From contig CAVYJM010000021.1 in the NCBI GenBank assembly GCA_963768855.1, positions 1 through 64,000 on the forward strand: 64,000 bases of DNA, read 5' to 3'. The stretch is from an uncultured Thermoplasmata archaeon. GTDB taxonomy: Archaea; Thermoplasmatota; Thermoplasmata; RBG-16-68-12. Position numbers and translations under genes: made by a program. The notes beneath the pieces are model-generated. The model was given only the letters and a program-made list of their open reading frames with translations, was not told the DNA's origin and searched no databases. Numbering within the stretch: the stretch's first letter is position 1; each line of letters opens with the position of its first letter. Below are positions 1 to 64,000 of this stretch, piece after piece.

Positions 1-89
1 AACATGGCATTCCGGTTTTTGACGAGCTGCACGACGCCATCCGGGCGATCGCTCATATCAATACCTACTACGGAGGAAGAAATACATGA
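1..89 (+). CDS. 3' end of an ADP-forming acyl-CoA synthetase alpha-type subunit (partial)
   Basis: The frame from position 3 reads HGIPVFDELHDAIRAIAHINTYYGGRNT*. GIPVF..h..A.RA is typical of the C-terminus of these ligases. The stop overlaps the next start (ATGA at 86-89). Confidence 0.6.
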   Translation, partial: HGIPVFDELHDAIRAIAHINTYYGGRNT

Positions 90-773
90 AAAATGATAAA
101 GCGATTAACATTATCGAAAAGGCCTTGCAGCAGGGACGCAAAACGCTCTCGGAATATGAGGCCAAGCAAGTTCTTGCCGCCTATGACATCCCGGTGACGA
201 AGGAAATTCTGGTCAAGGATAAAAATAATCTGGAAAAAGCCATTGGGAAAATCGGCTTCCCGCTGGTGATGAAAGGCTGCTCGGCGGAAATTGCCCACAA
301 GACGGAAAAGGGATTGATTCACGTGGACATCCGCACGGCCACGGAAGCCAAAAAAGCTTTCGTGCGAAATCATGGCCGGAATGGAAGGTTTTGACGGCGC
401 CGTTCTGATGCAGGAAATGATCAAGGGCCGGCGCGAACTGGTCATGGGAATGACGCGCGATCCGCAATTCGGCCCCTGCGTGATGTTCGGCCTGGGCGGC
501 ATTTTCACGGAAATTCTGCGCGACATTTCTTTCCGCCGCGCACCGCTGGAAATCCGTGACGCTCAGGACATGATGCAGGAAATCAAGGGACACAAAATTC
601 TGGACGCCGTCCGCGGCATGGAAGCGGCGGATAAAAAACTTCTGGCTCAAATGCTCATCAACCTCGGCCGAATCGGTCTGGATTTTCCGGACGTTATGGA
701 AATCGATCTCAATCCGGTCATTCTCTCCGGCGCAAAGCCTGTGGTGGTGGATGCGCTGATGGTGCTGAAGTAG
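86..773 (+). pseudogene. ADP-forming acetate/acyl-CoA ligase beta subunit (ATP-grasp), split by a 1-nt insertion near 365
   Basis: ORF 86..394 (LSEYEAKQVLAAYDIPV, GFPLVMK, AHKTEKG) and ORF 372..773 (ELVMGMTRDPQFGPCVMFGLGGIFTE, EIDLNPV, VVVDA) are consecutive halves of one protein. Removing one base in ttcgtgcgaaatc joins them. It may be a sequencing error rather than a true pseudogene. Confidence 0.8.
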
Positions 774-803
774 GCTTTTAGGCTGTAGGCTGTAGGCGAT
801 AGG
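771..803 (+). repeat. Short imperfect tandem repeat of TAGGC(TG) units
   Basis: taggcttttaggctgtaggctgtaggcgatagg directly after the stop codon. Confidence 0.5.
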
Positions 804-862
804 AATAAGGCGGGACTGCGGAACGCGGCGTATAATCTGATACTTCTGAGAAACATCAAAGT

Positions 863-1101
863 GTCATTGCGAGCAAAGCGAAGCAATCTCTGACCGTCAG
901 ATTGCCATCCTCTGGCCAGGGAGCACGGCAGGCTCCCGAGGGTCGCCTCCTAAGAAACTTGAATCAGTCATTGCGAGCAAAGCGAAGCAATCTCTAGTGG
1001 TTGGATTGCCACGGCTCCCGAGGGTCGCCTTCAAGGACAGCATGTGTTTCTTTCATAAATAACCCCGATATGTTGTGCCGGGGTAAATTGCTCGCAATGA
1101 C
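863..1101. repeat. REP-like palindromic repeat cluster (GTCATTGCGAG...GCAATCT type)
   Basis: Identical 29-mer gtcattgcgagcaaagcgaagcaatctct at 863-891 and 967-995. Identical ggctcccgagggtcgcct at 931-948 and 1013-1030. Inverted end ctcgcaatgac at 1091-1101. Confidence 0.75.
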
Positions 1102-1508
1102 AGGATCTGTTTCTTACGCTAATATCCAGTTCGCTGAACTGGTAAAATGCTCCTAATGTCGTGATGGCCTGAAGGTCACTCGATGGCACGTGCGGTGGCA
1201 TGAAGACACACACGTTATCATCGACGGCCGATAGACATAAAAACACGGAGCAGAGAAAATAAGAACTCCACGGTAGAACAAACACGGCAACTCGATCGTC
1301 CGAATGTTGCCGCTTGTCAAAAAACCCATAAAAAAATTGCTGCGTGTTTGCTGATCATAAGGATCATTCGCGGAATGCAATCATCAATATTCATTTGATT
1401 TCAAATAAGATTTTGTGTAGAAGGTAAATCATTCCCATAAATAGATATTACACAAAAAGTCAGAATTTTTTTAATTGTTGCGTATATTAGTTGTTAGGGG
1501 AAAAATAC

Positions 1509-1627
1509 ATGAAGCTATATAAATATAAGTCTCTTGGCGCGGGGAGATGGTTTTTTACATGCATTAGAGATGGTTGTAAAGCAACGTATCTATCTATCAA
1601 CATGTGATGCAATGAATGATCCTGATG
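1509..1627 (+). pseudogene. N-terminal fragment of a DUF2971-like protein, cut at the sequence junction
   Basis: After removing one G from the run at 1541-1544 it reads [38 protein letters not shown], resembling the LYKY.S...LY.....LNDP start of DUF2971 proteins. Confidence 0.5.
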
Positions 1628-2491
1628 ACCGGCGTGACACGCGGCATGGGTGCGGGCGGGAAGCCCGAGATCGGGGAGCGGTGCGCGGAAATCGCGGAGC
1701 AGGAGCTCCGCAATCTCATTGGCGACGCAGATCTCACCTTCGTAACCGTGGGCTTAGGCGGAGGGACGGGGACCGGCGTCGCCCCTTATATTGCGGAACT
1801 CGCGCAGGCCGCAGGCAGCGTGGTCATCACGATGGCCACGACGCCGTTCAAGGCGGAGCGCGGCCGCATGGTGAACGCGCTGGCGGGGATCCAGCGCCTC
1901 AAGGCCGTGTCGGACAGCCTGATCGTCCTGGACAACAACCGGCTCCTGGACCTCGTCCCGAACCTGCCCGTCGAGCAAGCCTTCGCCGTGATGGACCACC
2001 TCATCAGCGAGGTGATCAAGGGCGTCACGGAGTCGATCACGCTGCCCTCCCTGATCAACCTCGACTTCAACGACGTCCGCACGATCCTCCAGGGCGGAGG
2101 CACGTCTACGATCTTCTACGGCGAGAACGCGGAGGAGGATCCGGCGAAGCTGGTCGCCGAGACCCTCGAGAATCCCCTCTTCGACGTGGACTACCGCGGC
2201 GCGCGGGGCGCGTTGATTCACATCAGCGCCGGGCCCGGGATGCGCCTCCGGACGGCCCACGAGATCGTCGAGGGCCTCACTGCCCAGATGCGTCCCGAGG
2301 CCAACGTCATCTTCGGCGTGCGCGTGGACCGGAAGTACGAGGGCATCGTCCGGGTCCTCGCGATCATGACGGGGGTGCGTTCACCCCTCCTCGAGTCCGT
2401 CGATCCGACCGTGGCCTTTGCCGACGATCCCAGCCTCGCCCTGGTGTCGGAGGTCGTGCCCCTCGCGTCCTCCGTTTCTCGGCGGCGCTGA
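1628..2491 (+). CDS. ftsZ: Cell division protein FtsZ, 5'-truncated
   Basis: [14 protein letters not shown], tubulin signature [33 protein letters not shown]. The N-terminal GGGG.N segment (roughly 70 aa) is absent. Confidence 0.92.
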
Positions 2492-2563
2492 GCCTCCTGC
2501 CTTGAGGGCGCGCAGGGGAGGGCCTAGCCCGGATGCCGGCTTCTCCAAACTCGGATGCTCGGA

Positions 2564-3268
2564 TCACTGAGGCGGCGGCGGGGGCGGCGCGGACATCTGG
2601 ACCGGAGCGGGCTGCGGGGCCGCATCGGCCTCGATGGCCTGGGTCAGGTCTGCCGGCTTCAGGCGCACGCGGACGGTCTCGGGCCTCGGCTTGATGAGGT
2701 TCCAGCCCGCCTTCGTGATCATCCCTCCCGCCACGGCCATCGCGAGGAGCATGCCGGTCGTCAGGAGCACCACCGCGAGGGGCAGGAGCGCGCTCCCGAG
2801 ATCGAGATTCACGTTGAGCTGCGAGCTCGGGTCGCCCGCGCTCACGCCGGAGCGCGTCCCGGTCGCGTTGACCTCGACCTGGGCGAACGCGCGGCTCTGG
2901 TGGTTGTCGGCATCGTGGACGATGAGGCTCACCTGATAGCCTCCGGGGCTGGCGTAGTTGTGCGGGCCGGGGTTCTGCCCGGACGCGCCCTGTCCGTCTC
3001 CGTAGTCCCAATTCCAGGATGTGATGGAGGCCGCGCCGGCCTGGGAGTTGTCCTGGGTGTTGAGCGTGAGGCCGTCACTGTTCCAGTTGAACGACGCCGT
3101 GGGAGGCGTCGCCTGCTGGCTTGCGGGCACCTGCCCCTGGACGAAACTCCCCGGGCTCTGGGCGAGGGCGTACGCCTGGGTGAACGTGAACAGGAGGAGG
3201 ACGAGGCCGAGGGCCAGGACGCCGATTCCGAGGAGAAGGTCGACCGTGTCGCGTTTCAGATGACTCAC
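2564..3268 (-). CDS. Membrane protein with a PKD domain between two TM segments
   Basis: GTG start at 3268. Hydrophobic N-terminus, PKD motif PTASF...SWNWDYGDG...HNYASPGGYQVSLIV, second TM segment, Pro-rich tail. Confidence 0.75.
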   Translation of the reverse strand: MSHLKRDTVDLLLGIGVLALGLVLLLFTFTQAYALAQSPGSFVQGQVPASQQATPPTASFNWNSDGLTLNTQDNSQAGAASITSWNWDYGDGQGASGQNPGPHNYASPGGYQVSLIVHDADNHQSRAFAQVEVNATGTRSGVSAGDPSSQLNVNLDLGSALLPLAVVLLTTGMLLAMAVAGGMITKAGWNLIKPRPETVRVRLKPADLTQAIEADAAPQPAPVQMSAPPPPPPQ

Positions 3269-3345
3269 CGCGCGTTCAACGTCGGGAAGCCTGCTTAAAG
3301 AAGAGCAGGCGATTTTCACGTCTGAGAATAGGATTCTTGCGGCGG

Positions 3346-5256
3346 TCAGCCACGGAACGTCGGGCGGGCGCTGACGAGCACGTTCTCGGCGAGCGAGCGG
3401 AACGGCCGTCCCGCGGTCTGCGCCAGGACGACCTCGTGGAGCTCCTCCACGGCCATCTCCTTCTGTTCCTTCGTGGCCCGAACGCGCACGTTGAGCTTCC
3501 CCGACTCGATCTCCTTCTTGCCCACGACGACGATGAACGGGACCCAGTCCTTCTCCGCGCGGCGGATCTTCTTGCCCAGGGTGTCGTTCGTGTCGTCCAG
3601 GTCCGCCCGCACCCCGTCGAACCCGGCGAGGAGCTTCCGCGCATGGTCGAGCTGGTCCTCGCTCACCGGGATGATCCGGACCTGGGTGGGCGAGAGCCAG
3701 AGGGGGAGCATCGGCGGCTTCCCCGCCTTGATGTCGGCCGCGGCCTTCTCGAGGAGCGCGTACAGCACGCGTTCGACCGCGCCGCTCGGCGAAAGGTGGA
3801 GGATGAGCGGGTGCCGCTTCGCGCCCTTCTCGTCCACGTAAGTGATTCCGAAGCGCTCCGCGTTCTCCGTGTCGATCTGGTCCGTCGTGAGCGCTGCGGC
3901 CTTGTCGTTCGCGTCGACGAAGTTCCACTCGTACTTCAGGATGAAGTAGAAGAACTGATCGGACCACATTTCGACGAGCAGCGGCTTGCCCCAGCGCCTC
4001 GCGTACGCCTTCACGAAGTCGCCATGCTCCTTCCAGAACGGCTCCGTGACGCGCATCCCGACCTCGAAATCGTCGGGCAGGGTGAAGCCGCAGTCCTGGA
4101 GGAGCTTCCAGGCGACCTCGAGGCGGACCATCATGTGCTCCTTGGCCATCGCGACATCCGCCACGAGCGCGTGGCAGTCCGGCATCGTGAAGGCCCGCAG
4201 CCGGCGGAGGCCCGCGAGCTCGCCACGCTGCTCCGCGCGGAACGAGTAGCGGGTGAGCTCGTACAGCGGGAGGGGGAGCTGCTTGTACGACAGGACCATG
4301 TCCTTCATGATGAGGAACTGGCCGAAGCACGCGCTGAACCGGAGGAAGGCTTTCTTGTTCGGGGTCTGGACGACGTACTGACGAGCCGGGAAGCGGTTCA
4401 GATAGGACTTCAGCGCGGGGTGCTCGAAGTCGTACATGACGGGGCACTCGACCTCCATGGCCCCGTACTCCCGCACCCGCTTGGAGACGAACTCCTCCAG
4501 GAGCGCTTTGATGAGCCGGCCGCGCGGATAGTACCTCAGGTTCCCCGGGTCCGACCCGGGCTCGTAGTCCACGAGCTCGAGCTCCTGCATGAGGCGGACG
4601 TGGGGCGGCTCCTCCTTCACCTCGCGGGACTTCGCCATCTCGTACTGCGCGAAGCGCCGCAGGCGGTCGTGGCCCTTGAAATCGAACCCCGCGACCCTTC
4701 CTTCCTGGATGGCGAGCGGATGGAGTTCACCGTTCAGGTCGAGGATGTACCAGTGCGAGACCAGTTTCTGCTCTGCTTTGAGCGCCTCGTTCGCCATCTC
4801 CTTGGGCTCCTCGCTCGTTGCCGGAACGGCTTCCGCGACGATCTCGCGGGAGAGTTCGCTGAGCGGGTGGCCCTTCACGCTGACCTGGAAGGACTTGTAG
4901 TAGCCGAAGGGGGAAGCGTGGACCTCGTATCCTCGCTTCACGAGTTCGGCCTCGAGGGCCGCGAGGACGGCCTGCGCGGGCTCGGGTGCGGCGAGGTCGG
5001 AGCTCAGATGGGCATACGGATACAGGGCGATGCGCTTCGTGTGGACCTGGCCCGCGACGTCCTCGACGTTCTTGGCGGCCGCGAGGGCAGCCGCCTTCGG
5101 GTCCTTCTCGTCGCGCTTCTCCGCGCTGATGAAGCATACGAGGGCTTCGTCCACGCGACCGTGCTTGCGCTCCTGCGGGATCTCGCCGATGGACTTGAGC
5201 GCCTTGCCCGTCACCTCGTACTCGAGGTAGTCCACGTGGAGGAAGAGGACGCGCAT
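3346..5256 (-). CDS. thrS: Threonyl-tRNA synthetase, archaeal type
   Basis: Starts MRVLFLHVDYLEY. Archaeal editing domain with YPYAHLSS and PFGYYKSF. Class II core with FSACFGQF, FRAEQRGEL, HLSPSGAVER. Anticodon domain PLWLSPTQVRIIP. Confidence 0.96.
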   Translation of the reverse strand: MRVLFLHVDYLEYEVTGKALKSIGEIPQERKHGRVDEALVCFISAEKRDEKDPKAAALAAAKNVEDVAGQVHTKRIALYPYAHLSSDLAAPEPAQAVLAALEAELVKRGYEVHASPFGYYKSFQVSVKGHPLSELSREIVAEAVPATSEEPKEMANEALKAEQKLVSHWYILDLNGELHPLAIQEGRVAGFDFKGHDRLRRFAQYEMAKSREVKEEPPHVRLMQELELVDYEPGSDPGNLRYYPRGRLIKALLEEFVSKRVREYGAMEVECPVMYDFEHPALKSYLNRFPARQYVVQTPNKKAFLRFSACFGQFLIMKDMVLSYKQLPLPLYELTRYSFRAEQRGELAGLRRLRAFTMPDCHALVADVAMAKEHMMVRLEVAWKLLQDCGFTLPDDFEVGMRVTEPFWKEHGDFVKAYARRWGKPLLVEMWSDQFFYFILKYEWNFVDANDKAAALTTDQIDTENAERFGITYVDEKGAKRHPLILHLSPSGAVERVLYALLEKAAADIKAGKPPMLPLWLSPTQVRIIPVSEDQLDHARKLLAGFDGVRADLDDTNDTLGKKIRRAEKDWVPFIVVVGKKEIESGKLNVRVRATKEQKEMAVEELHEVVLAQTAGRPFRSLAENVLVSARPTFRG

Positions 5257-5280
5257 GCCTCGGGGCCTATTCCTTGAAGG

Positions 5281-5286
5281 TATAAA
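5281..5286 (-). promoter_or_regulatory. Archaeal TATA box of thrS
   Basis: TTTATA on the minus strand about 25 nt upstream of the ATG at 5256. Confidence 0.6.
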
Positions 5287-5341
5287 GTTCCTGCGCGGAG
5301 ACCGCCTACGCTGAAATAGGCCGCCGCCGTTGGCTCCTCGC

Positions 5342-6208
5342 ATGGCCGACCCCGCGAAGGTCTGGCGCCACCGGACCGGGGAGATCGTCCTCGACCGGAC
5401 TCGGGTCATGGGTGTCCTGAACGTCACGCCGGACTCGTTCTCCGACGCGGGCGTCCACTACGAATACGACGCGGCAGTCCGGCGGGGGCTCGAGATCGCC
5501 GATCAGGGGGCCGACCTGATCGACATCGGTGGGGAATCGACACGGCCAGGGTCCGATTCGGTCTCCGCGGAGGAGGAATGGCGGCGCGTGGGCAAGGTGA
5601 TCGAGACCCTCGCCCGGAAGGTCGACGTCCCCCTCTCGATCGACACGATGAAGGTCGAGGTGGCCGGGAAGGCCGTCGACGCGGGCGCATCCGTCGTCAA
5701 TGACGTGTCCGGGATGCGGGACCCTGCGTTCATACGTCTGATCGCTTCGCGTCAGGTCGGCGTCGTGGCGATGCACATGCTCGGCAACCCGAAGACGATG
5801 CAGCAGAACCCGCAGTATGCGGACGTCGTCGGTGAGGTCAGGGGATTCCTGGCCGCGCGCATCGGCGCCCTGGAGGCCGCAGGGGTTCCCGCCGACGCTA
5901 TTGCGGTGGATCCAGGCATCGGCTTCGGGAAATCCATGGATCACAACCTCGCCTTGTTGCGGGGCCTCCCCGATCTCGCCGCCCTGGGGCATCCCGTGGT
6001 TATCGGCGTCTCGCGCAAGTCCTTCATCGGGAAGCTGGGAGCGGGCGACCCGGGGGAGCGCCTTCCCGGGAGCCTGGCCGCCGCGACCCTCGCGGTTGCG
6101 CGTGGAGCCCAAGTGGTTCGGGCCCACGACGTCCTCGAGACCGTCTGCGCGATGCGGGTCGCGGATGCCCTCGTCGCGCGTGGCGGACCTCGCTCGCCAA
6201 ACCTTTAA
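5342..6208 (+). CDS. folP: Dihydropteroate synthase
   Basis: VMGVLNVTPDSFSD, DIGGESTRPG, SIDT, VNDVSG, DPGIGFGK, SRKSF, RAHDV. Confidence 0.95.
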   Translation: MADPAKVWRHRTGEIVLDRTRVMGVLNVTPDSFSDAGVHYEYDAAVRRGLEIADQGADLIDIGGESTRPGSDSVSAEEEWRRVGKVIETLARKVDVPLSIDTMKVEVAGKAVDAGASVVNDVSGMRDPAFIRLIASRQVGVVAMHMLGNPKTMQQNPQYADVVGEVRGFLAARIGALEAAGVPADAIAVDPGIGFGKSMDHNLALLRGLPDLAALGHPVVIGVSRKSFIGKLGAGDPGERLPGSLAAATLAVARGAQVVRAHDVLETVCAMRVADALVARGGPRSPNL

Positions 6209-6209
6209 T
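6204..6209 (+). promoter_or_regulatory. Archaeal TATA box of purP
   Basis: TTTAAT about 24 nt upstream of the ATG at 6233. Confidence 0.55.
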
Positions 6210-6232
6210 CTCGGGGTGACATTCGGTCGATA

Positions 6233-7297
6233 ATGGTAACCCGCAAGGCGATCGGGTCGGTAGCGGAAGACTATCGAGACATCGTCGTCGCCACGGTCTG
6301 TTCTCATTCCTCCCTCCAGATCTTCCACGGTGCGCGTCAGGAGGGTTTCAAGACCCTCGGCATCGCCATCGGGAAGCAGCCTCGCTTCTATGACGCCTTC
6401 CCGCTCGCAAGGCCGGACGAGTTCCTCCTCGTAGACTCCTACAAGGAAATCGCGGATCACGCGGACGATCTCATCGCCCGCCAGGTCGTCACGGTCCCCC
6501 ACGGCTCGTTCGTGGAGTACATGGGGGCCGACACGTTCGCGAAGCTCCGCGTTCCGACGTTCGGCAACCGGAGCGTTTTGGCGTGGGAGTCGGACCGGGA
6601 GAAGCAGCGCGACTGGCTGACCTCCGCTGGTGTCCCCATGCCCAAGAAGATCGCGCGCCCCGAGGACATCGACAGCCCTGTCTTCGTCAAGTACTACGGC
6701 GCCAAGGGAGGCCGCGGTTCCTTCATCGCGAAGAACCACGACGAGTTCGTGGCTGCGATCAAACCTGGGCTGAAGTACGCAATCCAGGAGTATGTCGTCG
6801 GCACACGGTACTATCTCCAGTTCTTCTACTCGCCCATCGCGGACGGCGGCTACCGGCTGTCCAAGGGTTCCCTCGAGATGCTCGGGATCGACCGGCGAGA
6901 CGAGGCGAACATCGACGAGATGTACAAGCTCGGTGCCCAGGAACGGCTGCGGGAGCTGGAGATCTACCCGACGTTCGTGGTCACGGGGAACATGCCCGTG
7001 GTCCTCCGCGAGTCTCTGCTCCCGAAGGCTTTCGAGATGGGCGAGCGGACCGTGGAGAAGTCGATTGAGCTCTTCGGCGGGATGATCGGGCCATTCTGTC
7101 TCGAGACAATCGTCACGGATCGGCTCGAGTTCAAGGTCTTCGAGGTATCGTCCCGGATCGTCGCGGGGACGAACCTGTTCATCTCCGGCTCGCCCTACGC
7201 GGATCTCCTGGAGCCGGGGATGTCCTCGGGGCGGCGGATCGCGCGGGAGATCCGCGTCGCCCAGAAACGTGGGATGCTCGGCGAGATCCTCAGCTGA
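6233..7297 (+). CDS. purP: 5-formaminoimidazole-4-carboxamide ribonucleotide synthase (formate-dependent, ATP-grasp)
   Basis: ATVCSHSSLQIFHGARQEGF, VPHGSFVEY, GAKGGRGSF, FVVTGNMPVVLRES, GPFCLE, FEVSSRIVAGTN. Confidence 0.93.
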   Translation: MVTRKAIGSVAEDYRDIVVATVCSHSSLQIFHGARQEGFKTLGIAIGKQPRFYDAFPLARPDEFLLVDSYKEIADHADDLIARQVVTVPHGSFVEYMGADTFAKLRVPTFGNRSVLAWESDREKQRDWLTSAGVPMPKKIARPEDIDSPVFVKYYGAKGGRGSFIAKNHDEFVAAIKPGLKYAIQEYVVGTRYYLQFFYSPIADGGYRLSKGSLEMLGIDRRDEANIDEMYKLGAQERLRELEIYPTFVVTGNMPVVLRESLLPKAFEMGERTVEKSIELFGGMIGPFCLETIVTDRLEFKVFEVSSRIVAGTNLFISGSPYADLLEPGMSSGRRIAREIRVAQKRGMLGEILS

Positions 7298-7383
7298 GCC
7301 GTGGTGCGCCGGGACCCCTGATTTCGGGCCAGGATTCCCACGGGAAAACGCTTTTATGGCGTACGCTGACTGGCCGTGAGCCC

Positions 7384-8268
7384 ATGGCGGACAACACGAC
7401 GAACGTCATCATCGTCGTCCTCGTCTTCGTGATGATCGTCGTCACGTGGCTCGAACTGCGGTACCTGCGGCGTCGTTCCAAGTCCCGCAAACAGAAGGAG
7501 GCGTCGCGGCCGGAGGAGCTGCAGGACGAGGCCCACAACGCCCTCCTCACGACCCGCGCGATCGCATCCACCCTGGCGGAACATGGCGGAGTCCGGAGCG
7601 ACGACGTGGACTCCGTCCTGCGGGAGGCGCAGATGGCCTACAATCGCCGCAACTACCGGGTGGCCATCGACCTCACGAAGCGGGCGAAGGACCGTCTCGT
7701 CACCCTCCGGAGCCAACAGGCTGCGCAAGGCGACATCGCCAAGCTCGACAGCGTCCCCCCCGATTCTGAGTCCGAGGAGACCACGACCAAGGAGATTCTC
7801 CAGAAGGAGTACCCGCCGAACCTCGTCCCATCCAAGTTCGCTATCTCGGTCGCCGAGTCTTCCATCGAAGTGGGCGTGGCGTCGGGCCGCGACGTCGTTC
7901 AGGCGCGCGCCCTCCTGGTATCTGCGAAGGCGCGGTACGACGCGAAGGACTATTCCGGTGCCCTGACTGTTGCGCGCCAGGCCGAGAAGGCCGCGAAGGG
8001 CGAACCCGTGTCCGCCCCAGGCCCGGCCCCGCCGAGTCCGGTGCCCGCGGAGATTCCGCCTGTCGCCGCGACCTCGGTTCCCCCCGCGCCGGCCGCGGTG
8101 GCGGTCGGGAGCGCTTGTCCTTCGTGCGGCGCGCCGATGAAACCCGACGACGCGTTCTGTCGCAAATGCGGAACCCGCGTGGTCCTCACGAACTGCCCGA
8201 CGTGTCGCGCGCCCCTCCTGGCAGATGACGCATTCTGCAGGAAGTGTGGCACGCGAATCCAGCGATAA
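7384..8268 (+). CDS. Membrane-anchored double zinc-ribbon protein
   Basis: N-terminal TM, helical middle, Pro/Ala linker, then CPSCG..FCRKCG and CPTC..FCRKCG. TATA-like TTTTAT at 7352-7357. Confidence 0.8.
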   Translation: MADNTTNVIIVVLVFVMIVVTWLELRYLRRRSKSRKQKEASRPEELQDEAHNALLTTRAIASTLAEHGGVRSDDVDSVLREAQMAYNRRNYRVAIDLTKRAKDRLVTLRSQQAAQGDIAKLDSVPPDSESEETTTKEILQKEYPPNLVPSKFAISVAESSIEVGVASGRDVVQARALLVSAKARYDAKDYSGALTVARQAEKAAKGEPVSAPGPAPPSPVPAEIPPVAATSVPPAPAAVAVGSACPSCGAPMKPDDAFCRKCGTRVVLTNCPTCRAPLLADDAFCRKCGTRIQR

Positions 8269-8338
8269 CGACGTCCTTTCGTGGCCTACACGCACGTCAG
8301 ATAAACCTTAATAGTGGACACCCTCCATCCCATTCCCA

Positions 8339-8659
8339 ATGGCGATGGGTAACGACATGGAACAGGCTCTGACAGCCCTCTACGGCGAGGATCAGGTCGC
8401 CGCGGTCATTACCCTGAAGGTGGACACGAAGGAAGCGGATCGGATCGCCACGGAAATCGCCAAGTTCGAGGTGATCCAGGACGTGTTCCTGGTCACCGGG
8501 GACACGGACATCGTCGCGAAGGCGCGGTTTAAGAACTACAAGGGGCTCAAGGACTTCGTCCTCACGAACCTCGCGCCGATCCCCGGGATCAAGGACACGA
8601 AGACGCTGATGGTCGTGACCACCTACAAGGAAGCTGGACAGGCGAGGTCGCAAAGGTGA
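8339..8659 (+). CDS. Stand-alone Lrp/AsnC ligand-binding (RAM) domain protein
   Basis: VFLVTGDTDIVAK...IPGIKDTKTLMV. No HTH seen. TATA CTTAATA at 8307-8313. Confidence 0.8.
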   Translation: MAMGNDMEQALTALYGEDQVAAVITLKVDTKEADRIATEIAKFEVIQDVFLVTGDTDIVAKARFKNYKGLKDFVLTNLAPIPGIKDTKTLMVVTTYKEAGQARSQR

Positions 8660-8689
8660 GGGCACGGGTCAGGGCCTGGAGGTGGTACG

Positions 8690-8950
8690 ATGGACAGCGA
8701 GACGAAGCTCAAACAAGTGGTGGACGTCCTCGACTCGATTTCCGAGGACACGTCCGTCCCCCGCAACATCCGACGCGGGGCCGCCGACGCGAAGGCCCGA
8801 CTCTCGAAGAAAGGTGAAGCCCTCGACCTGAGGGTCACGAGCGCCATCATGATCATGGATGACCTCGCGAACGACCCGAACATCCCCCTGCACGGTCGGA
8901 CGTTGATCTGGAACGTCATCTCCCAGCTGGAGACCGTGACGAAGCCTTAA
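8690..8950 (+). CDS. UPF0147 family protein
   Basis: DTSVPRNIRR, LANDPNIPLHGRTLIW, the archaeal UPF0147 pattern. Confidence 0.85.
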   Translation: MDSETKLKQVVDVLDSISEDTSVPRNIRRGAADAKARLSKKGEALDLRVTSAIMIMDDLANDPNIPLHGRTLIWNVISQLETVTKP

Positions 8951-8972
8951 CCCAGCCTCGTGATACGGGCCT

Positions 8973-9677
8973 GTGGATTCCGCCCAAGCGCTCCTCCTGC
9001 TCGTCGTCGTTCCCGTCGCTGCGTGGGCGGGTGGGTTACTCGTCCTTCGCCGTGCGTACCAGGACGTGCAACGGGACTGGCTGTCGCGGGGCCTGACGCC
9101 GCCGTTCGTCCGGGTCATCGTCGCGAGCGTCTACGGCGCCGTGCCGGTCCTGCTGGGCCTCTCCCTCTGGTTCCTGTCGATCTCCTTCACGGACCCGCTC
9201 GCGACCGCCACATCCTCCGCCGCCCTCGACGCGGAGCGACTGTTCCTCTGGGTATCAGCGGCGAGCGCGGCCGCCGCCTGTTGCACCGTCGCGGGCCAGA
9301 CGATCGTCTTGCGCAGCCGCCTCTCGGGGTACCTCGGGTCCGATTTCGGCCGCGTCCTCCCCATTTCCGTGATCCCGTTCACCGACTCGGTCTTCGCCGT
9401 CGTCCTCGGCATCCTCGCATTCCGCTACATCGGCGGCGTCGCGCAGGGTCGCGTTGCGGCCAGCACCTCCGCGGTCGACTCCGCCGTGACCGCATTCCAG
9501 GCCTACGCCGTCGCGGGACTGGCGATTCCGGTCGCAGCGGCCGCCTCGAGCCGGGTGCGCGATCTGAGCGCTCGGGGATTTCGCCGCGCGTTGATGATTG
9601 CCGAGTTGGGCGAGCTCCCAATCCTCCTGGGTCTGGTGATGGGCTTCCTCGCGATTGGAAAGCTCTCGTTAGGGTGA
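8973..9677 (+). CDS. 6-TM protein resembling a triplicated A/V-type ATPase c/K proteolipid
   Basis: Three hairpins whose second helices align: FVRVIVASVYGAVPVLLGL, FGRVLPISVIPFTDSVFAV, FRRALMIAELGELPILLGL. Confidence 0.55.
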   Translation: MDSAQALLLLVVVPVAAWAGGLLVLRRAYQDVQRDWLSRGLTPPFVRVIVASVYGAVPVLLGLSLWFLSISFTDPLATATSSAALDAERLFLWVSAASAAAACCTVAGQTIVLRSRLSGYLGSDFGRVLPISVIPFTDSVFAVVLGILAFRYIGGVAQGRVAASTSAVDSAVTAFQAYAVAGLAIPVAAAASSRVRDLSARGFRRALMIAELGELPILLGLVMGFLAIGKLSLG

Positions 9678-9761
9678 GTCCCGGGGTTGTGCGAGAGCGA
9701 CGAGCCTACCCCGCACCCCCGTCACGGCGTCGGTCTCATCGGGGCGGGCGTCCTCTCGAAG

Positions 9762-9832
9762 TGCGCCGGGCGGGAGTCGAACCCGCCTTATGAGCTTGGG
9801 AAGCTCAGGTCCTACCGATAGACTACCGGCGC
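9762..9832 (-). tRNA. tRNA-Gly (CCC)
   Basis: Minus strand GCGCCGG acceptor pairs with CCGGCGC, discriminator A. Anticodon arm TGAGC-TTCCCAA-GCTCA. T-arm GCGGG-TTCGACT-CCCGC. No encoded CCA. TATA-like CTTAAG about 28-33 nt upstream. Confidence 0.95.
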
Positions 9833-10057
9833 GCGGTCTACCGTGAGTCAAAAGCCCGTCTTAAGACTGCTGTCAGGCGAACACCGGCTCCGTGCGCAGC
9901 ACTCTACGGTAGCCCGCAGCTGGGGCCGCAACGAGTGCCTCGCGGGAGGCGACAAAAGCCCGTGCGTTGTGGCGCGGTTCGGCAACGAACTCACAGTGGT
10001 CGAGTTCATTTCACGAGCCTCCAAGCATTTCTTCCGTTCTCCCCTACGCGACACGAC

Positions 10058-11374
10058 TCACATTGGGCGCTCGATTCGGGACAAGGACTTCGGCACTAGG
10101 ACAGAAGCTTCCGGTTCTATCTCGTGGGCGGGCGATTGAGCCCGTCCTCGGGACTCCACTCCGCTCGGCTCCTCCCGTGCGGCCGTCCGCAGTGCGGACA
10201 GGTCGTAGAGGGGACTCACCACATCATGGCGGAGGGCACCGGGCTGGAACCGTACAGCCCTTGCCAAGGCCTCGTTCGAGGCCAAGGCGGATTTCAGGAT
10301 GTTCAAACCTGCGTTGTGCTGCCGGTCCATTTCCCAGTCGCACATCTCGCAGACGAAGTCCTGGCCCACCCTATCTCGGCGCCGAGCGCCACACACTGGG
10401 CAGGTCTTGCTCGTCCAGGCAGGATTCACCTTGATGATCGGCACGCCCGCGAGGGCGGCCTTGTACTCGATCTGACGATGGAGTTCGGCACGGGGCCACG
10501 AGGAGAGACGGCGATTCATGCGATGCGACCGACCGCCCGAACCGTGGAGCGTCAGATCCTCGAGCATGATCGCGGCCTTGGTCTCCGTCGCGGCTCGCAC
10601 GAGACCTTTGCTGACCCGGTGCAGTCGCTGCTTGACTCGGGCCTGTTCTCGTGCACCTTCGTGGGCGAGCAGGCAGCCCCTGATGCGCTGATCGTGGGCT
10701 TTCTTCGCGGCCAGGCGCCTGCGTCGGCGGAAGTGCGTGGCCTGCACTTGGCGCACGCCGCCCAGATCCAAGGTCAAGAGCCAACCATTCCGGTCGGAGG
10801 CATAAACGCCATCAAGGGAATCCTCGTTGGTATCCAACGCGATGGCGGCCTCGGGTTCGCGTGGCTTTGGCGCCATCCTCCGAACTGCTAGCACGATCCG
10901 GTCGGGCGTGACCGTCAGCGAGCCGAGACTCCAGGAGGGGTCCAACAAGATGGAACGGTGCCAATCGGAGAGCGGCAGGTCAAAATCCACATGCTCCCCC
11001 CGTCGAATGGGTATGCGAAGGTGTCCCGTTATCCGATCGAGGCGATACGATTGGTTTTCTGCCTTCAAGAAGGGCCGGCGGAAGTACGGGACATCCGGCT
11101 CTCGTCCCTGACGCGCCCGCCTGCGGTAGTTCTTCAGCGCGGCCATCGCGGACTCGAAGGCGCTCGGAATGTACTGCTTGTAGACGTCGTGCTCCGCCGA
11201 CAGCCACCCGTACGCTATCTTTGTAAGGCGAAAGCGGGAGCGGACATCCTCGCGAATCGCGATACGGACGGACCGGTTTACAATGAGCCGGAACTCCCTG
11301 AGCAACCCGAGGAGGGGCGCAGGCATCTCGTTGATGGGAAAGGAGAGGCTGCGGACAATCCCCGGAGCTCCCAT
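10058..11374 (-). CDS. tnpB: TnpB-family RNA-guided nuclease (IS200/IS605, IS1341-like solo) with a non-canonical RuvC-III
   Basis: RuvC-I AIALDTNE, RuvC-II IMLEDL, IEYKA..GVPIIKVNPAWTSKTCPVCG..CEMC, RuvC-III DRQHNAGLNI. Start is uncertain (ATG 11374 preferred, 11464 possible). Confidence 0.9.
   Translation of the reverse strand: MGAPGIVRSLSFPINEMPAPLLGLLREFRLIVNRSVRIAIREDVRSRFRLTKIAYGWLSAEHDVYKQYIPSAFESAMAALKNYRRRARQGREPDVPYFRRPFLKAENQSYRLDRITGHLRIPIRRGEHVDFDLPLSDWHRSILLDPSWSLGSLTVTPDRIVLAVRRMAPKPREPEAAIALDTNEDSLDGVYASDRNGWLLTLDLGGVRQVQATHFRRRRRLAAKKAHDQRIRGCLLAHEGAREQARVKQRLHRVSKGLVRAATETKAAIMLEDLTLHGSGGRSHRMNRRLSSWPRAELHRQIEYKAALAGVPIIKVNPAWTSKTCPVCGARRRDRVGQDFVCEMCDWEMDRQHNAGLNILKSALASNEALARAVRFQPGALRHDVVSPLYDLSALRTAAREEPSGVESRGRAQSPAHEIEPEASVLVPKSLSRIERPM
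10085..10260 (-). ncRNA. Candidate omegaRNA/reRNA scaffold overlapping the tnpB 3' end
   Basis: Hairpins gggctg-N8-cagccc (10241-10260), gtccgc-N3-gcggac (10185-10199) and cgggc-N6-gcccg (~10129-10144) lie in the low-complexity C-terminal coding tail, where TnpB guide RNAs are normally encoded. Confidence 0.4.
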
Positions 11375-11551
11375 TGTCGATACCCATGTCTCCCCAGGGC
11401 GTGAAGGTTCTCGGGAGGGTAGGGTGAAAGTGGTTTTCTTGTGATTCCTCGGGGACCGGGACATCGGTCCTCGGATCGAATCCGCCTTCCCGTGTCTCGA
11501 CCGTGAGCGGGATACCGCCAACCTCATGTCAGGGAATCTCATCGTGGCGGC

Positions 11552-12208
11552 ATGGCCCGCACGATCCTCCTCACCGGGTACAACCCCTATCCCAACTCCC
11601 CGGACTACAACCCGACGGGCGTCCTGGCCCGTGAGCTCAACGGGCGCCGGATCGGCGGGGCGCGGATCTACGGCGCGCAGATCCCCGTGGCGGTCGAAGA
11701 CGCGGGGCCCGCGTTGCGGCGGCTCCTGGACCGCGCGAATCCGGATGCCGCCCTTGCGATGGGCGTGGCTCCCGGACGTTCCGCCCTGAGCGTCGAGCGA
11801 GTCGCGGTGAACCTGCTCGACTTCTCCGTCCCGGACAACCGGGGCCGACGGTACCGCGACCGACCGATCCGCGCGGGCGGACCCGCCGCGTACTTCTCCA
11901 CTCTCCCGGTCCGGAGCATCCTGGCCTCCCTGCGCCGGGAGCGGATCCCGGCGGAGCTCTCGAACACGGCGGGCACGTACCTGTGCAACTTCGCGATGTT
12001 CACCTTGCTCGATGCGTTCGCGGCCGACGGGAAGGAGGGTCCGGCCGGTTTCATCCATGTGCCTCAGGTGCCGGAGGCCAGCTTCGACAAGGCGGGCCAG
12101 CCCTCCATGGACTACGCAATGATCCGGCGCGGAATCCTCGTCGCGCTTCAAGAGATCGAGAAGGTCACGCCGCGCCCGCCGCGGCGCCGACCCGGCGCAC
12201 GGTCATGA
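11552..12208 (+). CDS. pcp: Pyroglutamyl-peptidase I
   Basis: ILLTGYNPY, VERVAVN, PDNRG, AAYFSTLP, LSNTAGTYLCN (catalytic Cys), GFIHVP (catalytic His). Confidence 0.93.
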   Translation: MARTILLTGYNPYPNSPDYNPTGVLARELNGRRIGGARIYGAQIPVAVEDAGPALRRLLDRANPDAALAMGVAPGRSALSVERVAVNLLDFSVPDNRGRRYRDRPIRAGGPAAYFSTLPVRSILASLRRERIPAELSNTAGTYLCNFAMFTLLDAFAADGKEGPAGFIHVPQVPEASFDKAGQPSMDYAMIRRGILVALQEIEKVTPRPPRRRPGARS

Positions 12209-12770
12209 GGATCTCCGCTAGCTGTCTCAACCGCGAGCCTGTGTCCCGGATCTCGAGGATTTCCTGTTTCACGGCCTCGTCCACCGGGAGCTCGGACGCG
12301 ACCTTGTAGGAGAGGGACGTCGCATCCAGGTCCTTCCACGTCTCGTCGATGACCGCCTGTCCGGACAGCTCGAGGGACTCGAGGACGCCCTCGAAGAGCT
12401 TCGCGACGGCCTCCGCGAGGCCCTCGTCCTCGGCGCCCGGCGGTTCCTCCAGGAACCGGACGTCCGCGCGCAGGTAGGGCCGGGCGCGGTCCAGTATGAG
12501 GACCTCGAACCGGCGGCGGCCCTCGACGACGATGTCGTAGCGTCCGTCGCGGTAGCGCTGGGAGGCGATGATGCGCGCCTCTGTGCCGACTCGATGCGGG
12601 ATGGCGGGAGCGCCGACCTCCTCCCCCTCGAGGATCAGGCAGATGCCGAACGGCTCGTCATGCTCGAGGCAGCGCCCGACCATCTCCCGGTACCGATGCT
12701 CGAAGATGTGGAGAGGAAGGGTGGCCCCCGGGAACAGCACGGACTGGAGGGGGAACAGCGGGATGCGCAC
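12165..12770 (-). CDS. Stand-alone LON peptidase substrate-binding (N-terminal) domain protein
   Basis: GTG start. IPLFPL..VLFPG..LPLHIFE.RY..MV..CL, VEGRRRF. No AAA or protease domain. Confidence 0.88.
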   Translation of the reverse strand: MRIPLFPLQSVLFPGATLPLHIFEHRYREMVGRCLEHDEPFGICLILEGEEVGAPAIPHRVGTEARIIASQRYRDGRYDIVVEGRRRFEVLILDRARPYLRADVRFLEEPPGAEDEGLAEAVAKLFEGVLESLELSGQAVIDETWKDLDATSLSYKVASELPVDEAVKQEILEIRDTGSRLRQLAEILMTVRRVGAAAGAA

Positions 12771-12802
12771 GGCCAGGCCAACCCGCCCGGCGAGATAAGC
12801 CT

Positions 12803-12961
12803 TCACTGGGGGCGGATGTCCACGCCCACGGACCAGGCGGTCTGGCAGCCCGGGCAAGCGACGACGCGTTTCAGGGAGTCCCCGTCATCCGCGAGCTTGA
12901 ACGTGAAGAAGAGCGGGTTGTTGCACCGCGGACAGTTGAAGTTGAGGCCGCCGACCGTCAT
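12803..12961 (-). CDS. 52-aa zinc-ribbon microprotein (absent from the ORF track)
   Basis: MTVGGLNFNCPRCNNPLFFTFKLADDGDSLKRVVACPGCQTAWSVGVDIRPQ*. Two CPxC motifs, GC-rich third codon positions, TATA-like CTTAAG about 26-31 nt upstream. Confidence 0.7.
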   Translation of the reverse strand: MTVGGLNFNCPRCNNPLFFTFKLADDGDSLKRVVACPGCQTAWSVGVDIRPQ

Positions 12962-13076
12962 GGAATTCCCTCGATGTCCACGCCGGCCTTAAGCTTGCGC
13001 CCGCGGACCCGCACGCCGTCGTGGCGAACCCCGGTGACGGCAACTTTATCACAGTCTCTCGCCTGCCGTCGCCTCG

Positions 13077-13709
13077 ATGCGCATCGAGACGCTCGTCGTT
13101 CCTCCCCTCGACAACAACGTGTACCTGGTCGTGGATGAGGCGAGTCACCAGGCCGCCGTGATCGACACGGGCCTGGGCGCGCGGGACCTCCTGGCCAAGG
13201 CCGAGAGCCTCGGCGTCAAGATCATCGCCATCCTCAACACCCACGGCCACGCGGACCACACCGCGGACGACGCGCCGCTCAAGGCCGCCACGGGCGCGAA
13301 GCTCGCGATCTTCGAGGTCGACGCGTACCGCCTCGCGCGGAACGCGAAGGAGTCGAAGTGGTTCCTCCCGGCTCCCCCGCCCGCGGTCACGGCCGACCTG
13401 CTCCTCAAGGAAGGGACCACGGTCCCGGTCGGCGGGGTCGTCCTCGAGACCCTCCACACGCCCGGGCACACGGAGGGAAGCTGCTGCTTCTACGACGAGG
13501 CCAACGGGGTTCTCTTCTCAGGCGACACGCTCTTCGCCGGATCCTGCGGCCGCACCGACACCCTCGGAGCAAGCCCCGCGAAGATGAAAGCCAGCCTGCA
13601 GCGGCTCGCTGAGTTGCCGCCCGACACGAAGGTCCTCCCGGGCCATGGCCCCGCGACCACGATCGGCAAGGAAACGTGGATCGCCGATCTCGCGTACCCG
13701 GTTGTCTGA
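13077..13709 (+). CDS. MBL-fold metallo-hydrolase (glyoxalase II-like)
   Basis: THGHADH, HTPGHTEGS, FSGDTLF, PGHG. Confidence 0.92.
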   Translation: MRIETLVVPPLDNNVYLVVDEASHQAAVIDTGLGARDLLAKAESLGVKIIAILNTHGHADHTADDAPLKAATGAKLAIFEVDAYRLARNAKESKWFLPAPPPAVTADLLLKEGTTVPVGGVVLETLHTPGHTEGSCCFYDEANGVLFSGDTLFAGSCGRTDTLGASPAKMKASLQRLAELPPDTKVLPGHGPATTIGKETWIADLAYPVV

Positions 13710-15482
13710 TTACCGTCGACCGAATCCGTTCGTGGCGAGGCGTCCGCGGCGTGCCTTCGGAACGCCCCTCAGGACCCGGACCGCGTGGCGTCGCCGACCG
13801 AGCCCGAGTCCGAGGCGGCGGTACACGACCTTCATGCTGAAGACGACGGAGAGGAAGTACGTGTACAGGATGGCCAGGGTCACGGGCCAGTAGTACTGCC
13901 ATACGATGGCCACGAGGGCGATCGTCACGAGTGTTCCGACGACGATGCGGAGGACGAACGCCTCAATCGTGGAACGGCTGTATGGGCCCCTGTCCACCCC
14001 GTAGTTCGTGTGGCGCACGGGTTCCTGGAAGGTCCGCCGCGCGGCCACGTACACCGCGAAGATGACGAACGGGGAGCACATCGCCATGACGAGATGGGCC
14101 GCGTCGCGCGTGATCGTGAGGTCGATGATCCAGGCCGCGTACAGGATCAGCGAGCCCTGGAGGAGCCGCCTCTTCCGGTAGATGGGGAGCATGCTCGGCA
14201 TCACGACGGTCCGGAGCGTGCGCTTCACCAGGTCCGCGCCGAACGTGATGGACTTCGGCAGGCGCTTCGAGAAGAACCGGGCGATCCGGTCCGAGCGCAC
14301 CATGAGCAGGGGCGCCAGGGAGCTCATCACGATGCAGAGGATTCCCGTGAAGGGCGTCAGGTACGTTCCCGCGTAGTTGTTCGGGAGGCTCGGGTTGTTA
14401 TGGATGGCCCGCGTGCCGACCGTCGCGTAGAGGACCGCTTCCTCGTTCCGGGCGATGAAGCTCGACCCGATCGCGGTGGCCGCCTTGGCGGAGAAGCCGA
14501 TCATGTAGGCCAGGCTGGCGGTCAGGAACATGTCGCTCATGAGGATGAGGGGCACCGCGATGAGCAACATCGGCAGGACGGCGGGGAGGGCCGAGGGGTC
14601 GATGAGCATCCCGAAGCTGAGGAAAAACATCGCGACGAAAGCGTCCCGGAGCGACTCCATCTTCGTCTTCAGGCGCTGGGCGAGCTTCGTGTCCGCGAAG
14701 ACCATCCCGATGAAGAACGCGCCGATGATCGCGGGGACGCGGAACGCCTGCGCGAGGGCCGCCGACAGGAAGACGATCGCCAGGGCGAAGAGGATGAACA
14801 GCTCGTCGCTCCGGATCCGCTCGAACATCTTCACCGTGTTCGGGATGACGACGGCGGCCAGGAACGTGAAGAAGCCGAGGAAGATCCCGATCCCGGCGAA
14901 CAGGAACGTCGGGTTGACCGGCGCGCCGTCCGACGAGATGACCACCCCGTTCACGAGCGTGAGGATGATCATCGCGAGGAACGATTCGAGGATCACCATG
15001 CCCAAGATGAACTCGGTCTCCGCGTTGCCGAGGCGCTTGAGGTCGATCAGGGCCTTCGCCGCGATTGCGGAGCTCGACATGCTGATGACCCCCGCCATGA
15101 AGATCGTGTCGATGAGAGGCCATCCGAGCCAGGCTCCGATGACGAAGCCGGCGAACATGTCGACCGCGAGGTTCGTGACGGCGAGGATGGCGGCCGCCTC
15201 CTTCGTGCGCCGAAGCTTCGCGATGCTGAATTCGAGGCCGACGAAGAACAGGAGGAGGACGAGGCCGAGCTGGGAGATGGACTGGATGAAGTCCGTGTCC
15301 ATCAGGATCCCGTTGTAGGAGAGCCCGAGCAGGTTCACGTGGATGTTCGGCCCAATCAGGATGCCCGCCACGATGTAGCCGATCACCACGGAGATCCGGG
15401 CCCGGCTCGCGACGGCCGCACCGAGGAATCCGACGGCGGCGATGACGCCGACCTCGAACATGATGGAGTTCGCGTCGACCAC
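13710..15482 (-). CDS. CPA2 cation:proton antiporter with an extra C-terminal membrane region
   Basis: GYIVAGILIGP, LLLFFVGLEFS, SMSSSAI, GAFFIGM, LRDAFVAMFF, ARNE. Confidence 0.85.
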   Translation of the reverse strand: MVDANSIMFEVGVIAAVGFLGAAVASRARISVVIGYIVAGILIGPNIHVNLLGLSYNGILMDTDFIQSISQLGLVLLLFFVGLEFSIAKLRRTKEAAAILAVTNLAVDMFAGFVIGAWLGWPLIDTIFMAGVISMSSSAIAAKALIDLKRLGNAETEFILGMVILESFLAMIILTLVNGVVISSDGAPVNPTFLFAGIGIFLGFFTFLAAVVIPNTVKMFERIRSDELFILFALAIVFLSAALAQAFRVPAIIGAFFIGMVFADTKLAQRLKTKMESLRDAFVAMFFLSFGMLIDPSALPAVLPMLLIAVPLILMSDMFLTASLAYMIGFSAKAATAIGSSFIARNEEAVLYATVGTRAIHNNPSLPNNYAGTYLTPFTGILCIVMSSLAPLLMVRSDRIARFFSKRLPKSITFGADLVKRTLRTVVMPSMLPIYRKRRLLQGSLILYAAWIIDLTITRDAAHLVMAMCSPFVIFAVYVAARRTFQEPVRHTNYGVDRGPYSRSTIEAFVLRIVVGTLVTIALVAIVWQYYWPVTLAILYTYFLSVVFSMKVVYRRLGLGLGRRRHAVRVLRGVPKARRGRLATNGFGRR

Positions 15483-15663
15483 TCACTCACGCTCCCGTCG
15501 ACGCAGGGAGAGCGCGATGCGTGTCGACTCGCGCGGATCGCGAGGAATCTCTGGATCCCATCCCGCTCGTCACATCGGGACTGCTGCTACAAAAGCGTAC
15601 TGTCAAAGCGGAACCCTCATACCGCAGGAGCGACCACGCGCTGGGGAACCGGGTGAGTTAATA

Positions 15664-18513
15664 ATGGCACGGCCCATCCGCGACTCCATGACCGAGGCTT
15701 GGCACGCCGTCGATGTCGAGACGGCTTTCGAGCGCCAGGCTTCCTCCCCCACGGGTTTGTCCAAGCGCGAGGCGGCCGAGCGCCTCGCGAAAGTCGGACC
15801 CAACGAGCTCGTCCAGACTGCCCGGATCAGCCCGCTCCGGATCTTCCTCGAGCAGCTGACGGACGTGCTCGTCATCATCCTGATCATCGCCGCGGCCGTC
15901 TCCGCGTACCTCGGGCTCTCCCGAAACGAGTCCACGGAGGTCTGGGATGCGGTCCTGATCGGGATTATCGTCGTCCTCAACTCCGTGCTCGGTTTCATCC
16001 AGGAGTTCCGGGCGGAGAAGTCCCTCCAGGCCCTGAAGGCCCTTGCGGCACCGAAGGCTCACGTCGTTCGGGAGGGCGAGGCGACCTACGTCCCTTCGCG
16101 GGAGCTCGTCCCTGGCGACGTCGTTCTCCTCGCCGCCGGCGACAAGGTGCCCGCGGACGTGCGGCTCTTCGAGGCGGCGAGCCTCCGCACGAACGAGGCC
16201 TCCCTGACCGGTGAGTCGACCCCGGTCAGCAAGGCCACGGCCCCGCTCCCGTCGGACGCCTTCCTCGGCGACCGGAGGAACATGGCGTTCATGGGCACGT
16301 CCGTCGAGGGCGGCCGCGGGAAAGGCCTCGTCACCGCGACGGGGATGCGGACCGAGCTCGGCACGATCGCCGGGCTCGTCCAGCAGGAGACCAAGGAGGA
16401 GACGCCCCTCCAGCGGCAACTCGACCGCCTCGGCCGCCAGATCGGCCTCATCATCCTGGCGATCGCAGGAGCCGTCTTCCTCCTCATGTTCCTCAAGGAG
16501 GCCGACCCCCTCAGCAACCTGGAGCTCCTCTTCCTGACCGCCGTCGGCCTGGCCGTCGCGGCAATCCCGGAGGGACTGCCGGCCGTCGTGACGATCAGCC
16601 TCGCGCTTGGGCTCCAGCGCATGATCCGCCGCCACGCCCTGATCCGCAAGCTGCCCGCGGTCGAGGCCCTTGGCGCGGCCACCGTGATCTGCTCGGACAA
16701 GACCGGCACCCTGACCAAGGGAGAGATGAACGTCCGCGCGCTCTACGTCGACGGCCGCGCGTATGACGTGCGGGGGGAAGGCTTCGATCCGTCCGGGGAG
16801 ATTCGTCTCGAAGGCACGGCCGTCGACCTCAAGGCCCAGCCGGACCTCCGCGAGGCCCTCGTGTGCGGCATCCTCTGCAACGACGCTTCCCTGAAGCGGG
16901 AGGGCGAACGGTGGGTGTGCGAGGGCGATCCCACGGAGGGGGCGCTCGTCATCGCCGCGATGCGGGGCGGCCTGGACGCGGACATCCTCCGGTCCGAGCA
17001 GCCGCGAGTCGCCGAGCTCGCCTTTACCTCCGAGCGGAAAATGATGTCGACCCTCCATGCGCCGCTGTCCGCCCAGGCCCTCCAGGAGATCCTTGCGGTT
17101 TCCGAGGATCGGAGGCACCTCTCCCTCGCCGAGATCGGAGCCAAGATGCTCTACGTCAAGGGTGCACCGGAGCGCGTCCTCGCCGCCTGCACCCATCATC
17201 TCGTAGACGGGAAGCGCCGCCTGCTCACGGAGTACGACCGCAAGCAGTACATGTTCCAGAACCAGGAGATGGCTACCCGCGCCCTCCGCGTCCTCGGCCT
17301 CGGCAGCCGGTCCTTCCCGTCCGAGATCCCGCCCCTGCGGGAGGAGGGGCTCGAGGGCGGCCTGACGTTCCTGGGCCTTGTGGGGATGATGGACGCCCCG
17401 CGCGTCGACGCGATGGAGGCGATCGTGCGCTGCAAGAGGGCGGGCATCCAGGTCGTCATGATCACCGGGGACCACAAGCTGACCGCGATGGCTGTCGCCC
17501 GGGAGATGGGAATCCTCGTGGAGGGCGACCGCGCGCTCACCGGGGAGGAGCTCGAAAAGGTGTCCGAAGAGGACCTCGTCCGCGATGTCGAGCGCGTCAA
17601 GGTGTACGCCCGCGTGAGCCCGGAGCACAAGATGCGGATCGTCGACTCGTGGAAGAAGAAGGGGCACGTGGTCGCCATGACGGGGGACGGCGTGAACGAC
17701 GCGCCGGCCCTGAAGCGGTCGGACCTCGGCGTGGCGATGGGGATCACGGGGACGGACGTCGCGAAGGAGAGCGCGGACATGGTCCTGACGGACGACAACT
17801 TCGCCTCGATCGTGGCCGCAGTCGAGGAAGGCCGCGGGATCTACGAGAACATCCGCAAGTTCGTCGCCTACCTGCTCTCCGCGAACGCCGGCGAAGTGCT
17901 GATTATGTTCCTCGCGACCCTGCTCATCGCCGACCCTCAATTCCTGCCCTTCTTTACGCCCGTGCAGCTCCTGTGGATCAACCTCGTGACGGACGGGCTT
18001 CCCGCCCTCGCTCTCGGAGTGGATCCATATCCGCCGGACATCATGGGCCGGCCCCCGAGGAACCCCAAGGAGGGCGTCCTCTCGCGGGACATCGTCTTCC
18101 TCATCGTGACGGTCGCCGCGATCCTGACCATCGGCACGCTGGGGATCTTCTTCTGGGAGCAGGCGGACGGTTCCGACCCGATCCGCACGCAGACGGTCAC
18201 TTTCACGACGATCGTCTTCTTCGAGCTCTTCCTCGTCTTCGCGATCCGCTCGCCCAGGCAAACGCTCCGTCAGGTCGGCCTCCTGACGAACAAGAAGCTC
18301 ATCTACGCGGTCTTGGTCTCCATGGCCCTCCAGCTCATGGTGATCTACGTGCCCTTCTTCCAGGGACCGTTCCACACGGAACCGCTCACCGCGTTCGACT
18401 GGGTGCGGACGATCCTGATCTCCCTGACCGCCTTCCTCCTCGTCGAGCTGCTGAAGTGGATCCGACAGTGGCGTGCGCGGAAGCGCTCCGCGACGAAGGG
18501 GGCTCCTGCATGA
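15664..18513 (+). CDS. P-type ATPase, Ca2+-transporting type IIA-like
   Basis: [56 protein letters not shown]. Confidence 0.95.
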
Positions 18514-19547
18514 TCGAGATCGACGGCTCCCACGGTGAGGGCGGGGGCCAGCTCCTCCGGATGGCGGTCGCCCTCTCGGCGCTCACGCGCACGGCGGTGA
18601 CCGTGACCCACATCCGTGCGGGCCGCCCGAACCCTGGGCTCGCGGCCCAGCATGTGACGGCGCTCCGTGCCGTCGCGGCGTTGGCCTCCGCGGAGGTCGA
18701 AGGCCTCGTGCCCGGTTCGCCTCAGGTGGTGTTCCGGCCCGGGGACCTCGTCGGCGGAGACCACGCCTTCGAGGTGGGAACCGCGGGGAGCGTGACCCTT
18801 GTCCTCCAGGCGTGCCTCCCGGTGGCGTTCGCGGCCCGAACCTCGACCCATCTGAGAGTGACCGGGGGAACGGACGTGAAATGGTCCCCACCCCTGGATT
18901 ACTTCGCGCGCGTGTTCCTGCCCTGGATCCGCCGCCTCGGAGGCCAGGCCGACCTCCTCTCCCACCGGCGGGGCTACTACCCGCGAGGCGGCGGGGAGGT
19001 CGAGATTACCATTCAGCCGACGACCGCGTGGTCGCCCCTCACGCTTTCCGAGCCGGGTGCGGTGGAACGCGTCCGGGGAGTCGCGCACGTCGCGAATCTC
19101 CCCGAGGACATCCCGAAGCGGATGAAGAACGCCGCGCTCCGGCGTCTCCACGGCGTGCCGGATTCGAAGATCGAGGAGCGGGTCTATCCAAGCGAAGACG
19201 CCGTGGGCCAGGGTGGTGCCGTCGTCCTGTGGGCGGAACGCGAGCATACCCTCCTCGGGGCGGATTGCCTTGCGGAGCGGGGGAAGTCCGCCGAGCGCGT
19301 CGGAGAGGAGGCCGCCGAGAATCTGGAGGCCGAGCTCCTGTCCGGTGCGACCGTGGACTTGCACGCCGCCGACCAGCTCGTCGTGTATCTCGCGCTCGCC
19401 GAGCGGCCCTGTTCGTTCCTCGTGCGCGAGGTCAGCGGCCACCTGCGCACGATGGCGTGGCTCATCCCTCAGTTCCTGAAGCGAACCGTGGAGTTCCAGA
19501 GCATCGGGGAGCTGTCCCGCGTCAAGATCAGCGACCCGAGCGCCTAG
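18510..19547 (+). CDS. rtcA: RNA 3'-terminal phosphate cyclase
   Basis: [62 protein letters not shown] overlap with the upstream gene. Confidence 0.94.
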   Translation: MIEIDGSHGEGGGQLLRMAVALSALTRTAVTVTHIRAGRPNPGLAAQHVTALRAVAALASAEVEGLVPGSPQVVFRPGDLVGGDHAFEVGTAGSVTLVLQACLPVAFAARTSTHLRVTGGTDVKWSPPLDYFARVFLPWIRRLGGQADLLSHRRGYYPRGGGEVEITIQPTTAWSPLTLSEPGAVERVRGVAHVANLPEDIPKRMKNAALRRLHGVPDSKIEERVYPSEDAVGQGGAVVLWAEREHTLLGADCLAERGKSAERVGEEAAENLEAELLSGATVDLHAADQLVVYLALAERPCSFLVREVSGHLRTMAWLIPQFLKRTVEFQSIGELSRVKISDPSA

Positions 19548-20311
19548 CCGTACATGCTCGGCCGCGCAGGCTCCGATCCGGGCTTCTTCACCGCGTCGGC
19601 CTGGTGGTGGATGGACTTGAGCTGCATCTCGATCCGCTCGGCCTCCTCGTAGAGGGGCTTTGCGTCGAGCTCGGTGTGGAGCAGGAGCGCATCGATGACC
19701 TCGATGGCCCGGGCCGCCGCGCGCGCGTCCGGGTAGTCGGGGTGGGCCTCACTCAGCAGCGTGATGACGTCGAAGTCCCGCTTGCGTCCCTCGTTCAGGA
19801 GGACGCCGGCAACGCCCGTGATGACGCCTTCCTCGAAGATGGTGACCTTGTGCTTCCGCAGCATGTCCATGGCCTTGTCCGTCGAGCCGATCCCGTAGAC
19901 CTCAACTTGGCGGTCGTCCGAATCGTCCTCCTTCGAGTCGACGATGAGGCCCTCTGGGCACACGAGGAGGTTGCAGCGCGCGTCCTGGGCCCAGTCGAGG
20001 ACCGTGGAAGCGATCGCCTTGATCAGGTTCGGCGGGGGCTGGAACTCGCTGATGAACACGACGACCTGATCCGAGCCCTCTCGCTTCGGCCCTGCGTAGA
20101 TCCGCACGGGGTTCATCGGTTGCCCGTCGCGGACGAGCGCGACGGTCGGGAAGTAGACCGAGTCCATGATGCCGATCTGGGTGAGGTTCAGGGCGTTGAT
20201 CAGGTAGTTCGCGACGATGGAGCTGACGAGCCCGACGGACGGGAATCCGTCGATGACAGTGGCCCCGCGAAGGTCCATTCTCTTCAGCTCGTAGATCTGG
20301 ATGCCTTCCAT
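19544..20311 (-). CDS. PAC2-family archaeal proteasome assembly chaperone
   Basis: VIDGFPSVGLVSSIVANYL, PVRIYAG, YPDARAAA. Confidence 0.85.
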   Translation of the reverse strand: MEGIQIYELKRMDLRGATVIDGFPSVGLVSSIVANYLINALNLTQIGIMDSVYFPTVALVRDGQPMNPVRIYAGPKREGSDQVVVFISEFQPPPNLIKAIASTVLDWAQDARCNLLVCPEGLIVDSKEDDSDDRQVEVYGIGSTDKAMDMLRKHKVTIFEEGVITGVAGVLLNEGRKRDFDVITLLSEAHPDYPDARAAARAIEVIDALLLHTELDAKPLYEEAERIEMQLKSIHHQADAVKKPGSEPARPSMYG

Positions 20312-20430
20312 AGGCGGCGGCCCATCTCGGGCGGGTTACTTAAAGATACCCGCCTCGTGTCTCACACATGAGAACACTCGCCGAACGAGCACGTTCTCGG
20401 TTGCCATCATCTCTCGTGGTGGTGGCCGTT

Positions 20431-20850
20431 TCACGGGTCGGGGAGCACCTGCCATGTGTTCTCAAACGCCACGCCGCCGCGGCGGAGCATGATCCCCACG
20501 GAGCAGTACTTCTCGGTCGACAGGTCGACCGCCCGCTTGACCGCGGACTCCTTGATTCCGGCGCCATAGACGCGGTAGTGCAGCCGGATCTTCGTGAAGA
20601 CCTTCGGATCCTGCTTCGCCCGCTCCGCTTCGCCGTCGATCTCGAGCCTCGTGAAGGGGACCCGTTGCTTGTTCAGGATCCAGACGACGTCCGAGGCGGT
20701 GCACCCCATCGCGGCGAGCAGGGTCGCCTGCATCGGAGACGGACCCGGGATCGGTTCCTCCTTCTGCTCCGCATCCATGACGATGGCGGGAGTCCCTTCG
20801 ACCCGCGCCTCGAATCGCATGCCGCGGATCTGCGTCAGATGGGCTTTCAT
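20431..20850 (-). CDS. OsmC-family protein
   Basis: PSPMQATLLAAMGCTASDV...AVDLSTEKYCSV. Confidence 0.88.
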   Translation of the reverse strand: MKAHLTQIRGMRFEARVEGTPAIVMDAEQKEEPIPGPSPMQATLLAAMGCTASDVVWILNKQRVPFTRLEIDGEAERAKQDPKVFTKIRLHYRVYGAGIKESAVKRAVDLSTEKYCSVGIMLRRGGVAFENTWQVLPDP

Positions 20851-20945
20851 GGCACGCCTCTTCCCTACGACGACCTCGTCGCTACTAGAACGTTCGGGCC
20901 GCACCGACCGGAACATAGTTATTCGTCCCTCCCTTTGGCACGCCC

Positions 20946-21581
20946 GTGCGGCCCCATGTCGTGATCAACGCCGCGATGAGCGTCGACGGAAAGATCGCCT
21001 TCGCCGACGCCCGCCCCGCGAAGCTGAGCAACGCGGAGGACACCGCCCGCGTCCATCGCCTCCGGGGAGAGGTCGACGCCATCCTGGTCGGCGTCGGCAC
21101 GGTCCTCAAGGACAATCCCAAGCTCACTGTGAAACCGGAGCATTCGCACGGACGCAATCCGTTGCGGATCGTCCTCGATTCGGCCGGGAAGACGCCGGAT
21201 CACGCGCACGTCCTCGACGGGACCGCGGAGACGCTGATCGCGACGAGCCTCGACTGCACGCGGGAGTTCGACCACGCGCAGGTGTTCCGGGCGGGGAAGG
21301 ACGAGGTCGACCTCGTCCCCTTCCTCGATCATTTGTCAGAGCGCGGGGTGAAGACCCTCCTCGTCGAAGGCGGGAGCACCGTGATCTGGTCGTTCCTCCG
21401 CCAGCGCCTCGCGGACGAGCTCAAGGTGTTCGTCGCGAGCACGGTCCTCGGGGGCCACGCGGCCCCTACCCTCACGGGAGGCCCGGGCGTGCACACGCTG
21501 GACGAGGCCTTCCACCTCCGACTGGACAAGGCGGAGCGCCTCGGCGACGGCCTTCTCCTGGAGTACACGGTGGGCCCGTGA
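20946..21581 (+). CDS. 2,5-diamino-6-ribosylamino-4(3H)-pyrimidinone 5'-phosphate reductase (RibD C-terminal/Rib7 type)
   Basis: RPHVVINAAMSVDGKI, DAILVGVGTVLKDNP.LTV, LLVEGG. Confidence 0.9.
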   Translation: MRPHVVINAAMSVDGKIAFADARPAKLSNAEDTARVHRLRGEVDAILVGVGTVLKDNPKLTVKPEHSHGRNPLRIVLDSAGKTPDHAHVLDGTAETLIATSLDCTREFDHAQVFRAGKDEVDLVPFLDHLSERGVKTLLVEGGSTVIWSFLRQRLADELKVFVASTVLGGHAAPTLTGGPGVHTLDEAFHLRLDKAERLGDGLLLEYTVGP

Positions 21582-22030
21582 AGCTCCTCTGCGATCACAT
21601 GCTCGGCACCCTGGCCAAGTGGCTCCGATTCATGGGATACGACACGGCGTACCCCGGCCCCCTCGACGACACGGAGCTCCTCGCCCTGTCGAGGCGCGAG
21701 GGCCGCGTGCTCCTGACGCGGGACAAGGAGCTCGCCTCGCGCTCGCCCGACACGATCCGCGTGCGGAGCGACGACCTCGAGGAGCAGATCCGCGAGGTCG
21801 CCTCCGCCCTCGGGCTTCGCGTCACCGAACCGCTGTCCCGATGCTCCCTGTGCAACACGATCTTGGTCGCCGCCCGGAAGGAGGAGGTGGCGGATCTGGT
21901 CCCGGAGGGAGTCCGGTCCCGCCACGAGACGTTCTGGCGGTGCCCATCATGCGGCCGGGTCTACTGGCAGGGCAGCCACTGGGACAAGATGGTCGAGCGG
22001 CTGGACCACCTGTCCGCGAGCTCTCCCTGA
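21578..22030 (+). CDS. Mut7-C RNase domain protein (PIN fold plus Zn ribbon)
   Basis: KLLCDHMLGTLAKWLRFMGYDT, LLTRD, RCSLCN, CPSCGRVYWQGSH. GTGA overlap with the upstream gene. Confidence 0.9.
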   Translation: MKLLCDHMLGTLAKWLRFMGYDTAYPGPLDDTELLALSRREGRVLLTRDKELASRSPDTIRVRSDDLEEQIREVASALGLRVTEPLSRCSLCNTILVAARKEEVADLVPEGVRSRHETFWRCPSCGRVYWQGSHWDKMVERLDHLSASSP

Positions 22031-22043
22031 ATTTCGGACGGAC

Positions 22044-22272
22044 TCACTGTCTGCGGCGAGCCACGAGGAAGCCTGCCACGAGGAGCACCACGCCGACTCC
22101 GGCCAGGATTGCGTCCCACGTCCGTGTTCCCAAGAAGCGCGTAACCAGCGCCGATGACGAGGCCGAGGATCCCGACGATCGCGGCGGCCCCTCCATACAG
22201 ATATGAGTCGGCGTGGGCCGTTCCACCCGAGGAGGACTGCCCGGCCGAGCTCGAAGTGCGATTCTTTGCCAC
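22044..22272 (-). pseudogene. Small two-TM protein with an apparent 1-nt insertion near 22113
   Basis: One frame gives YLYGGAAAIVGILGLVIGAGYALLGNTDVG and the next gives AILAGVGVVLLVAGFLVARRRQ*. Removing one base fuses them. Confidence 0.45.
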
Positions 22273-22371
22273 GTGGCCACGATGGAGGTTTGGTCGCATA
22301 ATCCCTCGGTCGCTCGCTCCGGAACGCAAACCCTAATAAGCGCAGGCGGAAATCGGGTGAGGGTCCAACGG

Positions 22372-23454
22372 ATGGAAGGCAGCCTCGTCCTGGAGGACGG
22401 CACGATCATCCGGGGCTTGTTTTTCGGTTCCTCGAAGACGTCCTTCGGAGAGCTCGTGTTCAACACGAACATGACGGGCTACACGGAAGCCCTCACGGAC
22501 CCCTCCTACCGAGGGCAGATCCTCCTGATGACGTACCCGCTCATCGGCAACTACGGCGTCGATCCCGCGTGGATGGAGTCCGACGCGATCCAGGTCACCG
22601 GGTTCGTCGTCAAGGAAGCCTGTGCAACGCCGAGTCACGCGCGGAGCCAGCAGGGGCTCGACCCCTTCCTCCGCGAACACCACGTGCCCGGGCTCCAGGG
22701 CGCCGACACGCGCGCCCTGACGATTCGCATCCGGAGCCGGGGGACGATGAAAGCCGCCCTGGTTCCCGCGGACGACGACGTCGACGCGGCGGCGAAGGAG
22801 GTCCGCCGGATGCCCTATCCCGACCGGCGCAACCTGGTCGCCGAGGTCAGCTGCCGCAAGCCGATCCGCTACCCGGGGGCGGGCAAGCGCACGATCGTCG
22901 TGGTGGACTGCGGCGTGAAGCGCAACATCCTCCGGGAGGCCCAGCGCTACGCGGATGTCGTCCGCGTCCCCTGGAATGCGACCGCCGAGGACATCCTGGC
23001 GGAGAAACCCGCGGGTGTGATCCTCTCCAACGGTCCCGGGGATCCGGCGCATCCCGACCTCCAGAGCACGACGGTCCGTGCCGCGCGAGAGCTCGCGGGA
23101 CAGGTCCCGCTCCTCGGCATCTGTCTCGGCCACCAGATCCTCGCCCTGGCGTTCGGAGCGAAGACGTTCAAGCTGAAGTTCGGCCACCGGGGCGGGAACC
23201 AACCGGTGAAGGACCTCCGGACCGGCCGCGTCCACATCACCTCCCAGAACCACGGGTTCGCAGTCGACGAGGGCTCCCTGGATGCGGCCGAGTTCGATGT
23301 CACCCATCGGAACTTGAACGACAACACGGTCGAGGGGATCGTCCACCGCTCGCTCCCGGTGTTCTCCGTCCAGTACCACCCGGAGGCCCGCCCCGGTCCC
23401 TGGGACAACGCCTACATCTTCCGCGACTTCGTCGCCGAGCTCCGGGAGCGGTGA
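22372..23454 (+). CDS. carA: Carbamoyl-phosphate synthase small subunit
   Basis: GELVFNTNMTGY.E.LTDPSY, SNGPGDP, GICLGHQ, FGHRGGN, SQNHG, QYHPEA. Confidence 0.96.
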   Translation: MEGSLVLEDGTIIRGLFFGSSKTSFGELVFNTNMTGYTEALTDPSYRGQILLMTYPLIGNYGVDPAWMESDAIQVTGFVVKEACATPSHARSQQGLDPFLREHHVPGLQGADTRALTIRIRSRGTMKAALVPADDDVDAAAKEVRRMPYPDRRNLVAEVSCRKPIRYPGAGKRTIVVVDCGVKRNILREAQRYADVVRVPWNATAEDILAEKPAGVILSNGPGDPAHPDLQSTTVRAARELAGQVPLLGICLGHQILALAFGAKTFKLKFGHRGGNQPVKDLRTGRVHITSQNHGFAVDEGSLDAAEFDVTHRNLNDNTVEGIVHRSLPVFSVQYHPEARPGPWDNAYIFRDFVAELRER

Positions 23455-23473
23455 CGGATGGGAGGTGGCGGGC

Positions 23474-26400
23474 GTGCCTCGGAGGGGTGACCTGAAGACC
23501 GTCATGGTCATCGGCTCCGGTCCCATCGTCATCGGGCAGGCCGCCGAGTTCGACTACTCGGGCTCCCAGGCCTGCCGCTCCCTGCGCGCGGAGGGGCTGC
23601 GCGTCGTCCTCGTGAACAGCAACCCCGCGACGATCCAGACCGATCCCGAGACGGCCGACGCGGTGTACGTCGAGCCCCTGACGATTGAGTTCCTGGAGAA
23701 GATCATCGCCGCGGAGCGGCCGCAGGGAATCTTGAGCGGCATGGGCGGTCAGACGGGGCTCAACCTCTCCAGCGAGCTCGCGGAGCGGGGCGTCCTCCGG
23801 AAGCACGGCGTCGAACTGCTCGGCACGAAGCTCGAGGCCATCCAGGCCGGCGAGGACCGGGAGAAGTTCGCCGCGCTCATGCGGTCCATCGGCGAGCCCG
23901 TCCCGCGCAGTCGGGCCGTCTCCGATGTCGCGGCGGCTCAGGCGTTCGCGGAGGAGGTCGGGTTTCCCGTCATCGTCCGCGCGGCGTACACCCTGGGAGG
24001 GAGCGGAAGCGGCGTCGCGCACGGCCGCGAGGAGCTCGAGCATATCGTAGGCTTGGGCGTCGCCTACTCGCGGATCAAGCAGGTCCTCGTGGAGGAGAGC
24101 GTCCTCGGGTGGAAGGAGTTCGAGTACGAGGTCATGCGGGATGCGGCGGACAACTGCATCACGATCTGCAACATGGAGAACCTCGACCCGATGGGCATCC
24201 ACACGGGCGAGTCGATCGTCGTCGCGCCGGCCCAGACCCTGAGCGACCAGGACCACCAGACCCTGCGGTCCGCCGCGCTCCGGATCATCCGCGCCCTCGG
24301 CATCGAGGGCGGCTGCAATATCCAGTTCGCGGTCCACCCCAAGACGGGCGAGTACCGCGTGATCGAGGTGAACCCGCGGGTCTCCCGGTCCTCGGCCCTC
24401 GCTTCGAAGGCCACCGGCTACCCGATCGCTCGCATCGCCGCGAAGATCGCGGTGGGGATGACCCTGGACGAGATCCCGAACCCCGTGACGGGGAAGACGC
24501 TCGCCTCCTTCGAGCCCACCCTCGACTACGTCGTGACGAAGATCCCGCGGTGGCCCTTCGACAAGTTCCGGACGGTCGACCGCCGGATCAGCACCTCGAT
24601 GAAGAGCACGGGCGAGGTCATGGCGATCGGGCGGACCCTTGAGGAATCGCTCCTCAAGGCGGTCCGCTCCCTGGAGATTGGACGTCCCGGCCTCGACCCC
24701 GACCCGCGCCCGGACGAGGAGCTGCGGGAGGACCTGGAGCATCCGACGGATCGTCGCCTCTTCGTAATCGCGGAGGCCCTTCGGCGGGGATGGGCGGTCG
24801 AGAAGGTGGCGACGCTGACCTCCTGGGACCCGTTCTTCGTCCGGAAGGTCCGGAACCTCGTCGACCTCGAGAAACGCCTGAAGGAGGGTCCGCCGTCCAA
24901 GGCGATCCTCGCCGAGGCGAAGCGCTGCGGATTCTCGGATATTGAGCTCGCGCGGATTCTGGGATGGCCCGAGGCCCGCGTGCGAAAGTCGCGTCCGCCG
25001 GCCGCCTACAAGATGGTCGACACGTGCGGCGGCGAGTTCGAGGCCGAGACGCCGTACTTCTACTCGACATATGAGTCGTCGAGCGAGGTGCGACGGACGA
25101 AGGGACGGAAGGTCCTGATCGTCGGCGCCGGACCGATCCGGATCGGCCAAGGCGTCGAGTTCGACTACTGCTGTGTCCAAGGGATCTTCGCCCTCCGAGA
25201 GGAGGGCGTCGCGGCGATCATCGCGAACAACAACCCGGAGACCGTGTCGACCGACTTCGACATCTCGGACCGCCTGTACTTCGAGCCACTCCTCCTGGAG
25301 GACATCCTGAACATCATCGACGTGGAGAAGCCCGACGGCGTCATCGTCCAATTCGGTGGCCAGACCTCAGTCAACCTCGCCGTCCCGTTGCAGAGGGAGC
25401 TCTCCCGCCGGAGGTCGAAGACGAAGATCCTCGGGACCCCGGCCGATTCGATCGACCTTGCGGAGGACCGGCGACGGTTCGCGGCCCTCATGACCCGCCT
25501 CCGGATCCCCCAGCCCCGAGGGGCGTCGGGCTTCAGCTTCGAGGAGGTCCGGGAGGCAGCGGCCCGCATCGGCTATCCCGTCCTCGTTCGGCCGTCCTAC
25601 GTCCTCGGCGGCCGCGGGATGGAGATCGTCCACGGGGAGGACGACCTCCGGGGTTTCATGGAGGCCGCGACCCGCGTCTCGAAGGACCACCCCGTCCTGG
25701 TCGACAAGTACCTCTCCCATGCTACGGAGATCGACGTCGACGTCGTCTCGGACGGCCGGGACGTGTTCATCGGAGGGATCCAGGAGCACATCGAGGAGGC
25801 GGGGATCCACTCGGGGGATGCGGCCTGCGTGCTTCCGAGCCAGACTCTTTCCCCGGACGTGCTCCGCCGCGTCCGGACCACGACGCGGCGCGTGTGCCGA
25901 GCCCTCCGCATCGTCGGCCTGGCCAACCTCCAGCTCGCGGTCAAGGACGGCACGGTCTACGTCCTCGAGGCGAACCCCCGCGCGAGCCGGACGGTCCCCT
26001 ACGTGTCCAAGGCGATTGGCATCAGCCTGGCCAAGGTGGCCACGAAGGTGATGCTCGGCGCCTCCCTGAGGAGCCTCGGACTCGGGAAGGAGCCGAAGAT
26101 CGACCACGTCGCGGTGAAGGCTCCTGTGTTCCCCTTCCAGCGTCTTCCCGGGGTCGACACCGTGCTCGGGCCCGAGATGAAGAGCACGGGCGAGGTCATG
26201 GGGATCGACCGGACCCTCGGCCGCGCGTACGCGAAGGCGATGACCGCGGCGGGCCAAGCGCTCCCCACCTCGGGCGGCGTGTACCTCACGGTCCGCGACG
26301 AGGACAAGCCTTTGATTCTCCCCGTCGCGGCGCGGCTGGCGGCCCTCGGCCTGACCCTGTACGCGACCCGGGGCACCTCGCAGTTCCTGCGCGAGCACGC

Positions 26401-26698
26401 AGTCCCCGTGACGACCGTCTACCGGATCAGCGAGAACCAGTCCCCGGACGCGCTTGGCCTCATGCGCCGGGGGGAGATCCAGCTCGTGATCAACACGCCC
26501 ACGAACTCGAGCGGCGCCCGCCGGGACGGCTACATGATGCGTCGCCTCGCGGTCGACCTCAACATCCCGTTCATCCCGACGATCCAGGCCGCGGTCGCCG
26601 CGGCGCAGGCGATCGAGGAGATGCGACACGGGGACCTCGGGGTCCGCTCCCTCCAGTCCTACGGCTCCGCGGTGATTCCCAGAGGGGCAAAGCTTTAG
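23474..26698 (+). CDS. carB: Carbamoyl-phosphate synthase large subunit
   Basis: VIGSGPIVIGQAAEFDYSG, two ATP-grasp halves, GPIRIGQGVEFDYC, MGS domain. GGAGG RBS at 23461. Confidence 0.97.
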   Translation: MPRRGDLKTVMVIGSGPIVIGQAAEFDYSGSQACRSLRAEGLRVVLVNSNPATIQTDPETADAVYVEPLTIEFLEKIIAAERPQGILSGMGGQTGLNLSSELAERGVLRKHGVELLGTKLEAIQAGEDREKFAALMRSIGEPVPRSRAVSDVAAAQAFAEEVGFPVIVRAAYTLGGSGSGVAHGREELEHIVGLGVAYSRIKQVLVEESVLGWKEFEYEVMRDAADNCITICNMENLDPMGIHTGESIVVAPAQTLSDQDHQTLRSAALRIIRALGIEGGCNIQFAVHPKTGEYRVIEVNPRVSRSSALASKATGYPIARIAAKIAVGMTLDEIPNPVTGKTLASFEPTLDYVVTKIPRWPFDKFRTVDRRISTSMKSTGEVMAIGRTLEESLLKAVRSLEIGRPGLDPDPRPDEELREDLEHPTDRRLFVIAEALRRGWAVEKVATLTSWDPFFVRKVRNLVDLEKRLKEGPPSKAILAEAKRCGFSDIELARILGWPEARVRKSRPPAAYKMVDTCGGEFEAETPYFYSTYESSSEVRRTKGRKVLIVGAGPIRIGQGVEFDYCCVQGIFALREEGVAAIIANNNPETVSTDFDISDRLYFEPLLLEDILNIIDVEKPDGVIVQFGGQTSVNLAVPLQRELSRRRSKTKILGTPADSIDLAEDRRRFAALMTRLRIPQPRGASGFSFEEVREAAARIGYPVLVRPSYVLGGRGMEIVHGEDDLRGFMEAATRVSKDHPVLVDKYLSHATEIDVDVVSDGRDVFIGGIQEHIEEAGIHSGDAACVLPSQTLSPDVLRRVRTTTRRVCRALRIVGLANLQLAVKDGTVYVLEANPRASRTVPYVSKAIGISLAKVATKVMLGASLRSLGLGKEPKIDHVAVKAPVFPFQRLPGVDTVLGPEMKSTGEVMGIDRTLGRAYAKAMTAAGQALPTSGGVYLTVRDEDKPLILPVAARLAALGLTLYATRGTSQFLREHAVPVTTVYRISENQSPDALGLMRRGEIQLVINTPTNSSGARRDGYMMRRLAVDLNIPFIPTIQAAVAAAQAIEEMRHGDLGVRSLQSYGSAVIPRGAKL

Positions 26699-26710
26699 CG
26701 ACCTCTGGGG

Positions 26711-27151
26711 ATGGTCGGGGGCATGCGCCTCGCTCGGCTCGCGGGACCCGCGCTGTTCCTCGCCGGCGTCGCGTTCCTCGCCGTCGGATTCCTGGAGAAT
26801 GAGGCCACGCTGAGCCTGTTCGTGATCTTCCCCGTGATCACGGCCACAGGGGTCTGGTCCATGCTCGGCATCCTCCTCATGATCGCGGGATTCTTCCTCT
26901 TCTTCCTGACCTGGCCCGCGGGGACCGGACTGCAGCCCGCCTCGCCCTCCCCGGACACGGCGCCTCCGGCTCCGGGACAGGCGCCCGCCGGCCCCTCGTC
27001 TGCCCGCCGCTGGGGTGGTGTGGTCTTCCTAGGCCCCGTCCCGGTCGTCTTCGGATCGGAACCGAAGGTCACGAGGTGGATGCTCCTCCTGGGCGCGCTG
27101 CTCTTCGTCGCCCTCCTCGTCCTTACAGTCATTTCTCTACGGGGCATCTGA
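26711..27151 (+). CDS. DUF131-like membrane protein
   Basis: WGGVVFLGPVPVVFGS motif flanked by TM segments. Confidence 0.75.
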   Translation: MVGGMRLARLAGPALFLAGVAFLAVGFLENEATLSLFVIFPVITATGVWSMLGILLMIAGFFLFFLTWPAGTGLQPASPSPDTAPPAPGQAPAGPSSARRWGGVVFLGPVPVVFGSEPKVTRWMLLLGALLFVALLVLTVISLRGI

Positions 27152-27188
27152 GTTTTTATCTGCGGCCGTCCTTCGGCCCGTCGAGACC

Positions 27189-28133
27189 ATGCGGATCCTG
27201 ATCACGGACGGACTCGAGGCGGACGCGATCGCGTCGCTGCAGAAGGCCCACCAGGTCGACGTTGCGGAGCTCGACGCGAAGCAGCTGCTCGAGCGGATCC
27301 CCGCGTACGAGGGACTCGTCGTTCGCGGGCGCACGAAGGTCACGAAGGAGGTCTTCGAGAAGGCGTCGAACCTCAAAGTCGTCGGCCGGGCCGGCGTGGG
27401 CGTCGACAACATCGACGTGAACGAGGCGACCGCCCGCAAAGTCCTCGTGGTGAACGCGCCCTCCGCGAGTACGGTGAGCGTCGCCGAGCTGGCGATCGGC
27501 CACATGATCTCGTGGTGCCGTTTCCTGCCCCAGGCGGACAAGAGCATCAAGGAGGGGAAGTGGGAGAAGAAGCAGTTCGAGGGCCACGAGATCTACGGCA
27601 AGACGCTTGGTCTCATCGGCTCGGGCCGGATCGGCGCGGAGGTGGCGAAGCGCGCCCAAGCGTTCGGCATGAAGGTCATTGCCTTCGACCCGTATCTCCC
27701 CCCCGAGGTGGCCCAGAAGATCAACGTCGCCCTCGTGGACAAGGGGACGGTCCTGCGCGATTCGGATTTCATCAGCATCCACGCCGCCCTGACCCCGGAG
27801 ACACGGGGGATGATTGGGGCCCAGGACCTCGCGATGATGAAGAAGACCGCGGTCCTCGTGAACTGCGCCCGCGGCGAGATCGTGCAGGAGGCCGCGCTCT
27901 CGGACGCCTTGAAGGGCGGGACGATCGCGGGCGCCGCGCTCGACGTCTTCGAGAAGGAGCCGCCGGCCGGGAGCCCGCTCCTGTCCGCCCCTCACATCGT
28001 GTTCACGCCCCATCTCGGGGCGTCGACCCACGAGGCCCAGACGAGGGCCGGGGCGATCATCGCGGATCAGGTGATGAAGGCACTCGAGGGCAAGAGGCCG
28101 GACTTCCTGGTGAACCCCAAGGTCCTCGGCTGA
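27189..28133 (+). CDS. serA: D-3-phosphoglycerate dehydrogenase-like D-2-hydroxyacid dehydrogenase (no ACT domain)
   Basis: RAGVGVDNID, GLIGSGRIG, VNCARG, LDVFEKEP, TPHLGAST.EAQ. Confidence 0.8.
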   Translation: MRILITDGLEADAIASLQKAHQVDVAELDAKQLLERIPAYEGLVVRGRTKVTKEVFEKASNLKVVGRAGVGVDNIDVNEATARKVLVVNAPSASTVSVAELAIGHMISWCRFLPQADKSIKEGKWEKKQFEGHEIYGKTLGLIGSGRIGAEVAKRAQAFGMKVIAFDPYLPPEVAQKINVALVDKGTVLRDSDFISIHAALTPETRGMIGAQDLAMMKKTAVLVNCARGEIVQEAALSDALKGGTIAGAALDVFEKEPPAGSPLLSAPHIVFTPHLGASTHEAQTRAGAIIADQVMKALEGKRPDFLVNPKVLG

Positions 28134-28157
28134 AGTGTGCGGTCGGCTCGCGGTCGC

Positions 28158-28724
28158 TCAGTCCTCGCACGCCTTGAGGAAGTTCCGGAAGATCTCGTAG
28201 CCGTGTTCCGTGTTCTCGACCTCCGGATGGAACTGGAGGCCGAACAGGGGCCGCTTCAGGCTGCGCATCGCCTGGACCTGGCAGTTCGGCGAGCTCGCGA
28301 GGGCCACGAAACCCTCGGGCAACGCGCTCACCTCATCGTTGTGCGATTCCCAGACCTCGAAGGAGGGCGGAAGGCCCTCGAACAGGACGTCCGGCTGCTT
28401 GATCGTGAGCACGGCCTTGCCGAACTCGGGGACGGCCGACGGAGCTGCGTCGCCTCCGAAGTGTTTCGCCATGAACTGGTGGCCCGCGCAGATTCCGAGG
28501 ATGGGTGCGTCGACCTTGTCGAGGTACTCACCGTTGCGCCCCATCTTGCCCGGGTCGATCCCGACCCGCGGTGCGCCCCCGGAGAGCACGAGGCCGTCGA
28601 GGTCGTTGAGCTCCGACGCCGGCGTGTCGTTGGGGACGATCTTCGTGTCTGCGCCGAGGTACTTCAGGACCCGCCACTCCCGGTGGGTCCACTGGCCCCC
28701 GTTGTCGACGACGTAGACGCGCAC
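28158..28724 (-). CDS. guaAA: GMP synthase glutamine amidotransferase subunit A
   Basis: VDNGGQWTH, LSGG, GICAGHQ, SHNDEV, QFHPEV. Confidence 0.9.
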   Translation of the reverse strand: MRVYVVDNGGQWTHREWRVLKYLGADTKIVPNDTPASELNDLDGLVLSGGAPRVGIDPGKMGRNGEYLDKVDAPILGICAGHQFMAKHFGGDAAPSAVPEFGKAVLTIKQPDVLFEGLPPSFEVWESHNDEVSALPEGFVALASSPNCQVQAMRSLKRPLFGLQFHPEVENTEHGYEIFRNFLKACED

Positions 28725-28819
28725 GCAGGTTGCAAGCGAGAGCGGTGGAAAAAGGTTTCCCGTGGGAACGACGGTTCGGTCCGGTTCCTTATGTACGCCC
28801 CGGCGGTATCCCGGACTCC

Positions 28820-29572
28820 GTGGTCGACGAGCGGACATCGCCGCCCCAGGAACGCGCGATCCGCGGGCTCACGTGGGCCATCCGCGGCCTGATCGGGTTC
28901 CTCGGGGTCGCCCTCGCGACCGCGGCGGTCCTCGTCGCTTTCATCCCGCTGTACGACCTGCCTTCGCCGAGCCACGCCGAGACGCTGAGGCTCGAGGACG
29001 GGCTCCTCGTCCTTTCCTGGCTCCTCCTGGCCCTCGGCGTCGCGTCCGGTCTCGTCTACGCGGTCGGCCTCGCGGGCCTGTACGGGAACCGCCGGGAACT
29101 TGGGATCGAGCACGCGAAATCGGTCGAGCAGACCGTGCCCTGGCTGGCGGTCACCATGGTCCTTCTGGCCGCAGGCATCCTCATCCCGTCCCCGACGGGT
29201 CCCTTCCTCACGTTCCCGGGCATCGGGCCGACGCCTCCGGACTGGGCGGGGAGTCTGAGCGTGGTCTTGGCGGGCCTGCGCGCGATCTTCGCCGGGTTGA
29301 CCCTCTACTACGCCGTGCAAGGGCTGGCGACGGAGGACGCCCGGGTCCGGCTGCTCATCGGGATGAGCCTCGGGGTCGCGGGTGCCGTCCTGTGGACCGG
29401 CCTCGCCACGTTCGCCGCGGGGGCGGGAGTCCTCTCCGTGGATTCCCTGCTGCCCTTCCTCGCGGGCATCGTGGCCGGGCTGGGGACCTCGGCCATCTCA
29501 ATCGCGCTCTTCATCGCCGTGTACCGGGAGATCCGGGACGGTCTCGTCGAGGGACGGCGTCCCGGAGCGTGA
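28820..29572 (+). CDS. Uncharacterised multi-TM membrane protein
   Basis: About 6-7 hydrophobic segments, coding-type codon bias. Start is approximate. Confidence 0.65.
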   Translation: MVDERTSPPQERAIRGLTWAIRGLIGFLGVALATAAVLVAFIPLYDLPSPSHAETLRLEDGLLVLSWLLLALGVASGLVYAVGLAGLYGNRRELGIEHAKSVEQTVPWLAVTMVLLAAGILIPSPTGPFLTFPGIGPTPPDWAGSLSVVLAGLRAIFAGLTLYYAVQGLATEDARVRLLIGMSLGVAGAVLWTGLATFAAGAGVLSVDSLLPFLAGIVAGLGTSAISIALFIAVYREIRDGLVEGRRPGA

Positions 29573-29575
29573 GGC

Positions 29576-30523
29576 CTACTCCCATTCGATGGTCCCGGGC
29601 GGCTTGTTCGTGATGTCGTAGACGACCCGGTTGACGCCCTTGACCTCGTTCGTGATCCGGATACTGATCCGGTCCAGGACCTCGTGCGGGATCTTGGAAT
29701 ACGCGCCGCTCATGCCGTCGATCGACTCGACCGAGCGCACCGCGATCGTGTGGCCGTACACGCGGAGGTCGCCGTGCACCCCGACCGTCTGCACGGGGAG
29801 CAGCGCGGCGAAGTACTGCCACGGTACCGAGATGAGCCCTTTCTCGGCCGCGGCCTCGAGCTCCTCCTCGACGATCGCGGACGCTTCCCGGGCCAGCGCG
29901 ACCCGCTCGGGCGTCACCTCGCCGATCACGCGCACTGCGAGGGCGGGCCCGGGGAACGGCTGCCGCTCGGCGACCCGGACTCCGAGCTCCCGGGCGACCT
30001 TGCGGACCTCGTCCTTGTAGAGGTCGCGCAGCGGCTCGACCAGTTTGAGCCTCATCGTGTCGGGCAGGCCCGCGACGTTGTGGTGGGATTTGATCCGGTC
30101 CCGGAGCTGTCCTCCGCTCTCGATCCAGTCGGGGGCGATCGTGCCCTGGACGAGGTACTCGGCCCCGAAGGTGATCGCCTCCCGCTCGAAGAGCTCGATG
30201 AACTTGTTCCCGATGATGTGCCGCTTCTTCTCCGGGTCGGTGACGCCCTGCAAGGCCTCGAAGAACTCGTCCGCGGCGTCGAGGACCCGGTGGTTCACAT
30301 GGAGCTCCTTCAGGGTCGCCTCGACGTCCGCGGTCTCCCCTTTCCGCATCAAGCCCGTGTCGACGTAGACCGCGAGGAGGCGGTCGCCCAGGGCCCGGCT
30401 CGCGATCACCGCGGCCGTCGTGCTGTCGACACCACCGGAGACCGCGATGATGGCCTTCCCCTTCACCGCGGTCCGCGTCGCGGTGATCTGCTCCTCGACG
30501 AAGGCCTTCGGCTCGAACATCAC
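29576..30523 (-). CDS. guaAB: GMP synthase ATP pyrophosphatase subunit B
   Basis: [64 protein letters not shown]. Confidence 0.94.
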
Positions 30524-30993
30524 TCACCCTTGAGGGTCCTCGAGTCCTCCAGCACCCACTTCTTCATGGCCTCGCGGTGCTCCTTGAGCTTCCCCGCGAG
30601 CCGTTCGTCGCTCAGGGCGAGGACCTGGGACGCCAGGATCGCCGCGTTCTCGCCGCGGTCCAGCCCGACCGCCGCGACGGGCACGCCCGGCGGCATCTGG
30701 GTCACGCTCAGGATGGAGTCCAGGTTGACCTTGCCGCTCACTGGAACGCCGATCACCGGCTTCAGGGTGTGCGCGGCGATCGTCCCGGGGAGGGCCGCTG
30801 ACAGCCCTGCGATTGCGATGAACACCTTCGCGGTCGTGTTCCGGACGAGATCCCTCAGGAGGTCCGGCGTGCGATGGGCGGACGCCACGACCATCTCGTA
30901 CTCGATTCCGAACTCGTCGAGGATCTTCGCGGCGCTCTTCCCCACCTCGGCGTCGCTCTTGCTCCCCAAGATGATCAGCACTTCGACAGGCAT
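30520..30993 (-). CDS. purE: N5-CAIR mutase / AIR carboxylase PurE
   Basis: [38 protein letters not shown]. Confidence 0.94.
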
Positions 30994-31088
30994 CGGATGG
31001 GCTGAAGCGGGGGAGGGCAATTAAGGCTTCCCACCCTCGGCGGCGCGAGGCCTGGGCAACGATGGAAAGAGAGAGCGGGGCTGTGCCT

Positions 31089-31397
31089 TCAGCTCTTCAT
31101 GATGGCGAGGAGGAACAGCCCAATCGCTGCCGCGGCTCCGATGACGGCGGCGAGGATCACGCCGATCGACTGGAGGACGACCGTCGACAGCGAAACCTCC
31201 GAGGTCATGGGCCCCGCGTAATAGCCCCACAAGATCCCCACGATGAGTCCACCCACAAGCAGACCGGCCCCGATCTTCCGGCTCTTCCCGCTACCGAAGT
31301 ACGCGGTGAAGGCGCCGGTGATCACGAGGAACAGCGCGAACGTGAGAAGAAGGACGGTCACGAAATTCATCAGGGTAAAAACTTCGAGTGCGCTCAT
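31089..31397 (-). CDS. Small three-TM membrane protein
   Basis: 102 aa, hydrophobic, FTAYFGSGKSRKIG loop. Confidence 0.7.
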   Translation of the reverse strand: MSALEVFTLMNFVTVLLLTFALFLVITGAFTAYFGSGKSRKIGAGLLVGGLIVGILWGYYAGPMTSEVSLSTVVLQSIGVILAAVIGAAAAIGLFLLAIMKS

Positions 31398-31409
31398 CGA
31401 GAAACCTCC

Positions 31410-31643
31410 TCAGAACTTGATTCCCGTCAGGGTCTTGGTGTCGATCACACCTGGGATGCTGCGGATCTTGTCGACGACGACCTGTCCGAGGACGTTGAAA
31501 TCCTCTGCCTCGATCTTTGCGATCAGGTCGTACTCGCCGAACAACGGATGCAGCTCCACGATCTCCTTGACCTTGAGGAGCTCGTTGTACACCTCGTGCT
31601 CCTTCGCGGGAGCCGTGCTAATGAGCACGAACCCGATAGCCAT
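31410..31643 (-). CDS. Stand-alone Lrp/AsnC ligand-binding domain protein
   Basis: LFGEYDLIAKIE...IRSIPGVIDTKTL, 77 aa, no HTH. Confidence 0.85.
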   Translation of the reverse strand: MAIGFVLISTAPAKEHEVYNELLKVKEIVELHPLFGEYDLIAKIEAEDFNVLGQVVVDKIRSIPGVIDTKTLTGIKF

Positions 31644-31723
31644 CCCTGGTCACCGAGGGGGCGAACCTCCGGTGACGATATAACCCTTTCCATAATGCCG
31701 TGCGAGTTCTCCCGTGGGAAGGT

Positions 31724-32647
31724 TCAGAAGGATGCGTGGCGCCGCGCACGCGAGATCGCCTGCGCCCACGTCGGCAGGTTCGTCTGCGTCCCCTTCTGCT
31801 CGAGGACGAAGCTCGCGACCGCGGACCCCAGGATGCCGCACCGCTTCAGGTCGTAGCCCCGCGAGAGACCTGCGTAGAATCCGGCGCGGTACGCGTCCCC
31901 CGCACCCGTCACGTCGACGACTCGCCGCGGGCGTACCGCGGGGACGCGGAATCTCCCCTCTCGGGTGATCACCGCGCTCCCTCGCGCCCCGAGGGTCACG
32001 ACGATGGCCTCCGCGGACCGCAGGAGGTCCACGACGGACGTGGCACCCGCAAAGCGCATCGCCTGGACCACCTCGGCCTCGTTGCCGAAGAAGTAGGTCG
32101 CCATGCGGAAGAGCCGGCGGAACGACCGTCGATCGTACACGTAGCGGAGTTCTTGGGCGGGATCGAACGCGATCGGGCGTCCCAGCTCCTCCGCGGCCTC
32201 GGCCACCTTCGTGTAGTACTCCGGGCGCCCCGTGCCGATGTGCACGAGCTCGACGTCGCGGACGCTGTGGCGGAGGACGGCGAGCCGCGGAGCGATCCGC
32301 CACGGACCCTGGTCGATGATCGTCATCTGCTGCCCCTTGGGGTCCGAGAAGACCCAGGCCGTCGGGGTGGGATGGCCCGGCACCTTTCGGAGATCCCGCA
32401 GGTCCACGCCGTCCTTCACGAGCGCGATTCGATAGTCCTCGGGGAAGTCGCTGCCCACGAACGATGCCAGGGACGCCTTCGTGCCGAGGCGGGCCGCCGC
32501 CCGCGCAAGGTTCCCTGCCGTGCCGCCGAAGTAGCGTTTCCGGTCGAGGATCTCGATCGATGTGTCGGGTCGCGGCAGATGGGGGACCGTGACGATGTGG
32601 TCCAAGACGACATGGCCGAAGACCCCCACGAAATTCCTCATCGCCAT
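31724..32647 (-). CDS. PfkB-family (nucleoside) kinase
   Basis: GHVVLD, GGTAGN, VGSDF, DVTGAGDAYRAGF. Confidence 0.88.
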   Translation of the reverse strand: MAMRNFVGVFGHVVLDHIVTVPHLPRPDTSIEILDRKRYFGGTAGNLARAAARLGTKASLASFVGSDFPEDYRIALVKDGVDLRDLRKVPGHPTPTAWVFSDPKGQQMTIIDQGPWRIAPRLAVLRHSVRDVELVHIGTGRPEYYTKVAEAAEELGRPIAFDPAQELRYVYDRRSFRRLFRMATYFFGNEAEVVQAMRFAGATSVVDLLRSAEAIVVTLGARGSAVITREGRFRVPAVRPRRVVDVTGAGDAYRAGFYAGLSRGYDLKRCGILGSAVASFVLEQKGTQTNLPTWAQAISRARRHASF

Positions 32648-33276
32648 CGTTCCATCTCCCGCTGGACATCGGCAAAGGTGTCGAAGGGGATGAAATCGAT
32701 CTCCTCTTCGCGGCACAGGTCGGCGAGCTCCTTCTTCGCGAAAACGAGGTCCGCCTCGATGGCGGGGCAGAGGTCCGAGTGGCCGTCGCCGATGTAGGCG
32801 ACCCGGTAGCCCTCCGTGCGCAGCTCGAAGAGCCGGTGGAGCTTGCACGTGCCGCAGAGGTTGCAGGTCGGGTCCGCGTACGGATACGAGATGACGACCC
32901 GGCCCGCGTCGAACGTCGCGCGGTTCGTCCGCACAGGCAGTGCGATCCGCCACTTGTCCAGCAGATACCGGAGGTAGAAATCGAGCCCCTCGCTCACGAT
33001 TTCCAGGGGCATCCCACGCGCTCGGCAGAAGTCCGCGAAGGCCGGGAACGTCTCGTCGAGGCGCACATGGGCGTCGACGAAACGGAGCATGTCCGCCTCC
33101 GTCGCGTGGACGAGGGCGAACTGCCGGATCATCGTCTCCCGGGTGCCGATCCTCCGGGCGCGGTGCTCCTCCTCGATGTCCCACCATTCCGGGGGCGCGA
33201 ACTCCTCGAGGATGTCCTCCGCGACATCCGTCCGAGTCACCGTCCCGTCGAAGTCGGTCAGCACCGCGCGCTTCAC
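32638..33276 (-). CDS. HAD phosphatase, MtnX/phosphoserine phosphatase-like
   Basis: DFDGTVT, IVSEGLDFY, CGTCK, YIGDGHSD..PA..AD.VFAK. Confidence 0.85.
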   Translation of the reverse strand: MKRAVLTDFDGTVTRTDVAEDILEEFAPPEWWDIEEEHRARRIGTRETMIRQFALVHATEADMLRFVDAHVRLDETFPAFADFCRARGMPLEIVSEGLDFYLRYLLDKWRIALPVRTNRATFDAGRVVISYPYADPTCNLCGTCKLHRLFELRTEGYRVAYIGDGHSDLCPAIEADLVFAKKELADLCREEEIDFIPFDTFADVQREMERWR

Positions 33277-33301
33277 GGGTCCGCCTCGGGCCCCCGGAGG
33301 T

Positions 33302-34540
33302 TCAGGTGCCCTCGTGCCACGACTCCAGGTACTTCTTCTGTGCGGCGGAGAGGGAGTCGATGCGGATGCCCATCGTCTCGAGCTTGAGCCGGGCGACCTT
33401 GTCGTCGAGGGCTTCCGGGACCGCATAAACGCGGGGCTCGAGGTCTCCCGCATGCTTCGCGAGGTGGGCGGCGCTCACGGCCTGGATTGCGAAACTCATG
33501 TCCATGATCTCGACGGGGTGGCCCTGGCCTGCGGCGAGGTTCACGAGGCGTCCCTCCGCGAGCACGTAGATCCGCTTGCCTCCCGCGATCGTGTACTCGT
33601 CCACGAACTCCCGCACGCGGCGCTTCGATTTTGCCGCGCGCTCGAGTTCCTTGAGCGCGATCTCGTTGTTGAAGTGGCCCGCGTTCGCGAGAACGACGCC
33701 GTCGCGGAGGGCGGGGAAGTGCTTCGCCGTCACGATGTCCTTGTCGCCGGTCGCGGAGACGATGAAGTCCGCGACCTTGGCGGCTTGGGCCATCGGCAGG
33801 ACCTCGTACCCGTCCATCGCGGCCTCGATGGCCCGGACCGGGTCGATCTCCGTGACGAGGACGCGAGCGCCCATCCCCTTGGCCCGCATCGCGATCCCAC
33901 GGCCGCACCAGCCGTAGCCCGCGACGACGAAAGCCTTGCCTGCGATCAGCAGGTTCGTCGCGTTCATAATCCCGTCAAACGTGCTCTGGCCCGTCCCGTA
34001 GCGGTTGTCGAACAGGTGCTTCATCTTCGCGTCGTTCACGTCGATGACGGGGAACTTGAGCTCGCCGTCCTTCTCCATGGAGCGCAGGCGGATGACGCCC
34101 GTGGTCGTCTCCTCGTTGCCGCCGCGGACCCCATCGAGGAGTTCGCGGCGCTTCGTGTGCAGCAGGAAGATCAGATCCGCGCCGTCGTCGATGACGAGGT
34201 CGGGTTTCAGGTCGAGGACCTTGTGGAGGCTGTCGTAGTACTCCTCCGTGGTCTGCCACTTCTTTGCGTACACGTCGAGGCCGTGCACCTCCTTGAGCGC
34301 GGCTACGACGCTGTCGTCTGTCGACAAAGGATTACAGGAGGCCAGTCGGACGTCGGCCCCGGCCTCCCTGAGCGTGAGCGCGAGCACCCCCGTCTTCGCC
34401 TCCGTGTGGAGCGCCATCCCGATCCGGAGGCCCTTGACGGCCTTGGACCGCTGGAGTTCCGTGCGGATGGCGGCCAGGACGGGCATATGGTCCCGCGCCC
34501 ATTCGAGGCGGCGTGCCCCGCGCTCCGCGAGCTCGGACAT
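33302..34540 (-). CDS. ahcY: Adenosylhomocysteinase
   Basis: SCNPLST, EETTTG, KHLFDNRYGTGQS, GYGWCGRG, NAGHF, EGRLVNL, GHP.E.MD.SF. Confidence 0.96.
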   Translation of the reverse strand: MSELAERGARRLEWARDHMPVLAAIRTELQRSKAVKGLRIGMALHTEAKTGVLALTLREAGADVRLASCNPLSTDDSVVAALKEVHGLDVYAKKWQTTEEYYDSLHKVLDLKPDLVIDDGADLIFLLHTKRRELLDGVRGGNEETTTGVIRLRSMEKDGELKFPVIDVNDAKMKHLFDNRYGTGQSTFDGIMNATNLLIAGKAFVVAGYGWCGRGIAMRAKGMGARVLVTEIDPVRAIEAAMDGYEVLPMAQAAKVADFIVSATGDKDIVTAKHFPALRDGVVLANAGHFNNEIALKELERAAKSKRRVREFVDEYTIAGGKRIYVLAEGRLVNLAAGQGHPVEIMDMSFAIQAVSAAHLAKHAGDLEPRVYAVPEALDDKVARLKLETMGIRIDSLSAAQKKYLESWHEGT

Positions 34541-34567
34541 CGCCGCGCCGATGCGCCGGATGCGATT

Positions 34568-35053
34568 TCAGCCTTCCGGTGCGGCGCGGTGACTCCGATA
34601 CGAGTCGGCGATGACGAACACGACCCCGAGGCCCAGGGCGCCGTAGAAGGCCGCGTCGATCGGCCAGGCCGCGTGGATGGCCGAGGGTGTGGACACCTGC
34701 CAGAACTCGATGCCGAGCAGGGTCTGCTCGAGCACCGCCGGCATGTACACGACCTCGCCAGCGGTCACGACCGGGCGGGCGTCCCCTTCGACGTACACGG
34801 GCACGGGGTTGTTCGGGTCGCCGCTGTCGATCCAGAGGACCGTCACGGACGGCCCCAGGAATGACGTATAGCTCACGTTGTCGACTTTCTCGTGGATCGT
34901 GACCTGGGCACCGACCGCATACCCCAGGAACCCGTTGCCCTGCTCATCGGCGCGCAGCTGCGGCCCGCTCACGGAGGTGAGGGGCCAGTACGCTACCGCG
35001 AGGAGCAGGCCCACGAGGGCGAGGGCGATACCCACGATCGCGAGTCGTTTCAT
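34568..35053 (-). CDS. Uncharacterised protein with N- and C-terminal TM helices
   Basis: MKRLAIVGIALALVGLLL...FYGALGLGVVFVIA. Confidence 0.6.
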   Translation of the reverse strand: MKRLAIVGIALALVGLLLAVAYWPLTSVSGPQLRADEQGNGFLGYAVGAQVTIHEKVDNVSYTSFLGPSVTVLWIDSGDPNNPVPVYVEGDARPVVTAGEVVYMPAVLEQTLLGIEFWQVSTPSAIHAAWPIDAAFYGALGLGVVFVIADSYRSHRAAPEG

Positions 35054-35204
35054 GGTCTTCGTGCCTCCGATTCTCTTCCTGTCCGGCATCGGTCAAGAAC
35101 CTTGGCTGTTGAACAGGGGCACGAGGGTCGCGGAACGTCCCTCGGGTCGCGCATCGCTTCACGGAGGCCACGAAAACGTCGGTGGCCGACCGAATGGGAC
35201 GTCG

Positions 35205-36485
35205 TCACGCCTGCTTCTCAGGATCCTCGTGCGGGCGCGGCCTCGCGGGGGCCGGGATCTCCGGGAGGACGTCCTGAAGATGGAACTTGCGAAGGAGGCG
35301 CTTCATGATCGGAGGCGCGGCGAGCGTCGTGATCAGCGTCATCACGATCAGGGCGGAGTAGAGATCGGGCCCAATGATCCCGGCCGCCAGGCCGACCTGG
35401 GCGAGGATAAGTTCCATCATGCCCCGCGCGTTCAGGCCGAAGCCGAGGGCGACGAGCGGGGCGCCGCGGAACCCCGCGACCAGCCCGCCCAGGATGCCGC
35501 CAACGAACTTGCCCACGAACCCGATCGCGGTGACCTCCACAATCAGAGGGAGCGAGGCACCCGTGAGCGTGAACTGCAGGCCCACGAACCCGAAGAACAC
35601 GGGCGTCAGGAGGCCGAAGCTCACCGCCGACATGGACCGGCGGATCTGGTTGAACGCCTCCCGGCCCACGAGCTGGGGTGTGATCAGGACGCCGGCGTAG
35701 AACACCCCGACCGCAAAGTGGATCCCGAGGCTCTCCGCCGCGGTCGCGAGCAGGAACGCGAGGGCGATGCAGAGCGCGAAGGCGCTCTCCGGGGCCCTGA
35801 GCTTCTCAAGGAGCCGCTGCATCGCGGACGTGCCGTCGCCCGCCTCGCCGCCGATCCGGCGCAGCCCCCATCCGAAGAGGAGGATCAGGGCGACGAACCC
35901 GACGATTTTGAGGAGCACCACGGCCACGGTCCCCGGGTCCAGCGGTCCGCCGCCGAGGTTGTACAGGCTGACAACCAGCCCGAGCACCGCGAACGCGATG
36001 AGGTCGTTCGCGAGCGCGACGGACACGATCGCCCTTCCGAGGCGGCTGTGGAGGAGGTTCAGGTCGAGGAGGATCCGGACGCTCACCGGCAACGCGGTGA
36101 CCGCCATCGCGGTCGCCAGGAACAGGGAGTGCGCGACGTCGAAGCCTAGGGTCCCCGCGAACGCGTAGCCCAGGAAGAAGGGGAGGATGAACTCCACCGC
36201 GGCCACCACCGCGCTTCGCTCCTGGAAAGCCTGGCGCAGCCCTTCCCGGCCGAGCTCCATTCCCGCGAGCAAGACGAGCACGAAGATCCCGAGGGTGGAC
36301 ACCACCCCGAGCGAGGAGCCCAGGGAGGTCGCCGGGTTCGGGTCGATCCAGCCGAGGAGCGTGGGGCCGAGGAGGATTCCCGCGAGCACCTCGCCGAGCA
36401 TCGGGGACTGGTGGAGGCGCTCCATCGCCTCGCCCGCCAGGCGGGCGATGCCGAAGAGGAGCAGGAGCGCGAGGATCAGGTCCAC
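35205..36485 (-). CDS. CPA2 cation:proton antiporter
   Basis: GEVLAGILLGP, LAGMEL, TALPVS, ANDL, PVFFGFVG, LNARG.MEL. Confidence 0.9.
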   Translation of the reverse strand: MDLILALLLLFGIARLAGEAMERLHQSPMLGEVLAGILLGPTLLGWIDPNPATSLGSSLGVVSTLGIFVLVLLAGMELGREGLRQAFQERSAVVAAVEFILPFFLGYAFAGTLGFDVAHSLFLATAMAVTALPVSVRILLDLNLLHSRLGRAIVSVALANDLIAFAVLGLVVSLYNLGGGPLDPGTVAVVLLKIVGFVALILLFGWGLRRIGGEAGDGTSAMQRLLEKLRAPESAFALCIALAFLLATAAESLGIHFAVGVFYAGVLITPQLVGREAFNQIRRSMSAVSFGLLTPVFFGFVGLQFTLTGASLPLIVEVTAIGFVGKFVGGILGGLVAGFRGAPLVALGFGLNARGMMELILAQVGLAAGIIGPDLYSALIVMTLITTLAAPPIMKRLLRKFHLQDVLPEIPAPARPRPHEDPEKQA

Positions 36486-36679
36486 GGGGCACGACCGCAG
36501 GCTGCCCGCGCCACCTCATGCCGCGGTATATAGCGGCTCCTGCGCGGTTATCTGCACCGGAACGCAGAGAGGTCGCTCCATGGAGGCGGCGAAGTAGAAT
36601 CGAGGGACCGCGCTTCAGCGTACGGTCCGTAGGAAATCTATAAGGGGTCACGGCCCAAGGATACGGGTGAGGTGCCAGC

Positions 36680-37135
36680 ATGGTGGGGATCCAGACGGCC
36701 GGTGCGGCCGTGTCGCCGGGCTCGGCGGACGGCGAGCAAATCTTGGAAGCCTTCTACGGTCTCCAGGGATCTTCGTTTGGGCACACGATCGTCTATGACC
36801 TCGTCTTCACGGACCGGCGGATCGTGGGGGTCGTCTTTGGATACACGGAGGGTGGTAACACGGGCGGTCCCATCGCCGGCACGCTCCTCATCAGGGAGTC
36901 CCGGAAACCTCGTCCGGGGTACCGTCTCCAAGACTTGGACGCGATGGTGGCCAAGCATCCGAAGTCCTTCTCGTTTCCGTATCCCTCCGTGCAGGAGGCG
37001 GCGATCAAAGGGATCCTCGAGAAGGCGATTCAGATCCGGTCGGGCCGGGAGCGGTACTACATCTACATCCCGAAGGAGCAGTTGCCCCGGGTGCAGTCCA
37101 TTCTTGCCCTGGTCTTGCCTCACCTCCCCGCGTGA
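36680..37135 (+). CDS. Hypothetical protein
   Basis: 151-aa ORF with coding-type codon bias filling the gap between two genes. Confidence 0.6.
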   Translation: MVGIQTAGAAVSPGSADGEQILEAFYGLQGSSFGHTIVYDLVFTDRRIVGVVFGYTEGGNTGGPIAGTLLIRESRKPRPGYRLQDLDAMVAKHPKSFSFPYPSVQEAAIKGILEKAIQIRSGRERYYIYIPKEQLPRVQSILALVLPHLPA

Positions 37136-37189
37136 GGCGGGGTTGAGCCGTCCAGGTTGCCCACTTTCGGCGAGTCTTAATCTCCCGCC

Positions 37190-38029
37190 GTGGTAATGGC
37201 GTCGCCCTCCATGACCCTCAAGGACAAGCTCCGCATCGGCTGCAGCGGCTGGGGCTACGACGACTGGCTCGGGAGCTACTACCCGAAGGAGACACCGAAG
37301 TCGGACTACCTGTCCCTGTACTCGAAGGTGTTCGACTGCGTCGAGGTGGACTCGTCCTTCTACCGCAACCCGGGCCCCGCGACGACGAAGTCCTGGTACA
37401 AGACCACCCCACCCGGCTTCCTGTTCACGATGAAGATGCCGAAGCGGATCACCCACGAGAAGAAGTTGCGGCAGGTGACGGAGCAGCTCGGGTGGTTCTA
37501 CGCCTCTGCGAAGGAGCTGAAGGAGAAGGCGGGACCCCTGGTGGCCCAGCTTCCCCCCTCGATCAAGTACGACCGCGACTGGACCGTGATGCAGGACTTC
37601 GTCAAGTCGCTCGACGCCTCGTATCGCCACGCGATCGAGTTCCGGCACGCCTCGTGGTTCCGCGAGGACGTCTATGGCCTCCTGAGGGACCGGAACGTGG
37701 CAATGGTCTGGACGGAGAATCAGTACCTGCGCAGCCCGTCGGCGGTCACCTCCGATTCGATCTACCTGCGCATGGTCGGGGACCGCGAGATCACGGAGTT
37801 CCACGAGGTCCAGAAGGACAAGTCCGCGGAGATGCGTGCGTGGTACAAGGAGCTCGAGGATGCTGCGGACTCCGTGAAGGGCGCGATGGTCTTCTTCAAT
37901 AACCACTACGCGGGGTTCGGGCCGGGCAGCGTGAACGAGTTCCGGCGCCTCGCGGGGCTCATGGAGTACGAATTCCCCGCGCAGGCCGGCGCCGGGATGG
38001 GCCAGAAGAGCCTCGTGGATTTCGGATGA
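37190..38029 (+). CDS. DUF72 (YecE-like) protein
   Basis: IGCSGWGY.DW.G.YYP, VEVDSSFY, F.FTMK.P..ITH, QLPPS, AIEFRH.SW, YLR..G, FFNNHY.G. Confidence 0.9.
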   Translation: MVMASPSMTLKDKLRIGCSGWGYDDWLGSYYPKETPKSDYLSLYSKVFDCVEVDSSFYRNPGPATTKSWYKTTPPGFLFTMKMPKRITHEKKLRQVTEQLGWFYASAKELKEKAGPLVAQLPPSIKYDRDWTVMQDFVKSLDASYRHAIEFRHASWFREDVYGLLRDRNVAMVWTENQYLRSPSAVTSDSIYLRMVGDREITEFHEVQKDKSAEMRAWYKELEDAADSVKGAMVFFNNHYAGFGPGSVNEFRRLAGLMEYEFPAQAGAGMGQKSLVDFG

Positions 38030-38042
38030 TCGACTCCTGAGG

Positions 38043-39692
38043 ATGTCCATGGCCGAAACCGCTCCGGACTCGAGCCGCGGGTTCCCGGTCATCCTGGTGC
38101 CCTACGATCCGGATTGGCCCGCGCAATTCGAGACGGAGAGGGACGCGATCCTCCGCGCGATCGGCGACCGGGTCGTGGCGATCGAGCACGTGGGGAGCAC
38201 CGCAGTCCCCGGTCTCCTGTCCAAGTCCACCCTCGACATCATGGTGGGCGTCTCCCGCCTCGACGGGGCGCAGGCCTGCATCGCGCCGCTGGAAGGCATC
38301 GGCTACGCCTACCGTCCCGACCTGGAGGCTGCGATGCCCGAACGTCGGTACTTCAACAAGGGCCCACGGGGCGCCCGGAGCTACCATCTCCACCTGGTCG
38401 AGTTCGGCCGGGAGTTCTGGATGCGCCACCTGCTCTTCCGCAACTTCCTGCGCGTCCATCCGGACCGCGCGGCGGCGTACGCGACCCTCAAGCAGGAGCT
38501 CGCGGCGAAGCACACCGCGGACCGGAATGCCTACACGGACGCGAAGGGTCCCTTCATCGAGGCCGCGGTCGCCGAGGCCCACACCGAGTTCGCGGGTCCC
38601 GATCCCGCGCGGGTGATCTTCCACGTGGACATGGACGCGTTCTATGTCAGCGTCGAGCGGCGGGAGAATCCGGAGCTCGTGGGCAAATCCGTCGTCGTGG
38701 GCGCGGACCCACGGGGCGGGAAAGGCCGCGGCGTTGTCATGGCGTGCAGCTATGAGGCCCGCCACCTCGGCATCCGGAGTGGCATGCCGATCGGGATGGC
38801 CTGGAAGAAGGTTCCCGAGGCCGTGTACCTGCCGCCGAACTACGACCTCTACGGCTCCGCGTCGGAGAGCGTCCTGGGCATCCTCCGCGGCTTCGCGGAT
38901 GTGCTCGAGCACCTGAGCATCGACGAGGCCTTCCTCGATATCACGTCGAAGGTCCACGGGTTTGACGATGTGGCGGGCTACGCCCAGGGGGTGAAGGCCG
39001 CTGTCCGCGAACGGGAAGGCCTGGCCTGCACGATTGGCGTCGCCCCGAACAAGTCCACCGCCAAGATCGCGTCGGACCTGGCGAAGCCCGACGGCCTCCT
39101 CGTCGTGCGTCCGGAGGAGGTCGCCCTGTTCCTGGCCCCGCTCCCGGTGACTCGGATCAGCGGGGTCGGGACGAAGACGGGGCAGGTCCTGGAGCATGCG
39201 GGGGTTCGCTCCATCGGGCAGCTCGCCGCGTTCCCGGGAGGCGAGCTGAAGAAGCTCCTCGGGAAGAACGCGGTGTGGCTGTGGGGCATCGCGAAGGGGA
39301 TCGAGCGGATGCCGGTCGAGGAGCGCCCCGACCCGAAGAGCATCAGCGTCGAACGCACCTTCGACCGGGATGTGGGCGACTGGCCCAAGGTCCTCGCGAC
39401 CCTGGACAGCATCTCGCACAACGTGTACCTGCGGGCGAAGGGCCAGGGCGCGGCGTTCCAGACCGTCGGGATCAAGGTGCGGTTCGAGGGGTTCCAGACG
39501 TTCCTGCGGGAGCGGAAGCTGCCCAGCCACATCCTCGATGAAGGCGCGCTGGCCCAGGTGACCCGCGATCTCGTGAAGGAGTTCGAGTCCCGCGGCCGAA
39601 AGGTCCGCTTGCTCGGCGTCCGCGTGACAGGCCTCGTACGACCGGGGACCCAACAGCCCACGCTGACCGAGTTCGAGGACGGGCCGACTTGA
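38043..39692 (+). CDS. dinB: Fusion of a GrpB/UPF0157 domain with DNA polymerase IV (DinB/Dpo4)
   Basis: N-terminal part: VPYDPDWP..FE.E, IEHVGSTAVPGL..K..LDI, HLLFRNFLR, Y...K..LA, YT..KG.FI. C-terminal part: FHVDMDAFYVSVE, SYEAR, SIDEAFLD, K.ASD..KPDG, RLLGVRV. Confidence 0.9.
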   Translation: MSMAETAPDSSRGFPVILVPYDPDWPAQFETERDAILRAIGDRVVAIEHVGSTAVPGLLSKSTLDIMVGVSRLDGAQACIAPLEGIGYAYRPDLEAAMPERRYFNKGPRGARSYHLHLVEFGREFWMRHLLFRNFLRVHPDRAAAYATLKQELAAKHTADRNAYTDAKGPFIEAAVAEAHTEFAGPDPARVIFHVDMDAFYVSVERRENPELVGKSVVVGADPRGGKGRGVVMACSYEARHLGIRSGMPIGMAWKKVPEAVYLPPNYDLYGSASESVLGILRGFADVLEHLSIDEAFLDITSKVHGFDDVAGYAQGVKAAVREREGLACTIGVAPNKSTAKIASDLAKPDGLLVVRPEEVALFLAPLPVTRISGVGTKTGQVLEHAGVRSIGQLAAFPGGELKKLLGKNAVWLWGIAKGIERMPVEERPDPKSISVERTFDRDVGDWPKVLATLDSISHNVYLRAKGQGAAFQTVGIKVRFEGFQTFLRERKLPSHILDEGALAQVTRDLVKEFESRGRKVRLLGVRVTGLVRPGTQQPTLTEFEDGPT

Positions 39693-39701
39693 AGTCTCCG
39701 T

Positions 39702-40940
39702 TCACTTGGCCAAGGGTGCCAGGAGGGGCAACGCGCCCTTCTCCTCCCGCAGGACGTCGCCGAGGATGCCGATCCCCTTGCGGATGTTCGCGTCGCTCGG
39801 GAAGCTGAAGTTGAGGCGCATGTGGTTGACCTCGGGCTTCCCGGCGTAGAAGCCGTGGCCGGCGACGTAGATCACGCCTCGGCTTGCGGCCCGCGGCAGG
39901 AGCTCCTTCGTGTCGATGGAGGGATCGATCGTCGTCCACAGGAACAGGCCGCCCTGGGGGCGCGTCCACTCCGTGTTGTCCGGCCAGGTCTGATCGAGGG
40001 TCTCGAGCATCACGTCCCGCTTGCGGCGGTACAGCCGGCGGATTTTGGGCAGGTGCTTCTTCATGAGCCCCAGGCTCAGATACCGCTCCGCGACCCGCTG
40101 GCCGAAGCCGTTCGTGAAGAGGTCCACGCCCTGCTTCGCGAGGGCCATCTTCGCGATCAAGTCGGACGGTCCGTGCGCGAAGCCGACCCGGAAGCCCGGT
40201 GCGAGGACCTTGCTGAAACTGCCCAAATAGATGACCCATCCTTCCTTGTCGAGGGAGGCGATCGGTGGCACGGGCTCGCCTTCGAACCGCACGTCGTAGT
40301 ACGGATCGTCCTCGATGACGGGGATCTCGTACTGCGCCGCGAGGTCGACGAGCGCTCGCCGGCGGCGCAGGGACATCGTCACGCCCGTGGGGTTGTGGAA
40401 CGTCGGGACGACGTAGAGGAACTTGGGCCGGATGCGGTCCATGGCCAGCGCCCTCAGGTTCTCCTCGAGGACGTCCGTCAGGATGCCCTCCTCGTCCGTG
40501 GGCACGCCGTGGTACATCGGCTGGTACACACTGATCGCGGTGAAGATCCCCAGGTACGTGGGCTGGGTGACCATCGCGATGTCGCCCGGGTCCAGGAAGA
40601 CGCGGCCGAAGAGCTCGAGCGCCTGCTGGGCGCCGTGGGTGACGATGATCTGTTCCGGGTTCGCGGCGATCCCGCGCGACTTCATCATCGTCGCGAGGGC
40701 CTGCTTCAGGAGCGGGTCCCCGGGCGTCGGGCCATACTGTAACGACGGCGTGTCGTCCTCGTTCAGGAGTTCCTCGAAGACGATCTTGAGGTCCTCGACC
40801 GGGAACGCATCCGGGCTCGGCAGCCCGCCTCCGAAGCTGATCACCGTGGGGTCCTGCGAATACTTCAGGAGTTCCCGCACGTCCGACCCCTTCAGTAGCT
40901 TCGCGCGCTCCGAGAACAGAGGTTCGAGGTTGGGCGCCAT
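39702..40940 (-). CDS. PLP-dependent class I/II aminotransferase (2-aminoadipate/aromatic transaminase-like)
   Basis: ISFGGGLP, YG.T.G, HGAQQAL, PTFHNPTG, EDDPY, SFSKVLAPGFRVG, GGLFLW. Confidence 0.88.
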   Translation of the reverse strand: MAPNLEPLFSERAKLLKGSDVRELLKYSQDPTVISFGGGLPSPDAFPVEDLKIVFEELLNEDDTPSLQYGPTPGDPLLKQALATMMKSRGIAANPEQIIVTHGAQQALELFGRVFLDPGDIAMVTQPTYLGIFTAISVYQPMYHGVPTDEEGILTDVLEENLRALAMDRIRPKFLYVVPTFHNPTGVTMSLRRRRALVDLAAQYEIPVIEDDPYYDVRFEGEPVPPIASLDKEGWVIYLGSFSKVLAPGFRVGFAHGPSDLIAKMALAKQGVDLFTNGFGQRVAERYLSLGLMKKHLPKIRRLYRRKRDVMLETLDQTWPDNTEWTRPQGGLFLWTTIDPSIDTKELLPRAASRGVIYVAGHGFYAGKPEVNHMRLNFSFPSDANIRKGIGILGDVLREEKGALPLLAPLAK

Positions 40941-41034
40941 GGCTATCGAGCGAATATACGTCGGCCCCTGCCTCTGAACCAATTGCATATTCCGTAAGGT
41001 TGAGAAAACTTGACACGACGCGAGATTGCACGGA

Positions 41035-41715
41035 CTAACGATTTAGGTGGTCCGAGGCACGCAACACGCGTCCCGTCACGCCGCGGGATTCGTCGGAGGC
41101 CAGATACACGAAGACCTCCGTGACTTGTTTCGGCTCTTTCCCTGCGAAACCTGACATCTTCGTTGCCACCAGCCCGGGATTGACGACGTTCACCCGTTGC
41201 GGCAGCTCGGCCGCCAGCTCGAGCGACAGTCCTTCCAAGGCCCATTTGCTCAACGAGTACGGGAAATACCCCGTCGCGGGACCCTTGGAGAGCCCCGACG
41301 TCACGTTAATGATCGACCCGTCCCGCGGCATGTGCGGAGCCAGATGCTTCACGAGCAGCCACGGCGCGCGGAGGTTCACGGCCATCGTGCGATCGTAGTC
41401 CTCGACGGTCCCGCGGACGGCCGGGCCGAGCCCTTCGTAGATGCCCGCGTTGTTGACGAGCACGTCCACCCGTCCGAATCCCTCCACGCACCCGCGGGCG
41501 GCCGCCTCGATTCCTTCGGACGAGGTCAGGTCGCAAGGGATCGCGAGCGCGTTGCCTCCCTTGCTGCGGATGGCGGCGGCCGTTTCCTCGAGTTCCGCCT
41601 CGGACCGCGCGAGCAGGGCCACCCGGCCCCCTTCCTCGGCGAATCGCTCCGCGACGGCCCGCCCGATCCCGCGGCCAGCACCCGTGACAACCGCGGCCTT
41701 GCCCTCGAGCCTCAC
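41035..41715 (-). CDS. Short-chain dehydrogenase/reductase
   Basis: VTGAGRGIG, LVNNAG, INVTS, YSLSK, NPGLVAT. Confidence 0.9.
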   Translation of the reverse strand: MRLEGKAAVVTGAGRGIGRAVAERFAEEGGRVALLARSEAELEETAAAIRSKGGNALAIPCDLTSSEGIEAAARGCVEGFGRVDVLVNNAGIYEGLGPAVRGTVEDYDRTMAVNLRAPWLLVKHLAPHMPRDGSIINVTSGLSKGPATGYFPYSLSKWALEGLSLELAAELPQRVNVVNPGLVATKMSGFAGKEPKQVTEVFVYLASDESRGVTGRVLRASDHLNR

Positions 41716-42338
41716 AGTTCCGCCCTCCGGATGCGCGGCAGGAGGCGGCCCGTACGGGCCATGTACGCCTCGTACGCCCCGCCGAACGCCTGCGGAGACC
41801 GCAGGAAGTCCTCCTCCAGCCCGGCCCGGTATCGCGCGAGGAAGGCGAGGAGAAGCGACACGAGGAGGAGGGGCGCGCTCAGGAAGACGAGAGCGAGGCC
41901 GAAGGCGAAGGCCGCCACCGCCGTGTACGTCGGATGGCGGACGAACGCGTACGGGCCTTCCTGGACGAGCGTCTGGCCTTCCACAACCTGAATCGAGACG
42001 GTCATGAACCGTCCGAGGGTCCGGATGGCCCAGACCGCGAGACCCCCCGCACCGGCCCAGAGGAGGAGCCCGGCGACCTGGACCACCGTGGAGCCGGGGA
42101 AGTCCCCGAGCGACGGCGCTCCATAGAACCAGCCGGGTGCGAGGGCCACGCCCAAGGTCCACAGCTGGGCCACGGCAATCGCGCCGAGCCACAGGCCCTC
42201 GACGCGCCGGGCGGGATGGCGGGACCGCATGGTCCGATCCCTCGGACCGAACGCGGATCGCCCCACCGCGGCGGCTCCCGCGGCGGGAGCGAGGAAGAGC
42301 ACGGCGCCCACGATCTGGATGGTCCCGGGGTCCAGCAT
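41712..42338 (-). CDS. ICMT/PEMT-family integral membrane methyltransferase
   Basis: LVQEGPYAFVRHPTY, EE..L, Y.AY...T.RLLP. Confidence 0.85.
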   Translation of the reverse strand: MLDPGTIQIVGAVLFLAPAAGAAAVGRSAFGPRDRTMRSRHPARRVEGLWLGAIAVAQLWTLGVALAPGWFYGAPSLGDFPGSTVVQVAGLLLWAGAGGLAVWAIRTLGRFMTVSIQVVEGQTLVQEGPYAFVRHPTYTAVAAFAFGLALVFLSAPLLLVSLLLAFLARYRAGLEEDFLRSPQAFGGAYEAYMARTGRLLPRIRRAEL

Positions 42339-42377
42339 CCGTCCCCTCGAAGCGGCGGGGGCTAATGGGCTTGCGCG

Positions 42378-43580
42378 TCAGTTCAGCGGCGTCGCCTCGT
42401 TGACCTCGTGCACGACCTTGAGCCCCATGCGTCCCATGAGCCGCAGGCTTTCCGCGGGATCGAGACATTCCGCGGAGATGACGCCGGTCTGCGTGATCTG
42501 CCCGCGGACGAGCTGGGTCGCGAAGACCGCCGCGCCCGTGCCGACGAGGTACCCCGTCGCGGTCGCGTTGTGCCTCCGCGCGGCGTCCTCGTGCCGCATC
42601 CCAGTGTAGAGCCGGTGCCTCACCCGCCGCCCGTCCTTCAGGCCGTCGACCTCGACGACGATCATCGCGGTCCCCGTCACCTTCCCGACCAGGTCGGCAG
42701 GCCGGCGGACGAGGCTCATCAGCATCTTCCGCGGGGAGACGCTCTTCCCCTCCACGGTCACCGGCTCCTCGCTGAGCAAACCGAGGCGGTGGATCGTGTG
42801 GAGGATCTCGTACGTGGCGTCGTCGATCGCGAGCTTCAGGTCGACGTAGCGGAGCCCCTTGCCGATGAACCTGCCAAGGGTCTCCGGCTCCTCGTGGTCC
42901 ATCAGATACACGGGCTGCGGGCCGACCGGCTCGGGGAACGGGTAGATCTCCTTCCCGCTCCACGGCGGCGGCCGGACGAGGCCGCCGTCCTCGAAGTAGA
43001 GTCCCGGGCTGAACACCTCGACGAGGAACGTCTCCGGGGACCACACGACGGGCAGGGGCGTGTCCGGCGAGGAGGCGGTGTCCCCGTCGCGGATTCGGAT
43101 GGCGTTCACGGAATCGAGCGCGTCCGCCCCGTGCCGCGCGAGGACGTTGCCGAGTCCGGGATCCTCGCCGCCGCCCAGGAGCGCCGTGAGGCCCGCTTTG
43201 CGGAACTTCGCGTCGTACGGCAGCTGCTTGGACGGTTCCGACGAGAGGTCCATGTAGTGCGACCCCGCGTCGAGGCAGGCTTCCATCAGCGGGAGGTCCA
43301 GGCTGGCGTGGGCCGCGTTGATCGCGAGGTCGGCGTCCTTCAGGGCTTTGGCTAGGACGCCGACGTCAAGCCCCTTCACGGGCGCCGCCCGCGCCTTCAG
43401 GCTCCGGAGCATGGCAGCGAGAGCCCGGGCCCGCGCCGGCACGAGGTCGGTCAGGACGAGGTCGTCGATCTCCTTCAGGCGCACCAGGTGGCGGGCGGCC
43501 ACGGTCCCCATGGCTCCCGCTCCGAACAGGACGATGCGAATGCTGTCACTCCTTCGACGACGGGACCGCGGCTCCCCCAC
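42378..43580 (-). CDS. Saccharopine dehydrogenase-like oxidoreductase (carboxyaminopropylagmatine/lysine dehydrogenase superfamily)
   Basis: FGAGAMG, INAA, HYMDL, GGGEDPGLGN, WSPETF, HEEPETL. Exact start is uncertain. Confidence 0.8.
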   Translation of the reverse strand: MGEPRSRRRRSDSIRIVLFGAGAMGTVAARHLVRLKEIDDLVLTDLVPARARALAAMLRSLKARAAPVKGLDVGVLAKALKDADLAINAAHASLDLPLMEACLDAGSHYMDLSSEPSKQLPYDAKFRKAGLTALLGGGEDPGLGNVLARHGADALDSVNAIRIRDGDTASSPDTPLPVVWSPETFLVEVFSPGLYFEDGGLVRPPPWSGKEIYPFPEPVGPQPVYLMDHEEPETLGRFIGKGLRYVDLKLAIDDATYEILHTIHRLGLLSEEPVTVEGKSVSPRKMLMSLVRRPADLVGKVTGTAMIVVEVDGLKDGRRVRHRLYTGMRHEDAARRHNATATGYLVGTGAAVFATQLVRGQITQTGVISAECLDPAESLRLMGRMGLKVVHEVNEATPLN

Positions 43581-43599
43581 GTAAAGGCTTCGCGAGACC

Positions 43600-44190
43600 C
43601 TACCCCGCAGGGGGCTTCCACGAGCTCCGGAGGAGGGCGTACATGGCCAGGTCGACGTACCGGTCCTTCGTGATCGCGGCCTCCCGGAGGACCGCTTCCT
43701 GGGCGAACCCGAGGCGCTCCGGGATCGCCCGGCTCCTGCGGTTGTCCACGTCCGCGCGGATCTCGACGCGGTTCAGCCGGAGGGATTCGAAGGCGAAGCG
43801 CACGAGGGCCTGGCAGGCTCGGGTCATGATGCCCCGGCCCTGGGTCGCCTCGCTGATCCAGTACCCGACTTCCGCGCGCCGGTTGGCCTCGTCGACATAG
43901 ACGAAGCCGATCACGCCCGCCAGTTCGCCGCGGTAGCGGATGCAGGCCTGGAACCCCTGGCCCAGGCGGACCTGCTCGCGGGAGCGCTCGATGAACGCGC
44001 GAGTGTCCGCGACGCTGCGGGTGCCGTCGACCCACGGGAGCCACCGCCGCAGGTACTCCCGGTTCCGGTCCGTGAGGGCGTACAGGTCCACGGCGTCGCC
44101 CTCGTCGACGATATCGAGATCAATCTCGCCGTCGACCGGGATGCGCGCCGGATACCGCGTGGTGAGCCGGACCGCGCCCTCGTCGTCCAT
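43600..44190 (-). CDS. GNAT acetyltransferase, RimL-like
   Basis: NREYLRRWLPWV, AEVGYWI, QGRGIMT, LNRVEI, SRAIPERLGF. Confidence 0.88.
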   Translation of the reverse strand: MDDEGAVRLTTRYPARIPVDGEIDLDIVDEGDAVDLYALTDRNREYLRRWLPWVDGTRSVADTRAFIERSREQVRLGQGFQACIRYRGELAGVIGFVYVDEANRRAEVGYWISEATQGRGIMTRACQALVRFAFESLRLNRVEIRADVDNRRSRAIPERLGFAQEAVLREAAITKDRYVDLAMYALLRSSWKPPAG

Positions 44191-44245
44191 GGAAGGGACC
44201 GGATGACGGAGGCCCCGCCATGTACTTTGCGCCGGCCGGGAAGGC

Positions 44246-44779
44246 TCAGCGGTTTCGTTTCTTTGGGGCCTTCCGCGGTGGGGCCTTCACGCCGACGTTG
44301 CGGGCGAGCTTCCGAATCTCCTTCTCGTTCATCCACTCGACCTTGAGGTACTCGAACAGCTCGCGGTCCGTCATGCCGAGCCGGCGTCCCTCCGCGAGGC
44401 AGTGTTTGTATGCCTCGATTTCCGTCGGTGTGTCCGCGTATCCGATGCCGTCCGGGAAGAGGGTCTTGCCTTCCGCGAACTGGCGGACGTGGACGAGCTC
44501 GTGGACCACGTCGAGGTAGATGTCCCTCTCCTTGCCGGTCTTGAGGTAGTGCGTGGAGACGATGAGATGTCCGTCCGCGTCGCTGACGCCCATGTAGCCC
44601 CACGGCACGGAGAAATACTCGACTCGGAGGGAGCGCAGGACCTGGCGCGTGCGGGGACCGAAGATCGCCTGGACCGCGGCGACGTCCTCGAACCCGCGGA
44701 ACCGGTCTGCGAACCGCTCGTAGTGGATGGGGACCCTACGCGGAATGTGAACCCGAGGCAGCGGCACCTTGGAGGGCAT
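44246..44779 (-). CDS. Uncharacterised HExxH (zincin-like) protein
   Basis: YLDVVHELVHVRQF...PTEIEAY. Confidence 0.7.
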   Translation of the reverse strand: MPSKVPLPRVHIPRRVPIHYERFADRFRGFEDVAAVQAIFGPRTRQVLRSLRVEYFSVPWGYMGVSDADGHLIVSTHYLKTGKERDIYLDVVHELVHVRQFAEGKTLFPDGIGYADTPTEIEAYKHCLAEGRRLGMTDRELFEYLKVEWMNEKEIRKLARNVGVKAPPRKAPKKRNR

Positions 44780-45245
44780 GGTCCGGCTCCTGTTCGGCCA
44801 GGACCCGAAGCGCTCGTTCCACATGGGGTTTGGGGTTCATGGACTTGAATGAATCCACGATCGTGCCGTCCGGCCCGATGATGTAGGTCACCCGCTTCGC
44901 CATGCCCATCAGCCCGAGGGCGTTGTACGCGCGGCAGATGTCCTTCTGCGGATCCGCGATCAGGGGGAAGTTCAGGTGGTGTTTCTCGCGGAACTCGCGA
45001 TGCGAGGCGCCGTCCTGGACGCTGACCCCGAGGACCACGGCGCCCAGGGCCTGGAACCGGTCGTGTTCGTCGCGGAAGGCGCACGCTTCCATCGTGCACC
45101 CCATCGTCATGTCCGCGGGATAGAAGTAGAGCACGACGGGGTGACCTGCGTAGTCGGCCAGATGGACGGTCCGCCCGTCCTGATCGACGCCGGTGAAATC
45201 CGGGGCCTTCGTCCCTGATGCGAGGATGTCTGCCATGGTCTCCAT
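44736..45245 (-). CDS. bcp: Peroxiredoxin, BCP/PrxQ type
   Basis: APDFT, VLYFYPADMTMGCTMEAC.FRD, GVS. Confidence 0.9.
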   Translation of the reverse strand: METMADILASGTKAPDFTGVDQDGRTVHLADYAGHPVVLYFYPADMTMGCTMEACAFRDEHDRFQALGAVVLGVSVQDGASHREFREKHHLNFPLIADPQKDICRAYNALGLMGMAKRVTYIIGPDGTIVDSFKSMNPKPHVERALRVLAEQEPDHALQGAAASGSHSA

Positions 45246-45409
45246 CCGAACGACAAATCGGTGATTCATCAACCCTTGCCCAGATTCGGATGGCCGAAGC
45301 GCTGTTATCGAATAGACAAGATTACATGCGTGCTCACTCTTTATCACTCTGTTTAGGCAACCATCACATCAAAAAGGTTAATAACCATCCCGCTTCTTTG
45401 CCTCCTCCC

Positions 45410-46402
45410 ATGTCCCCGCCCGGCCCGCTCCCCTCCACGGACGAACTGCGTACCTCGTACCGTCTCGTGCGGGACGTCCGGGCACAGCGGGTCCTGCGGG
45501 TTCAAGCCGCCCTGGGCATCGCGATCCGGGAGTACCTCAACGGTCAGGGGTTCACGGAGCTCCTCCCGCCGATCATCGGTCCCGCGACGGACCCGGGCAT
45601 CCGCGGGGCGAAGCAGGCCACGATTGACTTCTACGGCCGCGAGTACACGGTCATGTCGAGCGCGATTCTCTACAAGCAAATGATGGTTGCCTCGCTCGGC
45701 CGCGTGTACTTCTTCTCGCCGAACGTGCGCCTCGAGCCCCTCGAGACGGCCGCGACGGGCCGGCATCTCGTCGAGTTCGTCCAGGTCGACGTCGAGGAGG
45801 CGGGGGCGACCTACCACGATGCGATGCGTCGCGCGGAAGCTCTCGTTGCGTACGTCCACGACTACGCGAAGACACGGCTGGCGGACGACCTCGCGGGCTT
45901 CCCGAGGACCCTCAACGGGGCGCACGCGCCGTTCCGGCGTCTCTCGTACGACGAGGCTCGGGCGATCCTCGCGGGCCATGGTCGTGAGATTCCTTACGGC
46001 ATCGAGCTTCCCTGGGACCACGAGGAGTTCCTCTCCTCCCAGTTCCGCGAGCCCTTCTTCATCACGGACTACCCACGCGGGTCCCGCGGATTCTACGACC
46101 GCGAGGATCCAGACCACCCCGGGATCCTCCGGGATTTCGACCTGATCTACCCCGAGGGCTATGGCGAGGCGATCTCGGGGGCGGAGCGCGAGCACGAGTA
46201 CGCGAAGGTCATCGCCCGCCTCCGAGAGGCCGGCGAGAACCCGTCGAAGTACGAATGGTACCTCGACATGCTCCGCGAAGGCATCCCGCTCTCCTCGGGC
46301 TTCGGGATCGGCGTCGAACGCCTGACGCGTTACATCTGCGGCCTCAGGGCGGTCTGGGAAGCGAGGCCGTATCCCAAGGTCGCGGGCGTCTTCTCCCCCT
46401 AG
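45410..46402 (+). CDS. Archaeal-type asparagine synthetase A (AsnRS/AspRS catalytic core without anticodon domain)
   Basis: TDPGIRGAK, MSSAILYKQ, SPNVRLE, RHLVEF, FYDRED, FDL..PEGYGE..SG.EREHEY, GFGIGVERL.RY. No OB-fold. Confidence 0.85.
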   Translation: MSPPGPLPSTDELRTSYRLVRDVRAQRVLRVQAALGIAIREYLNGQGFTELLPPIIGPATDPGIRGAKQATIDFYGREYTVMSSAILYKQMMVASLGRVYFFSPNVRLEPLETAATGRHLVEFVQVDVEEAGATYHDAMRRAEALVAYVHDYAKTRLADDLAGFPRTLNGAHAPFRRLSYDEARAILAGHGREIPYGIELPWDHEEFLSSQFREPFFITDYPRGSRGFYDREDPDHPGILRDFDLIYPEGYGEAISGAEREHEYAKVIARLREAGENPSKYEWYLDMLREGIPLSSGFGIGVERLTRYICGLRAVWEARPYPKVAGVFSP

Positions 46403-46408
46403 GCAGTC

Positions 46409-46588
46409 GTGTCGACGAGCGAACCCGTTTCCAAGCTGCACATGAAGTTCGCTTCCGTCTGGAGCGCCGCGTCCGCGGGAGAGGACTTCCCTGAGGCCAC
46501 CCAGACGGAAATCCGAACGTTCGTCTCGACCCTCGGGGAGTACCGTCTCCTGGACCTGCCCCGGGAAGACGTTGGTCCGTTCTCGTGA
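46409..46588 (+). CDS. Possible 59-aa small protein or gene remnant
   Basis: GTG..TGA frame VSTSEPVSKLHMKFASVW...DVGPFS* with GC-rich third positions in an intergenic gap. Confidence 0.25.
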   Translation: MSTSEPVSKLHMKFASVWSAASAGEDFPEATQTEIRTFVSTLGEYRLLDLPREDVGPFS

Positions 46589-46658
46589 GATCTTGCGGGC
46601 GGCCTAAATGTCCCCTCCGTGGACGCCTGAAATCTCACGATTGAAGTAGGACGGAGGC

Positions 46659-47183
46659 TTGGCCCGGAACGTGGCCAGATTCGTCCGGTACGGGCCCGCC
46701 CCCCGCTACGGCATGCCCGAAGCCGGCTTCTGCGCCTCCTCGTTCGTGATCGTCCGGAAGGGGACGAAGGTCCTCGCGGGCATCCCCCGGGACCAGCGCA
46801 AGTGGCGGAATCAGTGGCAGCCGAACATCAACGCCTACAGCCCGCGGGACCAAGAGGCCGAATTCAATTCGTGGCGCCTGCCCGCCGCCTTTCTGTTCGA
46901 GGGCGAGCACCCCACGGACGCGGCCCGGCGCGTGATGAGAGACCAGCTCCGGATCGGCGCGAAGAAGCTTGGTCCGCCGGAGATCTTCTCGTTCTACGAC
47001 AAGAGCACCTGGTACCCGGGCCACCGGCACTACGATCTCTGTTTCGTGTACGAGGTCCGCGGCACGCAGCCTCGGACCCTGCCTCCATGGTGGCAGCGTC
47101 TCGAGTTCGTCGAACCGCGCTTCCTCCGGTCGGAGGAGCTCGGGAGCGCGATGAACGACCTGGTTCAGCAGCTCCGGTTCTGA
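46659..47183 (+). CDS. Nudix-fold protein with a degenerate Nudix box
   Basis: W.LPA..LFEGEHP.DAARRVMRDQL matches Nudix box spacing but lacks the REUXEE glutamates. Confidence 0.65.
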   Translation: MARNVARFVRYGPAPRYGMPEAGFCASSFVIVRKGTKVLAGIPRDQRKWRNQWQPNINAYSPRDQEAEFNSWRLPAAFLFEGEHPTDAARRVMRDQLRIGAKKLGPPEIFSFYDKSTWYPGHRHYDLCFVYEVRGTQPRTLPPWWQRLEFVEPRFLRSEELGSAMNDLVQQLRF

Positions 47184-47307
47184 GAGGCGTCACCGGAGCC
47201 CGTCCATCATTCGGAGGACGACGGGCCGCCACGCTTGGATGAATTCGTACGCCTGGTCAACCGTCATCCCCTTGTAGGGGTGCAGGAGACGGATGAACCT
47301 GTGGCGC

Positions 47308-48894
47308 TCAGCGGCTCCCGCGTCGCCGGTCCCGGAGAACCATCCGGGCCGCATTGCGCCCGGGCGCCCCGGTGATCCCGCCGCCCGGGTGGGCGCCTGA
47401 TCCGCAGAGATAGAGGCCCGCGATTGGCGTGCGATACTGGCTCCAGCCGGGCGCGGGCCGCAGGACGAGTTGCTGGTTCAACGTCATCTCTCCGTGGTAG
47501 ATGTGGCCGTCGGTGAGGCCGAACCGGTTCTCGAGGTCCAGCGGAGTCAGGACTTCCCGCGCGAGCACGAGCCCACGGAATCCAGGGAGGTGTTCGTCCA
47601 GGAGATCGGTCACCGCGTCGCCCAGTTCCTCGCGACCCGCTTCCCAGTCCCCTTTCTTCCGGTGGTACGGCTCATACTGGACCGCGACTGACATCACATG
47701 CTTGCCCGCAGGGGCGAGATCCGGGTCCATGAGGGAGGGGATCGTGATGTCCAGGAACGGGTCCTCCGAGGGCGCGCCGTATTTCGCGTCGTCGTACGCG
47801 TGCTCGAGGTACTCCAGGGAAGGTGCGATCCGGAGATGCGGCGCGACCACGACGTCGTCGCCGGGAACAGACGGAGCGCCGTCCAGGGCGAAGTTCACCT
47901 TCGCGACGACGCCTTCCGTCTGGAAGTGGCGGATGTAGTCGAGGAAGTCCCGGGGTAGCTCCGCGGGGTCGACGAGCCGGAGGAACGTGCGCTTCGGGTC
48001 GGCGTTCGAGAGGACGATCGGTGCGAGGAGGATCTCTCCGGAGACGAGCTGGACGCCGCTCGCACGCCCGTCCTTCGTGAGGACCTGCAGGACCTCCGCG
48101 TCGGTCCGGATGACGGCTCCGGATTCCTGGGCGGCGGACGCCAGGAGCCGGGTGAGGTTCCCCATCCCGCCGCGGACGAACCCCCAGCCTGTGCCGTGCA
48201 CCGCGGGGGCGTAGTGGTGGAGGAGACCGAACGCGGTCTCCGGGGAATACGGGCCGCGGAACGTCCCGGCCAGCGCGTCGACCGCGAGGCTGGCCTTGAG
48301 CCGCTCGCCCTCGAACCACTCGTTGAGCACGGCCCGCAGGCTCATGGGCACCATGCGGATCGCCTGGTTCATCACGTCGACCCCGGATCGGCGCAGCTTG
48401 AGCCCGCGGCGGAGGAGCGTCAGCTGGTCCACCCATCTCCAATCCGCCACCTCTGGGGGAGGCGCCACGAGGAGCGGGTCGATGATGCTCGCGAGGGTCG
48501 TGAGGAGGGAGTGGAACGCGGGGAAGGCGGCGGCGTCGTGCTGCGAGGACGCGGCGATCTCCTGCGCCGAGCGCGCGGGGTCCCGCCAGATCCTCAGTGG
48601 CTTCCTTTCCATGCCGAGGACGACGACCTCTGGGTCGATTGGGAGGATCTGCAGACCGCGCTGGGCCAGTCCGAGCTCCTGGACGATTTCAGGTCGCAGG
48701 TTTCCGCAGAGGCTCGCCCCCGGGAGGCCTCGGAACCCCGGATAGAACTCCTCCGTGGTCGCCGCCCCGCCGACGATGGGCCGGCGTTCCAGGACGAGGA
48801 CGCGGTGCCCTGCACGAGCCAGGTACGCAGCGGCGACCAGCCCGTTGTGCCCGGCCCCGATGACGATCACATCGTACCCGGAGGGCACGGTCAC
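47308..48894 (-). CDS. PYROXD2/phytoene dehydrogenase-like FAD oxidoreductase (paralog 1)
   Basis: GAGHNGL, ERR..VGGAA.TEE..PGF, DPKRTFL, YLCGSGAHPGGG.TGAPG.NAA. GTGA overlap with paralog 2. Confidence 0.88.
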   Translation of the reverse strand: MTVPSGYDVIVIGAGHNGLVAAAYLARAGHRVLVLERRPIVGGAATTEEFYPGFRGLPGASLCGNLRPEIVQELGLAQRGLQILPIDPEVVVLGMERKPLRIWRDPARSAQEIAASSQHDAAAFPAFHSLLTTLASIIDPLLVAPPPEVADWRWVDQLTLLRRGLKLRRSGVDVMNQAIRMVPMSLRAVLNEWFEGERLKASLAVDALAGTFRGPYSPETAFGLLHHYAPAVHGTGWGFVRGGMGNLTRLLASAAQESGAVIRTDAEVLQVLTKDGRASGVQLVSGEILLAPIVLSNADPKRTFLRLVDPAELPRDFLDYIRHFQTEGVVAKVNFALDGAPSVPGDDVVVAPHLRIAPSLEYLEHAYDDAKYGAPSEDPFLDITIPSLMDPDLAPAGKHVMSVAVQYEPYHRKKGDWEAGREELGDAVTDLLDEHLPGFRGLVLAREVLTPLDLENRFGLTDGHIYHGEMTLNQQLVLRPAPGWSQYRTPIAGLYLCGSGAHPGGGITGAPGRNAARMVLRDRRRGSR

Positions 48895-50483
48895 CTCCTC
48901 CACACGGACCAGTCGTTGAGCATCTCCCGCGCGGCGTTGTAGCCCGGGGCGCCCATCACGCCGCCCCCGGGGTGGGCTCCGGAGCCGCAGAGGTACAGCC
49001 CCCGGACCGGGGTGCGGTACTGGGCCCAGCCGGCCACGGGCCGGAGGAAGAACAGCTGATTCGGCGTGAGCTCCCCGTGAAAGATGTTGCCCTCGGTGAG
49101 CCCGATTGTGCGCTCGAGGTCCAGCGGCGTGAGCACCTGCCGTCCCACAATCGCCTTCGGGAGGTTCGGGGCGAACTGGGCGAGCGTCTCGACGACCGTG
49201 TCGCCGAGTTCCTCCCGCTTGTCGTCCCACGTACCGTTCTTCAGATGGTAGGGGGCGTACTGGACGAAGATGGACATGATGTGGTTACCCGGCGGTGCCA
49301 TGCCCGGGTCGATCGCGGAGGGCACCATGACGTCCATGTAGGGGTGCTGGGAGAAGTTCCCGTACTTCGCGTCGTCGTACGCCCGCTCGATGTACTCGAC
49401 GCTCGGGCTGATTGAGACGGCCCCGTGGAGGTGCGCCCCTTCCCCCGGCAGGCACGTGAAATTCGGCGGCTCCTTGAGCGCGAGGTTCACCTTCGCACTG
49501 GACCCTTCGATGTTGTACGCCTCGATGCCGCGGACGAAATCCCCCGGGAGGAGGTTGCGGTCGAGCATCTGGAGGAACGTGCGCTTGGGGTCGACGCCCG
49601 ATGCGATGATGTGCGAGGCGATCCGTTCGCCGCTCGCCAGTTCGACGCCGGTCACCCGGCCATCGGCGACGAGGATCTGGCGCACCTCGGCGTTCACGCG
49701 GATGTCCGCGCCGAATCCGCGTGCCGCGGAGGCGATCGACTCGCTGACCATGCCCATGCCGCCCTTCACGAAGCCCCAGGCGCGGAACGCGCCGTCGACT
49801 TCTCCCATGTAGTGGTGGATCAGGACGTACGCGGTCCCGGGAGACCGCGGCCCCAGAAAGGTCCCGATGATCCCGCTCGCGCACATCGTCCCCTTGAGCG
49901 CGTCCGTCTCGAACCATTCATCCAGGTAGTCCGCGCTCGACATCGTCATGAGCCGCGCGAAGGTGTACAGGGTCTCCTGGTCCGCGCTCCGGAACTGGCC
50001 GCGGAGCTCGAGCATCCTCCGCAGGTTCGCGGGGTTCATCGAGCCGAGGTCGGGCGGCGTCATGCCGATCTGCGGCTTGACAAATTTCGCGATCTTGACC
50101 ATGAGCTGCCCGAACTTCGGGTACGCCTCCGCGTCACGCTTCGAGAATTTGGAGATCTCCTTGCGGTTCTCCTCCGGATCCGCTCCGCGGAACAGGTAGC
50201 GGCCGTCCTCGAGCGGCGTGAGCGTGGATTCGACCGGGATGATCTGGTAGCCATGGGCTGGAAGGTTCAGGTCCCGGATGATCTCCGGCCGGAGGAGGCT
50301 GCAGACGTAGGAGCAGACCGTGAACTTGAACCCGGGGACGATCTCCTCCGTGACGGCGGCGCCCCCGACCAAGTGGCGGCGCTCGAGCACGAGGACCTTC
50401 TTCCCCGCGCGTCCCAGGTACGCCGCGGTGACGAGTCCGTTGTGGCCTCCGCCGATGACGATCGCATCGTACGCCTGGGCCAT
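48891..50483 (-). CDS. PYROXD2/phytoene dehydrogenase-like FAD oxidoreductase (paralog 2)
   Basis: GGGHNGL, TAYVLIHHYMG, GGMG, DPKRTFL, YIERAYDDAKYG, GNIFHG, CGSGAHPGGGVMGAPG. Confidence 0.9.
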   Translation of the reverse strand: MAQAYDAIVIGGGHNGLVTAAYLGRAGKKVLVLERRHLVGGAAVTEEIVPGFKFTVCSYVCSLLRPEIIRDLNLPAHGYQIIPVESTLTPLEDGRYLFRGADPEENRKEISKFSKRDAEAYPKFGQLMVKIAKFVKPQIGMTPPDLGSMNPANLRRMLELRGQFRSADQETLYTFARLMTMSSADYLDEWFETDALKGTMCASGIIGTFLGPRSPGTAYVLIHHYMGEVDGAFRAWGFVKGGMGMVSESIASAARGFGADIRVNAEVRQILVADGRVTGVELASGERIASHIIASGVDPKRTFLQMLDRNLLPGDFVRGIEAYNIEGSSAKVNLALKEPPNFTCLPGEGAHLHGAVSISPSVEYIERAYDDAKYGNFSQHPYMDVMVPSAIDPGMAPPGNHIMSIFVQYAPYHLKNGTWDDKREELGDTVVETLAQFAPNLPKAIVGRQVLTPLDLERTIGLTEGNIFHGELTPNQLFFLRPVAGWAQYRTPVRGLYLCGSGAHPGGGVMGAPGYNAAREMLNDWSVWRR

Positions 50484-50538
50484 CCTCGCTCCGCCTCCCG
50501 CCGCCGCGACCTCGAGCGATTCGGAATGAACGAGTTCC

Positions 50539-50591
50539 ATTTAACAATTCGTCTCAAGGGGCTCCGAATTTCGCCGCTCCTAAAGCTTTAA
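50539..50591. promoter_or_regulatory. Divergent promoter region between paralog 2 and the GcvT-like gene
   Basis: AT-rich boxes TTTAA (~50540) and palindromic TAAAGCTTTA (50581-50590) in a GC-rich background between head-to-head genes. Confidence 0.45.
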
Positions 50592-50635
50592 CCGAACTCG
50601 AGGCTTGCCCATCCGGCGTCGTCGGGAGGAGAGGC

Positions 50636-51823
50636 ATGCCGCGCGGGACCCCGTTCCACTCGAGGACCTCCGCCCTGTGCGAGAGCTACAGCTGGCGGAA
50701 CTGGTCTGGATACGTGTGCGCGAGCTCGTACCAGCTCGTCCCGGAGATGGAGTACCATGCGATCCGGGGGGCCACGGGACTCCTCGACGTCTCGCCGCTT
50801 TTCAAGTACCACGTCCGCGGGACGGATGCGTTCCGGCTCTTGAACAAGGTCGTGACGCGGGATCTGGCGAAGTGCCGTCCCCATCAGGTCATGTACACGC
50901 CGTGGTGCGACGACCGGGGCAAGACGATCGACGACGGGACGGTGTGGAACCTCGGGGATGGCACGTGGCGCCTGACGTCGGCCGAGTCGAACCTCGGGTG
51001 GCTCGAGGAGAACGCGTTCGGGATGAAGGTGGAGATCTCGGACGTGTCGGAGGATATCGCCACGGCGGCCCTCCAGGGACCGACCTCGAAGGCCATCCTG
51101 GAAGACGCCTGCGACGGTGCGGTCGAGGGTCTCCGGTACTACCGCTTCACCGAGACCAAGCTCGATGGCATCCCCGTGACCGTGTCCCGCACCGGGTACA
51201 CCGGGGATCTCGGCTACGAGATCTGGACGGAGCGGGAGAACGCCGAGCGGCTGTGGGATGCCCTGATGGCGCACGGGAAGGGGCATGGGATCACGCCCGC
51301 AGGGCTCCTCGCGCTCGACATGGCGCGCATCGAGGCGGGGCTCATCCTCGCCGAGGTGGACTACATGCCCGCGCGGAAGGCGGTGATCGACTCGCAGGCC
51401 TATTCCCCGATGGAGCTCGGCTTGGACTGGACGGTCGATTGGAGGAAGGAGTCGTTCACGGGCCGAGCCGCGCTCCGGGCCGAGCAGGCTCGCGGGGTGC
51501 CGAGGCGGATCGTCGGCCTGGAGCTCGACTGGAGTGTTGCGGAGGCGTTCTACCAGAAACTCGGGTTGCCTCCCGAGCCACCGCGCGTCGCGTGGCGATC
51601 GAAGATCCCGGTGTACGGGAGCCTCCGCCAGATCGGCCACGCCACGAGCGGCGTGTGGTCCCCTCTCCTGAAGCGGTATCTGGCCCTGGCCACCGTCGAC
51701 GCCGCGTACGCCTCGCCGGGAACGGTCGTCGACATGGAGGTCACGATCGAGGACGAGCGCAAGCGCGTTCCCGCCGCGGTCGTGCCGCGCCCCTTCTTCG
51801 ACCCACCGCGCAAGAAGGCATGA
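50636..51823 (+). CDS. Aminomethyltransferase/GcvT-family folate-binding protein
   Basis: GLLDVSP, YT.WCDD.GKTIDDG, ALQGP.S, SRTGYTGDLGYEI, ARIEAG, TS..WSP.LK. Confidence 0.88.
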   Translation: MPRGTPFHSRTSALCESYSWRNWSGYVCASSYQLVPEMEYHAIRGATGLLDVSPLFKYHVRGTDAFRLLNKVVTRDLAKCRPHQVMYTPWCDDRGKTIDDGTVWNLGDGTWRLTSAESNLGWLEENAFGMKVEISDVSEDIATAALQGPTSKAILEDACDGAVEGLRYYRFTETKLDGIPVTVSRTGYTGDLGYEIWTERENAERLWDALMAHGKGHGITPAGLLALDMARIEAGLILAEVDYMPARKAVIDSQAYSPMELGLDWTVDWRKESFTGRAALRAEQARGVPRRIVGLELDWSVAEAFYQKLGLPPEPPRVAWRSKIPVYGSLRQIGHATSGVWSPLLKRYLALATVDAAYASPGTVVDMEVTIEDERKRVPAAVVPRPFFDPPRKKA

Positions 51824-51907
51824 TGGGTCTCGATCTCGGCAATGCATCCCCGTGAGCAGGTCGAGAGCAACGGATTTATCGGATGGACGGTTCTCGGAGC
51901 CGGGAGC

Positions 51908-53470
51908 ATGGTCTCGTACGATGCGATCGTGGTCGGGGCAGGTCACAACGGCCTGGTCGCGGGAGCCTATCTCGCGAAGGCCGGTCTGAGGACGCTCATC
52001 CTCGAGCGTCGCGGAATCGTCGGCGGCGCCTGCGTCACGGAGGAGGTCCTGCCCGGTTTCCGCGTCTCGAGCCTGTCCTACACCTGCGGCCTCTTCCGCC
52101 CGGAGATCAAGGAGGAGCTGCAGCTCGCGAAGTTCGGGCTCGAGGAGCACTCGCACGATCCCGGCCTGTTCCTCCCGTTCCCGGACCGCCGGTACATCAT
52201 GTGGCGTCCCGACCCCGCGTGGAACCTCCGCGAAGTCGCGAAGTTCTCCGAGGCGGACGCGACGGCGCTCCCGAGGTACGAAGCGTTCTGGGAGCAGTTC
52301 GGGGAGCTCGTCGAGCCGACGATGCTCGCACCCCCGGTCAGCCTCGCGGACCTCGCCCAGCTCGTCACGACGCCGGAGGCGGAGGACTTCATCCGCAAGA
52401 CCCTCCTCATGTCCGTTCAGGACGTCCTGGACGACTTCTTCGAGTCCGACGAGGTCAAGGTCTCCCTGGGCACGAGCGCGGTCTCCGGCACGCTCGCAGG
52501 CCCGCGCACCCCTGGCACAGCGTTCGTCCTCGGCCACCACAGCATCGGGACGATCAACGGCGAGAAAGGCGTCTGGGGGTGGGCGAAGGGAGGGATGGGC
52601 GGCATCACCCAGGCGACTGCAAGCGCGGCCCGCCATTTCGGCGCGGAGATCCGAACCCGGGCGGGTGTGGCCCGCGTGCGGATCGAAGACGGGAGGTCCA
52701 CGGGCGTGGAACTCGAGGACGGCACGACGATCGAGTCGAAGGTCGTTCTGAGCAACCTCGATCCGAAGCGCACGTTCCTCGGGATCGTCGGGAAGGAACA
52801 CCTTCCCGCGGACTTCGTGCACGCGATCGACCGTTACCGCATGGAGCCTTCCTCGTTCAAGCTCAACCTCGCGCTCAAGGACCTGCCCGACTTCTCCGCG
52901 ATCCCCGGGACGAACCTACAGCTCCATCACAAGGGGATCATCGACATCGCCCCGGACCTCGACTACCTGGAGCGAGCCTACGAGGACGCGATCCACGGCC
53001 GCTGGTCCAGGGAGCCCTACATCGAGTTCGTCCTCCAGTCGACGGTCGACCCGACCGTGGCACCGAAGGGGATGCACACCCTGACGGCGTCGTGCAAGTT
53101 CGCGCCGTACGAACTCGAGGACGGGAGCTGGGACACGGAGGGCGAGAAGTTCGCGGAGGCGATCCTCGACTCCATCGAGGCCTACGCCCCGAACGTCCGC
53201 AAGATTATCCTGGGCCGGAACTGGATTACGCCGCTGGACATGGAGCGGGAGTACGGGCTGACCCGGGGCGACGTCTTTCACGGCGCGATCTTCCCGTACC
53301 AGATGTTCTCCTTCCGGCCTGTGCCGGGGTGGGCGCGTTACCGCACTCCGGTCGAGAGGCTCTACCTCTGCGGCGCGGGGGCCCATCCCGGTGGAGGTGT
53401 GCTCGGGGCGCCGGGCCACAACGCCGCCATGGCGGTCCTCGAGGACTGGCCGAAGTTCTCGTCGCCCTGA
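51908..53470 (+). CDS. PYROXD2/phytoene dehydrogenase-like FAD oxidoreductase (paralog 3)
   Basis: GAGHNGL, VGGACVTEE..PGF, GTAFVL.HH, GGMG, DPKRTFL, YLERAY.DA, CGAGAHPGGG. Confidence 0.9.
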   Translation: MVSYDAIVVGAGHNGLVAGAYLAKAGLRTLILERRGIVGGACVTEEVLPGFRVSSLSYTCGLFRPEIKEELQLAKFGLEEHSHDPGLFLPFPDRRYIMWRPDPAWNLREVAKFSEADATALPRYEAFWEQFGELVEPTMLAPPVSLADLAQLVTTPEAEDFIRKTLLMSVQDVLDDFFESDEVKVSLGTSAVSGTLAGPRTPGTAFVLGHHSIGTINGEKGVWGWAKGGMGGITQATASAARHFGAEIRTRAGVARVRIEDGRSTGVELEDGTTIESKVVLSNLDPKRTFLGIVGKEHLPADFVHAIDRYRMEPSSFKLNLALKDLPDFSAIPGTNLQLHHKGIIDIAPDLDYLERAYEDAIHGRWSREPYIEFVLQSTVDPTVAPKGMHTLTASCKFAPYELEDGSWDTEGEKFAEAILDSIEAYAPNVRKIILGRNWITPLDMEREYGLTRGDVFHGAIFPYQMFSFRPVPGWARYRTPVERLYLCGAGAHPGGGVLGAPGHNAAMAVLEDWPKFSSP

Positions 53471-53474
53471 CGAA

Positions 53475-54365
53475 TCAGCGGTCGCGGACCTGCGCGTCGT
53501 ACGCATTCGCGAAACCAGCGTCCCCAGCCTCGAGGAAGTTCTTGAGGCAGACGAGGAGGTCCGACCAGCCGCCGCGGTGGTACAGGATTTCCGCCTGCTC
53601 TGCCGCACCGTATCCTGCGCTCGTCACGTAGATCGCGGTCCCGCTCGACTTGGGTTCAAGGGTGAATGTGACGTGGAGGTCGCCCTGCTCCCGGGGCCAC
53701 CGCAGCACGAGGCGGTGCGGGGGCTCGAACTCCAGGATTCGGTCCGGACCGTGGTCCCAGCCCATCGAGAACGCTCCGCCCGCACGGGAATCGACTCGGG
53801 CCTTGCCGAGGGGAACGCCCCCGGTCGACCAATGGTCCACCTGCGGGGCGTCCGTGAGGGCCGCGAACAGGTTCTCCTGAGGCACCTCAATGAGGTTGGA
53901 GAGGCGTAGCTCGCGCGAGGCGACGGGCGCATGGTCCGGACGGACGCTGTCGCTCCGGCCCTCCCCGATGGACTTGAGGTTTCCGAGGCACATCCTCCAT
54001 GCGTCTTGGATCGTGCCGCACGTGCTGTCCTTCAACGGGACGCCCAGATGCCGGACCGTGAGCAGCGTGGCCTCCCCGCCCTGATCCTCAAGATCGTACG
54101 ACACGCGGGTGGCGTTCCCACGGATCGGCCACGTGAAGGCGAAACGCTTCAGGGTCTCCCCCTCGTCGATCGTGGTCTCCCAGCCGCGGCCCTCGGGCAG
54201 GACGAGGCACGTCTCCCCGCCGAACTGGAACTTGCCGCCCACCTTGGGTTCGATGCGGCACCAGCCGCAGAACCAGCGGGCCAGATGCTCGATGCGGAGC
54301 AGCTTCTCGAAGACGGTGGCCCGCGGGGCGTGGACCCGCAGGAGGAATTCGTAATCAGTCGTCAT
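53475..54365 (-). CDS. Tandem SRPBCC/AHSA1-like domain protein
   Basis: Two START-like repeats: AP...VF..L......WF...GG.F and VP...LF.ALTD......W...GG.F...L...W; W...L..LK at the end of each. Confidence 0.75.
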   Translation of the reverse strand: MTTDYEFLLRVHAPRATVFEKLLRIEHLARWFCGWCRIEPKVGGKFQFGGETCLVLPEGRGWETTIDEGETLKRFAFTWPIRGNATRVSYDLEDQGGEATLLTVRHLGVPLKDSTCGTIQDAWRMCLGNLKSIGEGRSDSVRPDHAPVASRELRLSNLIEVPQENLFAALTDAPQVDHWSTGGVPLGKARVDSRAGGAFSMGWDHGPDRILEFEPPHRLVLRWPREQGDLHVTFTLEPKSSGTAIYVTSAGYGAAEQAEILYHRGGWSDLLVCLKNFLEAGDAGFANAYDAQVRDR

Positions 54366-54501
54366 CCCGACGCCCCGGCGCAAGGACTCGCGCCGTTTCA
54401 ACTTGCCTCCTGTATTTACCGCCCGACCCGAACCTATTTGCCCGTTCCCCGCGTCCCACACATGCTGCTTCGGATCGGCGTGTGCGCAGGAGCGGAAGAC
54501 G

Positions 54502-55668
54502 ATGGGATACCGGTACGCGGTCATCGGCTCGGGCCGCCAGGGGACGGCCGCGGCCTACGACTTCGCGAAGTTCGGCGATGCGGACGACATCGTGATGGGC
54601 GACATGGTCCTCGGGCAGGCGAGGCGCGCGGCCGCGCGGGTGAACAAGCTCGCCGGACGCTCCGTGGCCCGCTCCGCCCAGGCCGACGTCACGAAGCCCG
54701 CGACGATCCTGAAGGTGATCAAAGAGGCGGACGTCCTGCTGAGCGGCGTCCCGTACTTCTTCAACCTGGGCCTCGCGAAACTCGCCTTGAAGGCGAGGGT
54801 CTCCATGGTCGACTTCGGCGGCAACACGGACCTCGTGCGGAAGCAGCTCGCCCTCGACGCGAGCGCGCGCAAGGCGGGGGTCGGGTTCGTCCCCGATTGC
54901 GGCATGGGTCCGGGGCTGAACATCACGATGGGCGTCTACGCGATGGAGCTCCTCGACGTTCCGGAACACATCTACATCTACGACGGGGGTCTGCCGCAGC
55001 ATCCCCGGCCACCCTGGAACTACGAGCTCACGTTCAACGTGGAGGGCCTGACGAACGAGTATTTCGGCGACGCCACGTTCATCCGGGACGGGCGGGTCGC
55101 CCGGGTCCCGCTCTTCTCCGAGTTCGAGCTCGTGGACTTCCCGCCCCTCGGGACGCTCGAGGCGGTCGTCACGCCGGGAGGCCTGTCCACCGCCCCGTGG
55201 TCCTTCCAGGGCAAGTTGAAGACGTTCCAAAACAAGACCCTCCGATATCCGGGCCACTGGTCCCAGATGCAGGCATTCCAGGACCTCGGCCTCTTCGAGC
55301 TCGACCCGATCGAGGTCGACGGCCGCAAGGTCATCCCGCGCCACGTCTTCCACGCGCTGTTCGAACCCAAGGTCACCCCCGAGGAGATCCGGGACGTCTG
55401 CGTCGAGCGCGTGCGTGCCCTCGGCATGAAGGATCAGCACACCGCGGAGGCGGTCGTCGAACTCGTCGACTACTACGACGAGGCCACGGGCTTCACGTCG
55501 ATGGAGCGGCTCACCGGCTGGCATGCGGCGATCACGGCGGAGATGATCGCCCGCGGCGTCATCCCGCCCGGGGCGCACTCCGTCGAGCTCGGGATCCCCG
55601 CGAAGGCGTTCGTCCAGGAGGCGCGGAAGCGCGGCCTGAAAATCACGGAGCGCGTGAACGCGGTGTGA
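54502..55668 (+). CDS. Lysine 6-dehydrogenase/saccharopine dehydrogenase-like oxidoreductase
   Basis: GSGRQG, VDFGG, PDCGMGPGL, GGLPQHPRPPWNYELTFN.EGL.NEY, T.GGLST, KTLRYPGH, TSMERLTG. Confidence 0.8.
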   Translation: MGYRYAVIGSGRQGTAAAYDFAKFGDADDIVMGDMVLGQARRAAARVNKLAGRSVARSAQADVTKPATILKVIKEADVLLSGVPYFFNLGLAKLALKARVSMVDFGGNTDLVRKQLALDASARKAGVGFVPDCGMGPGLNITMGVYAMELLDVPEHIYIYDGGLPQHPRPPWNYELTFNVEGLTNEYFGDATFIRDGRVARVPLFSEFELVDFPPLGTLEAVVTPGGLSTAPWSFQGKLKTFQNKTLRYPGHWSQMQAFQDLGLFELDPIEVDGRKVIPRHVFHALFEPKVTPEEIRDVCVERVRALGMKDQHTAEAVVELVDYYDEATGFTSMERLTGWHAAITAEMIARGVIPPGAHSVELGIPAKAFVQEARKRGLKITERVNAV

Positions 55669-55725
55669 GCCCGGCGCCCTGAGGACACGCACCTTCAAGT
55701 ATACCGCGGCCATCGAAGGCGGAAC

Positions 55726-56148
55726 ATGAAGGCCACGAAGGGTCGCAAGGTGGCGGTGCACTACCGCGGCACCCTCGAAGACGGCGAGGAGTTCGACTCC
55801 AGCGAAGGCCGCGAGCCCCTCGAATTCGTCGTGGGGGACGGCGACCTCATCCCCGGGTTCGAGAAGGCGGTCATCGGGATGGAGCCCGGCCAGAGCAAGA
55901 CGGTCACCCTGGACGTGGAGGACGCGTACGGTCCCTACGAGGACCAGCTCGTGGTCGAGGGGCCGCGGAATTCATTCCCCGACGGGGAGCTCAAGGTGGG
56001 CCAGAGCTACACGGTCCATCTTCACGATGGGCAGGAGGCCGTCGGCCGCGTGCTGCGCATCGGGAAGGACGCGGTGGCCCTCGACTTCAACCACCCGCTC
56101 GCGGGGAAGCGGCTCACGTTCCACGTGCGCGTCGTTTCCGTGGCGTAG
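55726..56148 (+). CDS. FKBP-type peptidyl-prolyl isomerase (SlyD-like)
   Basis: V.VHYRG.L..GEEFDSS, PL.F..G...LIPGFE, DFNHPLAGK.L.F. Confidence 0.93.
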   Translation: MKATKGRKVAVHYRGTLEDGEEFDSSEGREPLEFVVGDGDLIPGFEKAVIGMEPGQSKTVTLDVEDAYGPYEDQLVVEGPRNSFPDGELKVGQSYTVHLHDGQEAVGRVLRIGKDAVALDFNHPLAGKRLTFHVRVVSVA

Positions 56149-57343
56149 CCCGCTTCTTCCGCCCGGGCGCCTTCGTGTACAGGTCCGACCGGCCCGTCAT
56201 CCGTTCCATGTATGCCTTGTCCAGGTCGTACACGAGCGGTTCCTGATTGCTGAACCGTCCTCGGGCCCAGGCGCGGGACCGGACGCCGAGCTGGGTGCGT
56301 TCGCACACGGCCCAGTCCTGGCGGTTGATCTCGTCCCACATGTCGACGGCATCGCTCGGGTCGAAGTCGGGCCTCGCCATGGTCTCCGGTTCGAAGTACC
56401 ACTCGCACTCGATCCGCGAGTGGGTCGGGCTCAGGGGCCAGTCGCGGTGAATCATCAGGTAGTCCGGGTGGACGCTGAAGAACATGTTCGGGAAGACGAC
56501 CCAGTAGTAGATCCGCTTCCGGTCGTCGTCGGTCATCCCCTTCAGAGGCGGCCGTTTCGTGTAGCCGGACACGGTCATCGAGGTGTAGTCGCCCGCGAAG
56601 GTCTGGAAGCCGCCGTTGATGTAGCCCGGCGTCGTCCCCCGCGCCATCCAGGCGTCGTTGTCCCCGGTGAAGTACGGCGTCACGCGGTTCAGCCCGGGGT
56701 GGATTGGGGCGCAGTGGTAGCACTCCGAGTAGTTCTCCGCGAGGATCTTCCAGTTCGCGTTCACCTCGTACACGTGCTTCGCGCCGAGGCGCAGGTCTGC
56801 GATGTCCCAGCGCTCCGTGCGCGTCAGGAGCGGACCGATCTGGTCCTTGAGGGGTTGCGCCTCCGGGTCCATGTTGGCCCAGATGAAACTGCCCCAGGTC
56901 TCCGTCTTGACGGGATAGAGCCCGAAGTCCTCCTTGTCGAAGTCCTCGAGCCCGTCCGTATGGGGAGCGCCGACGAGCTTGCCTTCCGTCGAGTACGTCC
57001 ACGCGTGGTACGGGCAGACGATCGAGCGGAGCTTCTCGCCGCGTTCCTCCGTGACGATGCGCGTGCCGCGATGGCGGCAGACGTTGTAGAATCCGCGGAC
57101 GCGGCTGTCGTTGCCCCGCACGAAAAGCAGGCTCTCCGTCCCGATGTCCCGCGTGAAGAAGTCGCCGGGGTTCGGGATCTGGGTGACGTGCCCGACGTTG
57201 AGCCAATTACGGAAGAAGAGCTTCTCCAACTCCTGCTGGAACACCCCCTCGTCGAAGTAGACAGCGCCGGGAGGGGTCCTCGCGGAGAGATGTTCATCTC
57301 CGGGTCTGGCGCGCGGGTTGTCACTGAACCGAACTCGCTCCAT
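56114..57343 (-). CDS. Rieske non-heme iron oxygenase alpha subunit (choline monooxygenase/GbcA-like group)
   Basis: Rieske CRHRG...CPYHAW. Iron centre NWK...ENYSECYHC...H. EINRQDW.VCE..Q.G. Confidence 0.92.
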   Translation of the reverse strand: MERVRFSDNPRARPGDEHLSARTPPGAVYFDEGVFQQELEKLFFRNWLNVGHVTQIPNPGDFFTRDIGTESLLFVRGNDSRVRGFYNVCRHRGTRIVTEERGEKLRSIVCPYHAWTYSTEGKLVGAPHTDGLEDFDKEDFGLYPVKTETWGSFIWANMDPEAQPLKDQIGPLLTRTERWDIADLRLGAKHVYEVNANWKILAENYSECYHCAPIHPGLNRVTPYFTGDNDAWMARGTTPGYINGGFQTFAGDYTSMTVSGYTKRPPLKGMTDDDRKRIYYWVVFPNMFFSVHPDYLMIHRDWPLSPTHSRIECEWYFEPETMARPDFDPSDAVDMWDEINRQDWAVCERTQLGVRSRAWARGRFSNQEPLVYDLDKAYMERMTGRSDLYTKAPGRKKRATPRKRRARGT

Positions 57344-57382
57344 AGGACTCCTCTGCTAGAGAGCGGAGGTAAAATTAAGAAC

Positions 57383-57398
57383 TTTCGGTGCACCGAAA
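57383..57398. promoter_or_regulatory. Perfect 16-bp palindrome next to the TATA box of the Rieske gene
   Basis: TTTCGGTGCACCGAAA lies immediately upstream, on the minus strand, of CTTAATTTTA (~57370-57379). Confidence 0.5.
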
Positions 57399-57539
57399 TC
57401 GGGCGAAACGCTCCATGTCCCTCATCGAGCGTTGTCTTTTCGCCAACGCACGAACGTCAGGGGAGGACTACCTTTTTCCGCCGGGGCGGGACCTTCGTCC
57501 TTTTCGACCGCCGTGCCGGAAACGCTTCTCCTTGGGGCG

Positions 57540-57557
57540 CGCGTCCTTCGGAGGACG
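57540..57557. other. GC hairpin in an intergenic region
   Basis: gcgtcct-tcgg-aggacgc; role unknown. Confidence 0.35.
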
Positions 57558-57607
57558 CTCCTTGCGTTTCATGCGGAGGAGACTACCGCGAGACTAGATG
57601 AACCCGC

Positions 57608-57979
57608 TCACGCAGTCCGGGTCGGCTCACTGGGTTGGGCTGGGTTCTTGTGGTGGAGACGCTCAACCTCGTGGACCACGACTTCGAACTCCTTCTTCGC
57701 CTCCATCTCGGCCAGCACGGTGATCATGCGCAGCCACATCGCAGGGTAGGCGACGAGCCACACCGCGGAGGCGACCAGGATCGTGAGGACCGAGCTCGGC
57801 AGCAGGTTCCCGAGGCCGACGTAGCCGAGCGCGCTGTGCAGCACGACCTGGGTCGCGATGCTCGATGCGGCGAGGAACGCGAGCAGTCGGAGCCGCTTCA
57901 CCCACCGGTCATGCATCGTCGTCTGGGCGACGCGGAAGAGGTCGTGGTACCAGTCCACCATCCGTCGGGCCAGGGCCAT
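57608..57979 (-). CDS. Small two-TM membrane protein
   Basis: MALARRMVDW...LLAFLAASSIATQVVL...VLTILVASAVWLVAYP. Confidence 0.6.
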   Translation of the reverse strand: MALARRMVDWYHDLFRVAQTTMHDRWVKRLRLLAFLAASSIATQVVLHSALGYVGLGNLLPSSVLTILVASAVWLVAYPAMWLRMITVLAEMEAKKEFEVVVHEVERLHHKNPAQPSEPTRTA

Positions 57980-58120
57980 GCCCTGCGCTACCCTTCCTCC
58001 GTAATAAAGCGTTCCAGTCGGATATCGTCTGCCGCCTGTTCGTCGACCCGAGGCGGTCCGGCTATTTCGTGCTTGTTCGGATGAAAGCCCATATGGCGGA
58101 GAGCCGTTCTCGGTCCGCCC

Positions 58121-58714
58121 ATGGACCCGCGCCGGCGTTCCGCACCGCCCTCGTTCCCCGTCCTCGAGACGGAGCGCCTCGTTCTCCGGGAGATCACCCC
58201 GGACGACGCGGGGTTCTGGCTCCGCAACTTCTCGGATCCCACGGTCGTGGAGCTGACCGCCTACGAGCCTCCCGCCGATCTCGAGGCGGCTAAGGCGGAG
58301 CTCATCCAGTACGGCGTCTGGCCGTTCGAGCAGGGCACGGGAATCCGGTGGGGCATCGCCCTCCGACCCTCCCCGGACCTCATCGGCACGCTCGGGTACC
58401 ACCAGTGGATGAAGGAGGGGGGTAACCATGCCCGGATCGGATACGACCTGCTCCCGGATTTCCGCCGCCGGGGCATCATGACCGAGGCGATGGAAGTGAT
58501 CCTGGCTTACGGGTTCGGGGCGATGAAGTTGAATCGCGCGGAGGTCCTCATCGATCCCGTGAACACGGCATCGATCCGACTCGTTGAGCGCCTGGGGTTC
58601 CACCGAGACGGCGTGCTGCGCGAGAACACGTACTTCCGTGGCCGTTTCGTCGACGATGCGGTCTACTCCCTCCTCGCGCGGGAGTGGCGGTCGAGGCCCG
58701 ACGCCAAGCGTTAA
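58121..58714 (+). CDS. GNAT acetyltransferase, RimJ-like
   Basis: LETERLVLR, IGYDL, RRRGIMTEA, N.ASIRL.ERLGF..DG.LRE. Confidence 0.88.
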   Translation: MDPRRRSAPPSFPVLETERLVLREITPDDAGFWLRNFSDPTVVELTAYEPPADLEAAKAELIQYGVWPFEQGTGIRWGIALRPSPDLIGTLGYHQWMKEGGNHARIGYDLLPDFRRRGIMTEAMEVILAYGFGAMKLNRAEVLIDPVNTASIRLVERLGFHRDGVLRENTYFRGRFVDDAVYSLLAREWRSRPDAKR

Positions 58715-58739
58715 GCTCGCCTCCCCCTGTCGCGGCCCG

Positions 58740-59309
58740 ATGGAGTTCGACCCGACGATCTCCGTCTCCGAGGACCCCGGGGTCTACCGCCCCGCAGAGG
58801 ACTCGCTCCTCCTGCTCCGGGCCATCTCCCTCACTCCCGGCGAACGCTTCCTCGAGGTCGGCACGGGGAGCGGGCTCATCGCGTTGCATGCGGCGCGCCG
58901 CGGCCCGGCCGTGGCGACGGACGCGAACTCCGAGGCGGTCCGTCTCGCGCGGTCCAACGCCCGCCAGAACGGCCTCCCCCTCGAGGTCGTGCGGACGAAC
59001 CTCATGGAGGGCATCCGCGGTCCCTTCGATGTAATCGCGTTCAACCCGCCCTACCTGGAAGGTGCGCCCGCGGATGACCTCGATCGATCCTGGGCCGGCG
59101 GTCACCAGGGGTCGGCCGTCTCCGTGCGGTTCCTCGCGGACCTCGACCGCCTCCTGGCTCGGGGAGGGCGCGCCTATGTTCTCCTGAGCCGGATGAACGA
59201 GGCCGCGAGGCGAGCCGCTGAACGGTTCCAGGTCCGTGTGGTATCCTCGCAGAAGCTCTTCTTCGAGGAGCTCGATGTGCTGGAGCTCAAGCCCCGAGAT
59301 CCTTCATGA
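58740..59309 (+). CDS. HemK2/MTQ2-type methyltransferase
   Basis: VYRPAEDS.LL, LEVGTGSG, FNPPYL. Confidence 0.88.
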   Translation: MEFDPTISVSEDPGVYRPAEDSLLLLRAISLTPGERFLEVGTGSGLIALHAARRGPAVATDANSEAVRLARSNARQNGLPLEVVRTNLMEGIRGPFDVIAFNPPYLEGAPADDLDRSWAGGHQGSAVSVRFLADLDRLLARGGRAYVLLSRMNEAARRAAERFQVRVVSSQKLFFEELDVLELKPRDPS

Positions 59310-60540
59310 GTCTCCCGGATTTCCAGATCATCCGGACGTTCTCGGGCTTCGTCAGGACCGCGAGGTCCTGTGCGGGGTTCTTCGCGATGACGAGGATGTC
59401 CGCGTCGTAGCCCTCCTTGAGCTGTCCGGATTTCGGTGCCTGCGGGCCGAGGGTCAGCGGCCCCGTCGCGGTGGCGGCCTCGATGGCCTGCAGCGGTTTC
59501 ATCCCCGCCTCCTGGAGGTTCGTCAGCTCGAAGGCGTTCTGGCCCCAGTCCGCATAGCCCGTGACGCCCGTCGTGATGATGTCCGTCCCCGCGGCGATCC
59601 GCACTCCCTTCCGGACCGCGAGCCGAAGCGCCTCCTCATGGCGTCCGACCACCGGGACGATTTTCCGGAGGATGTACTCGGGCGAGCCCATCGCCGCAGC
59701 GGACTTCGCGAGTCGGTCGATGATGAACCGCGTCGGCACGAGGATCGCCTTCTTCTGCAGAAGGAGGTCCGCGGCCTCCTCGTCCAGGTACGTCCCGTGC
59801 TCGATCGTCCTGCAGCCCGCCTCGAGGGCCGCCATGATGCCCGGCTTGCCGTGGCAGTGCGCGGCGACGATCCGCTCCGCGCGGCCCGCCTCCTCGACGA
59901 TCGCGCGGAGCTCCTCCATCGAGAATTCCTGGTGGATCGGATGGTCCACCTCGCTCGCGACGCCGCCCGAGGCGCAGATCTTGATCACTCGCGCGTTGAG
60001 GCGCAGCATGGACCGGACGGCCTTCAGGCACTCCGGCACGCCGTCGCACAGAGCGCTCATCATCGTGCGCTCGAGCACCTCCGTCGTGAAAGGAAGGGGC
60101 AGTGCGTGGAGGTCCCCGTGGCCTCCCGTCGGGCTGATCATCCCGCCCGCGGCGTAGACGTGAGGTCCCGGGATGCTCCCCTCGTCGATGGCCCGCGCGA
60201 GGTAGATGCCGAGCCCCGCGACCTCCCGTACGCTCGTGAATCCGGCCTGGAGGCACCGCCCCGCGTCGGCCGCGGCCCGGGCGGCGAGCACGGCGACCGG
60301 GGTGCGGGCGCCTTCCTCGACGTTCGTGGTCTTGAGCCCCATGAAGTGCCCGTGGCAGTCCCACATCCCCGGCATGACCGCAGGGACGCGGCGGGTCTTC
60401 GCGTCGGTGGGGGCCTTGGGGGCGCCCTCGATCGGGCCCGCATAGGTGATTGTGGTCCCCTCGAACACAACGCAGCCGTTCTTCACGACCTCCCCGCGGC
60501 CGGGGATCAGCACATCGGCCTCGATCCGCTCCAGACTCAT
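59287..60540 (-). CDS. Metal-dependent amidohydrolase (Xaa-Pro dipeptidase-like)
   Basis: PGMWDCHGH, GFTSVRE, TGGHGD, IKICASGG, AHCHG, IEHG, GTD, ADIL. Confidence 0.9.
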   Translation of the reverse strand: MSLERIEADVLIPGRGEVVKNGCVVFEGTTITYAGPIEGAPKAPTDAKTRRVPAVMPGMWDCHGHFMGLKTTNVEEGARTPVAVLAARAAADAGRCLQAGFTSVREVAGLGIYLARAIDEGSIPGPHVYAAGGMISPTGGHGDLHALPLPFTTEVLERTMMSALCDGVPECLKAVRSMLRLNARVIKICASGGVASEVDHPIHQEFSMEELRAIVEEAGRAERIVAAHCHGKPGIMAALEAGCRTIEHGTYLDEEAADLLLQKKAILVPTRFIIDRLAKSAAAMGSPEYILRKIVPVVGRHEEALRLAVRKGVRIAAGTDIITTGVTGYADWGQNAFELTNLQEAGMKPLQAIEAATATGPLTLGPQAPKSGQLKEGYDADILVIAKNPAQDLAVLTKPENVRMIWKSGRLMKDLGA

Positions 60541-60599
60541 TCCTCCCCCGCGGGGGAAACCGCGGGGGTCAATAAGAATTCGCTGAATCCACGCGGACC

Positions 60600-61169
60600 T
60601 CAGGATTCGTCGGCCTGTTGCTGCTCCGCGACCAGGTCCGCGATGGTCGGGTGGCCTACCCCGCCTCCGAGGGACTCGATGCGGTCCCCCGCGCCGACCT
60701 CACCCTCTTCGAGGACCCGCAGGTAGAACCCGGTGCGTCCGCTCGCGAGGAAGCGGTCGATGAGGTCCTCCCGCCCGAACTTGATGCCGAGCTTGTAGCA
60801 GGGGAACCGCGGCTTCGTGACCGCGAGGAGCGCAGACCCGATGCGGTACGTGTCCCCCACCCGGACCGCCGCCTCGGAGAGACCGGAGACGGTCAGGTTC
60901 TCCCCGAACGCGCCCCAGGGGAGCGGCGTCTCGGGCAGCTCGGCCTCCCAGAACGCGTAGTGCTCGCTCGGGTAGAGGTAGACCGCCTTGAGTGGGCCGC
61001 CATGGACCGCGAGATCAGCCTGTTCGTCGCCCTCGAGGCCGAGGGCCCGGACACGCACCCTCCGGGACACGGGCTCCTTGAAGATCCCCGTCCGGACGCT
61101 CCGTCCCTTCCACGGGACGGTTCGGCCGAGCGCGACGTTCACGGACAGGACTCGCCCTGCCTCGCTCAC
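60600..61169 (-). CDS. MOSC-domain (YiiM-like) protein
   Basis: GLEGDEQAD..VHGG..KAV, FGENL, QP-like KPRFPCYK, GFYLRVL..G. GTG start overlaps the upstream stop. Confidence 0.88.
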   Translation of the reverse strand: MSEAGRVLSVNVALGRTVPWKGRSVRTGIFKEPVSRRVRVRALGLEGDEQADLAVHGGPLKAVYLYPSEHYAFWEAELPETPLPWGAFGENLTVSGLSEAAVRVGDTYRIGSALLAVTKPRFPCYKLGIKFGREDLIDRFLASGRTGFYLRVLEEGEVGAGDRIESLGGGVGHPTIADLVAEQQQADES

Positions 61170-62140
61170 CGACCCAGCACCTTCTGGTCGAACGTGAACT
61201 TCGGGGAGCGGCCCCGGTCGTTCGCGAGATACCAGGCGTACGCCTCCGCGAGGCCCTTGGTCGGATCGGTGGGCTGGAAGCCCAGGCTCCGCTGCGCCTT
61301 TTCGATGCTGACGCGGAAGTCGACCTCCGCATCGAGGGTGGCGCCGAAGTACATCGAGGCCCCGATCGCGGTGCCGCCCGCCGCGCGGATCTTCTCGCGG
61401 GGCACGAACACCTTCTCGACGGGTCTCCCTGCCACGCGCGCGAGGAGGTCGATGAACTCGGCGTGGGTCACCGGTTCGGCGTCCGCGATATTGAACGCCT
61501 GCCCCTTGCCCGCGGGATTCTCGAGGCACTCGGCGAGCGCCCAGGCGACGTCCTTCGCGGCGGCCCAGTGGAAGAGGGTTCGCCCGCCGTCGGGTATGAT
61601 CACGGGCCGTCCAGCCACGATGCGGTCCCAGAACCACGCCTCGCGCGGGATGTTGTTCCAGGGTCCATAGACGAAGGGCGGGCGGATCACGGACACGTCG
61701 AAGCGCCCGCCGCGGTGCGCGTCGAAGAGATAGTCCTCCGCGGCGATCTTGTCCTCGCTGTACGAACCGAGGGAGGGATCCCGTGGCCCGTCCTCGGTGA
61801 AGGGCAACGGGCCATCTCGGTACACGGACACGGAGCTGAGGTAGACGTACTTCCTCGTCGTGCCCTCGAGCGCGTCCGCGACGTAGCCGATCTCCCGGGC
61901 GCCCGTCCCGGAGTCCCAGGCGTACGCGACGTCCACGACGCCATCGTAGCGAGTCCCGTGCAGCGCGTGCGAGACGGAGGATACGTCGAGGCGATCTCCG
62001 AGGACTTCCGTCACCTGATCGCCGAACGGGCTGGGTGTCTTCCCGCGATGGAAGACCGTGACCTGATGGCCGCGTGCGAGGAGTTCCTGGACCGTGTGGC
62101 GACCGATGAACCGCGTGCCCCCAATGACCAGGACCCGCAT
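61166..62140 (-). CDS. NAD-dependent epimerase/dehydratase family protein
   Basis: IGGTRFIG, YLSSVSVY, Y...K...E, RPPFVYGP. Confidence 0.88.
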   Translation of the reverse strand: MRVLVIGGTRFIGRHTVQELLARGHQVTVFHRGKTPSPFGDQVTEVLGDRLDVSSVSHALHGTRYDGVVDVAYAWDSGTGAREIGYVADALEGTTRKYVYLSSVSVYRDGPLPFTEDGPRDPSLGSYSEDKIAAEDYLFDAHRGGRFDVSVIRPPFVYGPWNNIPREAWFWDRIVAGRPVIIPDGGRTLFHWAAAKDVAWALAECLENPAGKGQAFNIADAEPVTHAEFIDLLARVAGRPVEKVFVPREKIRAAGGTAIGASMYFGATLDAEVDFRVSIEKAQRSLGFQPTDPTKGLAEAYAWYLANDRGRSPKFTFDQKVLGR

Positions 62141-62181
62141 CGGCGATGGCAGACCGCGCGTCGCACATCAAGCTTCGTTGT

Positions 62182-62571
62182 TCAGGTCCGGATGGCGGCG
62201 GATCGGGCGGGCCGTCGCCCGGCTCGCGCGGAGCGGAGCAGTCGCTTCACCGCGTCGACCTCCCTGTCCGCCGTCACCAAGGACACCATGCGCTCACACG
62301 TGATCGTGCTGTCCTCGTCACAGACGATGGAGTACCCGCGGGCGCTCAGCTGGGCGAGGTGCTCGCTGTGGTCCGCGAGCCGCTGCGGGCTCACGGAGGG
62401 TCGCTCGGGGAAAGGATCCAGGACGACCTCGATGAAGACGGCCGGTTTCCGGGCGGGAACCGTCCGCGCTCCCAGCCCAATCCGGAATCCCGGCCCCCGC
62501 GCCACCGAGGCGTACGCCTCGCCTTCGTCCGAATGCCGCGCCCGCTCCAGGAGCGACTTAGCGTTCACCAT
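62182..62571 (-). CDS. Hypothetical protein
   Basis: 129-aa ORF co-oriented between the permease and the epimerase genes. Confidence 0.55.
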   Translation of the reverse strand: MVNAKSLLERARHSDEGEAYASVARGPGFRIGLGARTVPARKPAVFIEVVLDPFPERPSVSPQRLADHSEHLAQLSARGYSIVCDEDSTITCERMVSLVTADREVDAVKRLLRSARAGRRPARSAAIRT

Positions 62572-62598
62572 GGGATGCGCCTCCAGGGGATGTCGCGC

Positions 62599-63768
62599 TC
62601 AGTCCTTCCCGAATCTTCGGAACAGGAGGATGCCCACGGCGAGGATGACGGTGCTCGCAAGGCTCACCATGGCGAGGTCGCCGAGGACCACGGCGTTCGA
62701 CGCAGGCACGCCGCGGAGGAACAGGTTCGTGAGCGCGTCCGTCACGTAGTACGCGGGAACGAACCGACCCGCGGTCGCCGTGACCGTCGAGGGCGCCATC
62801 CCGGACACGAAGGTCCCGAGGAACATCTGCGGGATGATGAACAGGAAGGCGATGCCCGTGGCGGCCGAGGAGGACTTCGCGAGCGTCGCCGTGATCAGGC
62901 CGAAGCCCACGCACGCCACTGCAAGGACCGACACGAGGAGGAAGGCCATCGCGAGTCCCGCGACGTCCGTGCTCGGGCGGTAGCCGATCGCGAAAGCCAC
63001 CGCAAAGACCAGTCCGACCTGGGCGACGCCAAGAACCATGTTCGACAGCACCTGGGAGGTCATGAACTCGGAGGGCGTCAGCGGAGTCGTGTTCAGTCGG
63101 CGGAGGCGCCCGTCCTCGCGGTCCGCGGAGAACGATCCGCCGACCGTCATTGTGATGAAGATGGCGCCGTAGGCGAAGACTCCGGGCACGAGGTAGTCGA
63201 AGGCGGCGCGGCGCGCGACGGCCACCAGGGCGGGGCTGCCGATCGTGATCGGCAGGGAGGCCGAGGCGCTCACGGTCCCTTCCAGGGTCCGCGCGAGGGC
63301 TTGGGCGACGATGGGCGGGATCGCCTGCGTCGCGACCATGGAGCCCTGATCCACGTAGAGCGCGAGGCTCGTGTAGATCCACGTGCTCGTGTTCCCCGGT
63401 GCGGCGCGGTACGCGTCCGCACTTGCGCCAAATTCCGCGGGGATGACCAAGACGGCCTGCAGGTTCCCGACCTGGAGGTCCGCCTGGGCCGTGTCGTTGG
63501 CCGCATACGCACGGGTCTGGAGGATCTGGGTCGCGGTCAGGTTCGCGACCAAGGCCGTGGACCAGTGCGCCGAAGGACCGGCGGCGTTCAGGTCGACGAT
63601 CCCCACCTGGTACGTGGTCGCACCGCTCCCGCCGATGCCGCCGAACGTGACGCCGAAGACGATCGTGAGCATCACGGGGAACAGGAGGATGATGAAGAGC
63701 GAGGCCGGCTCGCGCACGGTGTGCTTGAGATCCTTTCGGACGAGGGCGAAGACTCGCTGGCGGTTCAT
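62599..63768 (-). CDS. ABC-2 type transporter permease
   Basis: N-terminal TM, extracellular domain, YLVPG, DRE.G.LRRL.TTP, five C-terminal TMs. Confidence 0.9.
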   Translation of the reverse strand: MNRQRVFALVRKDLKHTVREPASLFIILLFPVMLTIVFGVTFGGIGGSGATTYQVGIVDLNAAGPSAHWSTALVANLTATQILQTRAYAANDTAQADLQVGNLQAVLVIPAEFGASADAYRAAPGNTSTWIYTSLALYVDQGSMVATQAIPPIVAQALARTLEGTVSASASLPITIGSPALVAVARRAAFDYLVPGVFAYGAIFITMTVGGSFSADREDGRLRRLNTTPLTPSEFMTSQVLSNMVLGVAQVGLVFAVAFAIGYRPSTDVAGLAMAFLLVSVLAVACVGFGLITATLAKSSSAATGIAFLFIIPQMFLGTFVSGMAPSTVTATAGRFVPAYYVTDALTNLFLRGVPASNAVVLGDLAMVSLASTVILAVGILLFRRFGKD

Positions 63769-63769
63769 C

Positions 63770-64000
63770 TCACATCCCCTCCCGGATCCGGCGGCCCGTG
63801 AGCTTGAGGAAGACCTCCTCGAGATCCTTCGCGCCGTTCTGCTCCCGCAACTCGGCGGGCGTCCCGAGGGCGATGAGCTTCCCGTGGTCGATGATCGCGA
63901 CGCGGTCGCACAGGGCCTCGGCCTCCTCCATGTAGTGGGTCGTGAGGACGACGGTCCGCCGCCGCTCTTTGAGGCCGCGGATGAACTCCCAGACCGCGTG
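63770..64000 (-). CDS. ABC transporter ATP-binding protein, 3' part (window edge)
   Basis: [43 protein letters not shown]...[10 protein letters not shown]. Confidence 0.92.

Follow-up and report, generated by a model that had tools for sequence, protein, structure and literature searches.

We hypothesize that the gene cluster at positions 47308-53470 of the window (the whole 64,000-nucleotide stretch of archaeal DNA that was analysed) specifies an oxidative N-demethylase of methylated amines that is split into separate proteins and coupled to folate, a reading of the sequence that we consider fairly probable. In this scheme FAD proteins would oxidise a tertiary or secondary methylamine at an N-methyl C-N bond, giving the iminium, and a separate GcvT-fold protein would bind tetrahydrofolate (THF) and capture the one-carbon unit, as formaldehyde or iminium, to form 5,10-methylene-THF; we infer that the proteins also associate physically. 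The observations on which the scheme is built are gene content, linkage, family relations, FAD motifs and folate-contact residues.

At the centre of the cluster is a forward-strand gene for a stand-alone GcvT-fold protein of the Tdm C-terminal-domain type (50636-51823, 395 aa). Two reverse-strand flavoprotein genes diverge from it: FlavoB (48891-50540, 549 aa), the conserved core flavoprotein and constant neighbour of the GcvT-like gene, and FlavoA (47308-48894, 528 aa), an FAD protein of the CrtI/PYROXD2-like family that represents the variable 'second' partner type. FlavoC (51842-53470, 542 aa), a third paralog, is co-directional with the GcvT-like gene and starts 18 nt after its stop. The true starts are probably Met20 for FlavoB (at 50483, giving 530 aa) and Met23 for FlavoC (at 51908, giving 520 aa). 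The FlavoB stop and the GTG start of FlavoA share the letters GTGA, with GGAGG upstream of the FlavoA start, and as read from these signals FlavoA is translationally coupled to FlavoB. The divergent FlavoB/GcvT-like intergenic region, read from the sequence as AT-rich, spans 95 bp (50541-50635), or 152 bp with the FlavoB start at Met20, and divergent promoters are presumed to lie in the 95-bp gap. These gene calls match the original prediction of a coupled flavoprotein pair diverging from a GcvT-family gene with a third paralog behind, and the four motifs that it had listed as shared (GHNGL, DPKRTFL, Y.E.AY.DA..G and CG.GAHPGGG) are all present in all three flavoprotein translations. Further out lie a reverse-strand gene for a tandem AHSA1/SRPBCC-domain protein (53475-54524; two Pfam AHSA1 stretches), two saccharopine-dehydrogenase-like (SDH-like) genes recognised by Pfam, namely SDH2 on the forward strand (54403-55668; Sacchrp_dh_NADP and Sacchrp_dh_C) and SDH1 on the reverse strand (42378-43580), and a reverse-strand gene for a CntA/Stc2/GbcA-like Rieske non-haem-iron oxygenase α subunit (56114-57343; Pfam Rieske and Ring_hydroxyl_A).

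The three flavoproteins (528-549 aa as called) are 42-47% identical to one another, and all match Pfam Amino_oxidase and NAD_binding_8; their Amino_oxidase (PF01593) scores of 71 (FlavoA), 52 and 39 bits lie above the cut-off of 19.8. Pfam recognises a single Rossmann-type dinucleotide-binding stretch, N-terminal, and no iron-sulfur domain. The FAD-binding residues (GxGxxG, E53 and the C-terminal HPGG motif) are kept in every clade of the tree, in which FlavoA falls within clade A and FlavoB in a monophyletic clade B. In the AF2 model of FlavoB (pLDDT 79.5) residues 1-20 are disordered. A fold search with FlavoB returned 4rep and 4dgk first, then NicA2 and MAO (TM 0.71/0.79 to the carotenoid desaturase 4rep, 0.54-0.59 to NicA2 and MAO), and 'desaturase' and 'amine oxidase' are not separable by this search. 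Within the flavin amine-oxidase fold, we place the flavoproteins on the PYROXD2/CrtI-like branch. That carotenoid desaturases (4rep, 4dgk), and not amine oxidases, come closest among solved folds was counted against the demethylase reading.

The same two structures (4dgk being CrtI) are the nearest solved neighbours in sequence, and the top NCBIfam match of all three paralogs is the CrtO ketolase (NF045689, 292-318 bits); the flavoproteins might then be carotenoid or isoprenoid desaturases, ketolases or isomerases (CrtI/CrtO/CRTISO-like) with a GcvT neighbour by coincidence. However, these scores are far under the curated CrtO cut-off of 1000 bits, as are those for crtI_fam (TIGR02734; 115-131 bits across the three paralogs, FlavoA having 131) under its cut-off of 238. 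The original prediction had noted that the window holds no phytoene synthase; no match to phytoene synthase (PF00494) or the squalene synthase family was found even in the whole 93.6%-complete genome, in a search whose control detected the family in 8 of 14 named genomes. Nor does coincidence sit well with a GcvT gene that is adjacent in every evaluable locus of two domains, among methyl-transfer genes. Because the CrtI and CrtO cut-offs are not reached and the genome lacks a phytoene synthase, we take FlavoA, FlavoB and FlavoC not to be carotenoid enzymes, and we find the coincidence hardly credible. CrtI, CrtD and CrtO thus provide the closest folds and the top names for the module flavoproteins, whose genome has no carotenoid pathway and whose partners are instead one-carbon and methylamine genes.

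The conserved linkage of flavoprotein and GcvT gene implied by the original prediction was borne out by a neighbourhood analysis across prokaryotes. FlavoB orthologs with 61-92% identity occur in 80 species loci, and the module is found in archaea and several bacterial phyla. The GcvT-like gene adjoins the FlavoB ortholog in 72/72 evaluable loci of other species (25/25 archaeal, 47/47 bacterial), with median gaps of 233 bp where the genes are divergent and 9 bp where they are co-directional, and a second flavoprotein follows in 63 of 66 loci (22/22 archaeal, 41/44 bacterial). Beyond these three genes the flanks vary among loci. In cultured Alphaproteobacteria the order is shuffled and the content kept: an aminotransferase, two flavoproteins, GcvT, two Rieske genes and a PotD-type ABC transporter. 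Fuscovulum ytuae, Rhizobium sp. SL42, Ensifer adhaerens and Shinella are among the cultured carriers. No family recurs among the 35 same-strand genes that flank bacterial loci (the commonest are Rce1-like, 4; IclR, 3; M24, 2; FAA hydrolase, 2), and no consistent transporter or regulator hinting at a substrate was found in the bacterial loci. We propose that FlavoB and GcvT would form a constant core, and that the second flavoprotein (A), the third (C) and the Rieske oxygenase would be variable parts, which might fit the core to different substrates or else handle successive methylation states. A complex prediction for FlavoB and the GcvT-like protein (32-row alignments, without controls) scored 0.00 and counts neither for nor against binding. 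We also observed apparent fusions, five of two flavoproteins (~1040-1060 aa) and four of a flavoprotein with GcvT (~800-1130 aa), all of them singleton clusters; in the three examined closely (P0127, P0146, P0149) the junction between the domains either is absent or cannot be aligned. They were rejected as Rosetta-stone support, being singletons with broken junctions that are probably indel artefacts joining overlapping genes. A literature search for this gene combination or module found no paper describing it.

The GcvT-like protein has the GcvT fold (Pfam GCV_T, PF01571, 203 bits; GCV_T_C, PF08669, 54 bits) and scores below the cut-offs for GcvT itself (TIGR00528, 168.7 against 235.85 bits; PRK00389, 230 against 300 bits). 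A higher-scoring GCV_T gene is present on contig C10 of the same genome, and gcvH and gcvP, reported as missing from the window by the original prediction, are indeed located on other contigs, away from the module. The DDG motif, which we take to carry the catalytic Asp of T-protein, is retained. Among NCBIfam profiles the GcvT-like protein comes nearest to Tdm, of which it matches the C-terminal half (NF053776, profile positions 386-760) at 285 bits against a cut-off of 1100; it has no DUF1989 domain and is not a Tdm as such, and among fused proteins its nearest relatives have the DUF1989+GCV_T architecture. The top PDB match is likewise Tdm (9q5a residues 407-783, E 6e-53), its closest relative at ~35-40% identity over the full length, and the four folate contacts of TDM are conserved in the 9q5a alignment, R480, F582, F672 and K782 aligning with R, Y, W and R. 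The GcvT-like domain of TDM binds THF with a Kd of ~149 nM and, receiving channelled formaldehyde, forms methylene-THF (PMC13619132). The product of the GcvT-like gene is predicted to bind folate as well, and its closeness to the formaldehyde-capturing folate domain of the TMAO demethylase supports the demethylase reading. In Tdm, however, the formaldehyde is made by a Zn-containing DUF1989 core in the same chain, whereas the module would use a flavoprotein partner. The original prediction had also pointed to a folP gene as evidence of a folate carrier: a folP-type gene does lie in the window (Pterin_bind, 275 bits, ~5330-6208), but it is a weak argument because it is ~41 kb from the cluster, and the MTHFR and pterin-binding genes of the genome give better support.

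The wider gene content points to methylated amines. CntA, Stc2 and GbcA, and the MttB-family enzymes MtgB, MtpB, MtcB and MtyB, strip the first methyl (or trimethylamine) from betaines, and relatives of these enzymes are found with the module in the window and in bacterial operons, and again at a second module in the same genome, although as accessories rather than core and with scores under the curated cut-offs (GbcA, 213 against 670 bits; MttB, 371-432 against 525 bits). The Rieske α subunit in the window has its best PDB match in CntA (6y8j, E 7e-52), then in 3n0q, Stc2 (3vca) and 4qup, and these four best matches include one 'monoxygenase; demethylase' entry. It is a candidate first-step enzyme of the quaternary-amine type, and its closeness to quaternary-amine oxygenases again supports the demethylase reading. 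In bacteria a CntA/Stc2/GbcA-like Rieske gene is a frequent fourth operon member (16 loci), co-varying with one clade of second flavoproteins (16/17 loci versus 0/38).

The host of the module is a soil archaeon, whose genome encodes seven flavoprotein paralogs (two B, two A and three C) and 11-12 MttB genes. The second GcvT/B/A module adjoins three MttB genes, a corrinoid protein, MTHFR, a pterin-binding methyltransferase and a class III aminotransferase, a setting that also supports the demethylase reading; one C-type copy lies beside the corrinoid protein and MttB, another beside a BHMT-like gene. Since MttB-type enzymes take off one methyl group only, and since no FAO_M (DMGDH/SARDH) domain was found in the genome, the tertiary-amine products would have no canonical demethylase. 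The MttB link seems facultative, because in a survey of 21 genomes of the genus the flavoproteins are present in 21/21, whereas unconfirmed, first-look counts of MttB candidates are high in only ~7/21. One archaeal genus carries the module in two to seven copies. The paper on the glycine-betaine enzyme MtgB makes no mention of these flavoproteins. If the parts do act on successive methylation states, Rieske or MttB enzymes would take the quaternary amine, and the flavoproteins the tertiary and then the secondary amine. Candidate substrates would be the products of betaine demethylation (dimethylglycine, sarcosine, N,N-dimethyl- or N-methyl-4-aminobutyrate, N6-di- or mono-methyl-lysine, N-methylproline), and candidate electron acceptors O2, ETF or quinone.

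Not all the neighbours speak of N-methyl groups. The flavoproteins might oxidise another type of C-N bond, in a polyamine, an opine-like secondary amine or an amino acid, with a separate role for the GcvT-like protein such as formaldehyde scavenging or aminomethyl transfer. The fold is common to polyamine and monoamine oxidases, the alphaproteobacterial operons combine PotD-type 'polyamine' ABC transporters with class III aminotransferases, and the archaeal locus contains SDH-like genes, which have no curated NCBIfam assignment and one of which has carboxynorspermidine synthase as its top match (125 bits), and is flanked by GNAT genes. However, the synteny of the SDH-like genes (by tblastn) and of the GNAT genes is confined to archaeal relatives, where the AHSA1/SRPBCC gene is syntenic with the module too (loci L021-L043), whereas the sole invariant partner is a one-carbon acceptor, of the formaldehyde-capturing Tdm type, and the Rieske and MttB enzymes that occur with the module have N-methyl or quaternary groups as their targets; we therefore regard such an oxidase as unlikely. 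The Rieske gene itself invites another thought, for no gene for a reductase or ferredoxin lies near that of the α subunit in the window, and the flavoproteins could be its missing reductase or electron-transfer components, as its place as fourth operon gene might suggest. Yet the 38 loci that have downstream room and no Rieske gene keep GcvT and both flavoproteins, the single N-terminal Rossmann-type stretch would leave no second NAD(P)H domain, an iron-sulfur domain is missing, and the invariant GcvT partner would go unexplained, which makes this role very improbable.

The demethylase reading brings the module close in proposed chemistry, flavin N-methyl oxidation with THF capture on a GcvT fold, to DMGDH, SARDH, DMGO (1pj5), 4-methylaminobutyrate oxidase and the heterotetrameric sarcosine oxidase SoxABDG, and the GcvT-like protein matches the GcvT domains of 1pj5 (E 3e-28), 4p9s and 2gag. 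Those enzymes have a DAO-type flavin domain and an FAO_M linker fused to GcvT (or within SoxA), an architecture that the module does not share: it has two to three CrtI/PYROXD2-like paralogs and a separate GcvT gene. The original prediction of a split, CrtI-fold analogue of the folate-coupled dehydrogenases is supported by the lack of crtB in the genome, the CrtI and CrtO scores and the GcvT linkage; the paralogs might form a hetero-oligomer, or each might serve one methylation state.

FlavoB is 41-43% identical, over 93-99% of its length, to PYROXD2-annotated proteins of Macrostomum, Lagenidium, Hevea and Drosera. The eukaryotic PYROXD2-annotated clade is sister to clade C, inside B+C (FastTree support 0.97-0.99), which is further support for the demethylase reading, and automatic cluster names agree with the assignment. 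By these comparisons with non-human eukaryotic proteins, the flavoproteins belong to the PYROXD2 family. Human PYROXD2 is a mitochondrial disease gene. Its product, an orphan mitochondrial flavoprotein of the same family as FlavoB, differs in having no known dedicated GcvT partner, and our search of the PYROXD2 literature for a substrate, activity or characterised reaction found none named. The human gene is tied genetically to methylated-amine levels, its variants tracking trimethylamine (TMA), dimethylamine (DMA) and N2-acetyl-N6,N6-dimethyllysine (PMC3169529, PMC13352909). We tentatively suggest, as an idea that may well prove wrong, that the B/C/PYROXD2 clade, human PYROXD2 included, is an unrecognised class of flavin N-methyl-amine demethylases, with a stand-alone folate-binding GcvT-fold subunit in prokaryotes, and that the module in the window, flanked as it is by two SDH-like genes and a quaternary-amine Rieske oxygenase, could be a pathway that takes trimethyl-lysine through its dimethyl and monomethyl forms to lysine. 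Such a pathway would presumably fit an orphan activity, that of 'epsilon-alkyllysinase / N6-methyl-lysine oxidase'. The function may not hold for all of the flavoprotein family, human PYROXD2 included, because more distant members (≤43% identity) stand alone without GcvT.

To our knowledge, every flavoprotein demethylase so far known to be coupled to folate is a DAO-type enzyme that has its own GcvT domain. If our reading is correct, the module would be a second, split solution on the CrtI/PYROXD2 fold and an extra step by which soil microbes turn over betaines and other methylated amines, filling the gap after an MttB- or Rieske-type first demethylation where DMGDH and SARDH are absent. A methyl-lysine pathway, if true, would match the association of human PYROXD2 with N6,N6-dimethyllysine derivatives. 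For PYROXD2 the module provides a concrete, assayable hypothesis, and the cultured bacterial carriers of the module offer a place to test it.

The flavoprotein/GcvT locus belongs to a metagenome-assembled genome of 2.87 Mb (67% G+C, 93.6% complete, including contig C21), whose nearest relatives, judged by record titles, are Thermoplasmata archaea from soil and aquifer. On the minus strand, FlavoB (48891-50540, 549 aa) is followed by FlavoA (47308-48894, 528 aa), the sequence GTGA being common to the stop codon of FlavoB and the GTG start of FlavoA, with GGAGG preceding it. On the plus strand, the gene for the GcvT-fold protein (50636-51823, 395 aa) diverges from FlavoB across an AT-rich spacer of 95 bp and is followed by FlavoC (51842-53470, 542 aa). 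Gene coordinates and translations confirm the four-gene layout of the original prediction together with its GTGA coupling of two flavoprotein genes, and the four motifs that it quoted are found in all three flavoprotein translations, whose pairwise identity is 42-47%. A FlavoB start at Met20 is suggested by its homologs and by its structural model, in which the first 20 residues are disordered; the true start of FlavoC is likely to be Met23.

Several other features of the window were observed. Upstream of the module lie genes for an S-adenosylhomocysteine hydrolase (33302-34540, minus strand), whose synteny is kept in the related locus L015, and a PEMT/ICMT-type membrane methyltransferase (41712-42338, minus strand). 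At 38043-39692 (plus strand) a single frame of 549 aa encodes GrpB at its N-terminus (residues 15-176), followed by an entire Y-family DNA polymerase (IMS, HhH and IMS_C); the Y-family polymerase gene of L015 encodes 362 aa and has no GrpB, and the frame in the window is either a genuine fusion or a read-through of two genes. Positions 1-2000 have a G+C content of 0.52, against about 0.67 in the remaining window, a dip that foreign DNA, a non-coding stretch or an artefact of the contig end could explain. The sole Rfam match in the window at the gathering threshold is one tRNA gene (9762-9832, minus strand).

FlavoA, FlavoB and FlavoC all exceed the gathering threshold of Pfam Amino_oxidase, and each carries a Rossmann motif at the N-terminus. 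A role as carotenoid enzymes is what their named relatives would indicate: among NCBIfam models they score best against CrtO ketolase (292-318 bits) and crtI_fam (115-131 bits), the sole notable solved sequence relative is CrtI (4dgk, E 2e-18), and the AlphaFold2 model of FlavoB (mean pLDDT 79.5) ranks the carotenoid desaturases 4rep and 4dgk ahead of the flavin amine oxidases NicA2, 6-hydroxynicotine oxidase and MAO. The curated NCBIfam cut-offs are 1000 bits for CrtO and 238 bits for crtI_fam, so that membership of these families fails; since the fold neighbours span both enzyme types, the modelled fold does not choose between desaturation and amine oxidation. The carotenoid reading is removed by the gene content, because no gene of the phytoene or squalene synthase family is present in the 93.6% complete genome, which extends to the whole genome the absence of phytoene synthase previously noted for the window.

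The GcvT-fold protein falls below the curated cut-offs for a true T-protein, and its top NCBIfam match is the C-terminal half of trimethylamine N-oxide (TMAO) demethylase. Its best solved relative is the Paracoccus enzyme, TDM (PDB 9q5a, residues 407-783, E 6e-53), and among longer proteins the nearest are of the same Tdm type, DUF1989 plus GCV_T (35-38% identity, full length). In TDM, the GcvT-like domain binds THF and takes up formaldehyde via a tunnel to yield methylene-THF, the named THF contacts being R480, F582, F672 and K782 (PMC13619132). Mapped on the 9q5a alignment, these correspond to R, Y, W and R in the protein of the window. The DDG motif, which we take to carry the catalytic Asp of T-protein, is also kept. 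Both gcvP and gcvH, stated earlier to be missing from the window, are found on contigs other than C21, and a better T-protein candidate is located on contig C10.

That the flavoprotein and GcvT genes form a conserved unit was checked by neighbourhood analysis of 80 loci from different GTDB species, each with a FlavoB ortholog 61-92% identical and each with the window proteins mapped onto it, and the linkage holds. At archaeal loci the GcvT-like gene adjoins FlavoB in 25/25 evaluable cases, always divergently (median gap 233 bp), and a second flavoprotein lies downstream in 22/22 (median gap 7.5 bp). Bacterial loci, which span Gemmatimonadota, Acidobacteriota, Binatia, Eisenbacteria, Latescibacterota, Limnocylindrales and Syntrophobacteraceae, show the same adjacency in 47/47 evaluable cases (39 co-directional, 8 divergent; median gap 9 bp), with a second flavoprotein downstream in 41/44. 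At the two loci without a GcvT-like gene, the sequence ends less than 150 bp upstream of FlavoB. The flanks are otherwise unrelated, and no recurrent family was found among 35 same-strand flanking genes.

In cultured Alphaproteobacteria the same content is reordered: class III aminotransferase, two flavoproteins, an aminomethyltransferase-family protein, two Rieske alpha subunits and a PotD-type ABC transporter. On a Fuscovulum ytuae plasmid (NZ_CP124537.1, locus L102) and in Rhizobium sp. SL42 (NZ_CP063398.1, locus L101) the order is flavoprotein, flavoprotein, GcvT; a TetR regulator is present there besides the class III aminotransferase, the PotD-type ABC transporter and one or two genes for Rieske alpha subunits. 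Ensifer adhaerens and Shinella are further cultured carriers. Remoter homologs in Sphingobium and Paracoccus aminophilus (at most 43% identity) stand alone, and the linkage therefore belongs to particular clades and not to the entire family. Nine singleton database proteins (P0127-P0131, P0146, P0149, P0151 and P0152) appear to be flavoprotein-flavoprotein or flavoprotein-GcvT fusions; where examined, the domain junction is absent or unalignable. They look like assembly artefacts, probably indel errors in long-read assemblies that merged overlapping genes, and we do not count them as evidence.

In a FastTree phylogeny of 164 flavoproteins, clade B is monophyletic (81 members), with a bacterial and an archaeal half; clade C (16 members, archaeal only in the sample) is its sister, clade A comprises 27 proteins, and at least four further clades hold the second flavoproteins of bacteria. 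Thus FlavoB is the constant partner of the GcvT-like protein, and the second flavoprotein is variable. The FAD-binding motif residues are kept in each clade, which makes FAD binding probable for each of the three paralogs in the window. Positions such as Y78, H242, H243, W255 and F487 set clade A and the second-flavoprotein types apart from B, C and PYROXD2; the window paralogs may thus have unlike substrate pockets.

A Rieske gene follows one clade of second flavoproteins in 16/17 loci, compared with 0/38 for the other clades, although, the loci being kin, this co-variation may reflect few evolutionary events. The Rieske alpha subunit of the window (56114-57343, minus strand) has as its top four PDB matches, in order, the carnitine monooxygenase CntA (E 7e-52, near full length), the uncharacterised 3n0q, the stachydrine demethylase Stc2 (3vca) and 4qup, titled 'monoxygenase; demethylase'; its best NCBIfam match, under the cut-off, is the glycine betaine monooxygenase GbcA. 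The substrates of Stc2 and GbcA are quaternary amines. A tandem AHSA1/SRPBCC-domain protein (53475-54524, minus strand) always adjoins FlavoC, in the window and at loci L029, L030 and L036-L038 of archaeal relatives, where its gene lies directly 3' of the Rieske gene on the same strand, with a gap of about 130 bp; it may be an accessory that binds small molecules.

The genome encodes seven flavoprotein paralogs: two of type B, two of type A and three of type C. A second GcvT/B/A module (contig C6, 784000-812000; L012 and L013) has beside it three non-pyrrolysine MttB-family genes and the genes for a corrinoid protein, for MTHFR and its C-terminal partner (DUF5981), for a pterin-binding methyltransferase and for a class III aminotransferase. 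Beta-oxidation-type genes lie beyond: thiolase, family III CoA-transferase and a 3-hydroxyacyl-CoA dehydrogenase fused with enoyl-CoA hydratase. One C-type copy sits between the corrinoid protein and an MttB gene, and another (C11:15000-34000; L014:8736-12308) is divergent from a BHMT-like homocysteine S-methyltransferase. Just past the latter pair is a phage-integrase-family gene, and this C-type copy may lie on or beside a mobile element. In all, 11-12 MttB-family genes were counted, without in-frame stops. No FAO_M domain was found in the genome, which therefore has no DMGDH/SARDH-type enzyme; ETF genes are present, unlinked to the module. MttB-type and GbcA/Stc2-type enzymes take off one methyl group, and the tertiary or secondary amines left over need another demethylase, for which the flavoprotein/GcvT modules are obvious candidates.

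Within the archaea, the flavoproteins occur in 20/20 sampled genomes of the genus (two to seven copies each), 1/5 of the sister genus, 1/35 of the remainder of the order and 0/150 in an even sample of the phylum. Because the bacterial range is wide, the simplest reading is that the genes were acquired from bacteria and then multiplied within this genus. First-look counts of MttB candidates, which are unconfirmed matches, are high in only about 7/21 genomes of the genus, and the MttB link is therefore not obligatory.

FlavoB shares 41-43% identity, across 93-99% of its length, with PYROXD2-annotated proteins from a flatworm, an oomycete and two plants; FlavoA and FlavoC resemble these proteins less. 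In a tree rooted on a distant homolog the eukaryotic proteins form one clade, sister to C and inside B+C (support 0.97-0.99), and automatic names in the Atlas agree with this relation. In humans, the signals of trimethylamine in urine and of dimethylamine in plasma are higher where PYROXD2 expression is lower (PMC3169529), and N2-acetyl-N6,N6-dimethyllysine shows a strong association with PYROXD2 variants (PMC13352909), bearing out the genetic tie to methylated amines and methyl-lysine cited in the original prediction. The PYROXD2 literature that we examined names no substrate or activity, and our searches found no paper on the prokaryotic module.

From the sequence comparisons and gene context, we hypothesize, with somewhat better than even confidence, that the module is a folate-coupled N-demethylase. 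Its core would be FlavoB and the GcvT-fold protein: the PYROXD2-like flavoprotein would act on a tertiary or secondary methylamine, oxidising its N-methyl C-N bond, and THF on the GcvT-fold protein would take up the iminium or formaldehyde to form 5,10-methylene-THF. The module would share the logic of DMGDH, DMGO, SoxA and Tdm, but in split form and with a different flavoprotein fold. FlavoA, FlavoC and the bacterial second flavoproteins might serve separate methylation states or tune specificity, and the first methyl of a quaternary amine would be taken off by the Rieske oxygenase or MttB enzymes. The substrate clues are not alike from module to module. The class III aminotransferase at the C6 module and in the alphaproteobacterial operons suggests an omega-amino product, such as 4-aminobutyrate, whereas two saccharopine-dehydrogenase-like genes flank the module of the window, a feature of its archaeal relatives only; given these flanks and the human dimethyllysine association, methylated lysines are a speculative candidate substrate there. 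The cultured Alphaproteobacteria that carry the module (L101 and L102) offer tractable hosts for tests of its function.
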